From positions 1 to 64,000 of the IMG/VR virus record IMGVR_UViG_3300010885_025649: 64,000 nucleotides of DNA, one strand, 5' to 3'. The position numbers were made by a program, and so were the translations under genes. The notes under the pieces were generated by a model. That model did not search any database and had not been told where the DNA came from. It was given only the letters and a program-made list of their open reading frames with translations. Positions 1 to 64,000 of the stretch are shown here, piece by piece (position 1 is the first letter of the stretch; each line of letters begins with the position of its first letter).

Positions 1-1
1 A

Positions 2-1864
2 GATACTTATACAGATTCAGTGAGTATTCCTGTTGGTGGATTTATTATAAATTATAAGTTTATTAATACTAATACCGCAGGAACTTTAAATAATCTACTA
101 AATGTAACTACTAATAGTGTGGCTATAGATCCTACCATAGCAGACCCCAACCAACAATTATCGCCCTTTAGAGTATTAAATAAGAAAGAGGATAACACTA
201 CTTGGTGGAATTCTAATGATCCCGCTAAAGGGCATACAGGGGACTTTAATACCACATTTAGTCTACAGAGTTTAAACAATAACTTACCAACATCTTTTGA
301 GAGAATTATTGAAACAGAACCATTTAGTAATCTTGTGAATATAACCTTAACTTTAACTGGATTCGGTTATCCAATTGACAGCACAATAAGTCTTAGATGT
401 ACAGTAGATGGCGTGCCATATAATCTAGTACCAGTTAGTGAGACCTTTCAGACCGGTACTGGAACTGGCTATGTACAAGGTGGGGTTACCTATTCTACTA
501 TAATTAGTCGAGCTGATGGAACGTGGAATGCTACAGTAACATTTCCTGCAGCTCCTATTTTACCAGGGCCGCATACAATAAGCGTATTTAGTGATAGCCC
601 TGCAGTACATGGTTCAGAAATATGGTATGTAGATAATAATTTATATAAGCGGGCAGTAGGCACAGCCAATACAGCTAATAGTAGATATAGTAATAGAGAC
701 TGGGATATATTAACCCAAGTATTACATATAAGTGAGACTTGTATGCTATCCTCATTAGATCTATTCTTCTCCACTAAAGATAGTAATTTACCTATTACTA
801 TTTGTCTTAGAGAAGTAGATGCTAATATACCTTCTGATCCAATAAATACTTTAGCCACAGTTACTTTACCCAGTAGTGCAGTTAATATTGCAGGTAAAGA
901 TTTAAATAATAATATAACCGCCATTAGTGCTACCAGATTTACATTCCCTAGACCAATCCTAGTAGAAAGTAATAAGTTATATGCAATTGTAATTCAATCT
1001 GACAGTAATAACTATAAGTTAGTAGCCGCAGTTAATGGTGATCCTAATACTCTTACAGGTACTACTATAAACGGAGTCTATAGTTACTATAAGAGTTTAT
1101 ATAAACGCACTAATAACACACAAGTAGAAATAGAGAATACTACTTTAAAGTTTGTATTATACAAAGCACAATTTAATACAGCATTAACCGGGCAGTTTGA
1201 TTCAACTGCAAGTGTAGTTACTAACTCAAATGCTTTTATTATTAATTGTGATTACACATTGCCTGAGAATACTAATGTGGAATGGAGATATAGTTTAGAT
1301 AATTGGGTAACTTATAAGTTAACACATCCATATTTCTATACTCGATTAACTAGCAGATATAGCGGAACAATACAATTTAGAATTGTAATGACCACTACTA
1401 ATGCTAACTTCTCTCCTATTATTCAATATGGTTCTGCAACTATTAGTTCTATATCTAATCTATTAACTAGTTATTATGTATCCAACATATTCACAGGTAA
1501 TACCACTTACAATAATATCAAAGTAGTATTACAGCAATACACTCCAGCATCTACCACACAGACTTTATATTGGACAGACACATTAGTACATTTAAGTAGT
1601 GAAGTGGTTCCTAGTAATGTTATTGCAGATAATGTTATATCTAGTACTAATGGAGCTGTTATAGGAAAGCTATGGTGGTATCCAATGTCATTATCCACTT
1701 CAACCTTGTTATACAATAATATCTATAGTAATACTTATCAGCTATTAAACTTAAATAACTTATATGCAAGTAATAGATTAAGTTATCGTATAATGATTAT
1801 ACAGACTAGTAGTACTGGAGTTCAGTTACCCTTATCCACTTCTATAATTATCTATCCTTACTAA
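2..1864 (+). CDS. C-terminal part of a large virion structural protein (DUF4815-like baseplate/tail protein), truncated by the window edge
   Basis: The frame is open from base 2, with no stop before the GTG at 20. The motif TQVLHISETCMLSSLDLFFSTKDSNLPITICLRE resembles the DUF4815 'QTF..LTSVDLFF..KD..P' signature. The protein is Thr/Asn/Ser-rich. Confidence 0.65.
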   Translation, partial: DTYTDSVSIPVGGFIINYKFINTNTAGTLNNLLNVTTNSVAIDPTIADPNQQLSPFRVLNKKEDNTTWWNSNDPAKGHTGDFNTTFSLQSLNNNLPTSFERIIETEPFSNLVNITLTLTGFGYPIDSTISLRCTVDGVPYNLVPVSETFQTGTGTGYVQGGVTYSTIISRADGTWNATVTFPAAPILPGPHTISVFSDSPAVHGSEIWYVDNNLYKRAVGTANTANSRYSNRDWDILTQVLHISETCMLSSLDLFFSTKDSNLPITICLREVDANIPSDPINTLATVTLPSSAVNIAGKDLNNNITAISATRFTFPRPILVESNKLYAIVIQSDSNNYKLVAAVNGDPNTLTGTTINGVYSYYKSLYKRTNNTQVEIENTTLKFVLYKAQFNTALTGQFDSTASVVTNSNAFIINCDYTLPENTNVEWRYSLDNWVTYKLTHPYFYTRLTSRYSGTIQFRIVMTTTNANFSPIIQYGSATISSISNLLTSYYVSNIFTGNTTYNNIKVVLQQYTPASTTQTLYWTDTLVHLSSEVVPSNVIADNVISSTNGAVIGKLWWYPMSLSTSTLLYNNIYSNTYQLLNLNNLYASNRLSYRIMIIQTSSTGVQLPLSTSIIIYPY

Positions 1865-1865
1865 G

Positions 1866-2282
1866 ATGCAACTATATAATATTCCTAATTCAATTGTATT
1901 TAATCCTACACATGCTAAAGACAGCACCGGTGTTAGGACATTAAATTCTCCTGCAGGTATTTATAATGGTGTAGTTTATATTCAAGCCAATAGTAATAGC
2001 AATTATATTAGTAATAACTTATTAACTATATTAGGAACCAATTCCAATAGTACTTATTTAGTAGCAATTCCATGTACAAACAAATCAAGATATGTTATTT
2101 ATACCCAGTTCATAACAATAACTGATACAGATAATTTAGTTATATTAGGATCAAACACTTTAGGAATTAGCGTAACTAATCAAAGCACAAGTAATTTATT
2201 ATCAATAACATATCCAAAAGGATTTAGATTCAAGAGTATTATAGGTACAACAGTAGAACAGTCAATATTAAGTAGTGCATAG
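1866..2282 (+). CDS. hypothetical (probably structural) protein
   Basis: 138-aa ORF directly after the upstream stop, in the structural block. Confidence 0.55.
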   Translation: MQLYNIPNSIVFNPTHAKDSTGVRTLNSPAGIYNGVVYIQANSNSNYISNNLLTILGTNSNSTYLVAIPCTNKSRYVIYTQFITITDTDNLVILGSNTLGISVTNQSTSNLLSITYPKGFRFKSIIGTTVEQSILSSA

Positions 2283-2336
2283 AAAACCATAAGAGATTAA
2301 TGTAGTATATATTTATAGGTAATTAGGAGCGTAGTC

Positions 2337-2579
2337 ATGGACAATTTAGATATCAGAGTTGACAAGCCAATTAATGAGGAATTCTGTTTCTTATTAATGA
2401 TTGATGGAATCAAACATAGATTAATAGACCATCCCCATGGTCCTATAATTTCTATCCTAGCTCCCATACCAGAGAATATAGATAGTACCTTAACTAAAAT
2501 TCATGCAAGAGCTACTAGATCTTTAGACCGCAAGCGCAGATTAGAAACCCTATTTAATAAATCCATAGATCTAACATAA
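2337..2579 (+). CDS. hypothetical protein
   Basis: 80-aa ORF with AGGAG Shine-Dalgarno (SD) upstream. Confidence 0.6.
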   Translation: MDNLDIRVDKPINEEFCFLLMIDGIKHRLIDHPHGPIISILAPIPENIDSTLTKIHARATRSLDRKRRLETLFNKSIDLT

Positions 2580-2580
2580 G

Positions 2581-3072
2581 ATGAGTATAGTAACAGACAT
2601 TCAAGCTGACATAACAACTGCCTTGGTTAATCAGGGCAGTTATTTAAACATATATAATAGTTTAGCTTTTGGAGATGTAAATGCCACATTAGCCAACTTA
2701 AGATTAAATCATGCTAGTCAAGTTGCTAATATACTAACAAAGCTAAACAATTACATTACTCAAGCTTATAACACAACACCTGCAGTTATATACACAAATA
2801 CGAGTAGTCAACTCTTAGGTAAATTAGTGCAGGTACATACAGCACAATTAGAATTATACAGATCTCATATCTACAGTACTTTAGTAATTAAACAAGCTCT
2901 GATTAATAGTAGTGGTTATGCCACTGCGGCTAATCCCACAGTAAGTATATTTAATACTACAGAGAAATTAGTACAGACATTAGATATCTGTTTATTAAAC
3001 GTAATAGTATTAGCCTTAAACACTTTATTATTACTAGTACAATACATTAATGATTTTATTCTACTAGGGTAA
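2581..3072 (+). CDS. hypothetical helical protein
   Basis: 163-aa ORF tightly coupled to the upstream gene. Confidence 0.6.
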   Translation: MSIVTDIQADITTALVNQGSYLNIYNSLAFGDVNATLANLRLNHASQVANILTKLNNYITQAYNTTPAVIYTNTSSQLLGKLVQVHTAQLELYRSHIYSTLVIKQALINSSGYATAANPTVSIFNTTEKLVQTLDICLLNVIVLALNTLLLLVQYINDFILLG

Positions 3073-3083
3073 AGGAGAGGTAA

Positions 3084-4367
3084 ATGGCAAGTAATCAAGC
3101 GTTATCATTATCTGCAGGAGTATCTAGCAATACATCTAAGAATGCTCCATTCACTTCATCAGACCCCACCTTTAGAATATATAGAGGTGATCCTGATAGT
3201 GCTAATTGTGCAGATACTTATTTCTGGGAGATGGATGTATTACCTGCCATTACTCCAGCTAATACATTTTCAGGTGAAGGTACTAGAGTTCCTAATACAG
3301 AGGTTGGAATCTCTAGTAAAGTGCGCATGAGAGTGGCCACACAACCAATCATTGGTGGTACACCTATCAAGCAATCATTAGGCATTGAGGGCCAAATGAT
3401 GACCTTTGTAGGAGCCTTTTTAGGTAGAGGCCGGGATAGCAATAACTTTGTAGATCATGAGAATGCAGACGCTAATAGTTATACAGGAACAGGACCTAAT
3501 AAAGTTGCCTCTGATAGTTATACAAGTATGCAACTACAAAAGGTAACTGCAACTGCTGTTTATAATAAAATATCTACAAGTGCAGAAGCTTATTATACCG
3601 CAGAGCAGTTTAATAGTGAGATTGTTCTTCCCGGTAGAGAAGTAACGGTTATAATCACATATCCTATGTTAAAAGACATGGATTTAAATATAGCTTCATC
3701 TCCCGGGCGTGGAATTAGAATTAAAGCCACAGGTTATATAACCTCTATAGATTACATGCATGTAAGAGCCACAAGAACTTATTACAGATTTGTATTAGAT
3801 GTAACTAAATTCTATCCATCTAAGCGGCCATTAAGTTCTGGTACCCCTGAGCTTATACTCAGCCCGGAGAATAAACAGCAATCTTGTACATCTTTAATTA
3901 ATGCTCAGATAGCTTTAGTACAAGCACAAAGTAAATTATATAGTTTACAGACACAGTTAACGACAGCACAATCATCACTAGCAAATCTACAAACTGCTTT
4001 AAATAACTTCCCAACATCAGGGCAAGGATTACCCACTGAGAATTTAATAACCGATCCTAACTCAACTGTAGAATTATTACCAAATGCCCCTAACTTTACA
4101 GCCTCAACATTTACAGATACAACTCCTACAGATTCTATTAATCTACAAACAGCTAAGATAACTACAGCTTCGGCAAGTGTAGATAGTATTAATAAACAAA
4201 TAACAACTACACAAACATCAATAACAACTCTTATAAAAACTATCATACAAGAGAGTAAATCTTGTAGTATTTATGCAAGACCGATAACAAGTCCTGGAGA
4301 ACTACAAAAGCCGGCAAGATACACACCAGCTTCTAATGCTAGTCTCGTCCCAGATATTATAAGATAA
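3084..4367 (+). CDS. hypothetical virion-associated protein with C-terminal coiled coil
   Basis: 427 aa, strong SD (AGGAGAGG), heptad-like Q/L-rich segments. Confidence 0.6.
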   Translation: MASNQALSLSAGVSSNTSKNAPFTSSDPTFRIYRGDPDSANCADTYFWEMDVLPAITPANTFSGEGTRVPNTEVGISSKVRMRVATQPIIGGTPIKQSLGIEGQMMTFVGAFLGRGRDSNNFVDHENADANSYTGTGPNKVASDSYTSMQLQKVTATAVYNKISTSAEAYYTAEQFNSEIVLPGREVTVIITYPMLKDMDLNIASSPGRGIRIKATGYITSIDYMHVRATRTYYRFVLDVTKFYPSKRPLSSGTPELILSPENKQQSCTSLINAQIALVQAQSKLYSLQTQLTTAQSSLANLQTALNNFPTSGQGLPTENLITDPNSTVELLPNAPNFTASTFTDTTPTDSINLQTAKITTASASVDSINKQITTTQTSITTLIKTIIQESKSCSIYARPITSPGELQKPARYTPASNASLVPDIIR

Positions 4368-4383
4368 GAACAGGAGTCTAATC

Positions 4384-4671
4384 ATGTTAATCATAACCAA
4401 TAAGCCAGTTGAATTAGATATAACATTACCTGCAGATACAGGAACTCCTTTAAGTATCTATACTCCAGATGTAAATACTAATGTTAGTGATGATTTAGAT
4501 ATTTATCTAAGCGGTATATCAAATGATCCTCAGCAATGTTTACTAGAAATAATAAAGGATTGTTTACCTAACGCATATAAGAATGAGTTATTATTGAGTA
4601 TTGATCAAACAAGATTAACTAATGCCGCCACAATAAATACCTTTGTGACTGGAGTATTAAATGCTAACTAG
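4384..4671 (+). CDS. hypothetical protein
   Basis: 95 aa, AGGAG SD. Confidence 0.55.
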   Translation: MLIITNKPVELDITLPADTGTPLSIYTPDVNTNVSDDLDIYLSGISNDPQQCLLEIIKDCLPNAYKNELLLSIDQTRLTNAATINTFVTGVLNAN

Positions 4672-5011
4672 AGATATGTTAACTACACAAGCGGTAAATA
4701 CTTTAGAAGTATTATTACTTAATTATGGTTCAGTAGATACTGCTTTAGAAGATCTAAACATGACTAAGGTTGCTTATATATTAGCTAACAATGGCCCTGT
4801 AAAATACATTCCTAAGAACAACCCCGTATTAAAAGTATCAGGAACTAGTTATAAAGTATTTAATATAGATGCCCAGTTAGTATATACAAACAATAGTAAT
4901 GTGTTTGGTTTAAGTGAATACGAAAGATTATTTATTAGAAATAGCGCACCGGGGACTCTGATATATATTTACAGTAACGGCACAACAATTCTAGGAGTTA
5001 TAGGAAGATAA
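4661..5011 (+). CDS. hypothetical protein
   Basis: 116 aa, GGAG SD, overlaps the upstream stop. Confidence 0.55.
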   Translation: MLTRDMLTTQAVNTLEVLLLNYGSVDTALEDLNMTKVAYILANNGPVKYIPKNNPVLKVSGTSYKVFNIDAQLVYTNNSNVFGLSEYERLFIRNSAPGTLIYIYSNGTTILGVIGR

Positions 5012-5015
5012 TTAA

Positions 5016-6818
5016 ATGGATAAAACAACCAGTAAATTAGTTGATATGCAAAATAGTTTAATCTCTGCCTTAGAGAAGAAAGTTAATAAGGGGCAGAATT
5101 ATAACATATTAGAATTTATTGAGAATGTTTTAGAAACCCCAATAAGTAAACTTTATTTAGCTCAACGAGTAATCTTCAAAGCAGTATACAAATTACCATT
5201 TGATTCTGAAGAAGCCGCTTTAATGCAGCTTTGGGTAAGTAATAATAAAACTAACTGGAAAGAAATATCAGAAGAGCAGAATTGGAAAGTTATAAATATC
5301 CAAGCAGGGATGAGAAGTTCTAAAAGCTGGATGGCTGCGGCCATAGCTTTATATGAGTTCTATAAATGGCATAACATGGATAATCCCAGAGAATTTTATG
5401 GATTACTCCAAGGAGCTATTGTAATAACTTGTTTAGCTACCACAGAAACCCAAGTAAAAGATACTATTTTTGGTAAGATAGTAAGCTTTTATGAAGGGTC
5501 TAGTTATTTTACAAATAATAATGAGATTAGTAAGATTGACACTAGAGTTAGATCTAAGACTAAAGACATGGAGATTATAGCTGCCCCGGCTAACCCTTCA
5601 GCTCTTGTAGGAAAGACTTCTATAGTAGTCGTATTTGATGAAGCTTGTCGTATGCATGAACCTAATGCTTTAGGATCTGTAGAAGCTGTAAGAGCTTTAT
5701 ATACAAGTGTGCAGAAGTCTATTACCAACATATCCCACTTCTCTAAAGTAATCACTGTATCCAGTGCTTGGGAAAAGGGAGACTTTATGGAGTATTTAAT
5801 AGAGAGAGATTGGGAGTATGCCGAGAGAGGATATTTATGCTTCAACTTATCTACATTAGATATAGCTAGTAGTAATGCTAATGTAGCCGCTGAAGTAGCC
5901 ACTCAATTAGAAGTAGAACCTATTGCGGCACTTAGAGATTTCTATAATGTAAGGCCTGAATCTCAATCAGCATTCTTAGATCCTAATGAAGTAAACAAAG
6001 CTTTAATAAGCACACCAATGATATATACAACCCCTAAAGATATTACAGTTAATGAGCATACTTGGGTAGGTGTAGACTATGCTAATATACCTAAATTACA
6101 TTTTAGTGAGATGTCATATATACATGGAGATCCTGGAGTAAGTGGAGATAGTTATGCAATAACTGTAGCTCGACCGGTATATATGGATGGCGTCTATAAA
6201 TGCTTAATAGATTGTGTAATTACTTGGGTACCTACTAAAACTAAAACAGGTGTTAAGAAAGTTAGCTTTGATTCTGTAGAGCAAACTGTTATTGAGTTAT
6301 GTAAGAAACGAAATGTAGGCGCAGTAACTCTTGACCACTTCCAAGGAGAAGGCTTGATACAGAAGCTACAACTCTTAGGTATTAATGCTAGCGAAATGCA
6401 CTTTAATAGAACTCAGCAGACTAATTTATATATGACTTTTAGACAATGGCTAAATGCCGGCCGCATTATATTACCAAAGGATATAGATGTTCCTCCTTAT
6501 AATATCATGGTACAAGAGTTAAAAAGCCTGATGTTAATCGGGGGAACTAAAGTAGATCACCCTAAGACGGGTTCAAAGGATATTGCAGATACTATTGTAG
6601 GGGCATTATCGCACGTAGTAACTCATGAAGCTAATTATCCTAGCGGTGGTACTACTAACAATGGTGCAGTTACTCTTGATAGAAGTATATTTTATACCGG
6701 GGGAATAATCTTAGCTAGAGAAGCGGCTATTCCCGCTAGACAAAACCCATTATTTAATAACAGACGGAGTGCATATGAGTCAGCAAATCTTACCAACTTT
6801 ATGTCCCCTAATAGGTAA
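5016..6818 (+). CDS. terL: terminase large subunit
   Basis: Walker A-like AGMRSSKS, Walker B VVVFDEA, coupling motif ITVSSA, RNase-H-fold nuclease acids IHGDPG..GDSY and KDIAD. Confidence 0.9.
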   Translation: MDKTTSKLVDMQNSLISALEKKVNKGQNYNILEFIENVLETPISKLYLAQRVIFKAVYKLPFDSEEAALMQLWVSNNKTNWKEISEEQNWKVINIQAGMRSSKSWMAAAIALYEFYKWHNMDNPREFYGLLQGAIVITCLATTETQVKDTIFGKIVSFYEGSSYFTNNNEISKIDTRVRSKTKDMEIIAAPANPSALVGKTSIVVVFDEACRMHEPNALGSVEAVRALYTSVQKSITNISHFSKVITVSSAWEKGDFMEYLIERDWEYAERGYLCFNLSTLDIASSNANVAAEVATQLEVEPIAALRDFYNVRPESQSAFLDPNEVNKALISTPMIYTTPKDITVNEHTWVGVDYANIPKLHFSEMSYIHGDPGVSGDSYAITVARPVYMDGVYKCLIDCVITWVPTKTKTGVKKVSFDSVEQTVIELCKKRNVGAVTLDHFQGEGLIQKLQLLGINASEMHFNRTQQTNLYMTFRQWLNAGRIILPKDIDVPPYNIMVQELKSLMLIGGTKVDHPKTGSKDIADTIVGALSHVVTHEANYPSGGTTNNGAVTLDRSIFYTGGIILAREAAIPARQNPLFNNRRSAYESANLTNFMSPNR

Positions 6819-7722
6819 GTTTAATTATCCAGATAATACTAATCTACCTATATTTAATCAAACTTATAATACACCCATATTAAATAGTGCCGGCTTACCT
6901 GTATTAGATTTATCAGGAAATGTAATAACTAAAACGGCGCAGAAATTAGTATATGGGTTAGTAGTTAGAGTAATTACTCCAATACAATCATTTACTGTAG
7001 AGAATAGTTATCAAGATTATACAATAGACGCTACCTCAGGCTTCCTTAAATTAAGTCTATATCCTAATGATCCTGTCTATAATAACGATGCTAGTTATTA
7101 TTGGGTAGAGTTTTATCTAACTGATATAACCGGAAGAACTAATAACTTTTATAGTAGTAGAGCCAAATGGACTGTGCCGAATGCCCCTAATGCAACCACT
7201 ATTACAGTTACTAGAACTGCAGGAACTTATATAGATCCTCTAGGAGATTATCAAGTAGCCTTAACAGGTATTGTAGATAGTACGGGGTTAATTAACTATG
7301 TGCCTAATGTAGATTTCACATACAATGAATACCAAATCTTCTGGTATAAACCTTATACACAAAGTTTCACTGTAAGTAGCGGGACTACATTTACTTTAAC
7401 CACAGCCCCAACAGTAAATGCTTTAAACAAAGTAGTAACAATTACTAGAAATGGATTATCTTATAAGTATGATTACGGAACCTACTGGACTATTAGTGGT
7501 AATACATTAAATTGGACCGGCACCGGAGCATTAGCAATTCAAAGTGGGGATACATTAGTAATTACTTGGAACGAACCCAGTACTAATCGACCCCCGAATA
7601 ATTCTATATATACAGTAAGTTACACTCCTGCCATAGACATTGCTACTATAAGTGATCCTAATCAATTCTGGTTGAATAACTTATATGTATATCCATTAGC
7701 ATTAACTAATGCACCATTTTAA
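6775..7722 (+). CDS. virion structural protein (beta-rich)
   Basis: ATG at 6775 follows a GGAG SD. The ORF overlaps the terL 3' end by 44 nt and is Thr/Tyr/Asn-rich. Confidence 0.6.
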   Translation: MSQQILPTLCPLIGKFNYPDNTNLPIFNQTYNTPILNSAGLPVLDLSGNVITKTAQKLVYGLVVRVITPIQSFTVENSYQDYTIDATSGFLKLSLYPNDPVYNNDASYYWVEFYLTDITGRTNNFYSSRAKWTVPNAPNATTITVTRTAGTYIDPLGDYQVALTGIVDSTGLINYVPNVDFTYNEYQIFWYKPYTQSFTVSSGTTFTLTTAPTVNALNKVVTITRNGLSYKYDYGTYWTISGNTLNWTGTGALAIQSGDTLVITWNEPSTNRPPNNSIYTVSYTPAIDIATISDPNQFWLNNLYVYPLALTNAPF

Positions 7723-7729
7723 CCAGTAT

Positions 7730-8497
7730 TTAGATCACCACATCTCTAGTAGCCACAAACACAGTTCTATAAATAGTATTAATACTACTACCACTAATAC
7801 ATTGTATTTCCAGACTATAATATTGGTCTGGAATAAACATAACTGTACCTATAGGAATAAATATTAAATTAGCCGAACCCGCAGCAGTAAAGTTATCTAA
7901 TGCACTAGTAAGAATAGCAACTGTATCTAGATTAGTACTTCTAATATCACCTTTCTTAATCTGCCCGATAAGTTGTGGGAAGGCTACAGTCATAGAAGTA
8001 GTGCTAGCAATAGCAGTAATTAATCTTCTTTGTCCTTGAATATCAATAGTCTGTCCCACTTTAAAGAAAGTAGTAAAAGTGGTACCAATACCAGTAACAG
8101 TAGTCTCTAACAAAGAAACCGTGCCTACTCCTAGTTGTCTCTGGATACTATAAGCCGTTCCGGCGCTAACCGTCAGTGAAGTATTAATAGTTAAAGTAGT
8201 ATTATTAGTAACCGCTGTTACCAGAGCAGAAACAGTTCCTATTTTTATATAGTTATTTATATTAAAGAAAGTAGTAAAGCTAGTACCAGTACCTGTAACA
8301 GTAGTACCAGAAACCGCTATAGTTCCCACTCCGGGAGTATTATCTAAATAATATGTAGTAGAACTCGCCACATTAACTGATAGCGCTGTAAAGCCGCTAA
8401 GAGCAACTTCTATAGTATCTCCTCTAAGAATGACATTACTTAAAGGTGTGATAGTTAAATCATTAGGTTTAACAATAAGTTTCATAGAATATCCCAA
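7730..8497 (-). CDS. structural protein with two 'VTGTGTxFTxxF' beta-repeat modules (likely start ATG 8485)
   Basis: Two internal repeats (GTTVTGTGTSFTTFF / ETTVTGIGTTFTTFF). The same module occurs in 61310..61843 and 61853..62440. Confidence 0.65.
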   Translation of the reverse strand: MGYSMKLIVKPNDLTITPLSNVILRGDTIEVALSGFTALSVNVASSTTYYLDNTPGVGTIAVSGTTVTGTGTSFTTFFNINNYIKIGTVSALVTAVTNNTTLTINTSLTVSAGTAYSIQRQLGVGTVSLLETTVTGIGTTFTTFFKVGQTIDIQGQRRLITAIASTTSMTVAFPQLIGQIKKGDIRSTNLDTVAILTSALDNFTAAGSANLIFIPIGTVMFIPDQYYSLEIQCISGSSINTIYRTVFVATRDVVI

Positions 8498-8511
8498 GTA
8501 TTAATAATTTA

Positions 8512-8534
8512 ATTATCACACACATTAACCTAGA
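8512..8534 (-). promoter_or_regulatory. putative phage promoter TCTAGGTTAATGTGTGTGATAAT (extended -10-like)
   Basis: Lies in the divergent gap upstream of 7730..8497. It is 20/23 identical to 50993..51015, upstream of the intron LAGLIDADG ORF. Confidence 0.5.
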
Positions 8535-8586
8535 AATGTCGGCAAAAGTATGTTATTAATAGAATAGTCCTTTAGAGATTTTATAC

Positions 8587-9072
8587 ATGGCTATTTCATT
8601 AACAAGTAACGTATACGTTGGTCCATATCCCGAGAGTCCCAATGCATACGGCCGTACATCTGTCCAAGCTTTAGGAGATTTAATTGCTACCAGTGCTACA
8701 ACTGCAATTGCAGCAGTAAATAAAGCAACTACTCTTCAACGTAATGCTGTTACAGTACAACCAGTAACAAACACCTTTGCTATTGATTTTAGTTTGGGTG
8801 ATACTTTTATCCTAAACGTTGGAGCAGCTACTGGAAACATTACAGTTAGTTTTCCTACTAACGTTCCTACAAAAGCTGTTCAATTTAATATCTTATTTGT
8901 TCAGGGTAGTACCGCAAGAACAGTTACCTTTACTGGTGCTTATAAAAACACTCCTACTTTAACTGCTTCTGCTAACGCACAAGACTTTGTTGAAGCAATT
9001 TACTTACCTGCTACTACACTTCCCACAACTACAGCTAAAGTAATCTGTCAGAACACCCTAAACATTGCGTAA
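8587..9072 (+). CDS. small structural/decoration-like protein
   Basis: 161 aa, Ala/Thr-rich, with an 'IDFSLGDTFIL..FNILFVQG..RTVTF' beta-sandwich pattern typical of tail-fibre ends. Confidence 0.55.
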   Translation: MAISLTSNVYVGPYPESPNAYGRTSVQALGDLIATSATTAIAAVNKATTLQRNAVTVQPVTNTFAIDFSLGDTFILNVGAATGNITVSFPTNVPTKAVQFNILFVQGSTARTVTFTGAYKNTPTLTASANAQDFVEAIYLPATTLPTTTAKVICQNTLNIA

Positions 9073-9100
9073 TTCTGATTTTAGTAGTTAGGAGTTTAAT

Positions 9101-9421
9101 ATGGTAGCACCTTTTCAATCCAATATAACTGCTCCTGTAGCAGGTTCTGCTGCGCCCAGTTCAATAGCAACGCCTGTAAAACTAGCAGCTAACTTTACTC
9201 CTGTAAGTACATTAGTAATTACAGCTATTAGACCTACTAGAGTAACTAATACAGGAACAGTTTATATAGGAATTTCTTCAACCAATGACACACAGTTAAT
9301 ACCATTAGCTCCTGGTGCATCTATCACATTAAACTGTGGACCAAAGACATTACTAGATGTCTCCACATTATGGGTAGATGCCACAACTGCTACAGATGGA
9401 GTATGTTGGTTAGGAATCTAG
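9101..9421 (+). CDS. small structural protein
   Basis: 106 aa, AGGAG SD, 'NTGTVYIG..IPLAPGASITL' pattern seen in small phage virion proteins. Confidence 0.55.
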   Translation: MVAPFQSNITAPVAGSAAPSSIATPVKLAANFTPVSTLVITAIRPTRVTNTGTVYIGISSTNDTQLIPLAPGASITLNCGPKTLLDVSTLWVDATTATDGVCWLGI

Positions 9422-9472
9422 TTAACACAATTTATTCATAATATAATAGTATTACTATTTGAAATTACTATT

Positions 9473-12400
9473 ATGGCTAGTACAAATGAACAATTAAGAG
9501 CACTAGGAATAACAGGGGAGGTATATAACACCTCCTCTCGTTCTAGTGTTCTTTTTACATCAAGAGGAACTAGCACAAAAGCATTTGATAGGTTACTAAC
9601 TAACGGCAATAAAATAACTAATGTATTACAATACCACATAAATCCTACAGGAGCATTAGGTGGAAAGCTAGTTAATAATGCTACTAATATTTATAGAGCA
9701 AATGATTATAATTCTAGACGCCACCCAGACAGTAGAATTAAACAAGTCCCTAATTATATAGAAGGACCAACTAGAGATAGTTATACTCACATTAAGTTGT
9801 ATGGGGGCACCAAGACTTCCATGTTCAGTACTTCAGGTGCTGGAGGTGGAAATACTCAAGACTTTGGAGAAGAGAGTGAGATAAACCTAAACTATATTTC
9901 TCCTAAGCTAAATAATCTAGAACGGACATTTGTTAAAGATTATTTAAGTGGCAATGCTAAAGATCAGTATCATGATAAAGATATAGCTTTATACTATCAA
10001 GATTATAAAACCCCTGGCATTAGTACAGAAGAAGCTAAGTTAATTAACGCTGCCCAAAAGGGTGACACTATTAATATAGGTAGTGCCACTTTAAGTAGTA
10101 ATAGTATTGTGGGTGCTGCACTAGAAGCTGCTTTAGCTAGGGGTGCACAAGTTAATATTGCTACTACCGTTGATGGAAGTAATACAACAACTACAGCAAG
10201 AACACTAAGTCACTATTCAAACTTAGGTGCAACAGTATTCCCTACTAATGTAGATGGAGTTATACTCCATGCTAACTTCTTAGGAATTAAATATAAGAAT
10301 AAACCTGAAGTAAGTTTAATAACTTCTTTTAGAGCAAGTGCTAAGGCTCAAAGTACTTATGGAGAAACTCAAACTAACCTAGCCATAGAACTCCATGGAG
10401 CAGAAGCTTCCAGTATTAATAAATATATAAATTCTGTATTATTCAAACCAGGAAATGGCCAAGCACCCAGTGCTGTAGGAATTGGTAATAGATTAGCTGA
10501 ACTGGGTAATTCAAATTATCTAAGCGCATTAGTTAATATGAGTGATGCAGTTAATGTTCTTTATACTATCCAAGCAGATATTAGTGGAGATTTATTAACC
10601 AGATATTACAGTGCTAATCAACAAGGATTAACTGGTAGAGCCAGACAGATATATTTAACTCAACCCATCTTTACTGGAGAGCCTGTAGCAGAACAGTTAT
10701 ATTATGTAACTAGAGGAAGTGCTGCTCCTAGTTACGTTAAGGTATTAGATACTATTAGAAGTAGTCCAACTATTTATAATGCTATTAATGGATTTGTGAA
10801 TCAAGCTGTAAGACCTAAAGATGAAACAGCTTTTGGGGCATTTGCTTTTGGCTTCTTAGGGGGACAAGGAGGATTCTTTAAAGGAAATGAGAATCCTATT
10901 CTATCTATATTAGCGGCACCAGCAAGAGGAATAGATAATCTATTCCGGACTCAACGAGCGCCTTTTAATAATGGTGTTTATGGAGCATTAATAGCAGGTA
11001 GCATTGGTTCTATTACTGCAGGAGTTATAGTAAGACAACGCTTTAATAATAATCTAGGATTTATAGCAGGAGCATTAATAGGGGGAAGTATTGGAGCAGC
11101 AATGAACCAAACTCCATCTAATATGTTTAGTACTCCTGGAGTTAAACTAATGGCATTAAACAAAGCTAATAAAGGAGATTTGCAAGATACTAATGCTCCC
11201 GGCCCAGCAGAAAGTCTTATTGGAAATCTATTTAATTCTGTACAATCTGTAGGATTATCCGCATTAATGTATGGAATACAATCTAGAATTGCACCTTTAG
11301 TAATGGATTATATATTCCAAAGCAGTGCTACTACTGCAGCTTTGATGAATAATATTAGTGAAGATCTAAGTAAAATGCCTCCGGGTACTTCTAATGTATC
11401 TAAATTCTTTAGAAGTATTGGAGTCTTTGGTGCTAAAAGTGTTGGACTTGTTAATACTATTGGTAACTTAAATAGTATTCGTAGAGGAATTGCTATTGGT
11501 AACTTAGGATTATATGGATCCTTTGCTAGAGATCTCTTTGGATTAGATATGTTAGTCCAATTAAATAGACCTATAGGTAATGCTACAGGAAATTATACTC
11601 ATGGAGTTGAAGTCTATCATAAAATAGGAGCTGAAAATCCTGGTGTTCTTATTAGACCAGGAGATGATTTTAGAGGTAAGTTAGATCCTATTTTAGATAA
11701 AGGTTATAATATCCAACTAAGTACAGTTTCAAGAGATCCTGAAATCTTACGTCAATATGGTAGAGGAATATTCCGGGAATCCAGTTCATCGGGGTTATTG
11801 GGAAGAGTTAATAAGAAAGTTATAGCAGAGGCGTTAAATACTATTCTAGACTTAAACTCCAGAATACATTTAAAAGATGGAACCTTTGGATTAGCACATA
11901 CTACTTATGGTAGAGCATTTGGTACAGTAGACCAAGAGTTAACCGGAGACTTAAATACACGATTAAATACTGATATTGAAAGCTTTATTAAAACACATCA
12001 TCCAACTGCTACCGTATTAGAAATAGCGGAAATAAAACGCAGGATAATATTTGGTAACGAAGTAGAGATAAATGGAAATAAAGTACGAGCACCAACTTAT
12101 CAATACCTTACTGAGGCTGGTATAGATAATATAGATAGATTGTTTGGATATTACAGACAAGGAATGAATATCTTAGGAGCTATTTATGTTAACCCCATGA
12201 TATTTGCTCTCGGGAACAAACCAAAAGATACTTCATTAACCATTAAGGATTTACTAGCTGCTATTCAAGAAGGAACCTCTAATGTATTTGGATTACCTTT
12301 AAACTTATTTGATAATGATGATAAGTTAAAAGCACTATTTAAAAGTAATAATGATGAGGGGCCTCTTAAATACTTTAGTAGTAAAGGCAAAGCCATTACT

Positions 12401-15400
12401 CAATTGTTTCTACAAGATGCTAGTAACAAAAGTATATCTGCAGACTTATCAACAAACTTAAATACTAATGATAGAGAGGTAAGATCACTAAGGGGATTCT
12501 TTGGTAAAGAATCTAGTGCGCTTGGAGAAAAGATAGCTTTATTAGGAGCTGAAAATAAATTAGCTCTTAGAGGATTAGCTGGATTAAAGTTATTAGGAAT
12601 GACACTACCACTTACTTTAGTAGGATTAGCTTTAGGAGATCAACCAGGAAACTCTTTAACTACAGCTACTACAATGTTATTTGATCAACTACAAAACGGA
12701 CCATCTCTATATGGATCTAAGCTATTAGGAGGTCTAGCAAAAGTAGGTGGAATTAATCAAGACTATTTTACTGGAGGTGTTAAACCCGCATTAGGGTTTA
12801 GTTTAAATCCATTTTATTTAAAGAGAGCAGGCATCGCCACAAATCCTAATGGAACTCCTTTAATGTATTCCGATGGTACCTATCAGTATGTAGATAAAGG
12901 AAGAGACTGGAAAGAAGATCTGCAATTAACTGGGCAATTATCTTTAGAAATTGGTGGAGGTCTTTTAGCTTATAATGCTATTAAACATGGAGTAGGATTA
13001 GCTACTGATTTAGCAGATTTAAAAGCAGGAGGTACTCGCAGCTTAGAAAGAATTATTGGGAGTAGATTAAATAGATTAGCTGGAGAAACTGTATTACCCG
13101 CATTAGCCTTACTTACCTTTGGAGCCGTAGATACGGCTGTGGATAGTCTAGTACAAAAGGTAAGTCCTTATGGAGTTAACTATGGCATGTCCTTTATGTT
13201 ACTTAGTGGTGTTGCTGGAGCAGGTATAGGAGCCGTATTTAATAAAGATTCAGGGCGTATTAAAGCAGGTGCTAAAGGGGCAGTTGGTGGATTATTACTG
13301 GGTGCGGTAGCAACCATGATTGCAGAGTTTGCTACTACATTAGGTGTAGATGCAATTAGAGGTGCCGCTGGATTAATCTCTGGAAGACCTATAGATGATG
13401 CAGTAATGAATAATACTGTAGAAGGTTCTCTAAGAAATACTTATAGATATGCTTTAAGTATTGGAGATATGGCAGGAGCTATTAGAGCTAGAGCAGAAAT
13501 GCAAAGTATGGGATTCTATATAGATAATTCTAATAGTAGATTAAGTCATTCTATAGCTACACAGTTAGGAACAACTCCGGTAGCACAAAATGCTATCTCT
13601 TTAAATATAGATAATAGTGGAGCAGTCATACCTACTCTTAGTTTCCAATTACCTTTATTAGGCTTTGGAGTTAATTTAGAATCACCTGTAAAGTTTGCCT
13701 TTAGATCTAACCAACAATTATTATTAGCTAGGGATCCAGATCAGAATTATAGTAAGGTATATGAAGGTGGTTTAGTATTACCACAACAATTAGGAATGCC
13801 TAATATGTTAGGTATGGGATTAGGAGCCATTGCTGGTATAGCAGCTAAAGGAGCCTTTACTAGATTCGGATTACCAGCAATAGTTCCAATGGCTCTTGGA
13901 GGACTTATTGGAGGATTTGGATTTAATGCTTATAACAGCCTTACTAATAAAGATAAACCAAAACAAGGAAGTCTAAGTATTGAATACAATTCTGGTAATG
14001 ATTTAGAGAAGTTAATGTTAGGTTATACAGCAATAGCTCCTATATTAGTAAGCAGTCAATTAATCAGTGGTGCTTTTATCAACACGGGTATTGGATTAGC
14101 TAATAGTTCCACAAATGAACTAGTACAAAAAGCTGGAGGTACTCTAATAGGTTTAGGATATAAAATAAGTACTAATCCTATAGTTAGCGCTGCTCGAATG
14201 ATGGGAGGGCACGCTAATAATTTAGTAGGTGGACAATGGGGATTATTTAATAATACTTATGGATTAATTAATAGAGACCGAGGAATTCCAGTTATCCCAT
14301 TAAATGATAAATTACCCGGGGGTAAAATTCCAGAAAGGTCCGTAACACATTTACCAGCATTCTTAGTAAAAGGTATAGGTAAAACAGTTAAGTATGCAGC
14401 AGCTTATATGTTATTATCTAACATGTTTGATTTAAATAAGACTATACCTTTAGGAAATGGTAATACAATACCCACATTATTTAGTCCTACAGCAGCCTTA
14501 ATTACAGGAACTTATGCTAGCTTAAAATACGGTCCTAGATTATTACCAGAAGGTAGTATAAAAGAGTTTGCTAATATTATTGGTGGAAGTAGAAGTAGAG
14601 CATTAACCTCTATGTTCGCTGTTATAGGGGCAACAGCATTATATACTTTAAGTGCACAAACCACAAATGGAATTCCAACACCAAGAAAGTCTGTAGCAGC
14701 ATTAAATAACATTGCAAGTATTCCTTTTATAGGAAACCCTCTAGCTAAGATAACTGACTTCTTCTATGGAGTTAGTAGAAATGCATCTATACAAGATAGA
14801 TACACAGTTATCCCTACAGTATTTGGAGGAATTCGTACAGGAACAAATACCAATTCATTACTTACCGGAGATTTTGGAAGTCCTATTGTAAGAAAGCGTG
14901 GTGGTGCTGGTCTTATTACTTCTGATATAACCACAGCATTAAGTTCAGGATCTTTTAGTGGATTATTATATTTAGGTGCTGCCCAGAACACTACATTAAC
15001 TATTACAGGTAATCAAGGATCTAGTTTTACTAAAATGGGCAATTACACATTACCCAGAAATAGCTATGTGCAGATGATTTTCCAAGGAGCAGATTTATCT
15101 TATGCCTATAACTTATTACCCAGCGGAGATAAAGCACAAAAACAAAGAGCATTAGCTAGATTTAATGTAATCAAAAATGCTGGCCCTAATCCTAAGAACA
15201 TATTAAAGGCATTAAATACGCAACGCCCCGGATTCAGTCAGCAAGATTATAGAACTAGTTCCCCATTATTTAGTTCAGCTACTTTAAAAGCAGTTCATTC
15301 TGAGTTAATATTAGCTGCATTAAAACAGCGGCAATTTGTCACTGAATATATCTTAAAGAATCCTTCTGAGGATATCACAAGTTATTTAGATAGTTTAGGT

Positions 15401-18400
15401 GTAGATAAAATGCTTAATGGGATAGGTGCTTTAAGTAAGCAAGTCATCCTACCTGTGCGCGGTAACTTCTACTGGAACAGAACTGCTGTAGGAGGCCCTG
15501 TAGGAGCCGGCCCAACAGGACATCCCTATTTTATTGGTGGTGGGGAAGTAGATACCAGTGCTCAATTAACCTTACAGAACTTTAATTATAATAGTTTACA
15601 AACTGTACAAAATGCCGCGGCTAATGATAAAGCATTAACTATATTTAATCTTGGATTAATAAGTCTTAGTGGATTAATATTAGCAGGACCTTTACTGGGT
15701 AATCTATTTACTAATGCCTCTAGAAGAACAAATATTGATAGATACGTGGCTGAAGGTGGTGGTCAGCGTTCTATGATTAACATAGGAGCTTATAATACAG
15801 AGCGGGGAGGCAACCAATTATTAGCAAAAGTAGCCTTATCTGGTGCTGGGGATAGTAATCTGGGTACTTTAGCTTATCTTGGGGGCTTACCTATTTATCA
15901 TACTGATGTTATACCAGGTAGTTATAAAACCGCATATGACAACGTTTCAAAGAATATATCAGAATTATATGTGGGAGACGCGCAACGAAAGCTTAATACT
16001 ATAGACAGAAATAACATCGCTTCAGTTAAAGAGTTTGCTGAATTAATCCATGGAAAGCTAACAGACTTACGTAACTCAATGTTCACAGGCTCTGAGAATA
16101 TTACGAATGAATTAAACGCACGGCCGGATATTGTAGCTAAATTTGATCCACATAGAGATAGAAATAGATTAGCTAAAATATCTGAATTAGATAAAGTATT
16201 AGCCGGATTACGAGCTGATATAGATTCCGCAGTAGATCCGCATAGATTATTAGAAAAGACTCTAAGCCGTAGAGAGCCATTTAGAGATGTAAGTGCTGCG
16301 GGGGTATTTAAACTGATGGGCTTTGAAGTAGACCCGGGTGGTAATACTTTAGCCAGAATGGCTACATGGTTTGGAGAACGAATTCCAGGAGCTAAAAGTA
16401 TATATGATTTTATCCGCCCTAATAAATTAACCAAGGCAGCTAGAGCAGAAGATCCTCTAAGACTACACACTATGAGTAGTGCAGAATCTGATCGGATATT
16501 AAACGGTTTAGGTGTTAAAGAAAGCGAGCGGATTAAAGCTAGTATCTTTACAGATGTGGAAAATCAAGTAGCCGGGAAAACCGCATTAAGGATTATGGGA
16601 AGTACTGGTGCAGGTGTTATTGGAACCTTACAGAACTTAGCTATTACAAGTATGTTCTTAGATGTTGGGGATAGTAGGCGCAGTATGGTTTATAGAGAAA
16701 ACCAAGCAACAACAGCGCTTGAAACCACTTCTTTATTCTTAGGTACTCATATGGCTACTCAAGTATTAACTACTGGAGGAAAAGCCGCATATGAATTAGC
16801 TACTACTGGAACAATGAATAGAGTAGGATTAGTCGCTATGTTTGCCAACCCTGAAGTAAGTTGGCTCCCCGGCCTTTTTATAGCCGGTGCCACCATGTTT
16901 GGTCCAACAGTATTAGACTGGATGGATCATATGGGTGTACCCGGGATTAAAGGCTTCAAACAAGGTGTAGGAAGTAATCTAGAACGTGCTGCTAATTGGG
17001 CAGATAAAGGATTAAATACTAACCAAAGTGTAGGGAGTACTTCTTTAGGATTCGCGGCATTAACAGCCTTAACTATCTTTACTGCAGGTGGAGGTTTCAT
17101 TGCTGCGGGAGTGGCCGGAGGTGTAGTTGCAGCCGCTAACTCTTTAGCTAATAAAGGTACTAAGGCTACCCCTGCCCAACAATTAGCTAATACTCTTCAA
17201 GCAATACAGAATATTCCTGGAATTGGTCCTAATGTTATAAGACCTATATGGGAAAAAGCTAATGACTTATTTGAGAGTACTTATCAAACTTTAGCAAATC
17301 AAATTAGAGGAGGCTTACAAGCAGATCCTAAGAGTTTCTGGTGGGGTGTTGCTGAAGGAATAGTAGAAGGTTCTTCTGGAAGAAATCTATTTGAGGATAG
17401 AACTAAAATAAACAGTGCTCAGAGTATGTTCTTAAGTGGTTATTATAGAGGTTCTCCACTATTCAGTGTTAATAATAGAGACTATAAAGCTTTAGGATAT
17501 GACGCTAACTACCAGAAGTTCCTAGCAGATACACATGAGCAGGAACAAAGTAGATTAAACACAGACACATTAATTAGCACAAGAATATTACACAAGACTG
17601 TATTAAACGGTATAGCATATTCTGGAGATTATCAAGATGAAGTCTTTGCTAATAGATTAATGGGAGGAAGTCAAGGAAGAATCTTTACTAAAGGTAGTAG
17701 AGCTATAGATAATCTATTAATGCTTTCTATTACTAGTAGAGCAGAAGATACTCAATGGGTATTTGGATCTGTATATAACCGAGCTGTAGAAAGAGAAACT
17801 ATTAAGAATAGTGGTGTAGCTATAGGAGCTATGCTACTACCTACATTAGGTGCTATGGCTACGCTAGGTGGTGCTGGCTATATAGCCAGCAGAGCAGCTA
17901 AGCGAGGTCGTCCACCAAGTTCAGGAGGTCTTACTGAACCTGAGGCACCAAAACCTAATCTACCTGATCCACCTAATCAAGGAGTTCTATTAGAAGAGAG
18001 GCCTGCATCACAAAGAAGAGTATTAACTCAAGCGGAGCAAACTCATGACTTCTTAATATGGCGTAATGAAACTGCTGAAGGTAAAATTGCATATAAGAAT
18101 CATGGCGTACATGCTAGGGGTATATATAATAAATTATATGGAGTTACGGGGCATCAATCTAGTGAGGCTTATGTAAAACCTTTAATGGGTAATGAGGCCC
18201 AGCATGATTATAGGCTATGGTTACAAACTGCTGAAGGTAAAGCCGCCACTATAGAAGGCAAAGGTAGTTTTGATGATTACTTTGACTTGTTTGGATTTAA
18301 AGGTCATCAACCTAAACCTAGTCCACAACCAGTAATACAAAATAAGTTAAATCCAGAGCAGTACTTAGAGTCAGCAAAGCTTGCAGCTACTCGCCCCTCA

Positions 18401-21400
18401 GTTCAAGGTCCTGCAAAGAATCCTACAACTAGTCCATTAAGCACTCCTACTGCTCCATTAGCAGCGCCTATTAGTACTCCTGTAGCACCAGTAGTTAATC
18501 AATTACAGCCGCCAAGTGATGTCACAACAACTCCTTTAACACTAGAAACAACTCCACATACACCAATCACTAATAGAAGATCATACACTTTGGGAGAGCA
18601 TACACAAGGATTAGGAGGTTTAGTACTCGGGGTAGGTTTAGTTGCTACTGCTTGGTCTTTTAGAGAAGCTCAAATGACTAACTTTAAAGACACAGATGCT
18701 GATACAAATCTCTTTATTAGTTCAGCAGGAGTAGCAACACAACTTCTGGGAGGTAAAGCAGGAGTAATTGGTAATACCATTTTAGGTATAGGTATGATTG
18801 GACTACAAGCTAAAGTTGCTGCAGAGAACCAATGGAAGAATCAAGAAGCTAATGCAAATGTAGTAGGAATTGGAAGTAATATATTAGGTAACTTAGCTGG
18901 ATTTACTGCTTTAAGTGCAGTGGCAGAAGGTTTAGGAGGAGTAGCTGGTATAGCTGCAGGAGTGGGAGCAACAACAGGATTAGCAGCAGCAGCCGTCCCA
19001 ATAGCAATTGGTGCAGCAATATTAGGCGGCGCCGCACTTATAGGGGCAACAGCAGAGTGGATTGGAAAAGGAATATATAATAATGTAACCAAACCACAGC
19101 CCGTATCACAGGTCTCAAAACCAGTTACAGTTAGTAATAAATATGTTAATGTGGCCCCTGTATATAAAAATCCAGTTAGTAATAATATACAAGTAGATAA
19201 AACCAATACTGATTATATTAGTGTATATCATTCTAATAGAAGCCCAGTAAGTACAAGAGTGCATTTAGCTAATACTGGTAGTCCACCTATTAGTGATTAT
19301 GTTGGTATGTATCATTCTAATAGAAGTCCTATAAGTAGTAAATTAAGTCTACCTAAACCTGTTCCACATATAGCAGAGTATGTAAGTAAGTACTCGTCTA
19401 GTAGAAGTCCTATTAGTAGTAAACTGCCTTTAACTAAAGTTACTAGTTCACCAATTATCAAATATCAATCTACTAGAAACCCAACCAGTACTAGAATAAA
19501 TCTATCAAATCCTATTAGCAGTTTTATTGATAGACCAGCTCACTTTAATAATCTTAATCCCGCTGAATATGTAAGTAAATATGTATCAAATAGAAGTCCT
19601 ATTAGTACTAAAATTAATCAACACAAAACTAATACTTTAGGTTCAGTTAGTAATACAAAACATATTAATACCAATCCATATTATGCAGTGATTGCTCATG
19701 TAGATGATGATAGAATAAATAGTAATCTTATAGATACAAGACAACTAACATCTTTAAACCAACTTAAGGAAACTTTAGTTAGTATCAAACATAAAGCTAA
19801 TGGACAACATGTAATATTAGATTTAGATACTCATGGTATAGAAGGAAGAGGCTTCGCATTTACAAAAACTGCGCATGGTAAGACTACAGTTAGCGCAATG
19901 TCTGCTAAATATCTTAATAGACAATTGTATGAAGCTGGGTTTAAGAAAGATGACATCACAGTTATTTTAGAAACTTGTAATGCTTATTTCTCTTATAATA
20001 GTTCAAAGAGTGGATTCAAAGCTACTTCAAAAAGTGATATTGAAAAAGCAGAATCTAGAATAAATTCTAGTAAAGCTACAGCTACCTTATTAGACACTAA
20101 TAAAGAAACACCCATAGAGTATAAAATGTATGGGCGCCGGTCAGGTAATTACGAATACTTAGCATTAGCACAATATGTAGGAAATGTAGAATTACAGGGT
20201 CCAGCTAATAGAACAGAGATTGTTGAAGTGCATGGAAATTATAAAGGCTCTGTAGATACCAACTATCCACTGACGTTCCTAAATATACACGATCAAATAA
20301 TCGCAAGTATAAATTCAAACTATATTGAACAATATCCTTCTGGCAGAAGCCCTGTAAGCACAAAGCACAGTAAAAATATATTCCAAAATATCTTTGAGTT
20401 CTTCTTCGGTAAGCCTGTTGCAGCAGATACTTTAAAGGATCCAAGTAATTGGTTAACTAATAGTCAATACACAGCATTAACCAAAACTGCAGGCGCTAGT
20501 AAATTAGAGCAGAGAGTTAATAAGAGTCTACCTGCATTAAATACTAAAGGAACGCCTCTACAAAGTATTCAGAAGAAACCTAATACATTAGACTATATAC
20601 AATCCGCTACTATGAACTTCTTTGATCAGATAAAAGAAGACTTTAATTATATTCTAAATAGAGTTGGTAGTGGTTTAAATAAAATAGGTAATGGAATTGG
20701 CCATGCTATTTCTAATTCAGTAGATGGTATTGGAAAACTATTCGGCAAAAGCTCACAAACCTTTGACCAACAATCCCCAACGTTAATGGCAAATCTTATG
20801 AGAGATTTCAGTCTCACAAAGGAACAAGCCGCGGGAATAGTAGGTAACTTAGGTCATGAGTCTGCGGGGTTACAAGCAGGTATACATCACATTGGATCTA
20901 CAAGCAGTAATGCGGGTATAGGTTGGGCACAATGGGTTGGACCCAGACGTAAAGCCTTTGAGCAATACTTAACTATGACCAATCAAAAGGCTACTGATGC
21001 AAATGCCAATTACGGCTTCTTAAAGCAGGAATTAATGGGGCAATACAGAAGTGCCATTAAAGAAGTCAGAAAGCAATCTACCGTACACAACTCCATGGTT
21101 GTATTCGAGAAGATTTACGAAGGGGCTGGTATAAAGAATTATGCTAGCAGAGAAAGATATGCTAACCGCGCTTTAGCTACATTGGGTAGTATATCTACCA
21201 CAGCAACAGTTAGTAATAATTCAGAAGCACTATTCCCTATAGTTGGGTACAGCTCTTTAACAGCTCCTGTAAGAGGTCAATTTGGTACCCAGAGGCCCGG
21301 GCATGTACACCAAGGTACTGATTATGGTATCCCAGTAGGAACAGGCCTTGTAGCCCCATTAAACGCCACTGTAAGTGAAGCCGGAAGTAATTCCAGTATG

Positions 21401-22201
21401 GGTACTTACATTAGATTAAAAGCATTAGATAATTCCGGTAGAGCTATTAAATATACCTTTATGCACTTATCTCAACTAGATGTACATAAGGGTGAACAAG
21501 TAGTAGCAGGACAGGAAATAGGTAAAAGTGGTAACTCCGGACATAGTACAGGAGCACACGTCCATATAGAAGTACAGCAAGGTAACTTGAATATAGATCC
21601 GGCAGCATATTTTGGTAAGCGCGCTGGAGTAAGTAAAGTAGCACAAGTTGTGCCTAAAGGGGAAACAAAGACTAGTAATAGTAACCAAACCCAAAGTGCT
21701 ATTGATCCTTATACCGGACAGTATAGAGGAGAAGTATATGATGGAAATACTTTAAACAGTATTAAAAGATATGTACCAACCGGTAGAGGCTATAAGTTAG
21801 ATATCCTTAATGGTTCTGAAGTAGTAGTTATAACAGATGCTAATAATAATACACAGCATCAGCATATTAATTTAGATATGAAACCTAAAGTTAATATGAG
21901 TGTAATGTCACCCACTATAGTAAGTCCAGTTAAAGCTACTCCTATAACCCCTACTAAGAAGAATAAAGTAAAGACTACTATTAAAGTAGTAGTTACACCA
22001 ACTTGTTATAAGGAGGAGATGATTAGTAGAGGGCAGATACAATTAGATACAGCTAAATCTCCTACTCCAATAAGTCATAGTGCTAAGGCTGTCATAGTAG
22101 TAAATAAAGATGGAAAGGCCAATCAAGTTATGCATGAAGAAAGAGCCACTGAATTAACAATGGCTCAATGCGGGATCCCCAATTTTCAATACAGAGCTTA
22201 A
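9473..22201 (+). CDS. giant (4242 aa) tape-measure/ejection-type virion protein with PLD-like, multi-TM, putative clan-CD protease, phage lysozyme-2 and M23 peptidase domains
   Basis: HIK at 9788 and LHAN at 10268 in a PLD-fold context. Many Gly/Ala hydrophobic helices. VILDLDTHG...VILETCN. QAAGIVGNLGHES...GWAQW (lysozyme-2 family). HQGTDYG...FMHL...STGAHVH (M23). Confidence 0.8.
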   Translation: MASTNEQLRALGITGEVYNTSSRSSVLFTSRGTSTKAFDRLLTNGNKITNVLQYHINPTGALGGKLVNNATNIYRANDYNSRRHPDSRIKQVPNYIEGPTRDSYTHIKLYGGTKTSMFSTSGAGGGNTQDFGEESEINLNYISPKLNNLERTFVKDYLSGNAKDQYHDKDIALYYQDYKTPGISTEEAKLINAAQKGDTINIGSATLSSNSIVGAALEAALARGAQVNIATTVDGSNTTTTARTLSHYSNLGATVFPTNVDGVILHANFLGIKYKNKPEVSLITSFRASAKAQSTYGETQTNLAIELHGAEASSINKYINSVLFKPGNGQAPSAVGIGNRLAELGNSNYLSALVNMSDAVNVLYTIQADISGDLLTRYYSANQQGLTGRARQIYLTQPIFTGEPVAEQLYYVTRGSAAPSYVKVLDTIRSSPTIYNAINGFVNQAVRPKDETAFGAFAFGFLGGQGGFFKGNENPILSILAAPARGIDNLFRTQRAPFNNGVYGALIAGSIGSITAGVIVRQRFNNNLGFIAGALIGGSIGAAMNQTPSNMFSTPGVKLMALNKANKGDLQDTNAPGPAESLIGNLFNSVQSVGLSALMYGIQSRIAPLVMDYIFQSSATTAALMNNISEDLSKMPPGTSNVSKFFRSIGVFGAKSVGLVNTIGNLNSIRRGIAIGNLGLYGSFARDLFGLDMLVQLNRPIGNATGNYTHGVEVYHKIGAENPGVLIRPGDDFRGKLDPILDKGYNIQLSTVSRDPEILRQYGRGIFRESSSSGLLGRVNKKVIAEALNTILDLNSRIHLKDGTFGLAHTTYGRAFGTVDQELTGDLNTRLNTDIESFIKTHHPTATVLEIAEIKRRIIFGNEVEINGNKVRAPTYQYLTEAGIDNIDRLFGYYRQGMNILGAIYVNPMIFALGNKPKDTSLTIKDLLAAIQEGTSNVFGLPLNLFDNDDKLKALFKSNNDEGPLKYFSSKGKAITQLFLQDASNKSISADLSTNLNTNDREVRSLRGFFGKESSALGEKIALLGAENKLALRGLAGLKLLGMTLPLTLVGLALGDQPGNSLTTATTMLFDQLQNGPSLYGSKLLGGLAKVGGINQDYFTGGVKPALGFSLNPFYLKRAGIATNPNGTPLMYSDGTYQYVDKGRDWKEDLQLTGQLSLEIGGGLLAYNAIKHGVGLATDLADLKAGGTRSLERIIGSRLNRLAGETVLPALALLTFGAVDTAVDSLVQKVSPYGVNYGMSFMLLSGVAGAGIGAVFNKDSGRIKAGAKGAVGGLLLGAVATMIAEFATTLGVDAIRGAAGLISGRPIDDAVMNNTVEGSLRNTYRYALSIGDMAGAIRARAEMQSMGFYIDNSNSRLSHSIATQLGTTPVAQNAISLNIDNSGAVIPTLSFQLPLLGFGVNLESPVKFAFRSNQQLLLARDPDQNYSKVYEGGLVLPQQLGMPNMLGMGLGAIAGIAAKGAFTRFGLPAIVPMALGGLIGGFGFNAYNSLTNKDKPKQGSLSIEYNSGNDLEKLMLGYTAIAPILVSSQLISGAFINTGIGLANSSTNELVQKAGGTLIGLGYKISTNPIVSAARMMGGHANNLVGGQWGLFNNTYGLINRDRGIPVIPLNDKLPGGKIPERSVTHLPAFLVKGIGKTVKYAAAYMLLSNMFDLNKTIPLGNGNTIPTLFSPTAALITGTYASLKYGPRLLPEGSIKEFANIIGGSRSRALTSMFAVIGATALYTLSAQTTNGIPTPRKSVAALNNIASIPFIGNPLAKITDFFYGVSRNASIQDRYTVIPTVFGGIRTGTNTNSLLTGDFGSPIVRKRGGAGLITSDITTALSSGSFSGLLYLGAAQNTTLTITGNQGSSFTKMGNYTLPRNSYVQMIFQGADLSYAYNLLPSGDKAQKQRALARFNVIKNAGPNPKNILKALNTQRPGFSQQDYRTSSPLFSSATLKAVHSELILAALKQRQFVTEYILKNPSEDITSYLDSLGVDKMLNGIGALSKQVILPVRGNFYWNRTAVGGPVGAGPTGHPYFIGGGEVDTSAQLTLQNFNYNSLQTVQNAAANDKALTIFNLGLISLSGLILAGPLLGNLFTNASRRTNIDRYVAEGGGQRSMINIGAYNTERGGNQLLAKVALSGAGDSNLGTLAYLGGLPIYHTDVIPGSYKTAYDNVSKNISELYVGDAQRKLNTIDRNNIASVKEFAELIHGKLTDLRNSMFTGSENITNELNARPDIVAKFDPHRDRNRLAKISELDKVLAGLRADIDSAVDPHRLLEKTLSRREPFRDVSAAGVFKLMGFEVDPGGNTLARMATWFGERIPGAKSIYDFIRPNKLTKAARAEDPLRLHTMSSAESDRILNGLGVKESERIKASIFTDVENQVAGKTALRIMGSTGAGVIGTLQNLAITSMFLDVGDSRRSMVYRENQATTALETTSLFLGTHMATQVLTTGGKAAYELATTGTMNRVGLVAMFANPEVSWLPGLFIAGATMFGPTVLDWMDHMGVPGIKGFKQGVGSNLERAANWADKGLNTNQSVGSTSLGFAALTALTIFTAGGGFIAAGVAGGVVAAANSLANKGTKATPAQQLANTLQAIQNIPGIGPNVIRPIWEKANDLFESTYQTLANQIRGGLQADPKSFWWGVAEGIVEGSSGRNLFEDRTKINSAQSMFLSGYYRGSPLFSVNNRDYKALGYDANYQKFLADTHEQEQSRLNTDTLISTRILHKTVLNGIAYSGDYQDEVFANRLMGGSQGRIFTKGSRAIDNLLMLSITSRAEDTQWVFGSVYNRAVERETIKNSGVAIGAMLLPTLGAMATLGGAGYIASRAAKRGRPPSSGGLTEPEAPKPNLPDPPNQGVLLEERPASQRRVLTQAEQTHDFLIWRNETAEGKIAYKNHGVHARGIYNKLYGVTGHQSSEAYVKPLMGNEAQHDYRLWLQTAEGKAATIEGKGSFDDYFDLFGFKGHQPKPSPQPVIQNKLNPEQYLESAKLAATRPSVQGPAKNPTTSPLSTPTAPLAAPISTPVAPVVNQLQPPSDVTTTPLTLETTPHTPITNRRSYTLGEHTQGLGGLVLGVGLVATAWSFREAQMTNFKDTDADTNLFISSAGVATQLLGGKAGVIGNTILGIGMIGLQAKVAAENQWKNQEANANVVGIGSNILGNLAGFTALSAVAEGLGGVAGIAAGVGATTGLAAAAVPIAIGAAILGGAALIGATAEWIGKGIYNNVTKPQPVSQVSKPVTVSNKYVNVAPVYKNPVSNNIQVDKTNTDYISVYHSNRSPVSTRVHLANTGSPPISDYVGMYHSNRSPISSKLSLPKPVPHIAEYVSKYSSSRSPISSKLPLTKVTSSPIIKYQSTRNPTSTRINLSNPISSFIDRPAHFNNLNPAEYVSKYVSNRSPISTKINQHKTNTLGSVSNTKHINTNPYYAVIAHVDDDRINSNLIDTRQLTSLNQLKETLVSIKHKANGQHVILDLDTHGIEGRGFAFTKTAHGKTTVSAMSAKYLNRQLYEAGFKKDDITVILETCNAYFSYNSSKSGFKATSKSDIEKAESRINSSKATATLLDTNKETPIEYKMYGRRSGNYEYLALAQYVGNVELQGPANRTEIVEVHGNYKGSVDTNYPLTFLNIHDQIIASINSNYIEQYPSGRSPVSTKHSKNIFQNIFEFFFGKPVAADTLKDPSNWLTNSQYTALTKTAGASKLEQRVNKSLPALNTKGTPLQSIQKKPNTLDYIQSATMNFFDQIKEDFNYILNRVGSGLNKIGNGIGHAISNSVDGIGKLFGKSSQTFDQQSPTLMANLMRDFSLTKEQAAGIVGNLGHESAGLQAGIHHIGSTSSNAGIGWAQWVGPRRKAFEQYLTMTNQKATDANANYGFLKQELMGQYRSAIKEVRKQSTVHNSMVVFEKIYEGAGIKNYASRERYANRALATLGSISTTATVSNNSEALFPIVGYSSLTAPVRGQFGTQRPGHVHQGTDYGIPVGTGLVAPLNATVSEAGSNSSMGTYIRLKALDNSGRAIKYTFMHLSQLDVHKGEQVVAGQEIGKSGNSGHSTGAHVHIEVQQGNLNIDPAAYFGKRAGVSKVAQVVPKGETKTSNSNQTQSAIDPYTGQYRGEVYDGNTLNSIKRYVPTGRGYKLDILNGSEVVVITDANNNTQHQHINLDMKPKVNMSVMSPTIVSPVKATPITPTKKNKVKTTIKVVVTPTCYKEEMISRGQIQLDTAKSPTPISHSAKAVIVVNKDGKANQVMHEERATELTMAQCGIPNFQYRA
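19226..20365 (+). repeat. six copies of an 11-aa repeat Y-x-S-x-R-[SN]-P-[IVT]-S-[ST]-[KR] inside the giant protein
   Basis: In-frame copies start at 19226, 19310, 19391, 19463, 19580 and 20333. Confidence 0.9.
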
Positions 22202-23544
22202 AGTCCTTGTTTAAGGAGACCTAATAAATCAGGAGTTTCCTTAAGAGCTTTAAGAGCGGCGACCTTTCTATCTAAAGGTACTCCTTCCATATAATCAATA
22301 GTTCTAGTTAAGAACTTATCAAGTTTATCTTTTCTGGCAACTCTTTCAGTAATATCTAAAGCTTGTTTAAGAATCGATCTAAGCTCTTTAAAGAAAGTTA
22401 ATAAGATTTCATTAATATCTGCACCTTTATTAGTTAAAGTAGACTTCTCATCAAACTTAATATTAGGATCATTTAATAATTGTTCTAAATAGTTATAAAC
22501 ATTATCATAACTATCTTGTAAATTATTAATAATATTAAAGACATCTCGCTGATGATACATCAATTTAAACTTATCTGGTAAAGATCTATAATAAGCCAAC
22601 CAAGTATTTATAGAATTAGATGAAAGTCTTAATTGCTCCCCAATATTAATATTAGATATATGCAAGCTTTTTAATCTCAGCACTTCTGCGCCAAGACCAA
22701 GATTCTCAACAACAACTGCTTCACCATAAGGTTTAGGTTTAATATCAGAATCACCTACTAATTGATTAGCAACTCTAGGATCAGGAACACCTTGTATACC
22801 ACTAGGAATAACATAAGCATTAGTAAGCTCTAAAGACTTTTCTATAGGTGCTGGATTATAAGATACTCCTGGAGGTGTTATATGTAATGACTGCTCTGTA
22901 TTAGATTTAATATAAGACAAAACCTCCAGTTTAATTCCTGGGATTTCTGTATCTAATACATCCAGCATATTCTCCATACACTGTTCAACACGATTAATCT
23001 CATCTAGTTTAACAATAACTTTATCTGCTAAATCATAAATAGCTCTAATCTCTTCTTGATATTTAAGCCAAAGTTGCGGGCGCGTAAGACCAAATTGATC
23101 TTGAATAACTTCAGTTCTATACTTTAACATAAGAACTAATTGAGTTAGGCGCTCGCCAAATTCTTGTATATTTTGTCCTCTCACAAACATTCTCCGATAA
23201 CAGTAGGGGATATCCCACCATCTTTTATAATAGCGTAAATCTCTAAATGAATGTGGATTATCAAATCTAATAGTAGTATATTCAGGAGCACCTATAACAG
23301 CCCAGTTATAAATAGTTTCTATCGGTACTGGATAGTTATATGGATAGCGCTTTTTATCTAAGCGTTTACCAATAAGAGGCCACCATTCAACCATTCTCCA
23401 ACTATCACCATATAACCTAAATGGGCGGCGCCTAACAAACCTTTTATTCCTATCAACTTGAGTAGATATAGGATCATGTAATGCACGATCCTTTTTAGTC
23501 CACTTAAGTTGTTTATTTAATACACCACTTCTAAGTAGGCCCAT
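22198..23544 (-). CDS. hypothetical protein with HTH-like segment and coiled coils
   Basis: 448 aa. ISNINIGEQLRLSSNSINTWL is HTH-like. Its stop overlaps that of the convergent giant gene (shared TTAA). Confidence 0.55.
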   Translation of the reverse strand: MGLLRSGVLNKQLKWTKKDRALHDPISTQVDRNKRFVRRRPFRLYGDSWRMVEWWPLIGKRLDKKRYPYNYPVPIETIYNWAVIGAPEYTTIRFDNPHSFRDLRYYKRWWDIPYCYRRMFVRGQNIQEFGERLTQLVLMLKYRTEVIQDQFGLTRPQLWLKYQEEIRAIYDLADKVIVKLDEINRVEQCMENMLDVLDTEIPGIKLEVLSYIKSNTEQSLHITPPGVSYNPAPIEKSLELTNAYVIPSGIQGVPDPRVANQLVGDSDIKPKPYGEAVVVENLGLGAEVLRLKSLHISNINIGEQLRLSSNSINTWLAYYRSLPDKFKLMYHQRDVFNIINNLQDSYDNVYNYLEQLLNDPNIKFDEKSTLTNKGADINEILLTFFKELRSILKQALDITERVARKDKLDKFLTRTIDYMEGVPLDRKVAALKALKETPDLLGLLKQGL

Positions 23545-23546
23545 AG

Positions 23547-23897
23547 TTAATCATCTGAAAGCCAAGGAAAGTAATCTAGTTCTTCTTCTGGAGCAAGTTC
23601 TGGATAAGCTATGTGTGCCATAATAATATCACAAGCTCTATCAAGTTTTCTCTTAATAGTACTGTAATCTACATTTAAGATGGCCGCAATTTCTGTCCTG
23701 GATTTATTAGAGGTATACCAACTTCTAAGAATATCTGCGATATAACTATCACTTTTAACTAGCTTTTGCATAGCCGCTTTAATTTGTTGGGGAGTATAAA
23801 CTGTATTAGTATTAGGATCAGTATAAGATTTATGATAGGGAAAATCATGTCTAATATATTTTAGAAAGTTATCCCGCTCAAAATGTGGACATGGCAT
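23547..23897 (-). CDS. sigma70 region-4-like HTH DNA-binding protein
   Basis: KSRTEIAAILNVDYSTIKRKLDRA. Confidence 0.7.
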   Translation of the reverse strand: MPCPHFERDNFLKYIRHDFPYHKSYTDPNTNTVYTPQQIKAAMQKLVKSDSYIADILRSWYTSNKSRTEIAAILNVDYSTIKRKLDRACDIIMAHIAYPELAPEEELDYFPWLSDD

Positions 23898-23943
23898 ATA
23901 ATAAAATCCTTACAAATGTAATGTAATTTTATTATATACCAGA

Positions 23944-25047
23944 TTAAATATTTAGTAAAGGATGACATTTATGTAACATAGGACACTTTACACAAGGGCT
24001 ATTATAATCAGAAGGAGCTTCTTTAATAAAACGCTTGTTAATAATATCCGTAATATATTTAGATCTATTATAGACAATATCTAAAGCTATTTGTGGTTCT
24101 ACCGGAGCAATATAATTACTACCGGTCTTAGCATTATTAATGGAAATAAAATCAGGCCAATCCCCAGTCAGTTTAAACCATGCGTACGCATAGATATTTA
24201 ACTGACTATTATGTTGAACCAAAGAGGTATTAGTAGTATCCTGCCCGGTTTTATGATCCACAATAACAATTTGACTATTATGATTCCTAGCAACTAAGTC
24301 TATAACTCCAGAGATATAAGTATTAGGTTGATTAGGCCACTCAACTAAATTCTTATAAGTACCAGTTTCATCTCTAGTAGAGAATGCTATCTCCACCATT
24401 CCGGGTATAGTTTCTTTATACCAACTAGGATGTTTATATTTCTTTAAGATATAATGACATTCACCAATTACATCTGTAAGAGCTATATTAACAAACTTAA
24501 CTTGTCTGGCAGCACGTTGATTAACAGAATTCCTGAGTACATCAATACCTTCTGCAATTAAAGCAGACTTCCAATCAGTGGTTTGAGTAGGAACTTTAGA
24601 AACAGGCCGCGCCGGCCCTTCTTGTTTACCATTCCCTTTATTTCTAATAGCATCTTTACCCAGATAATCTTCAGAAGCTCTTACATATAAGTTAGATAAC
24701 TTATCAATAATTGCTAAGATGTCTGGTTCAAGTTCACTAAGATTCTCTTCTTTAAGATATACTGGGAGATATCTATAGAAGCCTTCTTCAGGAGTTTTAT
24801 AGAAGTCTAAGTAAAGACCTTCTAAAGCCCCGTGGATAAATGTCCCCAATTCAAAATAAGATTCTGCAGAAGAAGGTACTACTTTGTCTATATAAGAATA
24901 TTTATAAAGCTCACCACATTTTCTATAAGTATCAATAGCCGAGTGACTAAATGTTGATAATTTCATTGTATTTAATTTAGAAGTAGATATACTACTTCTA
25001 GCATTAAATAGCTGCTTAAACAAGACTTTTAAATTCATCCGGGACAT
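23944..25047 (-). CDS. PD-(D/E)XK RecB/Cas4-like exonuclease
   Basis: FSHSAIDTYRKC, GTFIHGALE, GVIDLV..IVDHKTG, QLNIY, C-terminal CxxC..C. Confidence 0.85.
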   Translation of the reverse strand: MSRMNLKVLFKQLFNARSSISTSKLNTMKLSTFSHSAIDTYRKCGELYKYSYIDKVVPSSAESYFELGTFIHGALEGLYLDFYKTPEEGFYRYLPVYLKEENLSELEPDILAIIDKLSNLYVRASEDYLGKDAIRNKGNGKQEGPARPVSKVPTQTTDWKSALIAEGIDVLRNSVNQRAARQVKFVNIALTDVIGECHYILKKYKHPSWYKETIPGMVEIAFSTRDETGTYKNLVEWPNQPNTYISGVIDLVARNHNSQIVIVDHKTGQDTTNTSLVQHNSQLNIYAYAWFKLTGDWPDFISINNAKTGSNYIAPVEPQIALDIVYNRSKYITDIINKRFIKEAPSDYNSPCVKCPMLHKCHPLLNI

Positions 25048-25495
25048 TCACTATAATATTTGAAGATTTTAATATATTTGGATTAATCATATAAACAATA
25101 GGTCTACGTTTATTACTTTGAATAGTATTAATATAAAACCTAGATTCTTCTTGATCTATAGGACCAATATAACCCAAAGCTGCTTTGTTATTAACTAATT
25201 GCGGCGGGGGTATAAAAGAGTATTTAGCTTTCATATTATTATTAATCCACACAAGTCCATCCGGAAATGGAGATTTATATAAACTAAATACAATGCCACA
25301 TATAGGAACAGTCTTAAGAATAGCAATAACTTCTGCTTTCCTTAAGACCCCTATACCATATTTGAATTTTGCTTGAGACATATTTCTATTACATCTAACC
25401 CAACCAGTCTCAGTAAGTGTTTTAGATACTATAGGAGGTTCTGTACTTAAAAGAAAGATCCCCTTACTATTTGTAATATGATAAACTATTTGCAT
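25016..25495 (-). CDS. hypothetical protein
   Basis: 159-aa ORF in the operon. Confidence 0.5.
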   Translation of the reverse strand: MQIVYHITNSKGIFLLSTEPPIVSKTLTETGWVRCNRNMSQAKFKYGIGVLRKAEVIAILKTVPICGIVFSLYKSPFPDGLVWINNNMKAKYSFIPPPQLVNNKAALGYIGPIDQEESRFYINTIQSNKRRPIVYMINPNILKSSNIIVNVPDEFKSLV

Positions 25496-25995
25496 GTTGT
25501 AAATTCATACTCACAATGGGCACATTTATACACAGCTACTTTAGAAGTTTCAACTTCAAGACCAACAACAGCAGTACATTTAGGACAGACTAATCCAGAA
25601 ATAGTATGAGACTGCCCTAAATAAGCTGTAGCAAATAAACGTAATAAGTATTGCCAATCAATAATAGCAAGTTCACCAGATTCTCCAGCAACTTTGCTAA
25701 TAATAACCAAATTCAACTTACCATTATCTGTATATTTCTCAGCGCAGTCTCTAAATAATGTATGATGCGCATGACTTTGCCGGTACTTACAATCAATAAC
25801 AACATCCGGCATTTCTTTCAACGCATCTACATCATGAATAGATTGCGACTTATCTGTTCTGACAATTCGGCGCGCACTCTTAAATCCCTTAAGCTTAAGA
25901 TCCTTTGATATCTTTCTCTCCAGGCATTTCCAGCTATCGGACTGGTTACCACTTTTAGTTAACTTGGGCATGTAAATACTTATCACTAAACTCAC
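25486..25995 (-). CDS. Holliday-junction-resolvase-like nuclease with C-terminal Zn ribbon
   Basis: WKCLERKI...DV...IDCKY; CPKC...CAHC. Confidence 0.65.
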   Translation of the reverse strand: MSLVISIYMPKLTKSGNQSDSWKCLERKISKDLKLKGFKSARRIVRTDKSQSIHDVDALKEMPDVVIDCKYRQSHAHHTLFRDCAEKYTDNGKLNLVIISKVAGESGELAIIDWQYLLRLFATAYLGQSHTISGLVCPKCTAVVGLEVETSKVAVYKCAHCEYEFTTCK

Positions 25996-25999
25996 ACTA

Positions 26000-26200
26000 T
26001 CACAGATATCTAATTTCGTCTACTACTAATAGTAAATAATTATTATTGGGATGTTTTAGTTTAAGTTTATTAATAAGAAAGATCGCTTCTTGAACATCTA
26101 CTTTCCATTGAATATCTGAATAGCTGGGTTTAGATTTATGAGAACTAACCCTAGCTATCATATATTTCTTAGTATTAGGTCCCAGTACTTCCGAATCCAC
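26000..26200 (-). CDS. hypothetical protein
   Basis: 66-aa ORF filling the gap. Confidence 0.4.
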   Translation of the reverse strand: MDSEVLGPNTKKYMIARVSSHKSKPSYSDIQWKVDVQEAIFLINKLKLKHPNNNYLLLVVDEIRYL

Positions 26201-26693
26201 CTAAGCCTCGTTGTGTTGCAGGTAATCCCTCTGGTTGCTCTACTAATTGTAATGTGGTTTGAAGTTGGGGAATAGGAATTAACTGTGCAATCCTTTCACC
26301 TTTCCTAAAAGGAATTGGATACATGCCATGATTAATAGCCGCTATCATAACCTGATTTCTAAAATCACAATCGATCACGCCTATTTCATTTCTTAATCCA
26401 AATAAGAAGTTAAGAGCTACAGAACTTCGGGGCACTAACATAGTCCAAGCTAATTGCTCAGGAGCAATAGTAATACCCGTAGGGATTAATTGCTTCTCAT
26501 ACTTATATCTACGATATAATACACCTTCAAATGATAATGGTTCAAAGGATTCATCTATTACAGCTTTAAGTTGTGATGTAGGCCAGATAACAGTATCTTC
26601 TGCAACACAAAGATCAAAGCCGGCATCAGTATCATATTTTCTATATAGTTGATTTACAGGGCAATTAGGTAGCTTTTGAAAATAAATAATCAT
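26175..26693 (-). CDS. dut: trimeric dUTPase
   Basis: AGFDL, PRSS, GVIDCDFR, RIAQL, RGLGGFGSTG. Confidence 0.95.
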   Translation of the reverse strand: MIIYFQKLPNCPVNQLYRKYDTDAGFDLCVAEDTVIWPTSQLKAVIDESFEPLSFEGVLYRRYKYEKQLIPTGITIAPEQLAWTMLVPRSSVALNFLFGLRNEIGVIDCDFRNQVMIAAINHGMYPIPFRKGERIAQLIPIPQLQTTLQLVEQPEGLPATQRGLGGFGSTGT

Positions 26694-26995
26694 TTCATAT
26701 CCTCAAGATCATCAATAAAATTAATAACTTTAGTAGCACGTTCATAAGTATAAGATAACCTAGCATAAGTTACACTAGCCGGATTCTTAAGAACACTAAC
26801 TAGAATCCAATCCGGGAATACAAAATGTATATATTGATGTTTAGGAATAAAGTCAAAAGTTATAGCAGAATATTTCTTATTTAATTCTAAGACATCTTCA
26901 ATAGATGTAACATAATAGGCATATACTGAATCTATTTTAGTAGAATCAGGATAGAATACTTCTATAACATCTTGTAATAATTTAACTTCAATCAT
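26690..26995 (-). CDS. hypothetical protein
   Basis: 101 aa, ATGA overlaps on both sides. Confidence 0.55.
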   Translation of the reverse strand: MIEVKLLQDVIEVFYPDSTKIDSVYAYYVTSIEDVLELNKKYSAITFDFIPKHQYIHFVFPDWILVSVLKNPASVTYARLSYTYERATKVINFIDDLEDMK

Positions 26996-28071
26996 ACTAA
27001 AGCCCCAAAAGAAACAGCAGCATTAGTTGCTGCCGGTAAAGCGTGTGTATCTGCATAAATAGACCAAGGCATAACAATACCTCTAGTAGGATGTGTTAGC
27101 CACAATGCTTGTTTAGGAACTTGAGGTCTAAATTTATGCCCCGCTGCAAATTCATTATAACCAATCAAACTACCATTAACAATAAATTCATCAGAAGCAA
27201 TTAGAGTGTGAAAGTGGCCACAAATTAATGTGTCATAACTTTGCCCGGTACTTAGAGAAAGTAGTCTAAGATCTTGATCTGCTTTACTTACAGTAGCGGC
27301 AACCCCACCAGCAGACTTAAAGGAATCCCCATGAGTTAATAAATAGGTGCGATTAAATACACGGTAATAACAATAGAGACTATCAGGAATATAAAAAGTA
27401 ATATCCGGATTATCTTTAAAGTGGGTTGCTAAGGTTTTATAGATGACCCATTCATAAGAGTGTTGATTTCGGTTCTTATATCTAGATTTCTTAGTATCTC
27501 TACCATGATTACCTACCACACAAGGAATAAATAGTTTAGGGAAATACTTAGTCATTACTGTAATAAATTCAATTAGATTAGTAGTTAAATCTAATACAGT
27601 AGCTAATACGGGGACATCATTAGTTTCAACTAATTCTTCATGAATACCGCCGCTAATTAAATCTCCACCTAAAGCCAAGACTAAGCCGGTATAGGTAGTA
27701 TTATTAATATGATTAAATAATACATCAATAGTATTAGTAGCAATATTCTGTAGACGCTGCTTAGCAATCTTCATATTATATTCATTAAGTCCATTCATTT
27801 CAGACTTAATAACTGTTTCACCCCAATGTAAATCACTTAGAAGTAATGTCGGAATGTGTACCGAAGATTTATTATTTGAAGTAGCATCTACAATCCACTT
27901 AGGAATAAAATCATGGAGTTTATTAGTCGTTTGAACATAAACTCCTAAAAGTTTATAAGCTTCCAGTAATGTAGCTTTAGTAGTAGTTAATATTTTATTT
28001 GTATCTTTAAGTTGCTGAGTAAGAGATATTACTTCTAACTCAACACTATTTAATAATGTAGTCATAGTCAC
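26992..28071 (-). CDS. calcineurin-like metallophosphoesterase
   Basis: SDLHWG, GGDL, VGNHG, THGD, GHFH. Confidence 0.9.
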   Translation of the reverse strand: MTMTTLLNSVELEVISLTQQLKDTNKILTTTKATLLEAYKLLGVYVQTTNKLHDFIPKWIVDATSNNKSSVHIPTLLLSDLHWGETVIKSEMNGLNEYNMKIAKQRLQNIATNTIDVLFNHINNTTYTGLVLALGGDLISGGIHEELVETNDVPVLATVLDLTTNLIEFITVMTKYFPKLFIPCVVGNHGRDTKKSRYKNRNQHSYEWVIYKTLATHFKDNPDITFYIPDSLYCYYRVFNRTYLLTHGDSFKSAGGVAATVSKADQDLRLLSLSTGQSYDTLICGHFHTLIASDEFIVNGSLIGYNEFAAGHKFRPQVPKQALWLTHPTRGIVMPWSIYADTHALPAATNAAVSFGALV

Positions 28072-28084
28072 CTAATATAAATAT

Positions 28085-28567
28085 TTACTTAACAACTTTA
28101 CTACGAAGATATTGCAACCATACTTGTGCTGGTTTATCAAATATAGTAAAGATATCTCCAAATGCAATCAAACCATTATCATGATGTTTCTGATGTTGTT
28201 CAGCCGTTACTATACCAAATAGATTAAATATCTTACCTAACCAGCCAGGAGTATATAAGTTTAAAGCATTAATATGTCTATACCAAACATGAACTTGCCC
28301 CAGGACTAATCCTAATAAAGCAGCAGCCGGGTTAACTAAACTAATTAACCCAGCCACAATTAAATAAGGAAGTGCGCCTAATAATCCATCCAGAATAACT
28401 AGAGGATCATTTGTTAATACTGCATAGTGTAAATAATTTCTATTTAAAGAATGATGAATCTTTACGTGATAAGTCTGTAACTTAGGTACATGTTCAGGAA
28501 CATGATACAGAAAGGTGGACAACAAATCGCCCAGAAATAAAACACCAAATGCAAGTATCAACAGCAT
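28085..28567 (-). CDS. fatty acid hydroxylase / sterol desaturase family membrane protein (cyanobacterial type)
   Basis: His boxes YHVPEH, HVKIHH, HVWYRH, HQKHH plus transmembrane (TM) helices. Confidence 0.8.
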   Translation of the reverse strand: MLLILAFGVLFLGDLLSTFLYHVPEHVPKLQTYHVKIHHSLNRNYLHYAVLTNDPLVILDGLLGALPYLIVAGLISLVNPAAALLGLVLGQVHVWYRHINALNLYTPGWLGKIFNLFGIVTAEQHQKHHDNGLIAFGDIFTIFDKPAQVWLQYLRSKVVK

Positions 28568-28570
28568 GTC

Positions 28571-31372
28571 TTACCCCTCACATCCACAACTATCCACGGG
28601 TAGCGATGTATCCACAGTTAAAACCGGAGCTGAGTCACCCACATCAATCATTTGTCTTGCTGCCACTCTAGTAGCACTATCAGCATCTGCTGCAGATTCT
28701 CCATAAGTATAATAGATGGTAGCTAAGCCTCTATCATATGCAGCCATGTGAGTATTATGAATTTGCTGACCAGAATAAGCTCCGGTATTCTTATCTTTAC
28801 TAAAGAATAGATCTACTGATTGCCCTTGATCTAACCATTCTTGTCTCTTTGCAGCTTGATTAATAATAGCAATAGGATTAATTTCCCAAGGAGTCTTAAA
28901 GACTTCTTTCTCTAAATCACTTAATTGATGGATATGTTGGATACTTCCACCACCACCATTATCTAATAGACTATTAAGTAATGATTGTGAGTAAATTCCT
29001 TTAGCTTTTAGTAATTGTATTAATACAGGGTTCTTAACTATAAACGCGCCTTTAGCACTAAAGTCAGCATAGTAATTACCTATTGGTTGAATACCATAAC
29101 TAACTTGTCCACTAATAATTGCATTAGTTCTTGTAGGAGCAATAGCTAATAAACTACCATTACGTCTACCAGTACCTTTAAGCCATTCAGGTTCCCCATA
29201 CTCTTTAGCTAAATCCTTAGTAGCTATATCAGCATTCTGTCTAATAAACTTCATGATGTTATTAGTATAGCCAACTGCAGCAGGGGATTCAAAGGGGACT
29301 AACTTCTGTTGTAAGAATGTATGCCAGCCTAGAATTCCTAATCCTAGTGCTCTTGATTTAACCGCGCCAAGATAAACTCTTTCAAATCCGGGTAGATCTT
29401 TAGCAAGTTCCAGCCATTCTTCCATAACGGCATCCAGGAACCAAATTGCTAATTGAACTACAGTGGGATCATCTTTCCATTCATCATACTTAGCTACATT
29501 TAGAGAACTTAATACACATACGTAAGAGTGTTTATCATCATTAGGCAGGATTATTTCCGTACAGTTAGAACTAAGTAATCCAATAGATAAAGCAAACATG
29601 TGTGTTGTATTTACAGTAGTACAATACACATCTTGTTTATCTTCTAGTAATTCTACAGCTTTAACTTTATTAAATTTGCACTTAGCATTATATCCTGTAA
29701 GATCTCTAAAAGAAACTAATCTAGTAAAGGTTACAAGCTTCGCTAATTTTCTAGCTGCAACAGATGAAATAGTTAATCTCCAAGAGTCTTTACATAAATA
29801 CTCACCATACCCATCATTAAAATCTTTAAGGCCCTCTTTATTAGCAACACTAATAGTAGAATTAACTCCTAAAGTTTTAAGAAGAGTTTGTAAATCATAT
29901 AGAAAACTCTTATGAATTGAACCAAGTTGATAACCATAACTTCCTGAGGATTGCATTGCACAACCATCAGCATCAAATAAGCCAGCAATAAACTCACATT
30001 TACTTACCAGATCCCACTCAAAGACTTCTTGCGGCAACTTAACTTTGTTAGTAGTAGTCCAAGGATATAACTCATCTTTCCTAGCAGAAAGCCCTTGCAT
30101 ATTCTTTCTATTATCAGTAGAGGTTTTAAACCCTAATTCATCTATTTGATTAGTGACAGATTGTTTAGGTTTTATTTCTTCTGCAGAATCAATAAGTCTT
30201 TGCATGCAACTATATTTAGTATCATATAACCATAGCAAAGGTCTATCATCAATATGAGTCCCATCCCCACACAAGAAGCCTTTTATATAAGCTCCTTCTG
30301 TAGTTTTATTGCCATGACTTTCTTGAGTATGGCTTAGTAATTTAGTTCCAACTTTAATATCTTTAGCTAGTATCTTAGTACCATCTTCCAAAAAGAACCC
30401 ATGATCTAAAGTACAATCAACATATGAATTATCAGCTAAAGTAATTCGCATTACTTCTACATTCTGTTCAATAAGTTTAAATTGATCATTAGTTACCCAA
30501 CTATTACCATCAAAGATTGTCACAGTTTTATTAACTAAATCCTTAATAGGAAAACTACCTAAAGAGGTTGTAACTTTAGTATCTCCTGTCAAACACAGGT
30601 TAGTATTATTAAACCTTAATCCTGCATCTTTATACCATTGAGGTAGAATCCTATTAGCATTACCACTAAAAGTCTTATAAGGTTGAGAGAATTGTACACT
30701 AGTAGTTAAAGTCTTAAGCCATAAACTAACTGCTTCAGAATCACTATTCTTAACTCTCTGCATAAATTCATCAGTGAATAATGCAGAGTGATTTAGATTA
30801 CCACAGAAGGTACTAATATCCCCTTTAGGCTGTCTAATATTAAGGAACTGTAAGTAATCACCATGTTCAACATTTAAGGTAGCCTGATAAGCGCCACGTC
30901 TAACAGATCCTTGAGAGCAAGCATAAGTAGTACTATCAGCAATCTTTAACCAAGGAATAACTCCACCAGAGGTACCATTAATACCACCTCTAATAGGAGT
31001 ACCTGCAGGTCTAACTCCAGACCAATCATACCCAACAGCACCGCCGCCTTTAGTTAAAGCCGCGAATTCATTAAAGCTATCAAAGATACTACCCGGACCA
31101 TTAAGGGTATCACCTACAACAGAACCGTAGCATGACGCTGGCAAGCCTCTATTAGTACCAAAGTTAGTTAATACTGGAGTAGCAGGACAGAGCCAACCCA
31201 TCCACAGTATATGAAATATCTTCTCTTCTAATTCTGGCTTCTTTAATCTTTTAGCGGCGGTAGCGGCTAGTCTTCTATACATATCACGGGGAGTTTCCCC
31301 CTTCATTAAATAACCATTATTTAATACTTGAGAGCCATCCCGGGTTAACCACACGGGTGAAGTTTGAATCAT
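28571..31372 (-). CDS. nrdA: class I ribonucleotide reductase alpha subunit (no ATP cone), intein-containing; mature about 589 aa
   Basis: PATPVLTN, PASC, GSVRRGA, TNL|CTEI, LGLG, AIAPT, DQGQS, IYY, C-terminal CGCEG. Confidence 0.95.
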   Translation of the reverse strand: MIQTSPVWLTRDGSQVLNNGYLMKGETPRDMYRRLAATAAKRLKKPELEEKIFHILWMGWLCPATPVLTNFGTNRGLPASCYGSVVGDTLNGPGSIFDSFNEFAALTKGGGAVGYDWSGVRPAGTPIRGGINGTSGGVIPWLKIADSTTYACSQGSVRRGAYQATLNVEHGDYLQFLNIRQPKGDISTFCGNLNHSALFTDEFMQRVKNSDSEAVSLWLKTLTTSVQFSQPYKTFSGNANRILPQWYKDAGLRFNNTNLCLTGDTKVTTSLGSFPIKDLVNKTVTIFDGNSWVTNDQFKLIEQNVEVMRITLADNSYVDCTLDHGFFLEDGTKILAKDIKVGTKLLSHTQESHGNKTTEGAYIKGFLCGDGTHIDDRPLLWLYDTKYSCMQRLIDSAEEIKPKQSVTNQIDELGFKTSTDNRKNMQGLSARKDELYPWTTTNKVKLPQEVFEWDLVSKCEFIAGLFDADGCAMQSSGSYGYQLGSIHKSFLYDLQTLLKTLGVNSTISVANKEGLKDFNDGYGEYLCKDSWRLTISSVAARKLAKLVTFTRLVSFRDLTGYNAKCKFNKVKAVELLEDKQDVYCTTVNTTHMFALSIGLLSSNCTEIILPNDDKHSYVCVLSSLNVAKYDEWKDDPTVVQLAIWFLDAVMEEWLELAKDLPGFERVYLGAVKSRALGLGILGWHTFLQQKLVPFESPAAVGYTNNIMKFIRQNADIATKDLAKEYGEPEWLKGTGRRNGSLLAIAPTRTNAIISGQVSYGIQPIGNYYADFSAKGAFIVKNPVLIQLLKAKGIYSQSLLNSLLDNGGGGSIQHIHQLSDLEKEVFKTPWEINPIAIINQAAKRQEWLDQGQSVDLFFSKDKNTGAYSGQQIHNTHMAAYDRGLATIYYTYGESAADADSATRVAARQMIDVGDSAPVLTVDTSLPVDSCGCEG
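29564..30595 (-). mobile_element. intein (344 aa) with LAGLIDADG endonuclease in NrdA
   Basis: Starts CLTGDTKV and ends LSSN before the catalytic Cys (NL|...|CTE). Block B TLDH; motifs GFLCGDG and FIAGLFDADG. Confidence 0.93.
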
Positions 31373-31386
31373 ATCTTATTCTATCC

Positions 31387-34215
31387 TTATATAATAATAT
31401 CTGAGAAATCAATAGTACTTTTATTATAAACAGTATTTCTATTAGCAAAAGAATCTTGCATTTGATTACTGGCTGTAAGAACACTAAACCAATCTAAAGT
31501 ATGGGGTTTAAGATTTCTCCAATTAGTTTTGAGGCCAAGATCTCCCAATTTAGTATTAGCTCTATGTCTAATATATAATTTAATATCTTCTGCAGTAATA
31601 CCTCTAGCATTTCCTAATTTAAATGCTTCATCAATAAAAGCATCTTCATAAGTAACAATATCTCTAGCAGCTTGATAAATAGTAGCTTTTAATTCATCTG
31701 TCCATAAATGAGGATTCTCTTGAATATACTGTCTAAATAACCAACAGCCAGCTTCTGAGTGTAAAGAGTTACCAGAAATACAAACATTATTATTTCTTCT
31801 GACTACTAAAGCGCCTGTAGGTACTGCTACACAATAGACCATACCCTTATATTCTTCCAATGATTTAGTAATAGAAGAGCCAGGAATAGAAGTACCTCTA
31901 TTAATATAGATGTAATAGTCATCAACTTTAGTACGAGAAACATTAGTATAATAACCACCCAAAACAGCTATAGCTTGTAGAGTATTTATATTAATAGGAC
32001 ATGATGTTGTATAAATAACAGAATTATCTGTAGCTAAGCAAGCTGTCCATTGTGCGACATGATAAATAAAATCCACACACCATTCAGAAGTTACTGTAGA
32101 ATAATCAATCCAATTATACCGGTTAGAGAAATCATGTCCTTGGGGAACAGTAATAACAAAGGTTGTAAATAAAGATAGATCAGACTTATTAGTTTTAGAA
32201 TATTTATAAGGAAAAGAATCTAAGAATTCAGTAAGCTTAGCTTTACGTTGAGGATTATCTATACTAATAGTAATAGTAGTTTCATCAATAGTAGTTCTAA
32301 AACACCCAAGTAATACTCTAAGTTGTTCTATTAAAGTTAATTTACTTTTAGTTTTATCCTTAGCATTAGCATATCCAGCCGTAGGTAATGCATTATCTTT
32401 AGAATAATTAGCGCTACTAGCATATTCAAACTTATAACCATTACCACCTTTACCATTAATTAACATTCTATGATTTGGGGTAACAGATAAATTCATAGCA
32501 CCTCTAGTAGACTTGAAGTTATACAACTCTCCATCTACTTCATAACTCATTAATTTAGTAGGCTTAACAAAACTAATCAGTTTACTGCTGGGATTATATT
32601 GTGCAATATTTGTGGTTAAATCAACATCTTTAAGTAATTGCCACCCCGCAGGAGTAAGAACTTCTGTATCATCAGAATAGCATTCATCTTTAATAGAAGC
32701 TGTAATAATTTTACCAACACTTTTCAGCAAATTAAATCTACTAAAGTTTAACAAGATCGCAAATGAGCTAAACAAGCTAACCCCTTCAGTAAAAGCACTA
32801 AAGACTGCCAAAGATGTAGCAACATCTCTTTCATGTAGTAAGTTATTTATCTTAGCACTTAAGACTTTATTAGACAAGAATTCTGTATAAATACTATCTG
32901 GTAAGTTCAAAGAATCATTTAAGTATGAATAGCTCTTTACATGGATAGAATTACCTGTAATAGCAACTCTACCTTCTCTCCTAGAAACTATATTCTCTGT
33001 TGGAACAGAAACACAATACACTTTGCCATTATAATTAACTAATTCTCTATGAGGATATGTTCTAGTTGAGCGGTCAGATATACTTAACACATAACAAACC
33101 TTTGCAGTCTTAGGATGTCCACCTTGCGGTAAATTAACACTTAAAGCAGCTTCTTCATCTCTATTTACACCAATACAGGTTGTTTTACCAGCTAATACTC
33201 CAACTGCTTGTAGTTTATTTACCGCTTCAAAGTTAGTCGAGTAATAATAATGTCCTACTGATCCATCCCATAAAAGAGCTTCTTCTAAGACTTCACAGGC
33301 TTTTTGTTGGCTCATAGATTCTAAATCTAAGAACCCTAAGTTTTTGATATTCTTAATATCGATATCATCAGGAATAGAAAAGCTGATTGTTTGGCGATTA
33401 GCTCCACAACGTTCTTTATCATGTACATAATAAGCTATACCAGCTTCGTCAAGTAAAGATTTAATTCTAGTAATCTTTCGATCTTTAGTAAGATCGAGAT
33501 CACATCTTCTCCAATCTCTACCTTCAGCACTAGGACAATTACCTCTTAAGCAGCCATCAGCTTGAGCAGCTATTAAAATTCTTTCTAAGACAGATAAAGA
33601 ACCAGAAGCACCAACACCCTTACCAGAAGTTGGATAGCTATAATTATTTCCCAAAGTAGATTTATCCGACTTCCTCTTAGTAACCTTTTTACTAGCGGGG
33701 TGAATTGTAATTAAATCATGATTAGGAGTCACACATATATTAGTAGAATTTGTTTTATATAAGTGCATTACACCTTCATAATCATATGACATTATTTGTG
33801 TAGGCAGCACAAAAGTAATATGCTGACTTAATAAATCATACTGAGCAACCTTATCATATTCAGTTAAGTCTTTACAAAACTTCCAACCATTACTAGTTAA
33901 CAATTCTGTTTGATTATCAAAGCATTCAAAATCAGCAAATGCATTTGCCATCATAGCAATTTCAGGGTGAGGAAACCACAAAGGTACTTTAGACCAGTAT
34001 TCTTTCTGAACTTCTATTTCAGTTTGTGTAAAAAGCTTTAATATAACTGTAACAATATTTCGTTCGGCGGGGGTTAAGTTAGTATTAAAATCCTGCAAAT
34101 CCCCTTGCATACCAAACTCTGTCCATAACCAATGAGACAAATGCTGAGTAAGAAAATACTCCTCAGCTTTAGGATATAAAATTGGACGATAGTTAGTTCT
34201 ACCTTCTATTAACAT
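31387..34215 (-). CDS. nrdB: class I ribonucleotide reductase beta subunit with two inteins; mature about 312 aa
   Basis: FTQTE, FE|SIHVKSY, FTEGVSLFSSF, KDE|SLH, after removing two inteins. Confidence 0.93.
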   Translation of the reverse strand: MLIEGRTNYRPILYPKAEEYFLTQHLSHWLWTEFGMQGDLQDFNTNLTPAERNIVTVILKLFTQTEIEVQKEYWSKVPLWFPHPEIAMMANAFADFECFDNQTELLTSNGWKFCKDLTEYDKVAQYDLLSQHITFVLPTQIMSYDYEGVMHLYKTNSTNICVTPNHDLITIHPASKKVTKRKSDKSTLGNNYSYPTSGKGVGASGSLSVLERILIAAQADGCLRGNCPSAEGRDWRRCDLDLTKDRKITRIKSLLDEAGIAYYVHDKERCGANRQTISFSIPDDIDIKNIKNLGFLDLESMSQQKACEVLEEALLWDGSVGHYYYSTNFEAVNKLQAVGVLAGKTTCIGVNRDEEAALSVNLPQGGHPKTAKVCYVLSISDRSTRTYPHRELVNYNGKVYCVSVPTENIVSRREGRVAITGNSIHVKSYSYLNDSLNLPDSIYTEFLSNKVLSAKINNLLHERDVATSLAVFSAFTEGVSLFSSFAILLNFSRFNLLKSVGKIITASIKDECYSDDTEVLTPAGWQLLKDVDLTTNIAQYNPSSKLISFVKPTKLMSYEVDGELYNFKSTRGAMNLSVTPNHRMLINGKGGNGYKFEYASSANYSKDNALPTAGYANAKDKTKSKLTLIEQLRVLLGCFRTTIDETTITISIDNPQRKAKLTEFLDSFPYKYSKTNKSDLSLFTTFVITVPQGHDFSNRYNWIDYSTVTSEWCVDFIYHVAQWTACLATDNSVIYTTSCPININTLQAIAVLGGYYTNVSRTKVDDYYIYINRGTSIPGSSITKSLEEYKGMVYCVAVPTGALVVRRNNNVCISGNSLHSEAGCWLFRQYIQENPHLWTDELKATIYQAARDIVTYEDAFIDEAFKLGNARGITAEDIKLYIRHRANTKLGDLGLKTNWRNLKPHTLDWFSVLTASNQMQDSFANRNTVYNKSTIDFSDIII
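31768..32682 (-). mobile_element. NrdB intein 2 (305 aa) in the second ExxH motif
   Basis: CYSDDTEVLT..GW, VTPNH, VYCVAVPT, ends ISGN|S; endonuclease motifs decayed. Confidence 0.92.
32950..33924 (-). mobile_element. NrdB intein 1 (325 aa) in the first ExxH motif
   Basis: CFDNQTELLT..GW, VTPNH, VYCVSVPT, ends ITGN|S; degenerate LAGLIDADG motifs AAQADG and LLWDG. Confidence 0.92.
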
Positions 34216-34253
34216 ATTTGTACCATTAACATATTTATTTAGATTAACATAAC

Positions 34254-34586
34254 TTAGTGGTTAATTCTGGCTAACCATAATTGATCTCTTATTTCATGAA
34301 TTAAAGTTATCCAATTATAATCAATATCTTCTTTAGAGAAACTATAAAGCTTAAGTAATCTAGAATTAGTAATAAACATTTCTAGATTTAAATAAGCATC
34401 TAATTCTTTTAGTAGTTGAATATAATTATATAGGATAATATTTTTATCTAAAGTATTTAAGAGATATCCTTTATAAACTCTAGCTCTAAGTTCTATTTCA
34501 GTAAGAAATATTAATTGCTCTTCCGTAAGATCATATTTTAGATTAATCTGTTGAATTTCCAGAAGTAAAGATTCTAGCATATTCAT
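34254..34586 (-). CDS. hypothetical protein
   Basis: 110 aa, overlaps the uvrD-like stop. Confidence 0.55.
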   Translation of the reverse strand: MNMLESLLLEIQQINLKYDLTEEQLIFLTEIELRARVYKGYLLNTLDKNIILYNYIQLLKELDAYLNLEMFITNSRLLKLYSFSKEDIDYNWITLIHEIRDQLWLARINH

Positions 34587-36357
34587 CCTCTATTTGACTA
34601 TTACCAAATTCTATATAAAGTTTTCCCAAGGCCAAATAATCTTTAGCTCTAGTAACTGCAACATATTGTAATCTCAATTCTTCTTCATTATATTTACTAG
34701 TAGGAAATCTTCCCTCTCCCAAATCCCAAAGTAATACAGCAGAATATTCTCTACCTTTTTGTTTATGAATAGTAGAAACTAATACATCTCCTTCTTTAGG
34801 CTGGCTTTTAGCTTTAGATCCTAATTGATTAATAGTAGTTAAAGCAGAATACCAATCAGAATAACCATCTAGGAATTCAACTAAAGCATTCAGATATTGT
34901 TTAGTTTTAGAATATGCAGCAGGATCTTCTGCGTATTTAGACTGCCAATACTGTTCTAATTTAGGAAGATATCTATTAACAGATTCCAAAGGTTCTTCAG
35001 ATAATATTTGACATTGCTCTGATTTAATTTCTTTAAAAAGAGTAGTAAGGAGAGCACGTTTAGAATTACTAGTAACCGCAGCTAAATCATATTTAGTAGG
35101 CCGACCTTCAGTAGCATTCCAAATAGTAGATGCTAAAGTATTCCCTATAAATTGTTTCTGATTAACTAAATAAGACCACGGCCGTAAAGAAGGATTAATA
35201 ATAAATTCAGGGATTGCAATTATATCTAAAACAGCAGGGCTGGAAAAGAAAGAGCCCTCATAAATATAATAAGAGACCTTATTATTATTCAACCAAAGTT
35301 CCAATTCAGGTAAAGATTTAATACTTCTATATAAAATCATTGTTTGAACTTCATTATTAATCTTATCCATTAACCAAGGATAGATTTGTCCTAATCCAAT
35401 ACAGTAATCTATTTTAGGATTAAAGTTATCAGTTCTACCTTTAATTAGAAATTCCTCTGAGCCTAATTTAGTTAGTAGGCCGTTAGCTAAAGCAAGAATA
35501 TTATCAGTACTTCTATAATTATATCTAAGGGGGAGTAATTTAAACTCATTACTATTAGTAAGATTATCTAAGAATTGTGTGGTAGCATAATTCCAACCAT
35601 AAATCAACTGATGTTTATCTCCAACAGCAAACATAGATATTAAAGCACTTTGATATTTAATAGCAATAGTACTCATAAATTGATTTAGGTCTTGTGCTTC
35701 ATCAATAAGAAGATACTTATAGGTATCTGTAACAAAACAGTGTTCTGGCAATTGAGAAGCTAAGTTTAGAATATCAGTATAGGTTACATGTCCCGTAGCT
35801 AACATTTGCTCATTAATTATAGCAAGTGCTTTAGTAATTATAATTGGAGATACTTTAGATAAACTTTTATATTGACTAAGGAACATAGAGAATTTACTAC
35901 CGGACATAATACATTGTTGTCTAAGGCCATAAATTGCTCTAATCTGTTTATCATCAAGAGCTAAAGTATTAAGCCAGTGTTTATATTGTGGCAGGATATC
36001 TTTATAGAAACTATCCATAACCTTAATAGCTTCTTGTATATTCAGAAGTTTATAAAACTTAGATACTAAAGTAAGTGCAACAGAGTGAAAAGTCTTTACT
36101 GTAATCAGTTTAGATTCTTCAGATGTAAACAAAGTTGTATCTTGTTTCTTTTCATTTAATTCAACTTGGACTGCACTATTAAAAGCCAGGATTAAAATCT
36201 TAGCGGGATTTTGCAACAAGATACTTTTGGCTCTAGCCAATAAGACAGTTGTTTTACTACAACCCGCTAAACCATTAACAACAATATTCTGATCATGAGA
36301 TTGATTAATAATATCAATCTGATCTGCATTCAACTGTAAGTTACCAAATATATCCAC
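34543..36357 (-). CDS. uvrD: UvrD/Rep SF1 helicase
   Basis: GLAGCSKTT, TFHS, IDEAQD, VGDKHQLIYGW, NYRS, STIHKQKGRE, YVAVTRAK. Confidence 0.9.
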   Translation of the reverse strand: MDIFGNLQLNADQIDIINQSHDQNIVVNGLAGCSKTTVLLARAKSILLQNPAKILILAFNSAVQVELNEKKQDTTLFTSEESKLITVKTFHSVALTLVSKFYKLLNIQEAIKVMDSFYKDILPQYKHWLNTLALDDKQIRAIYGLRQQCIMSGSKFSMFLSQYKSLSKVSPIIITKALAIINEQMLATGHVTYTDILNLASQLPEHCFVTDTYKYLLIDEAQDLNQFMSTIAIKYQSALISMFAVGDKHQLIYGWNYATTQFLDNLTNSNEFKLLPLRYNYRSTDNILALANGLLTKLGSEEFLIKGRTDNFNPKIDYCIGLGQIYPWLMDKINNEVQTMILYRSIKSLPELELWLNNNKVSYYIYEGSFFSSPAVLDIIAIPEFIINPSLRPWSYLVNQKQFIGNTLASTIWNATEGRPTKYDLAAVTSNSKRALLTTLFKEIKSEQCQILSEEPLESVNRYLPKLEQYWQSKYAEDPAAYSKTKQYLNALVEFLDGYSDWYSALTTINQLGSKAKSQPKEGDVLVSTIHKQKGREYSAVLLWDLGEGRFPTSKYNEEELRLQYVAVTRAKDYLALGKLYIEFGNSQIEDEYARIFTSGNSTD

Positions 36358-36365
36358 AATAGCTC

Positions 36366-37088
36366 CTAGAAATAATTCATATCCCCCAGCAAAATACTAT
36401 TAAGACATTTAGTAGTATAAGTGTCAAGAAAGTTAGGGTTCTTAAGTAAATGGGGATATTTGGCTAAATAATTATTAATAGTATTAGGCAAGAAAGTACT
36501 TCTATGAAATCCTACCGCGGGGCCATGTTCTAAGATTGCATGGATATGTTCACTAGTAGCATAACCTTTATTATTAGCCCAATTATATAGAGGGTACTTT
36601 AGGTGTTTAGCCAGCATTATCTTATCATGATTAACCTTAGCAATAATAGAAGCAATACTACATTCAATAATAAAAGTATCAGCTTTAACTATAGCTTCTT
36701 GATTAAGCTTTGGTAAAGTAGTAATAGGAATATTTCCATCTATAATAACTTTAATATTATCATACTTAAGATTCTTACCTTGCATAAGTCTTATAAGAGC
36801 AACTTGCCAGCCAAATATTTTAGCAGTAGTAATACCCCAATGATCTATAGTATACGATTCTAAAGAGATAACACTATAATAAATTTCATCTGTTTGTTGT
36901 TGAATATAATCAAACAAAGATTCTCTTTTACTTTCACTTAGAGCTTTAGAATCTCCAAAACCTAAAGTCTTCAAGTGTTCTAACTTATCTTTATTTATCA
37001 TAACCGCACTAATAGTAAGCGGCCCTGCAATAGAGCCAACTCCTGCTTCATCAATACCAATTAAGAATTTAGATTCCTGTAACTCCAT
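36366..37088 (-). CDS. rnhB: ribonuclease HII
   Basis: GIDEAGVGSIAGP, DSKAL, IDG, KAD, SIASIIAKV, NKGY. Confidence 0.93.
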   Translation of the reverse strand: MELQESKFLIGIDEAGVGSIAGPLTISAVMINKDKLEHLKTLGFGDSKALSESKRESLFDYIQQQTDEIYYSVISLESYTIDHWGITTAKIFGWQVALIRLMQGKNLKYDNIKVIIDGNIPITTLPKLNQEAIVKADTFIIECSIASIIAKVNHDKIMLAKHLKYPLYNWANNKGYATSEHIHAILEHGPAVGFHRSTFLPNTINNYLAKYPHLLKNPNFLDTYTTKCLNSILLGDMNYF

Positions 37089-38253
37089 CTATGCGCCCTT
37101 TAACATATACTATAGATACCTTTAATTTATGTGCAATTAGTTTAATATATTCTTCATTAATATTCATAGCAAGTAAAGTATTCAAACTAATCTCATCATT
37201 TATCCAGGCATTATAAGCCAGTTCAATAACGGTAGGACTTTTAGTAGTTAGTTCTCTTAAATGTTCTTTAGTATATAACTTACAATAATCTGCAATATCT
37301 TTACCTTTAGATTTATCTTCTAAATCAAATGGAAGATTAATATTTATAATATTTAAATTAGGACAAGCGGATTGTAATTTTATCAATTCAAATAACAAAG
37401 ATTTCTGAGTAGCTTTATCATAATCCAAAGTAATATATAAGGTTTCAAGATTCTGAAACTTCTCATAATGTTTATATAAGTTCTTATTGCCAACTAATCC
37501 CACCGCACAAATATCCCAGCTAAGAAGATTACAAGCATCTAAAGGGCCTTCACAAAGGAATGCATATTTAGAATTAGTTAAAAGCTGTTGCCCAAACAAA
37601 TAATTACTAATATTAATACTACCTAATTTAGTATTATTTTCTCCATGAATATACTTCTTAGTTTGTTTAATGAAATCATCATTACCAAGATACCTACCTT
37701 GAGCTTGTACAATAATATTAGCAAAGTCTTTAAATGGAAACATTAATCGATTTGCAAAATACTCTTGTCCTTTAGGATACATTAATCCTGCGTCTACTAA
37801 TTCAGTATACTCCATTTCTTTCTTTAAGGAGTCTTTAGCATTATAACCTAATTGGTGTGTGAATATAACCTCTTCACTAATACCTCTAGCAAGTGCATAT
37901 CTAAAGACATCCACATTTTGTTTAAGCTCTCTTCGCCAAATAGAAACCGCATCATTCCAGAGTTTAATTCTTTGTGTGGGAGGTTGAGGAAATATACCAA
38001 TTTGTTTACTGAGTTGAGATATAGTTTCGGCCAATGTAAGCTGTTTAGACTTCATATACCAATCAATAACAGATCCACTCTCATTACAAACCCAACAACG
38101 GGCAGTATTTCTATGTACATCCACACTAACAGAAGGATTATCATCTTTATGCCCGGGAAGAATACATTTAGCTCTTCCTTTAGTAACAGTATCAAATAGA
38201 GAAGTTATAGGAATTTTATTCTTAATCTCAAGAACTACCGCAGAAGTCTCCAT
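37069..38253 (-). CDS. dnaG: DnaG-type primase (CHC2 Zn finger + TOPRIM)
   Basis: CILPGH..PS..CWVC, RLMFP, LCEGPLD, LDYD, KDIAD. Confidence 0.9.
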   Translation of the reverse strand: METSAVVLEIKNKIPITSLFDTVTKGRAKCILPGHKDDNPSVSVDVHRNTARCWVCNESGSVIDWYMKSKQLTLAETISQLSKQIGIFPQPPTQRIKLWNDAVSIWRRELKQNVDVFRYALARGISEEVIFTHQLGYNAKDSLKKEMEYTELVDAGLMYPKGQEYFANRLMFPFKDFANIIVQAQGRYLGNDDFIKQTKKYIHGENNTKLGSINISNYLFGQQLLTNSKYAFLCEGPLDACNLLSWDICAVGLVGNKNLYKHYEKFQNLETLYITLDYDKATQKSLLFELIKLQSACPNLNIININLPFDLEDKSKGKDIADYCKLYTKEHLRELTTKSPTVIELAYNAWINDEISLNTLLAMNINEEYIKLIAHKLKVSIVYVKGRIDGVTGI

Positions 38254-39640
38254 TTACATATTCTCCATAATATTGTAACGCAGTATTATATCTTCCATCT
38301 GCATGTTTATTTAAGTAAGGAATCTGATGATCATAGAAATCATGTATATAAGCTAGATCTTTATTCGGCGCTTTACGCAAAGCTCTACCATATTTCTGAA
38401 TTAATAAAGCTCCTGATTCTAATGCACCGGCATTAATTAAAGTAATAATACATTTAGCATTAACTCCAGTATTCAGAATATTACAGCCAATAAGAATAGG
38501 AATATTAGTTTCCTTAAACTTACTCCAAAGATCATATCTATCAGAAGATTGCCCATGAATAAATGGTAGATCTATATTATAAACCTGCCTAGCTAATCTA
38601 ATTAGATTATCTCCATGTTCTCTATAAGCTACTAGGATTAGTGCCGGGGCTTTATCAGAATCAACCGCAAGTTTAGCTAACTTAATAATCATTTTATTTC
38701 TATAATCATTATCAATAATTCCATAATCATATTGATCTGGATATGTAACCTGCTTGCCTACCTTAGTAAAGACTGCAGGAATTGTATAGAATTGAATAAC
38801 AGGAGTAGTTAAATAGCCTTCTTTAATAAGTTGAATAGGGGAAATAGTTAGAATTATATCTCCATAGATAGCCTGCATATCCAATGCTTTTGGGATATCT
38901 AATTGAGTAGTAGCGCTAAAGCCATAAGTATAAGATCTATTCTTTAGAACGGTAGCCAGTTTATTATACTGTGCAGAGCAAGATAAGTGGCATTCATCTG
39001 CAACCCAAGAGTTACATTTAGCTAACCATACTTTAGCCGCAGTATTCTTTTCCGCCGCATTAAGTAAAGATTTTACCAAGCCAACAACAATTCTGTTATC
39101 AGTATTTAAAGTACCACCTCCAATAGTAGAAATGGGTTCTTTAATCCAGAATTCAATTTCCTCAGCTAATTGAGTCATGAGATCTATTGTAGGAACTGTG
39201 ATTAAAACATTCCCGCAGAGATGCTTAACCAACCAAGCAATCGCAGCGCCCTTACCCGAAGCAGTGGGACTATCAATTATACCAAAAGAATTGTTTAAAC
39301 AAGTCTTAACAATCTCTTGTTGATAGTTATATAAAATAGGATTATCAATAAACTCTAAGTTCTTAGGGTTTTTACATTTATTAATAATAGTATAATTTAT
39401 ATTCTGCTCATCTAACAGTTTAGTAATTAGATTAGTAAAGCCAGCTTTTGCTGATTGTTTAGGAATAGAGTAATGGCTTTTAATAGTTTTAGTCTGTGCT
39501 CGCTGCCATGCAGGAATGCCGGGTCTAAAATTAGCCGTAGTATCTTCATAAGATAATCTATCCCAAATATCTTTATTTATATTTGCGGGAATATCCCCTA
39601 ATAATTTAATAGTATTGCTATTTTGTTCTAACGTGATCAT
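38228..39640 (-). CDS. SF2 helicase (UvsW-like)
   Basis: YNYQ, PTASGK, DECH, FSAT, QKYGRALR. Confidence 0.88.
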   Translation of the reverse strand: MITLEQNSNTIKLLGDIPANINKDIWDRLSYEDTTANFRPGIPAWQRAQTKTIKSHYSIPKQSAKAGFTNLITKLLDEQNINYTIINKCKNPKNLEFIDNPILYNYQQEIVKTCLNNSFGIIDSPTASGKGAAIAWLVKHLCGNVLITVPTIDLMTQLAEEIEFWIKEPISTIGGGTLNTDNRIVVGLVKSLLNAAEKNTAAKVWLAKCNSWVADECHLSCSAQYNKLATVLKNRSYTYGFSATTQLDIPKALDMQAIYGDIILTISPIQLIKEGYLTTPVIQFYTIPAVFTKVGKQVTYPDQYDYGIIDNDYRNKMIIKLAKLAVDSDKAPALILVAYREHGDNLIRLARQVYNIDLPFIHGQSSDRYDLWSKFKETNIPILIGCNILNTGVNAKCIITLINAGALESGALLIQKYGRALRKAPNKDLAYIHDFYDHQIPYLNKHADGRYNTALQYYGEYVNGDFCGSS

Positions 39641-39866
39641 AAATTTTAATAACCAATAAATGTATAGTAATAAAAACGATTATAAGATTAATAACCATAG
39701 GAAGATAATCATTATACGCAGCATTATAAATAGTAAAACAGCTACTAGCAATAACAGAACCTATAGAAAACATCCAAGTAGTTTTACTATCCTTTTGATT
39801 TATATATAAGTTAAGCCAAGATATCAGACTAATAACTGTACCTAATGTAGCAATTAAACTAATCAT
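39618..39866 (-). CDS. small 3-TM membrane protein (PQ-loop/SemiSWEET-like)
   Basis: 82 aa with three hydrophobic helices; the pattern 'K.S....WM...Y.....P..IN' resembles the SemiSWEET family. Confidence 0.45.
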   Translation of the reverse strand: MISLIATLGTVISLISWLNLYINQKDSKTTWMFSIGSVIASSCFTIYNAAYNDYLPMVINLIIVFITIHLLVIKIYDHVRTK

Positions 39867-40324
39867 GGTTTAAATGTCTCAAACTTAACTCGCTTAGCTT
39901 TAATAGCATCTCTAATAGCTCGTTGAACTTTAGTTAAAGTAGCACCTTCAGTTTTGATATCCATAAAGACTATTTCTATTTCTACACTTTCATCTCCGTC
40001 TCTATAATCCGACATACCTTTAAAGCAAATAATGTCAATAGGTTGCCCTAAGAATTTAACATCATTATATTTATAAGGAAACTCCGGCATAAATGGAGAT
40101 AATTGTTCTGCTACTTGTCCTCTAATAACTGCTTTAGATTTAGTAATAGCTTCTTTACGAGCTGCTAATAAATCCGTATCATATCTATTAACTAAATCAT
40201 TATAAGTATTTTGTAATTGTATATAAGAATTCTTAAGCTCAGTTATTTTATTATCAGCATTTATCTTAGCAATGATTGTCATAACTAACCAAGCTAAAAC
40301 AATTATAAGTAATATGATATCCAT
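39863..40324 (-). CDS. Holliday-junction-resolvase-like protein (Endonuc_Holl family) with N-terminal TM helix
   Basis: GQVAEQLSPF..F, FLGQPID, IVFMDIKT, Q..IR. Confidence 0.85.
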   Translation of the reverse strand: MDIILLIIVLAWLVMTIIAKINADNKITELKNSYIQLQNTYNDLVNRYDTDLLAARKEAITKSKAVIRGQVAEQLSPFMPEFPYKYNDVKFLGQPIDIICFKGMSDYRDGDESVEIEIVFMDIKTEGATLTKVQRAIRDAIKAKRVKFETFKP

Positions 40325-40337
40325 ATATCCTTTTTAT

Positions 40338-40847
40338 TTAATTAATATTTTCTAACATTTCTAATACAGATGGATCATAGGTAAGAATATTATTATATCC
40401 CCAAGCATATTTCTCCCATATTTCTATCTCATCACATAATAGATTCTGAGTAGCAAAATCTAACTGGCCATTTAGAGTAGCCATATTAGCAATCTCTCTC
40501 ATCTTAATAACAAAGCTAACAATATTATGTAAATCTGTAGTAAGAATATCTCTAAGTAATTTAGGAGTAGTAAAGGGAGAGAGACTATTAGTAATCATAG
40601 CTTGTGGCCCCGCATTAGATTGATAGCCCAATTGCTGAATACGCTCAGCCACTTTATCTAAAGAGATTCTATATTGATCTACAGATCTATCTAATAAATC
40701 TTTATGAATATGTAAGCTAACCAATCCAATAACTGCCCAGTGAGAATGCCAAGTAACAAGATAAGCAGACATTAAAGTAGCTAATAGAATATTTAATTCA
40801 TCAGCTATTTGTTTAGACCTATTTTCATTAAGTCCTAAGTAATTCAT
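40338..40847 (-). CDS. dps: Dps/ferritin-like protein
   Basis: HSHWAVIG..HIH, DKVAERIQQLG. Confidence 0.8.
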   Translation of the reverse strand: MNYLGLNENRSKQIADELNILLATLMSAYLVTWHSHWAVIGLVSLHIHKDLLDRSVDQYRISLDKVAERIQQLGYQSNAGPQAMITNSLSPFTTPKLLRDILTTDLHNIVSFVIKMREIANMATLNGQLDFATQNLLCDEIEIWEKYAWGYNNILTYDPSVLEMLENIN

Positions 40848-40903
40848 AGATATTCCTAATTAAAGTATAATAGTATAATACCGTATAATATTAGGAATAT
40901 CTA
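40847..40903. repeat. perfect 14-bp inverted repeat covering both ribosome-binding sites, enclosing three GTATAATA copies
   Basis: TAGATATTCCTAAT (40847-40860) / ATTAGGAATATCTA (40890-40903). Confidence 0.85.
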
Positions 40904-40904
40904 G

Positions 40905-41147
40905 ATGACTCTTAGACAACAGTTTGCGGCTTGGCGTAGATCTAATGATTACTTACAATTTCATATTTATAAACTTCGCCAACAGAATCATTGTTGTGCT
41001 ATATGCAAAGAGACTTTACGTGGAAAACAAGTTCATTGTGACCATATAAAGCCTCTAAGTAAGTTTCCAGAACTAGCTTTAGAACCCAGCAATATGCAAC
41101 TTAGTTGCAGTGACTGTAATTTAAAAAAAGGTTCTAAAACGGAGTAG
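40905..41147 (+). CDS. small HNH endonuclease
   Basis: CAIC..HCDHIKP..NMQLSCSDCNLKK; the only convincing + strand gene in the - strand block. Confidence 0.9.
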   Translation: MTLRQQFAAWRRSNDYLQFHIYKLRQQNHCCAICKETLRGKQVHCDHIKPLSKFPELALEPSNMQLSCSDCNLKKGSKTE

Positions 41148-42297
41148 CAGGTTTAACTTGAGAAATACCTGAAGGAATAACCTCAGGAGTAGTTAGCTTA
41201 GCCAGCTCAGTAGAATTAGCCACAAATGGTTTATAGGGGCTAGTATAAGGTGGCATAAACGCAACAAGTTCTTCAGCTACTTTACCTACTACAGTGATCT
41301 TAAGAGCTTTAGATTTAGGATTAAGTTCTGCTCCAGCCTTTTTAGGTGTGGGAGTAGTAACTTCCAGAGTAACTAAATGCTTTCTTAAAGTTTCAATAGC
41401 ATCATCTGATTTATCTAATCTATAACCAGGAAGTTGATTATCAAAGAACTCTTGTAAAGAAGATTGAGCATATCCACCCAGACTTAATTTAATAAGAATA
41501 GGCTTAGTTAACTTGTCTTCACCTTTATGAGTAACAAGAAAGATAACTTCGGTAACTTGTTTACCGGTCATATTAATATCAGTTTGTTTATCAATACAAA
41601 GTCTGCAATCATTACAATAAACTAAGGAATCAGCAGGTAAAGAATAGGCTTCTTTAGGAGCGACAACAATAGTCTCCGGATTATCTCTTAGAGCAATATC
41701 CAAAGTAGAATTAGTAAGAACTCTATTATTATTAATATATCTGGGTTCAGTACTATTATTAACCAGATTCTCTCTAGTAACTTTAGTTAAACCAATTGGA
41801 TTAAGTTTAGCTAAAGATTTATATCTAGAGGTTCCTGGATAATCCCAAGAGCCTTTAATAGTAACAGCAGGATCATATCTACTAGTAAACTGTTCTACTT
41901 GACACCGGGGTTGATAGTTAGTAGAAGCAGACCCGGGTAATGCAAACTTAGTACCAGTATCTACAATAACTCCACTAATAGTAGAGATATCTAATACACC
42001 ATTAAAGGTAACAGTTTTACCAGTCTTTTTATCTTTTACTTTCTCAGATAGAACTGGATCAAGCATTCCATAGTGTTGCCCTGTAGCATTTTTACCCATC
42101 TTATCTTGTAGTGTTTTAGGAACACCATCAGTATCACCAAGAGTAAAGAAACCGCCAGAGAAAGTTACTGATGGAATATAGCCATCAGTATTAGGATCTT
42201 TATAAGGTAACCAGTGTCTGGGGCCAAAGTTATTAGCAGTTCCAGGGGTATTGTAATATTCAGTATTTTGTTTATCTAAATCATCAAAGTCAATCAT
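41134..42297 (-). CDS. hypothetical replication-module protein (possible ssDNA-binding protein)
   Basis: Likely ATG at 42297 after GGAG; CNDCRLC motif; next to clamp-loader genes; C-terminal PF. Confidence 0.45.
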   Translation of the reverse strand: MIDFDDLDKQNTEYYNTPGTANNFGPRHWLPYKDPNTDGYIPSVTFSGGFFTLGDTDGVPKTLQDKMGKNATGQHYGMLDPVLSEKVKDKKTGKTVTFNGVLDISTISGVIVDTGTKFALPGSASTNYQPRCQVEQFTSRYDPAVTIKGSWDYPGTSRYKSLAKLNPIGLTKVTRENLVNNSTEPRYINNNRVLTNSTLDIALRDNPETIVVAPKEAYSLPADSLVYCNDCRLCIDKQTDINMTGKQVTEVIFLVTHKGEDKLTKPILIKLSLGGYAQSSLQEFFDNQLPGYRLDKSDDAIETLRKHLVTLEVTTPTPKKAGAELNPKSKALKITVVGKVAEELVAFMPPYTSPYKPFVANSTELAKLTTPEVIPSGISQVKPATPF

Positions 42298-43048
42298 ATA
42301 AGCTCCAGTACCAATTTGTTGCATGTATATTAGGAAGATTATTAGTACAACCCCAATAGCCTAAGCTAACAAGATTGCACCAATGAATAAATATATATAA
42401 GTCTATAAGATCATATCCTGCTATAGATAGATAAAATTTCTCTAGATCAGGAAGATTCTTTTCAAGATATCCAATAACCATAGGTGCTTCTTTATAATCT
42501 AATTTAGGTAATAAAGAAATTGCTTTATGATCATATAGACCGGATATAAACTTATTATAAGAGAAATTAGAGTTCTTAGTATTCATACCAAGATCTTTAA
42601 TTTCTTGAATAGAAACGGTGATAGGTAATAGATTAGTCAAAGTATTTAAGGTAACAAAATCACCCTTAGCTTGTAGTAACAATTCTTGTGCTTGTATACT
42701 ATTAAAGCCTTTAGACTTAATCATTCGCTGAATCACTTCTTCTTTAAACGGGGAATAAATAGTTATAAATTCCCGAAACGTATTAGCTTTGCTAAACCAA
42801 TTATCGGGGATTTCTTTTCCCATAAATTGAATAACAAAGTCTGTATTAATATTATTTGTATTTATATTTTCTGGACATGGTAGAGTTTTAGTAACTCTAA
42901 TCCAAATAAATGTCTTTTGTAGTTTAGGCTTAGAGAATAATGTAACAACATCTTGTGGATCAACTAGATATTGCTTAACCGCATAAGTATTATCTTGTTT
43001 AATTCTACATAGTAATTCTGTATAGTTATTAGTACATAGAGTAATCAT
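42290..43048 (-). CDS. putative clamp-loader delta-like subunit
   Basis: Directly downstream of the dnaX-like gene; AQELLLQAKGDFVTL resembles the AAA+ lid 'a..L.....GD'; no Walker A. Confidence 0.45.
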   Translation of the reverse strand: MITLCTNNYTELLCRIKQDNTYAVKQYLVDPQDVVTLFSKPKLQKTFIWIRVTKTLPCPENINTNNINTDFVIQFMGKEIPDNWFSKANTFREFITIYSPFKEEVIQRMIKSKGFNSIQAQELLLQAKGDFVTLNTLTNLLPITVSIQEIKDLGMNTKNSNFSYNKFISGLYDHKAISLLPKLDYKEAPMVIGYLEKNLPDLEKFYLSIAGYDLIDLYIFIHWCNLVSLGYWGCTNNLPNIHATNWYWSLYD

Positions 43049-43049
43049 A

Positions 43050-44111
43050 TTAAGCCCCTAGTAGCAATGTAGTATCTACAGATTTACTATAATTAATCGT
43101 ACTTAAATCCACACCTTGTAGACTAAAGATCGCGGCTTTAATTAATTCTGGTTTATTATTAATAACCCCAATAGATATATTCTTAATAGCCAAGATTTGT
43201 TCAGGAATACAATAGATTAATCCTTTAGCTAAATCTTTAAGTAAAGCTTTACCAAGATCTGCAGGTTGATATTTATCTATCCAAGTAGACCAGATAGTAT
43301 TAACCAGCCGCCACTCATTATTCTTAAGTGCATTCCAAAATATAATTCGCTGATTAAAAGTCAAAGTTCCTAATTGTTCCGCTACATTTGCGCCGGTAAT
43401 ATTTATATCTTGAATAGTAAACTTCTCAATAAACCGGTACACAACTCTAGCAGAGCCATCAGAAGCTTCAGCAATTAATTCTAATCCTTCATCATCATAT
43501 TCTAAATTAGCTTTCTCAGCAATATTCTTAATCATTTCACAAAGAGAACTAGACTTTAACGGATTAAATCTACATGGCATTAATCTACTAACAAAAGCCG
43601 ACTTAAGTTTAGTGGGTTCTCTCGTGGCTACAATAAAATAAACCTTAAGTAAATTACTATTAATATACAAAGATTCAAAGTCTAATAATAGAGCATCTTG
43701 CGCGGCACCACTAAGAGCATGTACTTCATCCAGTAATATAACTCTATAACCTGTAGGAGATTGAATGGTAGTCCATTGTTTCATCCTATCTAATAAGACA
43801 GCTTTATTACCTTCTTCCGCGCATGCAAATTCTATATAACATTGTGGTAACCCTTTAGGATCTTCCAAAAGAGTTACACAATTACTACACTCATTACAAG
43901 GATTATGTCCTTGAGGATTTAAACAATTAACACGTCTACCAATAATTCTAGCCAGAGAAGTTTTACCTAATCCAGATTGTTCGGAATAAAAGTATAAAGC
44001 TTGTTCTAACTGATTCTTATTAATCATACTTTTAATAAGATTAACAATACTATCCTGATCAATAATATCTTCAAATATTCTAGGTCTAAGTTCTTCAGAT
44101 AATGATTTCAT
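43050..44111 (-). CDS. dnaX: DNA polymerase III gamma/tau-like clamp loader
   Basis: LRPRIFEDII.Q, GLGKTS, Zn module C..PCNECSNC, LLDEVHALS..A..ALL, DGSAR. Confidence 0.9.
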   Translation of the reverse strand: MKSLSEELRPRIFEDIIDQDSIVNLIKSMINKNQLEQALYFYSEQSGLGKTSLARIIGRRVNCLNPQGHNPCNECSNCVTLLEDPKGLPQCYIEFACAEEGNKAVLLDRMKQWTTIQSPTGYRVILLDEVHALSGAAQDALLLDFESLYINSNLLKVYFIVATREPTKLKSAFVSRLMPCRFNPLKSSSLCEMIKNIAEKANLEYDDEGLELIAEASDGSARVVYRFIEKFTIQDINITGANVAEQLGTLTFNQRIIFWNALKNNEWRLVNTIWSTWIDKYQPADLGKALLKDLAKGLIYCIPEQILAIKNISIGVINNKPELIKAAIFSLQGVDLSTINYSKSVDTTLLLGA

Positions 44112-44112
44112 A

Positions 44113-44298
44113 TTAGTTATGTTGACTACAAATAAAGTTATAAATTTCTATAGCGGTTGGGTCTTTGTAATTATTTATCCAATAATTAATAGTATACACA
44201 AAAGTACTATAGTCAAACTTAGCATAAACATCTAGAAAATATCTACCAGTACTAGTTGTAGCAAATTGTTCAAAACTACTTAATGGTATTTCCATCAA
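44113..44298 (-). CDS. hypothetical protein
   Basis: 61-aa ORF filling the gap. Confidence 0.4.
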   Translation of the reverse strand: MMEIPLSSFEQFATTSTGRYFLDVYAKFDYSTFVYTINYWINNYKDPTAIEIYNFICSQHN

Positions 44299-45034
44299 CT
44301 AGCTCCTTTAATAATATAATATCTTGAATTTGAAACCAGCGCGCACTAAGTGGTGGTGGATTGGAGATATAATCTTGCTCTAACTTACCATTATCTAACC
44401 AAATATCTCTATGTGTAAAGGTTTCATATAAATATGGATTAGCAGAACAGATACATTTATGTCCTTTAGTAGAAGTGAATACTTCATTACGAGCAATAGC
44501 CGAAGTATTGAAAGCTTCTAATTGAGGAACTAGATATTTCATAGCTCTCAAAGCTTGGTTACCCGCGATTAAAATAGGAACTATAGGTAAAGCATTTAAC
44601 TCACTTTGTAACCAGCGGCCACATTGTTGTATATACTCAGCAGTAACTTTATTATCTCCTGGTTTACATTTAATAGCATTAGTATAATAACCTAAATGAT
44701 CTGTACTACTAATTACTTGATCTATATAATCTTTATATTTATTAGATTGTGTGAAAGTGCCACCTTTAGTTCCTCTATAAAAGGAATATAAAGTGCGAAG
44801 CTCTTTAGCTTTCTCTGGATACCAAATCCCAAAGATAACTCGGCGGATATAACCGCCGGTAACTCCAACTAGAGAAGCTCCTTGACCCACTTCTTGAGAC
44901 CCGGGATAATCAGAGATAATTATAAATTTGGGATTTCTATAATTACCTGAACTCGGTGTAGGAATGGCAGCTAAAGAGCAAGTACCAGTTGGATTACCGG
45001 TACAATTACATAAATCATTTAACACATTAATCAT
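44276..45034 (-). CDS. uracil-DNA glycosylase family 4-like protein
   Basis: N-terminal Cys cluster, IISDYPG..E...G..LVG..G, TNAIKCKP, C..WL..E. Confidence 0.8.
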   Translation of the reverse strand: MINVLNDLCNCTGNPTGTCSLAAIPTPSSGNYRNPKFIIISDYPGSQEVGQGASLVGVTGGYIRRVIFGIWYPEKAKELRTLYSFYRGTKGGTFTQSNKYKDYIDQVISSTDHLGYYTNAIKCKPGDNKVTAEYIQQCGRWLQSELNALPIVPILIAGNQALRAMKYLVPQLEAFNTSAIARNEVFTSTKGHKCICSANPYLYETFTHRDIWLDNGKLEQDYISNPPPLSARWFQIQDIILLKELVDGNTIK

Positions 45035-46275
45035 TCTGGTCGCATATATAAGGTTCTACCAAAAGGGGCAGCAAGTTTATTGTCAGTGGAAATAAATAGG
45101 ATTGGAAAAGGATATGAATCTTTACAACCATCATACAGAATCCCCAGATCGGTAAATACTAGGACTAGTTTTGGTTTATAGGATTCAACCAGTTTCATAG
45201 CAGGGCCGATACAAGTACCACCCCCGCCTTTAAAGTCAACCATATTCGATTCCACTTTACTTTTAAAAGAGATTCCATCCGCCTTAAATACTTTATCAAC
45301 TTGTACAACAGCATCCCAAGCAATAAAGTGAATATCACATCCGGTCAGATTCTGAATATAGTCCACATGAGAACTAATCTCAGGTAATGCTGTAGGATCT
45401 CCTAATACTGAACCTGAAGTATCAATTAGGAAGAAGATTCTATCAATCCCTTCAACCTCAGCTATATTCGGCATTAAGAACTCATCATTACCGCAAGCAA
45501 AGTTACGTTTATGTGGTCTAGACCAATCATCATCAAACTTAGCTGAGGTTGCATCCAGCATATACTTACGCAGGATTACAAAATAAGCAATCTTAATCTC
45601 AAAGTTACCAAGCTTAAACTTAGCAAAAAGTGAACCGGGATTAGAACCCGCTTTAAGTTGTTGTAAGACTTGTCTAAAATGTTGCTGCTGTGTTAAGTAA
45701 TCCTGACTATAAATATCCTTGATATATCCCGGAAGGGGGTCGTCAAAGGTTTCATCAAAGGTAGAATCATAAGCATCAGCCGGAACAAACTTAATTAACT
45801 TCTTAAGAATCTCATATAGAGATTGGACATCCCAATTAGTAATATCCGCAAGTATTGAGTTTAATTCTTTTGGTAGAAGGTTAGCTAAGGAGTCACTAGT
45901 AGTAATCCCAAGAATCTGATTAAAGAAAACCATACTAGCCATATTCCAAAGAGTTCTATCTCGCCCATTAAGCATGGCTTCTTGGGGATGTTGATTGACA
46001 ATGGCTAGTGCAATTTTAGTTAGCTCTTTAACTTGGGGTAACAATGCCGGGGCGCTAAGACTGGGGTTAATTGCAGAGGCCAAGGTTTTATATGCTTGGT
46101 TCATCTGAAAGAACTTATTACCTAACCTAATGGATTTACCATTAGTTTTAATTAAGAAGTCCTCATCAACAACCTTAATTGGAGTCCAAAGTAACAAAGC
46201 AGTAAGTTCAGGGAATGTCTCAGTAATATGCTGTTTAAGAAATTCCAAGAATGCCAAATTATAATCTAGACTCAT
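45031..46275 (-). CDS. vWA-domain protein (DUF2201-like) partner of AAA ATPase
   Basis: MIDAS motif IDTSGS, GGGGT, VFTD; WSRPHKR. Confidence 0.85.
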   Translation of the reverse strand: MSLDYNLAFLEFLKQHITETFPELTALLLWTPIKVVDEDFLIKTNGKSIRLGNKFFQMNQAYKTLASAINPSLSAPALLPQVKELTKIALAIVNQHPQEAMLNGRDRTLWNMASMVFFNQILGITTSDSLANLLPKELNSILADITNWDVQSLYEILKKLIKFVPADAYDSTFDETFDDPLPGYIKDIYSQDYLTQQQHFRQVLQQLKAGSNPGSLFAKFKLGNFEIKIAYFVILRKYMLDATSAKFDDDWSRPHKRNFACGNDEFLMPNIAEVEGIDRIFFLIDTSGSVLGDPTALPEISSHVDYIQNLTGCDIHFIAWDAVVQVDKVFKADGISFKSKVESNMVDFKGGGGTCIGPAMKLVESYKPKLVLVFTDLGILYDGCKDSYPFPILFISTDNKLAAPFGRTLYMRPE

Positions 46276-47471
46276 ACGGTATCATTTCCCTTTTTCTCTA
46301 ATTGAGCGATGGCAGTATAAACTTTAGACTTCATGGTATCAGTAGCCTTTTCATGTAATTTCCATTCCAAACTGCGAGTAAATATAATTAACTCTTTAGG
46401 AGGGAACTTCAATACTTTAATTGCCAGGTTATTAATACCAAATCCGGAGATCTCTTTAGCAGGAACTCCAGGAGCTGCGCTATTAGCTAAGATTAATAGA
46501 ATGCTTAAAGCTTTTTGAGCAGTTAAACTATCTACTACCAAAGATGGTAAACCATAAGCAATGGTATAAAGACTGGTAGGTTTATTAATGGCCGCAATCT
46601 TCTCAGTAATTTTATCAGAAGTTAAAGTCATTAACTCACTAATACTTAAAGCAAAATAGCCTAAAGCAAAGTCATCCATGAAGGTAACTGCAATTTCATT
46701 ACCAATAAGTCCCCGAACAGCAAAACCAACTTGAGTTTTAATGGCATCGATATTTCCGGGATCATACATAGTTTCAATGCTTTTAATCAAATTACTTACC
46801 TTAACCCAAGATCTTGGACTAGGGCTAATCAAATCGTCCTGTTTAGTACGGTTAAGATAATGCGGATTTGCTTTAATAAAACCCAATACGCTGCTATGAA
46901 CATCATTTTCTTGTGCCCATTCTAACCAATTTAGTGCGGTAGGCACTAAAGTACAATGCCAAAATCTATCTGCCATTGCACTTCCGATTGGATTATGCAA
47001 CGCACCATCTTCTTGGCGGTTACCAGCAGCAAGTACAATCCAACCATCCGGAAGGAAATAATCATTACCAATTCTGCGTTCAGTAAGAAGTTGATAAACA
47101 GTTACTTGTAATCGGGGGTGCGCTGCAGGCAATTCATCTAAGAAGATAACTCCACGGCCAGTATCATTCATAGGCGGGAGATAAGTGGTACGAATATAAT
47201 GCAAGACTTCTTCCGCATATTCTTCAGAGTATTTAGATTTAGGAACACCACGAAGATCTTCAGGAGAAATCTGACTAAGAATCAAGGGAACATATTTAGC
47301 ATTTAATAGCTTAGCTACTTGTGCAACGATTTCACTTTTACCAATACCACGATCGCCCCAAATCATTGCAGATTGTTTTGGTACTGCAGTATAACAGACT
47401 TTAAGAAATTCAATTAATTCTTTAGGGGATAAGTCAGCAGCATTGATACTACCAGTTTGAGTTACAGACAT
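46272..47471 (-). CDS. MoxR-like AAA+ ATPase
   Basis: WGDRGIGKS, DLRGVP, IFLDE, AAGN, AMADRF, SPRSW. Confidence 0.9.
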   Translation of the reverse strand: MSVTQTGSINAADLSPKELIEFLKVCYTAVPKQSAMIWGDRGIGKSEIVAQVAKLLNAKYVPLILSQISPEDLRGVPKSKYSEEYAEEVLHYIRTTYLPPMNDTGRGVIFLDELPAAHPRLQVTVYQLLTERRIGNDYFLPDGWIVLAAGNRQEDGALHNPIGSAMADRFWHCTLVPTALNWLEWAQENDVHSSVLGFIKANPHYLNRTKQDDLISPSPRSWVKVSNLIKSIETMYDPGNIDAIKTQVGFAVRGLIGNEIAVTFMDDFALGYFALSISELMTLTSDKITEKIAAINKPTSLYTIAYGLPSLVVDSLTAQKALSILLILANSAAPGVPAKEISGFGINNLAIKVLKFPPKELIIFTRSLEWKLHEKATDTMKSKVYTAIAQLEKKGNDTV

Positions 47472-47492
47472 GTTGTTTAATTTCCTTGTGTA

Positions 47493-48590
47493 TTAAATGA
47501 TGGGTGAGAGTAAAACTATACCAGCTTCTTTAAAGTTGGGATTATATATACGAATATAATAAGTATTAGCAATTGGCATAAACTGTTCAATCGCTATAAT
47601 ATCTGCATCTTTAAAATAACTACTAATAATAAAATATAATTTACTCGCCTCGTAATTCATAGTCACCCAATCACCAAGTTGTTTATAACAACTGATTTCT
47701 GCGTGATTAACTAAAGAATTACTATCATTAATAATACTTAACAAATCCTCATTAAAACTAAAGGAGCTACTACTAGTATCTTCAGTAATCTTAATTTGAT
47801 TTAAAGCTATTAATAATTCCATTCTAGGGAATTCTAAACAGCTTATAGCATCTGTATTAAGAGCTTGATCAATAATAGCTACTTGATTATTATCTACTAA
47901 TAACTTTAATTGATATTTAGAAACTTCAGTAACAAAAGATAAAACAGAATTATTATCATAGCAGATTTGAATATCTGCAGATTTTAATTCAGGTAAACCT
48001 TTAAGCATATCCGGATTAATAACTAATACTAATGGAGATTTAACATCAATAGTATTAGCAATAACCTGCTTATATGCCGTAGTTAAATCAAATGTCCAAC
48101 TATAAGCAGTTAAAGTTTTACTGTTAAATACAAGAGCTATATTAGATTTACTAGTATTAGCTAGTTTATTAAACCAAGAATACACTTCATCAGGAGAATC
48201 AGATTGGAATATTACATTAGTATTATACGGTTCAAGTTTGAATTGCGCCGTAGTATATTTTGATAATGGAATATCAATCTTATTATTTCCTGTACCTTTA
48301 ACAACCAGTTTAGATTTAGCCGCACTAATTGTACAAGATGGTTTAGGATCCAATGCTTTAATTCTACTTAGCATTAAGTTACCATTAACCAAATAGCTAT
48401 CCTTATTAGGAGTACAATCTGGAACAAGCACAGTTACTTGAGCTTTAGTAGGATTACAAGCGCTAAGTAATACTCCACCTGCTGCAGGCTCAATTAGAAT
48501 AGTTTCAGTTAATGCATTATCCGAGCTAGTGGTTTTAACAATAGCTTGTAGGAACTTTATAAACTGTGTACTATTATCAATCAATAACAT
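47493..48590 (-). CDS. DNA sliding clamp (Pol III beta-like)
   Basis: 365 aa (beta-clamp size). N-terminal 'L......ILIE....LLSA' and C-terminal 'IVLLSPI' resemble DnaN. Lies between polA and dnaX. Confidence 0.6.
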   Translation of the reverse strand: MLLIDNSTQFIKFLQAIVKTTSSDNALTETILIEPAAGGVLLSACNPTKAQVTVLVPDCTPNKDSYLVNGNLMLSRIKALDPKPSCTISAAKSKLVVKGTGNNKIDIPLSKYTTAQFKLEPYNTNVIFQSDSPDEVYSWFNKLANTSKSNIALVFNSKTLTAYSWTFDLTTAYKQVIANTIDVKSPLVLVINPDMLKGLPELKSADIQICYDNNSVLSFVTEVSKYQLKLLVDNNQVAIIDQALNTDAISCLEFPRMELLIALNQIKITEDTSSSSFSFNEDLLSIINDSNSLVNHAEISCYKQLGDWVTMNYEASKLYFIISSYFKDADIIAIEQFMPIANTYYIRIYNPNFKEAGIVLLSPII

Positions 48591-48591
48591 A

Positions 48592-49092
48592 TTAATTAAA
48601 CTCCGAAGTGCGTGGATCTTGTGTAGCTAAATTAGCTAATACAGAATTGTAACTACTTAAGACTTTATGTAAGTCTTTAGTTTCTTTCATATAATCAAAG
48701 AGACTATTAGTAAGTTCTAAATCCTCATAAAACTTAGATAATTGAAAGAAAGCTTTAATTCGATTAGGGCTAAATTTATACATAAGCAATAATTTAGTAT
48801 CGGATAAATAAGTAGTCTTAGCAAAATCACTTGAAGTTAATAACTCAAGATTTAATTCCGCCATAAAATTCAACAAAGTATTTACAACTTCAAAGTTATT
48901 ACTATCAACTGCAGTAAAATCCTCAAGTAATAATTCCACTAATATCTTAGAGCTACACATAAATAAAAGGACAGAGCAGTTCTCTGTTGTAACTGTAACA
49001 ATAGTCCCATCTAAATTAGGTGTAGCTGTAGCAGATTCCAATCCTAAAACCCCTATAAAAGTTTTAGCAAATGACATTAAAGAATGATTCAT
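48592..49092 (-). CDS. hypothetical protein (likely start ATG 49092)
   Basis: ATG 1 nt after the polA stop; 166 aa. Confidence 0.55.
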   Translation of the reverse strand: MNHSLMSFAKTFIGVLGLESATATPNLDGTIVTVTTENCSVLLFMCSSKILVELLLEDFTAVDSNNFEVVNTLLNFMAELNLELLTSSDFAKTTYLSDTKLLLMYKFSPNRIKAFFQLSKFYEDLELTNSLFDYMKETKDLHKVLSSYNSVLANLATQDPRTSEFN

Positions 49093-49093
49093 G

Positions 49094-52000
49094 TTAGTGT
49101 TCCCAATAAGTATTACAGCCAAATTCCGACGCGCCTTTAACAACATTATTCATTAGTGCCGTCGCAACTATTTCCATCATATTCTTTATTCTATAAATAT
49201 GTTTACTAGCTTCTGTATCATAGACAAAGCTTTTATAAGTATTAGATTTCTTATTATAGCTACAATTGATTATGGATTCCGGACTATAAACACTTTCATA
49301 TTTGTTAGTATCAATAGTTAAATTCCCAGGGATCTCGAATATTAATTCATCATGAACTTGCAGGATTAATGAATTAGGAAACTCTTTAGATATTTCTATC
49401 ATAGCTTCCTTAATTTGTTCTGCAGCAAAGGATTGAATAGGTGCATTTACTCCTTGTCGTCTACAAGCATTAGCATCAGATTTACCAACACTAGCATCAT
49501 TAACAAATCTGATTCTACCCTCTGCATTAACCGCATAATAGGTTAAGCCAGCAAACTCCATCTTATCAGCAATCCAAGATTTAAGTACCGGGAATGGATC
49601 AAAGTAATTATTAATAATTATTTCAGCATCTCTAACAGCTTTACGTTGTGCTAACTTTTCTCCAAAGCCTTTATCTACATATGTTTTAGCCAAGTTAAAA
49701 TCTTTAGCTAAACCATCTGCTCCTTTAGCATAGATTTGCCCTAAGCCAATAATTTTAGCTAGATCTCGCAAAGACTTATTATAAATAGGATGAATATGCG
49801 CCGCGGCTATAGGTTTTAATTCATTAAAGGTCCAGTTAGGATTATTAAAGAACTCAGGATAGTTATGATGGAAGACATCTTTAAACATTAAATATGCAGT
49901 CATAGTATGTGCATCCTGCCCTGAGTTCTGAATACGAATCATCTCAGGATCATTAGACATAAATGCCGCGATTCTAATTTCTTGACTAGATAAATCGACA
50001 CTCAGTAATAATTTGTTAGGCGGCGAGACAAATATGTGTCTATAGTTCTTCTCTTTACCATCTAAAGGATCTATCAGTTTTACTTTACTTATTTGTTGCA
50101 TGTTCTTAACTACCCTTACTTATTCTTACGTAAGGGAATGGACTATATCATAATCTTACATGCTTTCTTGTATCTTTTATACTTTCTTTCAATTCCCCAA
50201 CCATCATAATCTTTATATAACCAATTACATAAAGTATAAGTGTCTTTTTTATTACTTCTAAATCCTGGATATTTTCTAGTCTTATTATCTCTATAAATGT
50301 AATCTTTCTTTAAATTTACATCTAAAGTTTTATTCAATAACAATATAAGACCTTCTATAAAAGTTTCACTACCACAATAAATCCTAACTTCATTACTACG
50401 TATTGAGCCATCCCCATCTATAACCCCTCTAATGTAATATCTTAAACATTCAGGGTCATAAAAAGTAGTTGGCATGCTACAAGTAAAGGTTTTATTGTTA
50501 TGTAAATTGTAATGTAAACTTAAATAGTTACGTAAGTATTTTCCAGTTAGCGTAATATCATAATTATAACTATTAAACTTAGACACATAGTAACTTTTAA
50601 TATCTCTATTAAAGTAACTGCCTAACTTAATAATTATATCCTTATCTTTTTCATGTAATCTTAAAGATACCCGGTTGCCTCTATCATCAATAAAACCATC
50701 AGTAACTAATAAACCACAATAATAATTAAATACAGGATTAGTATAATCAACTTTAGTAGTATCCCAGCTAACAGGTACTATTGGTTTATGACTAATGATA
50801 TCATTAATTTTTAGTAGACATTTTATTGCACCTGGAGTTCTATTAGCTATTTTAGATATTTGAGTTGGAGTCAAATTATCATTAACATATAAATTAATAA
50901 TATTATCTTTTTCTTCTTTAGTATAAAATCTACCTTTTGGCATTATAAGACTCTCTGCGCTCAAGATTATTTCATCTTATTAATATGTCTATATTTTAAC
51001 ACACATTAACTTAGATTACTATAATTAGTCTCTAGACGTTCCTAAAGTTTCCTTGTAGGCTTCGCTTGGTATTGGCCCATTTATAAAGAAAGGCGTTCAC
51101 CGAGTTCACAGAGTTTTCATATAATATCACTACTATATGCCCCCACTTAACAAAGGGTTGTTTGAACTAAATCTCAGTTGTTATCTTATAGGCTCTTTAT
51201 CCTATAATTCTTAAGGTTTTCCATCCCTTAAGGTCAGAGTACCTCTTTAACTATTAGTATAGTTAAACCTTGTTCTTGGATATTTCATCATATGTATTAT
51301 AACATACACTTAGACTACTTTATCTACTCGTTACACACGTTTATTAATATTTCTATTAACACTGGCTAGGGATTCCCCATAAATATGTGGAGGGGTTCCC
51401 CTAATTAAAGGTTTTTACACTACAGAATCACTTCTATATGGGGCAGATATGTTTACCCGTGCTTGTTCCCAATTGATCAAAGTTACTATGCACTCTACCG
51501 GTAACAGGATTAATATAGATTTCATAATCAGTACCAATCTGTTTACGCAGAATAGATAGCTCACTAAAAGTCTTTAGCATTAAATAAATATTAGATTCTT
51601 GTTTAAACTTAATTAGATTTAATTCCGCTTCTAAATCTTCTTCTTCATCATCTTCAGTAAAATTATCTTCTTGATTAATATAATCATTTGATGATTTAAA
51701 TACCGCCAATAATTCTTGTATAACTTTCTTACTAGTATTCTCTACATCAAGACCTATAAGATTAAGTAATGATTTCATCTTAATAGGATTACTAAATAGT
51801 TTAGAATCCAAAATAATAAATTCACCCAATAAATTAACCTTAAATTTAATAAAAGACTCTGGTTCTGTAATTCCTTCTTGAATATCTTTAGCCAGTTTTA
51901 GTTGATTTATTCTAACAGCAAGTTCATATTGAATCTGTGGAATTCTATTTATAGCAACTTGGCGTAATCTTTTATACAAAGGTAAATCTAATAAGACCCC

Positions 52001-52693
52001 TTTAAGTTCCATGTCTGCAACTTTAGGTAATAGTTTATTCTCACGAATAAGAATCTTACCCATACCATAACCACCAGAACCAAAAGGTAAACTAATAGTT
52101 TCTTCTAAAGTTTCCTTTAATCTATGAAGATGAATAACATCTTCAGCAGCATATTGTAATTGTTCTATTGTTAAATCCGGTTCGGCCCAATTACTAACCT
52201 GTTGTGTCTTATCTAAATATATTCCATATAACTGCCGTAGAATACCTTTAAGGCCATCTCCATGAGTTCTTATTAAAGATACCCCGCTAGCATTTGCTAT
52301 TAGTTTAACGGCTAAATAACAATCAAATACGTTAGCTAAATTAATATCACAATTAACCTTAAGCATTTTATAATCGAACTTAATATTATAACCTATAGAA
52401 GTAACCGCAGGAGATTCTAATAAAGCTTTAAGTTCTATAACATCTGGTAGATATAAGATATCAAATATAAAACAATTAGCTGGAGTAGCTATTTGCAGTA
52501 GTCTAACTTTATTAGTATAAGGATCAGTAAAAGAAATACGTTTACCTGATTTTATAGTAGCGTCTAATCTATTATGCCACTGTAAATAGATAGGATTACT
52601 ATAAGTTTCCACATCAATACTAAGGAATTTATATTTCTGTAATTCTGAAATAGCTAAATAATAATCCGAATTCTTTTCTTTAATGTATAGCAT
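49094..52693 (-). CDS. polA: family A DNA polymerase, spliced join(52693..51455, 51174..51154, 50104..49094), 756 aa
   Basis: Exon 1 holds the 3'-5' exonuclease (DVET, YNIKFD, YAAED) and ends GTSTG. Exon 2 is RFSSNNP. Exon 3 has NMQQI..DLSSQEIR, LRDLAK..GQIY, QVHDE. The join restores TGRFSSNNPNMQQI in frame. Confidence 0.93.
50105..51153 (-). mobile_element. group I intron 2 in polA (1049 nt, with homing endonuclease ORF)
   Basis: P1 CCCU/GGGG with U-G. P7 AGAGACUA / GAUAUAGUCC. P8 AGUCUUAUA/UGUAAGAUU enclosing the ORF. Terminal G at 50105. P10 UGUU/AACA. Confidence 0.93.
50143..50943 (-). CDS. intron-encoded double-motif LAGLIDADG homing endonuclease with N-terminal HTH
   Basis: YYCGLLVTDG and YIRGVIDGDG. 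Likely ATG at 50943, right after the P8 5' strand; the stop lies inside the P7 3' strand. Confidence 0.88.
   Translation of the reverse strand: MPKGRFYTKEEKDNIINLYVNDNLTPTQISKIANRTPGAIKCLLKINDIISHKPIVPVSWDTTKVDYTNPVFNYYCGLLVTDGFIDDRGNRVSLRLHEKDKDIIIKLGSYFNRDIKSYYVSKFNSYNYDITLTGKYLRNYLSLHYNLHNNKTFTCSMPTTFYDPECLRYYIRGVIDGDGSIRSNEVRIYCGSETFIEGLILLLNKTLDVNLKKDYIYRDNKTRKYPGFRSNKKDTYTLCNWLYKDYDGWGIERKYKRYKKACKIMI
51175..51454 (-). mobile_element. group I intron 1 in polA (280 nt, no ORF)
   Basis: 5' exon ends in U. P1 GGGU/GCCC with U-G. P3 AAACCUU/AAGGUUU. P7 GAGUA/UACUC. P8 hairpin UUUAACUAU-ACUA-AUAGUUAAA. Terminal G at 51175. P10 AUCU/AGAU. Confidence 0.9.
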
Positions 52694-52977
52694 TATTTAA
52701 CCATGAACATAATATTTAGTATACTTCCATCTTTAGCTTTATTAATATTACACCAATAAGAATCAGTATAGATAATCTCAACAGTTCCTACTTTATAAAG
52801 TGTTCTTGTAGATAATTCAATAACAATTAATTTATTAGAGTTAGCGAAAATAACATTATAAAAGGGGATACATTGTACCCCCAAGATTGTTTTTAATATA
52901 GTTACATTTAATAATTTATGTTGATAGACTCCAATATAAAGACCATCAACAAGTTTATAAATATCATTACTTATCAT
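52693..52977 (-). CDS. hypothetical protein
   Basis: 94 aa, coupled to phoH and polA. Confidence 0.5.
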   Translation of the reverse strand: MISNDIYKLVDGLYIGVYQHKLLNVTILKTILGVQCIPFYNVIFANSNKLIVIELSTRTLYKVGTVEIIYTDSYWCNINKAKDGSILNIMFMVK

Positions 52978-53662
52978 ACCTATTTAATATTTCTCCTATA
53001 ATTCCATTTCTAACAACATCAGCTTTAGTAAACTCAAACAAGCCAATGCCAGGAATTCCCCTAAGTCTCTTCAACGCATCTTCCAATCCCGAATAGTTAT
53101 TACCCCGCATTTCCATTTGATTAACATCACCAGCTAATACCATCTTAGCACTATCGCCCAGTCTTGTAAGGAGTTTAAGGAAATCATCTGGAGTAGTATT
53201 TTGTACTTCTTCACAAATAACAAAGCAATGATTTAAGGAACGCCCCCGAACTAATTCAGGAGCGATAATCTCAATCTTATTATTGAGCCAATATTCAGCT
53301 TTACCTAAATCCATCATGACTAACAAGTTGTCTAAAATAGGACCAAGAAACGGAGACATCTTTTCATCAGCAGTGCCGGGTAAAAATCCCAATCTATTTT
53401 CTACTAAAGGTCTAATAATAACAATACGTTCTACTCCTGTTTTAGATCTGTGTTGTACATATCTAATTGCTTGATATAGTGCTGTTAGAGTTTTACCAGT
53501 TCCAGCAGGGCCTTGACAAATTGTATAGGTGTTACTATCAATAACTTCTATATATTCGCGTTGCGCTGGAGTAATGTGTAACGTGATATCACTTTCAGAC
53601 CTAACTTCGGAACTTAACTGAGATTTCTTAGCCATATATAGTATACCTAAAGGATATACCAT
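52967..53662 (-). CDS. phoH: PhoH-family ATPase
   Basis: GPAGTGKT, LGFLPG, RGRSL, EEVQN, LTRLG, GDVNQ, DVVR. Confidence 0.95.
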   Translation of the reverse strand: MVYPLGILYMAKKSQLSSEVRSESDITLHITPAQREYIEVIDSNTYTICQGPAGTGKTLTALYQAIRYVQHRSKTGVERIVIIRPLVENRLGFLPGTADEKMSPFLGPILDNLLVMMDLGKAEYWLNNKIEIIAPELVRGRSLNHCFVICEEVQNTTPDDFLKLLTRLGDSAKMVLAGDVNQMEMRGNNYSGLEDALKRLRGIPGIGLFEFTKADVVRNGIIGEILNRYDK

Positions 53663-53697
53663 ATATAGCTTATTTCCTATTGGGATTACTTAACTTA

Positions 53698-54285
53698 TTA
53701 AGTGCGGTTATTTAGAATAGGAAGTTCCATCTTAGGAGGATGCTGATAATAAGGAGCAATGGCTTCTAACCAATCTTGCGCTTTAGATAAACAAGTCAAG
53801 ATCTCAACATTATCTTCCGTGTCAATATTAATACCATAGGTAGCACGCATATCTTCATCACGCATCCGTCTAAGATGATCAGAAGCATTAAGCGCCATAA
53901 TCCCCGTGAAGAGTTCTGGATACTTATAGATATTATTATTATCCACACGACCATAAGACAAATCGGTATCTAAGTTACCAATCTTAGGAACAAAGTCTAA
54001 CACTACGGTTACTTCTTTAAGATCCGGAATCCCCATAATCCCATAATATCTACTAGACTTTTCCCGCTGAACATATAGAATAATAATTCCTTCAGGATTA
54101 ATCTCACTAAAGTCTGTCATGAACAACAAACCTTTAAGAATCATCTCAAGGTTACGCTCAGCCGCAGCCAAGCTGGGTTGATTAGATTTAGTAGGATCAT
54201 CATTATACATACCAATCATATTCTTAGCAACTTCAGCAAGCGCCACTTTATCACAAATAGCAGGTTTCCAAATTGTATTAGTCAT
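53698..54285 (-). CDS. hypothetical protein
   Basis: 195 aa, AGGA SD. Confidence 0.6.
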   Translation of the reverse strand: MTNTIWKPAICDKVALAEVAKNMIGMYNDDPTKSNQPSLAAAERNLEMILKGLLFMTDFSEINPEGIIILYVQREKSSRYYGIMGIPDLKEVTVVLDFVPKIGNLDTDLSYGRVDNNNIYKYPELFTGIMALNASDHLRRMRDEDMRATYGINIDTEDNVEILTCLSKAQDWLEAIAPYYQHPPKMELPILNNRT

Positions 54286-54306
54286 TTAAGTATTTCCTAT
54301 AATTAG

Positions 54307-54726
54307 TTAAGTTGCACCAAATAAATCTGCAGGTGAGCCAGATACCCGCGGTGGTATATGTTTAAAGCGTTCTTTAAGTTCCTCATCGCTAAGGCCCATA
54401 GTGCCATCAGGATCAGAGTTTCTAAAGATAGCTAAATCTTCCGCAGTAAATATATTAGCAGGAGGTTCTTTAATTACTTCTGCTGCTACCTCTTGAGATC
54501 GCTGTTTAAGTTGAGATGCTAAAGAATAGGCATCTATATAATCTACAGGCCCGCCTAAAGATTTTACTGAGGAGTTATTATCTGGGGAGAATAACTCTAA
54601 TTCCAACATAGTGTTATAAGTAACCACAAGTTTATGTTGTTGAGCAGCTTCACCAAATTCACCATTAGCTAAAGCCGCAGCAATTTTATCTAATAAAACA
54701 TATTTACTATTCATATTGGTCCTCAA
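54307..54726 (-). CDS. hypothetical protein
   Basis: about 135-139 aa. Confidence 0.55.
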   Translation of the reverse strand: MRTNMNSKYVLLDKIAAALANGEFGEAAQQHKLVVTYNTMLELELFSPDNNSSVKSLGGPVDYIDAYSLASQLKQRSQEVAAEVIKEPPANIFTAEDLAIFRNSDPDGTMGLSDEELKERFKHIPPRVSGSPADLFGAT

Positions 54727-54961
54727 TAGGCAGTTTAGATTTTACTGCTTCTAATCGTTTAATAAATTCAAAAAGTTGTTCTTGCAAACCCGGAGTAGCT
54801 TTAACCATAGCTTTAACACAAGTTAAACAGAATTTAGATTCAGTAATTGGATATGAAACTCTTTTAGAAAACTCCATAAATTGTGGATTGGGGCGCCGAT
54901 AGAAAGTTCTATAGTCAGTTCTACAGCGCTCACAGGTAGCAATCATTCGTGTTTGTCGCAT
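54707..54961 (-). CDS. small Zn-finger-like protein
   Basis: CERC...CLTC. Confidence 0.55.
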   Translation of the reverse strand: MRQTRMIATCERCRTDYRTFYRRPNPQFMEFSKRVSYPITESKFCLTCVKAMVKATPGLQEQLFEFIKRLEAVKSKLPIEDQYE

Positions 54962-55156
54962 TTATTTTAACCGATAAGCATTAAAGGGTACATCACTAGT
55001 ATAAAACATAACTTTCTTTTCAACTAATCCCTTTTTAACAAAGCTGGCTACGTGACCCCGCACTTGTTGAATAGGAATATTTAAATCTTGACTAATACTA
55101 CCAGTATCACAATCACTATTAAGCGCAATATAACCAGCAATTAAATAACTATTCAT
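54962..55156 (-). CDS. small winged-helix protein
   Basis: ISQDLNIPIQQVRGHVASFVKKGLV. Confidence 0.6.
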   Translation of the reverse strand: MNSYLIAGYIALNSDCDTGSISQDLNIPIQQVRGHVASFVKKGLVEKKVMFYTSDVPFNAYRLK

Positions 55157-55772
55157 TCTTCAAAGTCCTTTTAACTTTAATTCCAACACGTAACATAGGA
55201 TTCTTTTGGCGACTAAGATTAACATAGTCTCTACAAGTCAATCCCAAAAATTGTAGATTAGGCGCATCATCAACTAATCTCTTTAGATATCTAGTAATAC
55301 TAGAAACTGTACTTCCCCATTCCCTTAAATACTCTGCTCTACGAAGATACATAGGATTAAGTGCATGTAATAAAGTAACTAATATAATTACTTCTTTATC
55401 TAAAGGAAGTCGAAGTAATGTAGGAACTAATGCATGATAAGCATTAGTCATATTTTGGGCATCAATATCGATTACATCGTAATTTAGGATGCCCAATTCT
55501 TGTACTAATTCTACTGCAGAACGATTAAATGTAGCTTTACAGTTCAAATCATAATCATTTGTAGTAACAATCATTCCTTTGGCTACATGATGTGTAGTTA
55601 AATTTCCATGCCCCGCCATAATTTCCAAACAGGTTTTATTTGTGGGATCAAATTTAAACTCCTCAAAGATAATGTCATCAATATTACTTTTAAGTTTTGC
55701 AGTTAAGACTGATCTAGTTTGAGTCTGTGTTATTAAGGCGGTCAAGGGTGTCCTCCAATCTTTCAATGGCAT
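55149..55772 (-). CDS. class I SAM-dependent methyltransferase-like protein
   Basis: LEIMAGHG (motif I), TTND, YDVIDID. Confidence 0.55.
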   Translation of the reverse strand: MPLKDWRTPLTALITQTQTRSVLTAKLKSNIDDIIFEEFKFDPTNKTCLEIMAGHGNLTTHHVAKGMIVTTNDYDLNCKATFNRSAVELVQELGILNYDVIDIDAQNMTNAYHALVPTLLRLPLDKEVIILVTLLHALNPMYLRRAEYLREWGSTVSSITRYLKRLVDDAPNLQFLGLTCRDYVNLSRQKNPMLRVGIKVKRTLKNE

Positions 55773-56352
55773 GTGTGACAGTATTAATATCAGTGTAAAT
55801 TTCAGAAGCCTCTTTACTTAATAAATGATATTCTAATTCACTTTCATGAATATAGAAATCAGATAACAAATGATTAAGTTTAAAGACATTAAGAAATCTA
55901 TTTAAGTTATATAAAAATATAGACGGCTCTTTACGTTTAAGATAAATTAAATAAACAGTATAATCATGTTCATAAGCTAGTTGTTGTAGAATACTTTTAT
56001 ATTCAAATAGAAATCTACAATCAGTAATAACAACTCTTTGTAGATTATCTGCAAGAATTTTACGAATAGTACCATCTACAAATATAGCTTTATTAATTTT
56101 AGTCTTAACCCATTCAGCCCCTACTTGTAGTAAATGTCTAACAGTAAAACCATACGTGGTAGGTTGAACAGAGGCTTTATAACTTTGCTCATTTAACTTA
56201 TTTAAATCTAAATCAAATAAAGCCACAACAGATTTCCGTAAAGAATCTGCAAATGCGGCTTTAGTAAATCCATAATTATTAATTAAATGTTTAGCTAAAG
56301 TATCTTTACCAGAACCTAAAGGACCACAAAATATAATAATAATTTTATTCAT
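55714..56352 (-). CDS. deoxynucleoside monophosphate kinase
   Basis: GPLGSGKDT, AFADSL, R.LLQ, VITDCRF, HESE. Confidence 0.88.
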   Translation of the reverse strand: MNKIIIIFCGPLGSGKDTLAKHLINNYGFTKAAFADSLRKSVVALFDLDLNKLNEQSYKASVQPTTYGFTVRHLLQVGAEWVKTKINKAIFVDGTIRKILADNLQRVVITDCRFLFEYKSILQQLAYEHDYTVYLIYLKRKEPSIFLYNLNRFLNVFKLNHLLSDFYIHESELEYHLLSKEASEIYTDINTVTHAIERLEDTLDRLNNTDSN

Positions 56353-56614
56353 CCGTATAAATTCTAACTCCTGATTTTATAAGATCCCAAACAGTTTGAT
56401 TAGTTGGCGTTTTAAATTCCACCGGTTCATTATTAGAATTAATTACCCATAGTCCTGAATTGCCTCGACTCTCCAAGAATATTGTGTAAGCCTGTAAAGT
56501 TATAAGTTTAGTAATAGCTTCCGTTACAGAATCTACTCTTTCCATATAAGTTCTGGCCCCATAATAATCTGTAATAGTTGCCATATAAATAACAAATTGT
56601 CCTTCAGGATTCAT
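56345..56614 (-). CDS. hypothetical protein
   Basis: 89 aa in the operon. Confidence 0.5.
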   Translation of the reverse strand: MNPEGQFVIYMATITDYYGARTYMERVDSVTEAITKLITLQAYTIFLESRGNSGLWVINSNNEPVEFKTPTNQTVWDLIKSGVRIYTDE

Positions 56615-56851
56615 TTATCTTTCATCCTTAAAAGTATCTTCTGCTTCAGGAACTCTTAATCTAAACTCAGCTTCTGCTTGTGGTCCACCAATTGTATAGG
56701 TTACACCATAAGCAGTTACTACAGTTAATTTGCAGGGTTCTTTGCGTCTATAATCCTCATTCAACCAACTAAAAGCTATAGTCCGCCATTGTTCTTTAGG
56801 AGGAAGATAAGTAGCTTCCTCCACAGTCATGTCTTTAAATAGCCAGTTCAT
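56615..56851 (-). CDS. hypothetical protein
   Basis: 78 aa in the operon. Confidence 0.5.
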   Translation of the reverse strand: MNWLFKDMTVEEATYLPPKEQWRTIAFSWLNEDYRRKEPCKLTVVTAYGVTYTIGGPQAEAEFRLRVPEAEDTFKDER

Positions 56852-57189
56852 TTCGCAGATACCAAAGTTGAAGGAGTATTTAGATATGTAACTGGATTAG
56901 TAGTTACAGGCCATTGAGCATGAAACTTATTCCAGATTTGTGTTCTAAGTTCTTTAGGAAAGTCCTTAATGGCTTTTTGTAAAGAAGCTTTGCGGCCGGT
57001 TAATTTATCAAACTTATCTTTGTAATACAAAGCCGCAAACACGGAAACTATATTATTGTAATAAGTAATCTCAGGAGTTTCAATGTATTCATCAATAGTA
57101 CACATAGTTCCTTTACAGGCAAACTTAGTACCCTTTTGATCATGTTCCCACGTAATACGAAACAGACGATCTTGATAAGTAAATTCCAT
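56848..57189 (-). CDS. hypothetical phage protein
   Basis: 113 aa, GGAG SD; 'D.F.K..GRK..L..A' motif. Confidence 0.6.
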   Translation of the reverse strand: MEFTYQDRLFRITWEHDQKGTKFACKGTMCTIDEYIETPEITYYNNIVSVFAALYYKDKFDKLTGRKASLQKAIKDFPKELRTQIWNKFHAQWPVTTNPVTYLNTPSTLVSAK

Positions 57190-57212
57190 GATTTAATTCT
57201 CCAGTAGTTAAG

Positions 57213-58517
57213 TTAGCTAGATTCTTCAAGATCAACATAATCAGCTTGATCCTTTTGTTCTTGTTCCCCGAAGAGAAACAAGAATGATTTTGATTTATAA
57301 GTTGTGATTGTACCATCAGGGGCTTCTACACGAATACAAACTCCTTCTCTAATATGATTACCTAAAGGATCTTCAACAATACCATTAGTTTGTTCTTCAA
57401 TATAATCACTAATAGTTTTCATATTAGTACCATCATATAAGAAGACTTTTAGTAATGGTGGAATATCTAATCCTAATTCTCTTGCACGTTTAGTTACTTG
57501 ATAATAAGGTAATTCAACTCCATGTTTAGTAATCCTATATACCCATTCGTTATTACTGGTTTCATGTCCATAAGTAAATCTCATGGAGTTACCAAACTTA
57601 ACCTTAAGAGATTTGTCCTTATATTTAGTTATAGGAACTTCTTTCATAGTTAGTTTAGAACCAATAACTTCCCAAGGGCCAAGCTCATAGTAGACGACTT
57701 CTTCTGGCTCTAATAAATGTTTAAACTTATCAGCGCTATCAAATCTAAATCCAGCATCTTCCTTTTGATTATAAAGTACAACTCTTCTGGTACCAACAAT
57801 AGGTTGATATTTAGTTTCTCTTTGAATAGGAAACAACTTAATAAAGTGTGGGAATACTTTAGGAAAGTGTTTACTAATAAAGGTTTGTAATCTAGTTAGT
57901 TTAGGTCTAGATACTTTAACATTACCTACTCTAGCACTTGTGCCATGAATCTTTAAGGTAACATAAACCACACTACCAGGAACAATCTTATCCTTATAAT
58001 ACTTCCATTGATATGTCTCCACATGTTCAGGGAAAGCTTCCACGGATGCCTTAAAGATATCAATTGCTTTAGCAGCTTTCTCTTTACTGGCAGCTTGTTT
58101 ACGGGTAGCTTCATTTACATATTTATTGCAGATAGGAATCCCATTAAAAGTATTCAAGGTCATACCTTCTGTTAATTGAGAGATATCCCCAGCAAATTGT
58201 AGACTAGTTACAGGAGTCCAAAAAGCTTCTGATCTAACCTTACGTAAAGTTTGTGCTCTAACTCTTCTATTTTCATCAAACATCCCCCCTACATTCTCAC
58301 CAGTTTCAGGATCTTTTCTTCTTACTAAATCATTTGCAGTAGCATATTCTTTAGATAGTTGACCATCACAGGGGAATAGAATACCCAGATCACCTTCTTT
58401 ACTATTAATACCAACTACTACAGTAGTACCTTGTGCTTCTGCTATAGCTAATCTATTTACTTCTGGATCCGGGTGAGGTCTAACATTCTTTAATTTACAA
58501 ATAAACGCCATATACAT
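57213..58517 (-). CDS. RNA ligase (Rnl2/DRB0094-like) with N-terminal OB-fold
   Basis: N-terminal RPHP...RL OB domain; motif I KIHGTS; EGVCIR; KSKS. Confidence 0.8.
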   Translation of the reverse strand: MYMAFICKLKNVRPHPDPEVNRLAIAEAQGTTVVVGINSKEGDLGILFPCDGQLSKEYATANDLVRRKDPETGENVGGMFDENRRVRAQTLRKVRSEAFWTPVTSLQFAGDISQLTEGMTLNTFNGIPICNKYVNEATRKQAASKEKAAKAIDIFKASVEAFPEHVETYQWKYYKDKIVPGSVVYVTLKIHGTSARVGNVKVSRPKLTRLQTFISKHFPKVFPHFIKLFPIQRETKYQPIVGTRRVVLYNQKEDAGFRFDSADKFKHLLEPEEVVYYELGPWEVIGSKLTMKEVPITKYKDKSLKVKFGNSMRFTYGHETSNNEWVYRITKHGVELPYYQVTKRARELGLDIPPLLKVFLYDGTNMKTISDYIEEQTNGIVEDPLGNHIREGVCIRVEAPDGTITTYKSKSFLFLFGEQEQKDQADYVDLEESS

Positions 58518-58573
58518 GTTGAGATTTTTCCTTAGCTAAATTACTACAATGGACTAAACACTGGACACTAGTT

Positions 58574-59848
58574 ATGACCGAGAGTTTAACTTTAGTTAAT
58601 GTTGATACTAACTCTATATCCCTTATTCCACAAAATACAAATGCGGTATCTGTACTAGTAGCCCCACAAAAAGTAACCACAGTATTAACTGTAGGAACTC
58701 CCGGGCCTCCTGGCGCGGCTGCAACTTCAGGAGGAATTACAGGTGCCATTCAGATAAAGAATGGTAGTAACTTTGGCTCCATTACCGGCTTTACTATTAT
58801 AGGTAATACCTTAAATGCAGTCAACCTATTAGCTAGTGGAACTGTATTAGGAAGTAATCTTAGCGGTACTAATACAGGAGATGAAACCACATCTAGTATT
58901 AAGACTAAACTTGGTACGGCTTCTAATTCTACCCATGGTTATTTAACTTCTACAGATTGGACTACCTTTAATAATAAGCAGAATGCTATTACTTTAGGAA
59001 GTACAAGTCAATATCTTAGAGGGGATTTATCTCTAGCTACCTTCCCAACAACTTTATCAGCCTTTACTAATGATTTGGGTAACTATGGAGGATTTCTAAC
59101 AGCTAGTTCCACTATTACTAATGCAATGTTAGCTAATAGTGCCATAACATTAGGATCCACAGCAGTTAGTTTAGGCAGTACTGCAACTACACTAAGCGGC
59201 CTGACTAGTATTAGCGCAACAACCTTTACTGGGGCCTTAAGTGGTAATGCAAGTACCGCTACTAAATTAGCTACAGCCAGAACTATTAATGGAGTCAGCT
59301 TTGATGGATCAGGTAATATAAATATTACAGTTGATGCTAGTACATTAACAGGAACTATACAAGCTGCACAATTTCCTGCTTTAAGTGGAGATATAACTAC
59401 TACAGCCGGGTCATTAAGTACTACAATTAGTAGTAGTGCAGTAACTTTAGCTAAGATGGCTAATCTAGCTGCTAACTCTATTATTGGAAATAATACAGGA
59501 AGTGCGGCAACACCAATAGCTTTGACAACAAGTCAAGTTAAAACTTTACTTGCTATTAAAAATACAGATGTAACTGGATTAAGAGGAACTGCAGTAATTG
59601 ATTTTGGTTCAACCCGTAAGAATGATACTACTGTAGTTATAAGTGGACTAACAAGTATATTAAATACACAATTAGTCACTGCACAAATACTAGCTATAGC
59701 TACAGCAACACATAGTATTGATGAACATAGACTAGTACCCGTAACATTAATCTGTGGAGCAATTACTACTGGAGTTGGCTTTACTATATATGCTTATAGT
59801 GATTGGCAATTAACAGGAACATTTAACATTCAATGGTTCACATTATAA
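58574..59848 (+). CDS. tail fibre-like protein
   Basis: GTPGPPG; GYLTSTDWTTFNNKQ; GNASTATKLATARTINGVSFDGS, typical fibre motifs. Confidence 0.75.
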   Translation: MTESLTLVNVDTNSISLIPQNTNAVSVLVAPQKVTTVLTVGTPGPPGAAATSGGITGAIQIKNGSNFGSITGFTIIGNTLNAVNLLASGTVLGSNLSGTNTGDETTSSIKTKLGTASNSTHGYLTSTDWTTFNNKQNAITLGSTSQYLRGDLSLATFPTTLSAFTNDLGNYGGFLTASSTITNAMLANSAITLGSTAVSLGSTATTLSGLTSISATTFTGALSGNASTATKLATARTINGVSFDGSGNINITVDASTLTGTIQAAQFPALSGDITTTAGSLSTTISSSAVTLAKMANLAANSIIGNNTGSAATPIALTTSQVKTLLAIKNTDVTGLRGTAVIDFGSTRKNDTTVVISGLTSILNTQLVTAQILAIATATHSIDEHRLVPVTLICGAITTGVGFTIYAYSDWQLTGTFNIQWFTL

Positions 59849-59865
59849 TATAAAAGGATAAGACG

Positions 59866-61296
59866 ATGGGATTAACTTTACAAGGGGCAACTTCTAATAA
59901 CCTAGCTGAAGTAGATGCATTAAACCAATTACTTATACGTCCTGCACAAACAGCTACTAATGCAGGCTATAACTGGATGACTACTCTAGGAGATGAAGGA
60001 ACTATCACGGGCTCTAAACTTACACGGGATTTAGAACTAAGCAGCAACCGCCGTTTACGGCAAGGTACAGATACGCCACTTTGGAGTGAAAGCTTTAACT
60101 ATACAGCACAGAATACTAATAACTGGGGCTTAGGATTAACTACCATGACCGTGAGTTTTGCTTCTGGCTATCTGAGCTTGAACTCTGGCTCTAGTGTGGC
60201 CTCTGGCGCGGTTGCTCGTATAATTTCTTACCGCTATTTTCCACTGTACGGAGAGCAGGGGGTGTCTTTCCGTGCAACCTGCATTATCACCCAAACTCCC
60301 CAGACCTCAAATATTATAGAGATGGGCTTTGGCGTAGCTCCAGCCTCGACCGCAGCAGTCACGGATGGCATCTTGTTCCGTTATAGCACTGGTGGAATAT
60401 TACAAGGGGTACTCAACTTTAACGGCGCAGAAACAACGGCTACCCTTCCAACGCCAACATCAGGAGTAGACCACATTTACATGATCCGCGCAGACGTAAC
60501 CGCAACCGAGTTCTGGGTTGACGGGGTACTTCAGGCAACTATTGCTACCCCCGCTGGACAGTCTGGCCCATGCCTAAACCCATACCAACCAATATTTTTC
60601 CGTAACGCCAACAGCGCTGCAACCGCCGTAGCTCAAGTTCTACGTATTGCAGAAGTTCACCTATTCGCACGGGATGTACCCCTGGCAAAATCCTGGCCCT
60701 CTATCCTAGCAGGTATGGGTCAAAACGCTAACGTAGGCGGAAACGGGGAAACCCAAGGTTCCACTGCACAGCATGCCAACAACACTACTCCTGCTGCCGC
60801 AACTCCAACTAACACTACAGCAGCATTAGGTACGGGCTTTGGTGGGCAATTCCAAATGAACGCACAGGCTGCTGCTGCTACTGATTTTATAGTTCAGTCA
60901 TATCAGAACCCCTCTTGGTCTGTAAACATCCCAGCTAAAACGATTCTGATCTACGGGGTAAAAATAGCTCCTCTAAACCTTGGCGCAGCCGTAGCTACAA
61001 CAGCAACATCTATTCTTTGGACACTAAACGTAGGCCACAGCAACGTGTCCTTAGCCACCACCGAAGCAGCTAACACTAAAGCTCCCCGAAGAATTGAACT
61101 TGGCATCTCGTCCTGGTTGGTAGGTGCGGCTGTTGGCGCTCAACCTCAAAACGGAGATGTATGGGTACCATTTACGGTTCCCCTTGTGGTTTACCCCGGG
61201 GAGTTCGTAGCGGTTTCTGCTAAGTTCTTAGCCGGTACAGCTACAGCATCTCAAGTAATCTTTGTGGCTGTAACCTTTGATGCAGTCAAAGAATAA
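59866..61296 (+). CDS. virion structural protein (lectin/LamG-like core), GC-rich
   Basis: 476 aa with the 'TEFWVDG' beta-sandwich motif; GC clearly above its neighbours. Confidence 0.6.
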   Translation: MGLTLQGATSNNLAEVDALNQLLIRPAQTATNAGYNWMTTLGDEGTITGSKLTRDLELSSNRRLRQGTDTPLWSESFNYTAQNTNNWGLGLTTMTVSFASGYLSLNSGSSVASGAVARIISYRYFPLYGEQGVSFRATCIITQTPQTSNIIEMGFGVAPASTAAVTDGILFRYSTGGILQGVLNFNGAETTATLPTPTSGVDHIYMIRADVTATEFWVDGVLQATIATPAGQSGPCLNPYQPIFFRNANSAATAVAQVLRIAEVHLFARDVPLAKSWPSILAGMGQNANVGGNGETQGSTAQHANNTTPAAATPTNTTAALGTGFGGQFQMNAQAAAATDFIVQSYQNPSWSVNIPAKTILIYGVKIAPLNLGAAVATTATSILWTLNVGHSNVSLATTEAANTKAPRRIELGISSWLVGAAVGAQPQNGDVWVPFTVPLVVYPGEFVAVSAKFLAGTATASQVIFVAVTFDAVKE

Positions 61297-61309
61297 GGAG
61301 TATTAATAT

Positions 61310-61843
61310 ATGACAGCACTACTATTTCCATTAACAATTGAACAAGGCGGAACTTACTCTAATACCTTTATCTTAGGCACAACTACAGGTACAGGAGTAG
61401 TAAGTACTACTGGAACTACTACAGTAACTGGAAGTAATGGAACATTATTTACTAAATACTTTACGGTAGGAAATAAGATCAGAATTCAAGGAGAAGTACA
61501 AACTATAGCTACTATAGTAAGTGACACCCAGTTAACAACTTCAAGTGCTTTTGGAGTTTATACTAAAGCTAGTTATGGTAAAGTATATGATCTAACTAAT
61601 TGTTCAGTTAGTAGTCAAATACGTATTGGAGATATAAATACAGAACTTATTGCCACCTTCTCAACAACAATAGTAACTCCAACTAGTGGAATATTTAAGT
61701 TTAGTTTAGCTTCATCTATTACAGAAGCTTTAGTTGCTGGAACTTATCAATATGATTTATTTATTCATTACGCAGATGGAACATATGCCAAGTTATTATA
61801 TGGGCCGGTTACAGTAATTGCAAGCACAACAATAATTCCCTAA
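61310..61843 (+). CDS. BppU-like structural protein with inserted beta-repeat module
   Basis: IEQGG..F, DLT....QIR, GTYQYDL, LLYG. Confidence 0.65.
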   Translation: MTALLFPLTIEQGGTYSNTFILGTTTGTGVVSTTGTTTVTGSNGTLFTKYFTVGNKIRIQGEVQTIATIVSDTQLTTSSAFGVYTKASYGKVYDLTNCSVSSQIRIGDINTELIATFSTTIVTPTSGIFKFSLASSITEALVAGTYQYDLFIHYADGTYAKLLYGPVTVIASTTIIP

Positions 61844-61852
61844 GGTAAAATC

Positions 61853-62440
61853 ATGAGTTCAATCTTATATCCATTAATAATTGAACAGGGGGCAGACTTT
61901 AACAATGTGTTTATAGTAGGCACTACTAATGGACTCGGAGTAGTAAGTACTACTGGAACTACTACTGTTATTGGAACCAGTGGAACACTATTTACCAAAT
62001 ACTTTACTGTAGGAAATAGAATTAGAATTGTTGATGAAGTACAAACCATAGCTACTATAGTTAATGATAGTCAATTAACTACTTCAAATGCTTTTAGTAT
62101 CTTTAATAAACAAACTTATGGACAGGTTTATAATTTAACTGGTTGCACTTTTAAAGCACAAATAAGAATTGGAGATAATACTACCGAACTAATAGCAACA
62201 TTCACAATAACAATAACTAATGCTTTTAATGGAACATTTGAACTAATCTTACCGGCAATAACAACTGCCAACATTAGTCCGGGTGTTTACCAGTATGATT
62301 TATTTATAACATATACTAATGGAGATGTTAGTAGACTTTTATATGGAGATGTTACTGTATTAGCTCAAACAACAGATCCATCAGTAAATAGTAATACAGG
62401 TCAGGCCATTGGATTATTACTAGCACTCACACAAGCATAA
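61853..62440 (+). CDS. tandem paralog of 61310..61843
   Basis: Same motifs; identical 29-nt stretch at 61394-61422 and 61937-61965. Confidence 0.7.
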   Translation: MSSILYPLIIEQGADFNNVFIVGTTNGLGVVSTTGTTTVIGTSGTLFTKYFTVGNRIRIVDEVQTIATIVNDSQLTTSNAFSIFNKQTYGQVYNLTGCTFKAQIRIGDNTTELIATFTITITNAFNGTFELILPAITTANISPGVYQYDLFITYTNGDVSRLLYGDVTVLAQTTDPSVNSNTGQAIGLLLALTQA

Positions 62441-62449
62441 GAGGTATTC

Positions 62450-63559
62450 ATGTCAATTCAAGTAACACCAGGATCAGGAGTTAGCGTAGCCACAGATCTA
62501 GCTGCTGGAGATAATTACCAAATAGTTAAATTAAACTGGGGAGACCTGGGAGCTACACAGCCAGCTACCTTAAGCAATCCATTCCCTATGCAAGCGCCTA
62601 ATGGCATCCTAACTCTTCATACGGATGCAACTCCTGCTACTCAAACTATTACTGCTGCTGATGTGGCCTCTTCAACGGGTAGTGGAGCTAACTCTCAGAC
62701 CATTATTACGGGAACACCCACAGCTAACTCTACTGCAACTTTTACAGTAAGTAACTATGATACAGCAACTGTACAAGTTACAGGTACTTGGGTAGGAACA
62801 TTACAAAGTGAAATCTCTTTAGATGGTGGAGTTACTTGGTATTTAAGAACTGTACACCAAGCAGGTACTACAAGTTATACTACCTCATTTACTGCTAACT
62901 TTGCTGGCGGTGTTGTAGTTGGTGGCTATACTACTTATAGAATAAGATGTACAGCATATACTTCCGGAACCGCTACCGTAAAACTTATCACAAGTCTAAA
63001 CCCTAATCTAGTACATATTTCCAGTGGATTACCTCCGGGTACTAATAGTATTGGAGCTATTACTAATACTACATTTGCAGCCACTCAAAGCGGCACATGG
63101 AATATCGGAACGATAACTACATTACCCTCATTACCTGCTGGAGCAAATGCTATTGGATCTATTACCAATACCACCTTTGCATCCACACAAAGTGGCACAT
63201 GGACAGTAAGAACGCAAGACGGCGCTGGAACAGCTTTAACCTCTACTAGTGGAGTATTAGATGTTAATACTAAACCCACTATTAGCTTTACTACTCCCAG
63301 TGCTACCGGAGCTACTGTTACTACAACAAGTTCCACAGTATTAGCTTCAAATGCTAGTCGTAAATATGCTTCTATTATTAATTATGGAGCTGTGGATTGC
63401 TTTCTTAACTTAACTAGTGCCGCCACATTAACTACAGGTATATACCTTAAAGCTGGTGGAGGTCAATATGAAATTACCACAGGAACACTACATGGATTAG
63501 CAGTTACAGGAATTGTAGCCAGTGGAACAACAACACTTTGTATTTTAGAAGGAACCTAA
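62450..63559 (+). CDS. Thr-rich virion structural protein with internal repeat
   Basis: Duplicated LP.G.N.IG.ITNTTFA.TQSGTW; GAGG SD. Confidence 0.65.
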   Translation: MSIQVTPGSGVSVATDLAAGDNYQIVKLNWGDLGATQPATLSNPFPMQAPNGILTLHTDATPATQTITAADVASSTGSGANSQTIITGTPTANSTATFTVSNYDTATVQVTGTWVGTLQSEISLDGGVTWYLRTVHQAGTTSYTTSFTANFAGGVVVGGYTTYRIRCTAYTSGTATVKLITSLNPNLVHISSGLPPGTNSIGAITNTTFAATQSGTWNIGTITTLPSLPAGANAIGSITNTTFASTQSGTWTVRTQDGAGTALTSTSGVLDVNTKPTISFTTPSATGATVTTTSSTVLASNASRKYASIINYGAVDCFLNLTSAATLTTGIYLKAGGGQYEITTGTLHGLAVTGIVASGTTTLCILEGT

Positions 63560-63561
63560 TA

Positions 63562-64000
63562 ATGCCAGTACGTAATTCAACACAACCAACAAATAGTCAA
63601 TTAGCTTCAGCAATTGCTCAGTATAATCCTGGGGGAATTGCTCTATTAGATAACCGCGGTAATACAGTTAGAGATACTACTAATCCCACAGTAGTTATTG
63701 GCTCAGGTACCGGGGGTAACTATCCTACATCAGCTATTAGTAGTCCTGTCGCAGGGGTACCATTATTTCCTTGGTTAAGAAATGCTAATAGATTAAATAC
63801 TTGTTATAGTTATTCTCATGGTGCTATAGAAAGAGCAGAATCAATTGCTCCCGCTTATAACGCTATAGAAAGTAATGCTGTAAGTAATCCTAATACTAAA
63901 GGTAATGTAAGAGTACATTTCTATTCAGATGCCCCTCAAATAGGTTTCGTTGTTAGAGGTCAAGCAGGTTTACAATATAGAGTTATTGTAGAAGGGGTTG
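63562..64000 (+). CDS. partial ORF, possible SGNH-hydrolase-associated tail protein (3'-truncated)
   Basis: Open from ATG 63562 to the window end and absent from the ORF track. VRVHFYSDAPQIGF...YRVIVEG resembles the domain that precedes SGNH hydrolases in tail proteins. Confidence 0.5.
   Translation, partial: MPVRNSTQPTNSQLASAIAQYNPGGIALLDNRGNTVRDTTNPTVVIGSGTGGNYPTSAISSPVAGVPLFPWLRNANRLNTCYSYSHGAIERAESIAPAYNAIESNAVSNPNTKGNVRVHFYSDAPQIGFVVRGQAGLQYRVIVEGV

What the first reader, a model, noticed from the sequence alone, without database searches (positions are those of the whole stretch)
49094..52693. DNA polymerase split by two back-to-back group I introns around a 21-nt micro-exon carrying a conserved catalytic-region motif
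Seen: the 419-aa and 335-aa ORFs are halves of one PolA, but neither contains the conserved TGRxSSxxPN motif. The missing residues RFSSNNP are encoded by AGATTTAGTTCAAACAACCCT at 51174..51154, invisible to ORF calling. Both flanking segments have group I hallmarks: U-G at the 5' splice site in P1, P3/P7/P8 helices, terminal G, and P10 with the next exon. The micro-exon is used twice: its first 4 nt form P10 of intron 1 and its last 4 nt form P1 of intron 2. Known: multi-intron phage genes exist, and this Arg corresponds to the conserved Pol I TGRLSS Arg. Inference: because the exon is 21 nt, skipping it stays in frame and would give a polymerase-impaired but exonuclease-intact protein. Unspliced RNA gives a 419-aa exonuclease fragment. 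Splicing could therefore gate replication.
Basis: partly seen in the sequence, partly recalled or inferred. Interest (0 to 1): 0.88.

Follow-up and report, generated by a model that had tools for sequence, protein, structure and literature searches.

The report
Twin group I introns split phage polymerase
The DNA polymerase gene of an uncultivated 212-kb phage is cut by two self-splicing-type (group I) introns only 21 bases apart, so seven essential amino acids sit on a tiny exon that gene finders miss; this is a clean new example of an arrangement already known from other phages.

Summary
On the minus strand, a family A DNA polymerase gene reads exon 1 (52693-51455), intron 1 (51454-51175, 280 nt), a 21-nt micro-exon (51174-51154, RFSSNNP), intron 2 (51153-50105, 1049 nt, with a LAGLIDADG endonuclease gene) and exon 3 (50104-49094). 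A profile of PolA homologues lacks exactly seven positions between the two large ORFs. The micro-exon fills them and is the best-scoring 7-mer in the whole six-frame window.

Both intervening sequences can be drawn as group I introns with P1-P10, a U.G pair at the 5' splice site and a terminal G. Rfam gives only sub-threshold hits, but their nearest relatives pass the threshold. A model built only from other phages' introns hits intron 1 at E 2e-14.

Intron 2 sits at the Pro|Asn site that Bastille-type introns occupy in two Bacillus phage polymerase genes. The closest precedent is phage Twort orf142, where two similar introns flank a 23-nt exon.

The guide sequences and core helices of the two introns do not match each other, which favours inclusion of the micro-exon.

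Verdict: real, a new member of a known kind, of moderate interest.

The parts
51455..52693 (-). polA exon 1 (413 codons): 3'-5' exonuclease domain plus the N-terminal part of the polymerase domain. It ends ...FDQLGTSTG.
   Evidence: Pfam PF01612 and PF00476 positions 63-119 ending at residue 413; phrog_17 alignment ends at residue 413; Exo motifs DVE, NIKFD and YAAED are visible in the translation.
51175..51454 (-). Intron 1: a 280-nt ORF-less group I intron of IA type. P1 GGGU/GCCC (51458-51455 / 51444-41); P10 guide AUCU 51448-45; P2 51438-32/51427-21; P3 51412-08/51271-67; P4 51403-399/51371-67; P5 51395-92/51378-75; P6 51360-54/51349-43 (GAAA loop); P7 51329-25/51241-37; P7.2 51308-02/51295-89; P8 51264-59/51254-49; P9 51232-26/51216-10; P9.1 51207-01/51192-86. 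Terminal G at 51175. In-frame UAG six codons into the intron.
   Evidence: Rfam RF00028 28.7 bits, E 6e-5; helices verified by script; RNAalifold with Streptococcus phage TerL introns gives 15 compensatory pairs; blastn to introns of split phage genes; model R1 gives 73.5 bits, E 2.4e-14.
51154..51174 (-). 21-nt micro-exon AGAUUUAGUUCAAACAACCCU = RFSSNNP. From my own knowledge it corresponds to E. coli Pol I R668-P674. Its first 4 nt pair in P10 of intron 1 and its last 4 nt in P1 of intron 2.
   Evidence: Alignment; PSSM rank 1 of 74,677; HMM gap of exactly 7 positions and +35 bits on inclusion.
50105..51153 (-). Intron 2: a 1049-nt group I intron of IA type with an endonuclease ORF in the P8 loop. 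P1 CCCU/GGGG (51157-54 / 51144-41); P2 51137-31/51126-20; P3 51113-09/50957-53; P4 51103-099/51070-66 (one C.A mismatch); P5 51094-91/51078-75; P6 51059-52/51047-41 (GAAA loop); P7 51030-26/50145-41; P8 50952-40/50163-52; J8/7-P7' GAUAUAGUC 50149-41; P9 50136-30/50119-13. Terminal G at 50105. In-frame UAG seven codons into the intron.
   Evidence: Rfam RF00028 26.6 bits, E 2.5e-4, starting at the 5' splice site; helices verified; local similarity z 11.4 to gut-phage PolA intron L018A, which scores 76.5 bits on Rfam; same Pro|Asn site as introns of Bacillus phages Eyuki and phiNIT1.
50143..50943 (-). Intron-encoded LAGLIDADG homing endonuclease gene: 266 aa from the ATG at 50943, or 273 aa from the TTG at 50964. 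It has an N-terminal HTH-like region and two LAGLIDADG-type motifs. The start codon lies in the 5' strand of P8. The stop codon UAG is the first three bases of the P7 3' strand.
   Evidence: Pfam PF14528 E 2e-8; phrog_4645 endonuclease E 1.8e-25; PDB 2dch putative homing endonuclease E 2.9e-5; homologue in gut-phage scaffold L018, tblastn E 5e-9; positions.
49094..50104 (-). polA exon 3 (336 codons plus stop). It starts NMQQISK and contains motif A (VDLSSQEIR), motif B (RDLAKIIGLGQIYAKG) and motif C (QVHDEL).
   Evidence: Pfam PF00476 E 7e-37; phrog_17 E 1e-39; translation.
51171..51272 (-). 3' domain of intron 1 (P3'-P8-J8/7-P7'-P9-P9.1-GAUAACA tail-terminal G). This module is shared with many phage group I introns.
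   Evidence: Model R1 was built from seven other phages' introns only. This is its single significant hit in the 64-kb window. In the 14-member alignment, 98.9% of cells are paired, 12 of 14 pairs have compensatory changes, and 0 of 500 shuffles reach the observed values.

Best explanation
One family A DNA polymerase gene (756 codons when spliced) of an AT-rich phage is interrupted in its most conserved motif, T-G-R-[LF]-S-S-x-x-P-N-[LM]-Q, by two independent group I introns of the IA type that lie 21 nt apart.

How splicing would work (inferred):
- Each intron folds on its own. It pairs its internal guide with the last four exon bases upstream (GGGU for intron 1, CCCU for intron 2, each ending in a U.G wobble). 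It is attacked by free guanosine and then ligates the exons after its terminal G.
- The 21-nt micro-exon is long enough to serve at once as the 3' exon of intron 1 (P10, first 4 nt) and the 5' exon of intron 2 (P1, last 4 nt).
- Splicing of both introns restores ...GTSTG-RFSSNNP-NMQQISK... and a complete polymerase.
- Stop codons six and seven codons into the introns keep ribosomes out of the ribozyme cores.

How the introns are likely to move (inferred):
- Intron 2 carries a LAGLIDADG homing endonuclease gene in its P8 loop. It occupies the Pro|Asn site also used by Bastille-type introns of Bacillus phage polymerase genes. It is therefore most likely a mobile homing element.
- Intron 1 has no endonuclease gene and lies within easy co-conversion distance (21 bp), so it can hitch-hike on intron 2's homing.

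Shown here: the gene structure, the RNA helices, homology to bona fide introns, and restoration of the protein profile. Inferred: actual self-splicing, homing, hitch-hiking, and constitutive inclusion of the micro-exon.
For: - Gene structure: the profile gap of exactly 7 positions is filled by the micro-exon. All exonuclease and polymerase catalytic motifs are intact, so the gene is under selection.
- RNA, Rfam: Intron_gpI hits start at both predicted 5' splice sites (E 6e-5 and 2.5e-4).
- RNA, helices: P1-P10 are verified for both introns and for two relatives, with different sequences in each helix. For example, P1 is GGGU/GCCC, CCCU/GGGG or CCUU/GAGG; P3 is ACCUU/AAGGU, CUCUG/CAGAG or CUGUG/CACAG; P7 is GAGUA/UACUC or GACUA/UAGUC.
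- RNA, covariation: RNAalifold recovers P1, P2, P6, the long-range P7, P8, P9 and P9.1 with 15 compensatory pairs.
- Relatives pass the Rfam gathering score of 50: L018A 76.5 bits, Streptococcus phage TerL intron 53.8 bits, giant-virus Hsp70 intron 51.6 bits.
- Similarity z-scores: intron 1 to the TerL intron 24, intron 1 to the Hsp70 intron 19, intron 2 to L018A 11.4.
- Independent model R1 hits intron 1 at 73.5 bits, E 2.4e-14. Family covariation: 0 of 500 shuffles reach the observed values.
- The blastn relatives whose surroundings were inspected lie between two annotated pieces of one gene or in an unannotated gap just upstream of a CDS: TerL, the DNA polymerase next to I-BasI, the capsid gene and a tail gene.
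- Same insertion site as Eyuki and phiNIT1.
- The endonuclease is identified by Pfam, PHROG and PDB matches.
- A second, independent assembly that is 99.98% identical carries the same structure.
- No terminator-like site on the minus strand between 52864 and 48987.
Against: - No transcript or biochemical data exist, so splicing is inferred.
- Both introns score below the Rfam gathering threshold (28.7 and 26.6 bits against 50). They are missed in scans of 22 kb and 64 kb.
- No diverged relative of this particular polymerase exists in the databases searched. Neither an intronless allele nor conservation of the micro-exon across relatives could therefore be shown.
- P1 helices are only 4 bp.
- In intron 2, P4 has a C.A mismatch, and P10 (AACA/UGUU) is separated from P1 by 4 nt.
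- Homing and hitch-hiking are inference only.
Confidence: 0.85

Rival explanations
1. Regulated or alternative splicing. The two introns act as a switch. Unspliced RNA gives a 419-aa exonuclease fragment. Exon skipping (ACGGGT|AACATG, in frame) gives a 749-aa protein that lacks the primer-binding Arg. Only full splicing gives active polymerase, so splicing gates replication.
For: - Skipping is in frame, and the unspliced ORF is 419 aa.
- Exon skipping by paired group I introns is documented across a 23-nt exon in Twort orf142, across a 34-nt exon in Coxiella 23S rRNA, and in a gene of Bacillus phage SIOphi (PMC10136302; PMC11878797).
- A 'molecular on-switch' role for phage introns has been proposed (PMC11878797).
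Against: - The two introns are not near-copies of each other (local alignment z only 3.5).
- A hybrid ribozyme is disfavoured. The P3 5' strand of intron 1 against the P3 3' strand of intron 2 gives 2 of 5 pairs. P7 gives 4 of 5 pairs.
- Intron 2's guide GGGG against the exon-1 end GGGU gives 1 of 4 pairs. Intron 1's P10 guide AUCU against the exon-3 start AACA gives 1 of 4 pairs (strands).
- Differentiated splice-site recognition elements were reported to select exon inclusion (PMC10136302).
- No expression data exist.
Confidence: 0.1
2. No splicing: a split or decaying polymerase. The two ORFs are made as separate polypeptides, or the gene is a pseudogene. The intervening DNA is a free-standing endonuclease gene plus spacer, and the RFSSNNP codons are a relic.
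For: - Gene callers see two ORFs, and the C-terminal ORF has its own ATG at 50101.
- Rfam hits are below threshold.
Against: - The seven missing residues are preserved in frame, in the right order and on the right strand. They are delimited by U.G/P1 on one side and by a terminal G on the other.
- All other catalytic motifs are intact.
- Both spacers are homologous to bona fide introns.
- The same site carries an intron next to an I-BasI gene in Eyuki. The Bastille polymerase intron is experimentally spliced (PMC11878797).
Confidence: 0.04
3. Real group I introns, but at least one is not autocatalytic. It would need a phage or host protein (a maturase-like action of the LAGLIDADG protein, or an RNA chaperone) or ongoing translation to splice.
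For: - Low Rfam scores, very AT-rich helices, 4-bp P1 helices and a C.A mismatch in P4 of intron 2.
- Half of the Bastillevirinae introns tested spliced only in infected cells (PMC11878797).
Against: - All core helices and the J8/7-P7 consensus are present.
- The closest relatives score as canonical introns.
- The sequence contains nothing that specifically points to dependence on a protein.
Confidence: 0.2

Closest known systems
Staphylococcus phage Twort orf142, introns 2 and 3 (Landthaler and Shub 1999, as summarised in PMC10136302)
   Same: Two IA-type group I introns in one phage protein gene are separated by a very short internal exon (23 nt there, 21 nt here). That exon must serve both as 3' exon of the first intron and as 5' exon of the second.
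   Different: The Twort introns are highly similar to each other and show exon skipping. Here the two introns are only distantly alike (z 3.5) and have non-matching guides and P3 strands. The gene here is polA rather than a tail tube gene. The exon length is a multiple of three and encodes catalytic-site residues.
Group I introns of Bacillus phage DNA polymerase genes (SPO1/SP82/Bastille type, seen here in Eyuki next to an I-BasI gene and in phiNIT1)
   Same: Same gene family and, for intron 2, the same insertion point: after the Pro codon and before the Asn codon of SSxxP|N[LM]Q. Intron 1 shares the 3' domain (P9, the P9.1 GAUAAAGAGCC loop, the GAUAACA tail) with the Eyuki intron. Polymerase genes with two or three introns are reported in Bastillevirinae (PMC11878797).
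   Different: Those introns encode HNH nicking endonucleases (phiNIT1 also has a LAGLIDADG gene). Here there is a LAGLIDADG gene in P8. No intron at the Gly|Arg position 21 nt upstream was seen in Eyuki or phiNIT1. The polymerase itself is below 30% identical to theirs.
Group I intron in the terminase large-subunit gene of Streptococcus thermophilus phages (P7571, P4761, CHPC1042; left unannotated in the records)
   Same: This is the closest RNA relative of intron 1. It is ORF-less and of about 300 nt. It has the same start (GGGU|AAACA...GCCCC), a GUGA-capped P2, the same P7-P7.1 sequence, and the same P9, P9.1 and tail. P10 lies directly next to P1. It scores 53.8 bits on Rfam.
   Different: Different host gene and phage family. 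It is a single intron, with no micro-exon.
PolA of gut-phage scaffold MT839691.1 (L018)
   Same: A family A polymerase interrupted in the same motif by an ORF-less group I intron (76.5 bits). A second intervening sequence roughly 50 nt downstream carries a homologue of the LAGLIDADG gene found here. The 5' half of its intron A is the closest relative of intron 2 (z 11.4).
   Different: Intron A is inserted after PNL|Q, 6 nt downstream of the intron 2 site. The internal exon is longer. The second element is frameshifted and its borders are unresolved.
Mini-exons between organellar group I/II introns, and the 34-nt exon between two introns in Coxiella 23S rRNA
   Same: Very short exons flanked by self-splicing introns are invisible to ORF and alignment tools. 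They are recovered by searching for missing conserved residues (PMC10352661; PMC10136302).
   Different: Those are organellar or bacterial rRNA genes. None is a phage polymerase.

Membership tests
Group I intron | P1 helix formed by the 5' exon end and an internal guide sequence, with a U.G wobble at the 5' splice site | tested here: met
   Intron 1: GGGU/GCCC. Intron 2: CCCU/GGGG. Each ends in U.G. The guide covaries with the exon in relatives (CCUU/GAGG in L018A).
Group I intron | Terminal guanosine at the 3' splice site, with exon ligation restoring the reading frame | tested here: met
   G at 51175 and G at 50105. The join gives an uninterrupted 756-aa PolA.
Group I intron | Conserved catalytic core: the P3-P7-P8 and P4-P5-P6 domains, a long-range P7 with a bulged base, and the J8/7 strand | tested here: met
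   All helices are complementary in both introns. P7 was found independently by RNAalifold with a G-C to C-G exchange. J8/7-P7' of intron 2 is GAUAUAGUC, as in the family consensus.
Group I intron | Score against the curated Rfam model RF00028 (gathering score 50 bits) | tested here: inconclusive
   28.7 and 26.6 bits (E 6e-5 and 2.5e-4 in a 1.5-kb scan). Both are below the gathering score and are missed in larger scans. The nearest relatives score 51.6-76.5 bits. The family-specific model R1 gives intron 1 73.5 bits.
Group I intron | Guanosine-dependent self-splicing | not testable with these tools
   This needs in vitro transcription and splicing, or RNA reads.
Subgroup IA group I introns | Extra hairpins (P7.1/P7.2) between the 5' strand of P7 and the 3' strand of P3 | tested here: met
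   There are 53 nt (intron 1) and 68 nt (intron 2) between P7 and P3', each with a 7-bp P7.2 hairpin. P7.1 could not be fixed. No subgroup-specific models were available, so IA2 against IA3 remains undecided.
LAGLIDADG homing endonuclease | LAGLIDADG domain(s), with the gene located inside an intron loop | tested here: met
   Pfam PF14528 E 2e-8; phrog_4645 E 1.8e-25; PDB 2dch E 2.9e-5. Two motif-like segments (LLVTDGFIDD, VIDGDGSI) are visible. The ORF is enclosed by P8. Cleavage activity was not tested.
Family A DNA polymerase (Pol I type) | 3'-5' exonuclease motifs ExoI-III, the TGRLSS-PNLQN motif, and motifs A, B and C in one polypeptide | tested here: met
   Pfam and PHROG hits. The motifs are visible in the translations. 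The TGR...PN motif is complete only after both splices.

The most novel reading that the evidence does not exclude
The 21-nt micro-exon acts as a regulatory cassette. The relative rates of the two splicing reactions, or occasional skipping of the in-frame exon, set the ratio of active polymerase to an exonuclease-proficient, polymerase-dead isoform (or the 419-aa exonuclease fragment). Ribozyme folding or GTP supply would then time the onset of phage DNA replication.
Probability: 0.07. Interest if true: 0.7.

Novelty: new member of a known kind. Interest (0 to 1): 0.36.

Why it matters
- Annotation: the polymerase of this phage is called as two unrelated-looking ORFs plus an endonuclease. Neither large ORF carries the residues of the seven-codon exon, including the Arg that, from my own knowledge, corresponds to the primer-terminus-contacting R668 of E. 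coli Pol I. Recognising such micro-exons is needed for correct phage gene models. The Streptococcus phage TerL introns and the capsid-gene introns met on the way are likewise unannotated in public records.
- Biology: about 30 nt that encode the TGRLSSxxPNLQ motif of family A polymerases hold three different intron insertion points. These are Gly|Arg (this phage), Pro|Asn (this phage and the Eyuki and phiNIT1 Bacillus phages) and Leu|Gln (a gut phage). The motif looks like a repeatedly colonised homing target.
- An ORF-less intron 21 bp from an endonuclease-bearing intron is a good natural case for testing hitch-hiking by co-conversion.
- It does not change what is known about how group I introns work.

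Tried and rejected
- Rfam at the gathering threshold on the whole window: no hit.
- Rfam E-value mode on the whole 64 kb and on three tiles of about 21 kb: the two introns are not recovered even in their own tile. These negative scans say nothing about other introns in the window.
- Search for close relatives of the polymerase, to find intronless or diverged alleles. The searches were cultured phages, IMG/VR, 1.84 billion protein representatives and JGI metagenomes. Only the same phage turned up (self, plus a 99.98% identical second assembly). Cross-relative conservation of the micro-exon could therefore not be tested.
- DNA pattern from the P7.1-P7.2 region in IMG/VR. Three hits were coding-sequence coincidences. 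One was a real relative, an intron in a giant-virus MAG Hsp70 gene.
- Motif scan of the window for more members of this intron family. The one candidate, near 27253 on the plus strand, lies inside a minus-strand ORF and was rejected. A weak R1 hit at 40046-39947 (E 0.36) lies inside an ORF and was rejected.
- My first impression that the two introns are duplicates of each other was rejected. The local alignment z-score is only 3.5, against 11-24 to their respective outside relatives.
- The Rfam alignment placed P7' of intron 2 before the ORF, and ended intron 1 at 51211. Both placements were rejected in favour of P7' at 50145-41 (exact J8/7 consensus) and the terminal G at 51175 (frame, P10, and the conserved P9.1 and tail).
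- The T7-like (K1F) polymerase intron was checked as a possible same-site relative. It sits in motif C (VH|DE), not in this motif.
- Three older papers (PMC22036, PMC529087, PMC162337) are not held in the library.
The exon join was made only inside a script.


Full report
**What is there**

The window is part of IMGVR_UViG_3300010885_025649, a 212-kb contig at 34% G+C. On the minus strand, a 419-aa ORF (52693-51434) and a 335-aa ORF (50101-49094) flank a 273-aa ORF.

- The first ORF has the Pol I-type 3'-5' exonuclease domain and the beginning of the DNA_pol_A profile. That match ends at residue 413.
- The second ORF has the rest of DNA_pol_A.
- PHROG family 17 (DNA polymerase) aligns the N piece up to residue 413 and the C piece immediately after it.
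- The six residues after 413 (KHICPI) and the stop are therefore not polymerase sequence.

**The micro-exon**

- Exon 1 ends ...FDQLGTSTG and exon 3 begins NMQQISK.
- The 21 nt at 51174-51154 read RFSSNNP in frame with both.
- Added as three separate fragments to an alignment of 13 homologues, the pieces tile the motif TG / R[LF]SSxxP / N[LM]Q with no overlap or gap.
- An HMM of those homologues is covered at positions 100-423 by exon 1 and at 431-660 by exon 3, so exactly seven positions are missing.
- The three-exon join, made only inside the script, aligns as one domain at 313.4 bits. Without the micro-exon it scores 278.0 bits.
- A position matrix from 140 homologues ranks RFSSNNP first of 74,677 heptapeptides in the six-frame translation of the whole window (18.1 bits; the runner-up scores 8.6).
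- All other catalytic motifs (ExoI-III and motifs A, B, C) are intact in the translations, so the gene is not decaying.

**Are the spacers group I introns?**

Rfam finds nothing at its gathering score. In a 1.5-kb scan, RF00028 matches 51464-51210 (28.7 bits, E 6e-5) and 51163-50955 (26.6 bits, E 2.5e-4). Each match begins with the P1 strand at the predicted 5' splice site. These hits are fragile and vanish in scans of 22 kb and 64 kb, so I looked for independent evidence.

1. All canonical helices can be written for both introns and were checked by script:
   - P1 has a U.G pair at the splice site.
   - P2 is capped by a GNRA loop.
   - P3, P4, P5 and P6 (GAAA loop) are present.
   - P7 is long-range with a bulged base.
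   - A P7.2 hairpin lies between P7 and P3', which marks the IA type.
   - P8 and P9 are present, plus P9.1 in intron 1, and both introns end in a terminal G.
2. Intron 1 has DNA-level relatives in 147 phage records. The matches listed fall mostly under no annotated feature. The ones whose surroundings I inspected lie between two annotated pieces of one gene or just upstream of a CDS:
   - the terminase large subunit of Streptococcus thermophilus phages;
   - the DNA polymerase of Bacillus phage Eyuki, next to I-BasI;
   - a capsid gene with 'intron associated endonuclease' genes;
   - Clostridium phage tail genes.
3. RNAalifold on intron 1 plus three Streptococcus TerL introns recovers P1, P2, P6, P7, P7.2, P8, P9 and P9.1, with 15 pairs kept through changes on both sides.
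4. The relatives are canonical by Rfam's own cut-off:
   - the TerL intron scores 53.8 bits;
   - a giant-virus Hsp70 intron found by pattern search scores 51.6 bits;
   - intron A of a gut-phage PolA (MT839691.1) scores 76.5 bits.
5. Local-alignment z-scores against dinucleotide shuffles are 24 (intron 1 to TerL), 19 (intron 1 to the Hsp70 intron) and 11.4 (intron 2 5' core to the gut-phage intron). The two window introns score only 3.5 against each other. They belong to the same class but are not recent copies.
6. A covariance model was built only from the 3' domains of seven introns of other phages.
   - It hits the 64-kb window once, at 51272-51171, with 73.5 bits and E 2.4e-14.
   - In the 14-member alignment it gathers, P9 and P9.1 are paired in 98.9% of cells. 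Twelve of 14 pairs carry compensatory changes, and no shuffle of 500 reaches the observed values.
   - This also fixes the 3' end of intron 1 at the G of 51175, not at 51211 where the Rfam alignment stopped.

**Details of intron 2**

- The endonuclease ORF sits in the P8 loop. The 5' strand of P8 (50952-50940) contains the ATG at 50943, and the 3' strand (50163-50152) lies at the end of the ORF.
- The ORF's UAG stop is the first three bases of the P7 3' strand (UAGUC, 50145-50141). It is preceded by the consensus J8/7 sequence GAUA.
- The protein is a LAGLIDADG enzyme (Pfam PF14528, phrog_4645, PDB 2dch).
- P10 for intron 2 (AACA/UGUU) exists but is separated from P1 by 4 nt. P10 of intron 1 (AGAU/AUCU) abuts P1, as in the TerL intron (AAGUG/CACUU).
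- Both introns have an in-frame UAG in the conserved CAUAUAG of P2, six and seven codons after the splice site.

**Insertion sites**

- In Bacillus phage Eyuki the upstream polymerase exon ends ...TSRLSSAGP and the downstream exon starts NLQNLP.
- In phiNIT1 the exons read ...TRLSSRDP and NLQQIP, with a LAGLIDADG gene and an HNH gene between them.
- Intron 2 therefore occupies the same Pro|Asn position that introns occupy in those two phages. From memory of Landthaler and Shub 2003, the SPO1, SP82 and Bastille introns share one insertion site. I did not check that here.
- Intron 1 sits 21 nt upstream, at Gly|Arg.
- The gut-phage intron A sits 6 nt downstream of the intron 2 site, at Leu|Gln.
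- The T7-like K1F polymerase intron is elsewhere, in motif C.
- This polymerase motif is thus a repeatedly colonised target.

**Mechanism**

The most likely reading is two independent self-splicing introns whose removal includes the micro-exon and yields a 756-aa polymerase. Intron 2 is probably mobile through its endonuclease. Intron 1, with no ORF and only 21 bp away, could spread by co-conversion. That last point is inference.

- Twort orf142 has a 23-nt exon between two highly similar IA2 introns, and that exon can be skipped.
- Coxiella 23S rRNA has a 34-nt exon that can be skipped (PMC10136302).
- Bacillus phage SIOphi skips an internal exon (PMC11878797 names the terminase gene in its Results and the polymerase gene in its Discussion).
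- An 'on-switch' idea has been voiced for phage introns (PMC11878797).

Here, however, the elements that would allow skipping do not match (strands):
- Intron 1's P3 5' strand against intron 2's P3 3' strand gives 2 of 5 pairs.
- Intron 2's guide against the end of exon 1 gives 1 of 4 pairs.
- Intron 1's P10 guide against the start of exon 3 gives 1 of 4 pairs.

Differentiated recognition elements were reported to favour inclusion. Skipping and gating remain possible but have no support in the sequence.

**Limits**

- There are no RNA data.
- There are no diverged relatives of this polymerase. The only other copy is a 99.98% identical second assembly with identical introns.
- No subgroup-specific intron models were available.
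- No terminator-like site interrupts the unit on the minus strand.

**Verdict**

The structural interpretation is supported and the regulatory interpretation is not. This is a new member of a known kind: multi-intron phage genes with a micro-exon.

Noticed in passing
L018 (MT839691.1) 1336-2740: In the gut-phage PolA, the stretch after intron A holds a short exon (QNIPSHTKEIRLMFTAG...) and then an intervening sequence with a frameshifted LAGLIDADG gene. The sequence then reads ...NVFVGADFS-TAG-TTG-QQEPR, so six extra bases including a stop codon lie inside motif A (DFSQQEPR expected). This could be an assembly error, decay or recoding; it is unresolved. Rfam reported no second intron there at E up to 0.1.
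   Followed up: partly
L004 (IMGVR_UViG_GVMAG-S-1096103-95_000001) 9710-11200: A giant-virus MAG Hsp70 (DnaK-like) gene is interrupted after ...IFDCGG by a group I intron. The intron scores 51.6 bits on Rfam, and model R1 hits its 3' domain at 11104-11198 with 68.1 bits. It carries an ORF, and its P7-P7.2 region is nearly identical to that of window intron 1. This points to a phage-type intron family shared with a eukaryotic giant virus.
   Followed up: partly
L010, L012, L013 (Streptococcus phages P7571, P4761, CHPC1042), about 1199-1495 in L010: The terminase large-subunit gene is annotated as two separate CDS with an unannotated gap of about 300 nt. The gap is a canonical group I intron (53.8 bits) with P1 GGGU/GCCC and P10 AAGUG/CACUU. 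At least 60 S. thermophilus phage records share it.
   Followed up: partly
L015 (bajarodcaudo virus 1) 285-386, 1474-1575, 2899-2995: Model R1 finds three intron 3' domains in one major capsid protein gene, which is annotated in four pieces with two 'intron associated endonuclease' genes. This is another multi-intron phage gene with short internal exons.
   Followed up: no
window 9473-22201 (+): A single 4242-aa ORF, the largest in the window. It was not examined.
   Followed up: no
window 50940-50952 and 50141-50163 (-): The start codon of the intron-encoded endonuclease lies inside the 5' strand of P8, and its stop codon lies inside the 3' strand of P7. Translation of the endonuclease and folding of the ribozyme should therefore exclude each other.
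   Followed up: partly
window 42000-64000: Method note. Rfam cmscan in E-value mode finds the two introns in a 1.5-kb scan but not in scans of 22 kb or 64 kb of the same sequence. AT-rich phage introns of this type will be missed by routine whole-contig scans.
   Followed up: yes
window 48592-49146 (-) and 52693-52977 (-): The ORF downstream of polA overlaps its last 53 nt. The 94-aa ORF upstream ends at the polA start codon, and a PhoH-like gene lies further upstream (52967-53662). The 184-aa and 365-aa ORFs downstream have no Pfam or PHROG match.
   Followed up: no
L021 (Bacillus phage phiNIT1) 15463-17233: A LAGLIDADG gene and an HNH (I-HmuI-like) gene both lie between the same Pro|Asn exon junction of the polymerase gene. 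They could be two side-by-side or nested introns with little or no exon between them. I did not resolve the internal borders.
   Followed up: no
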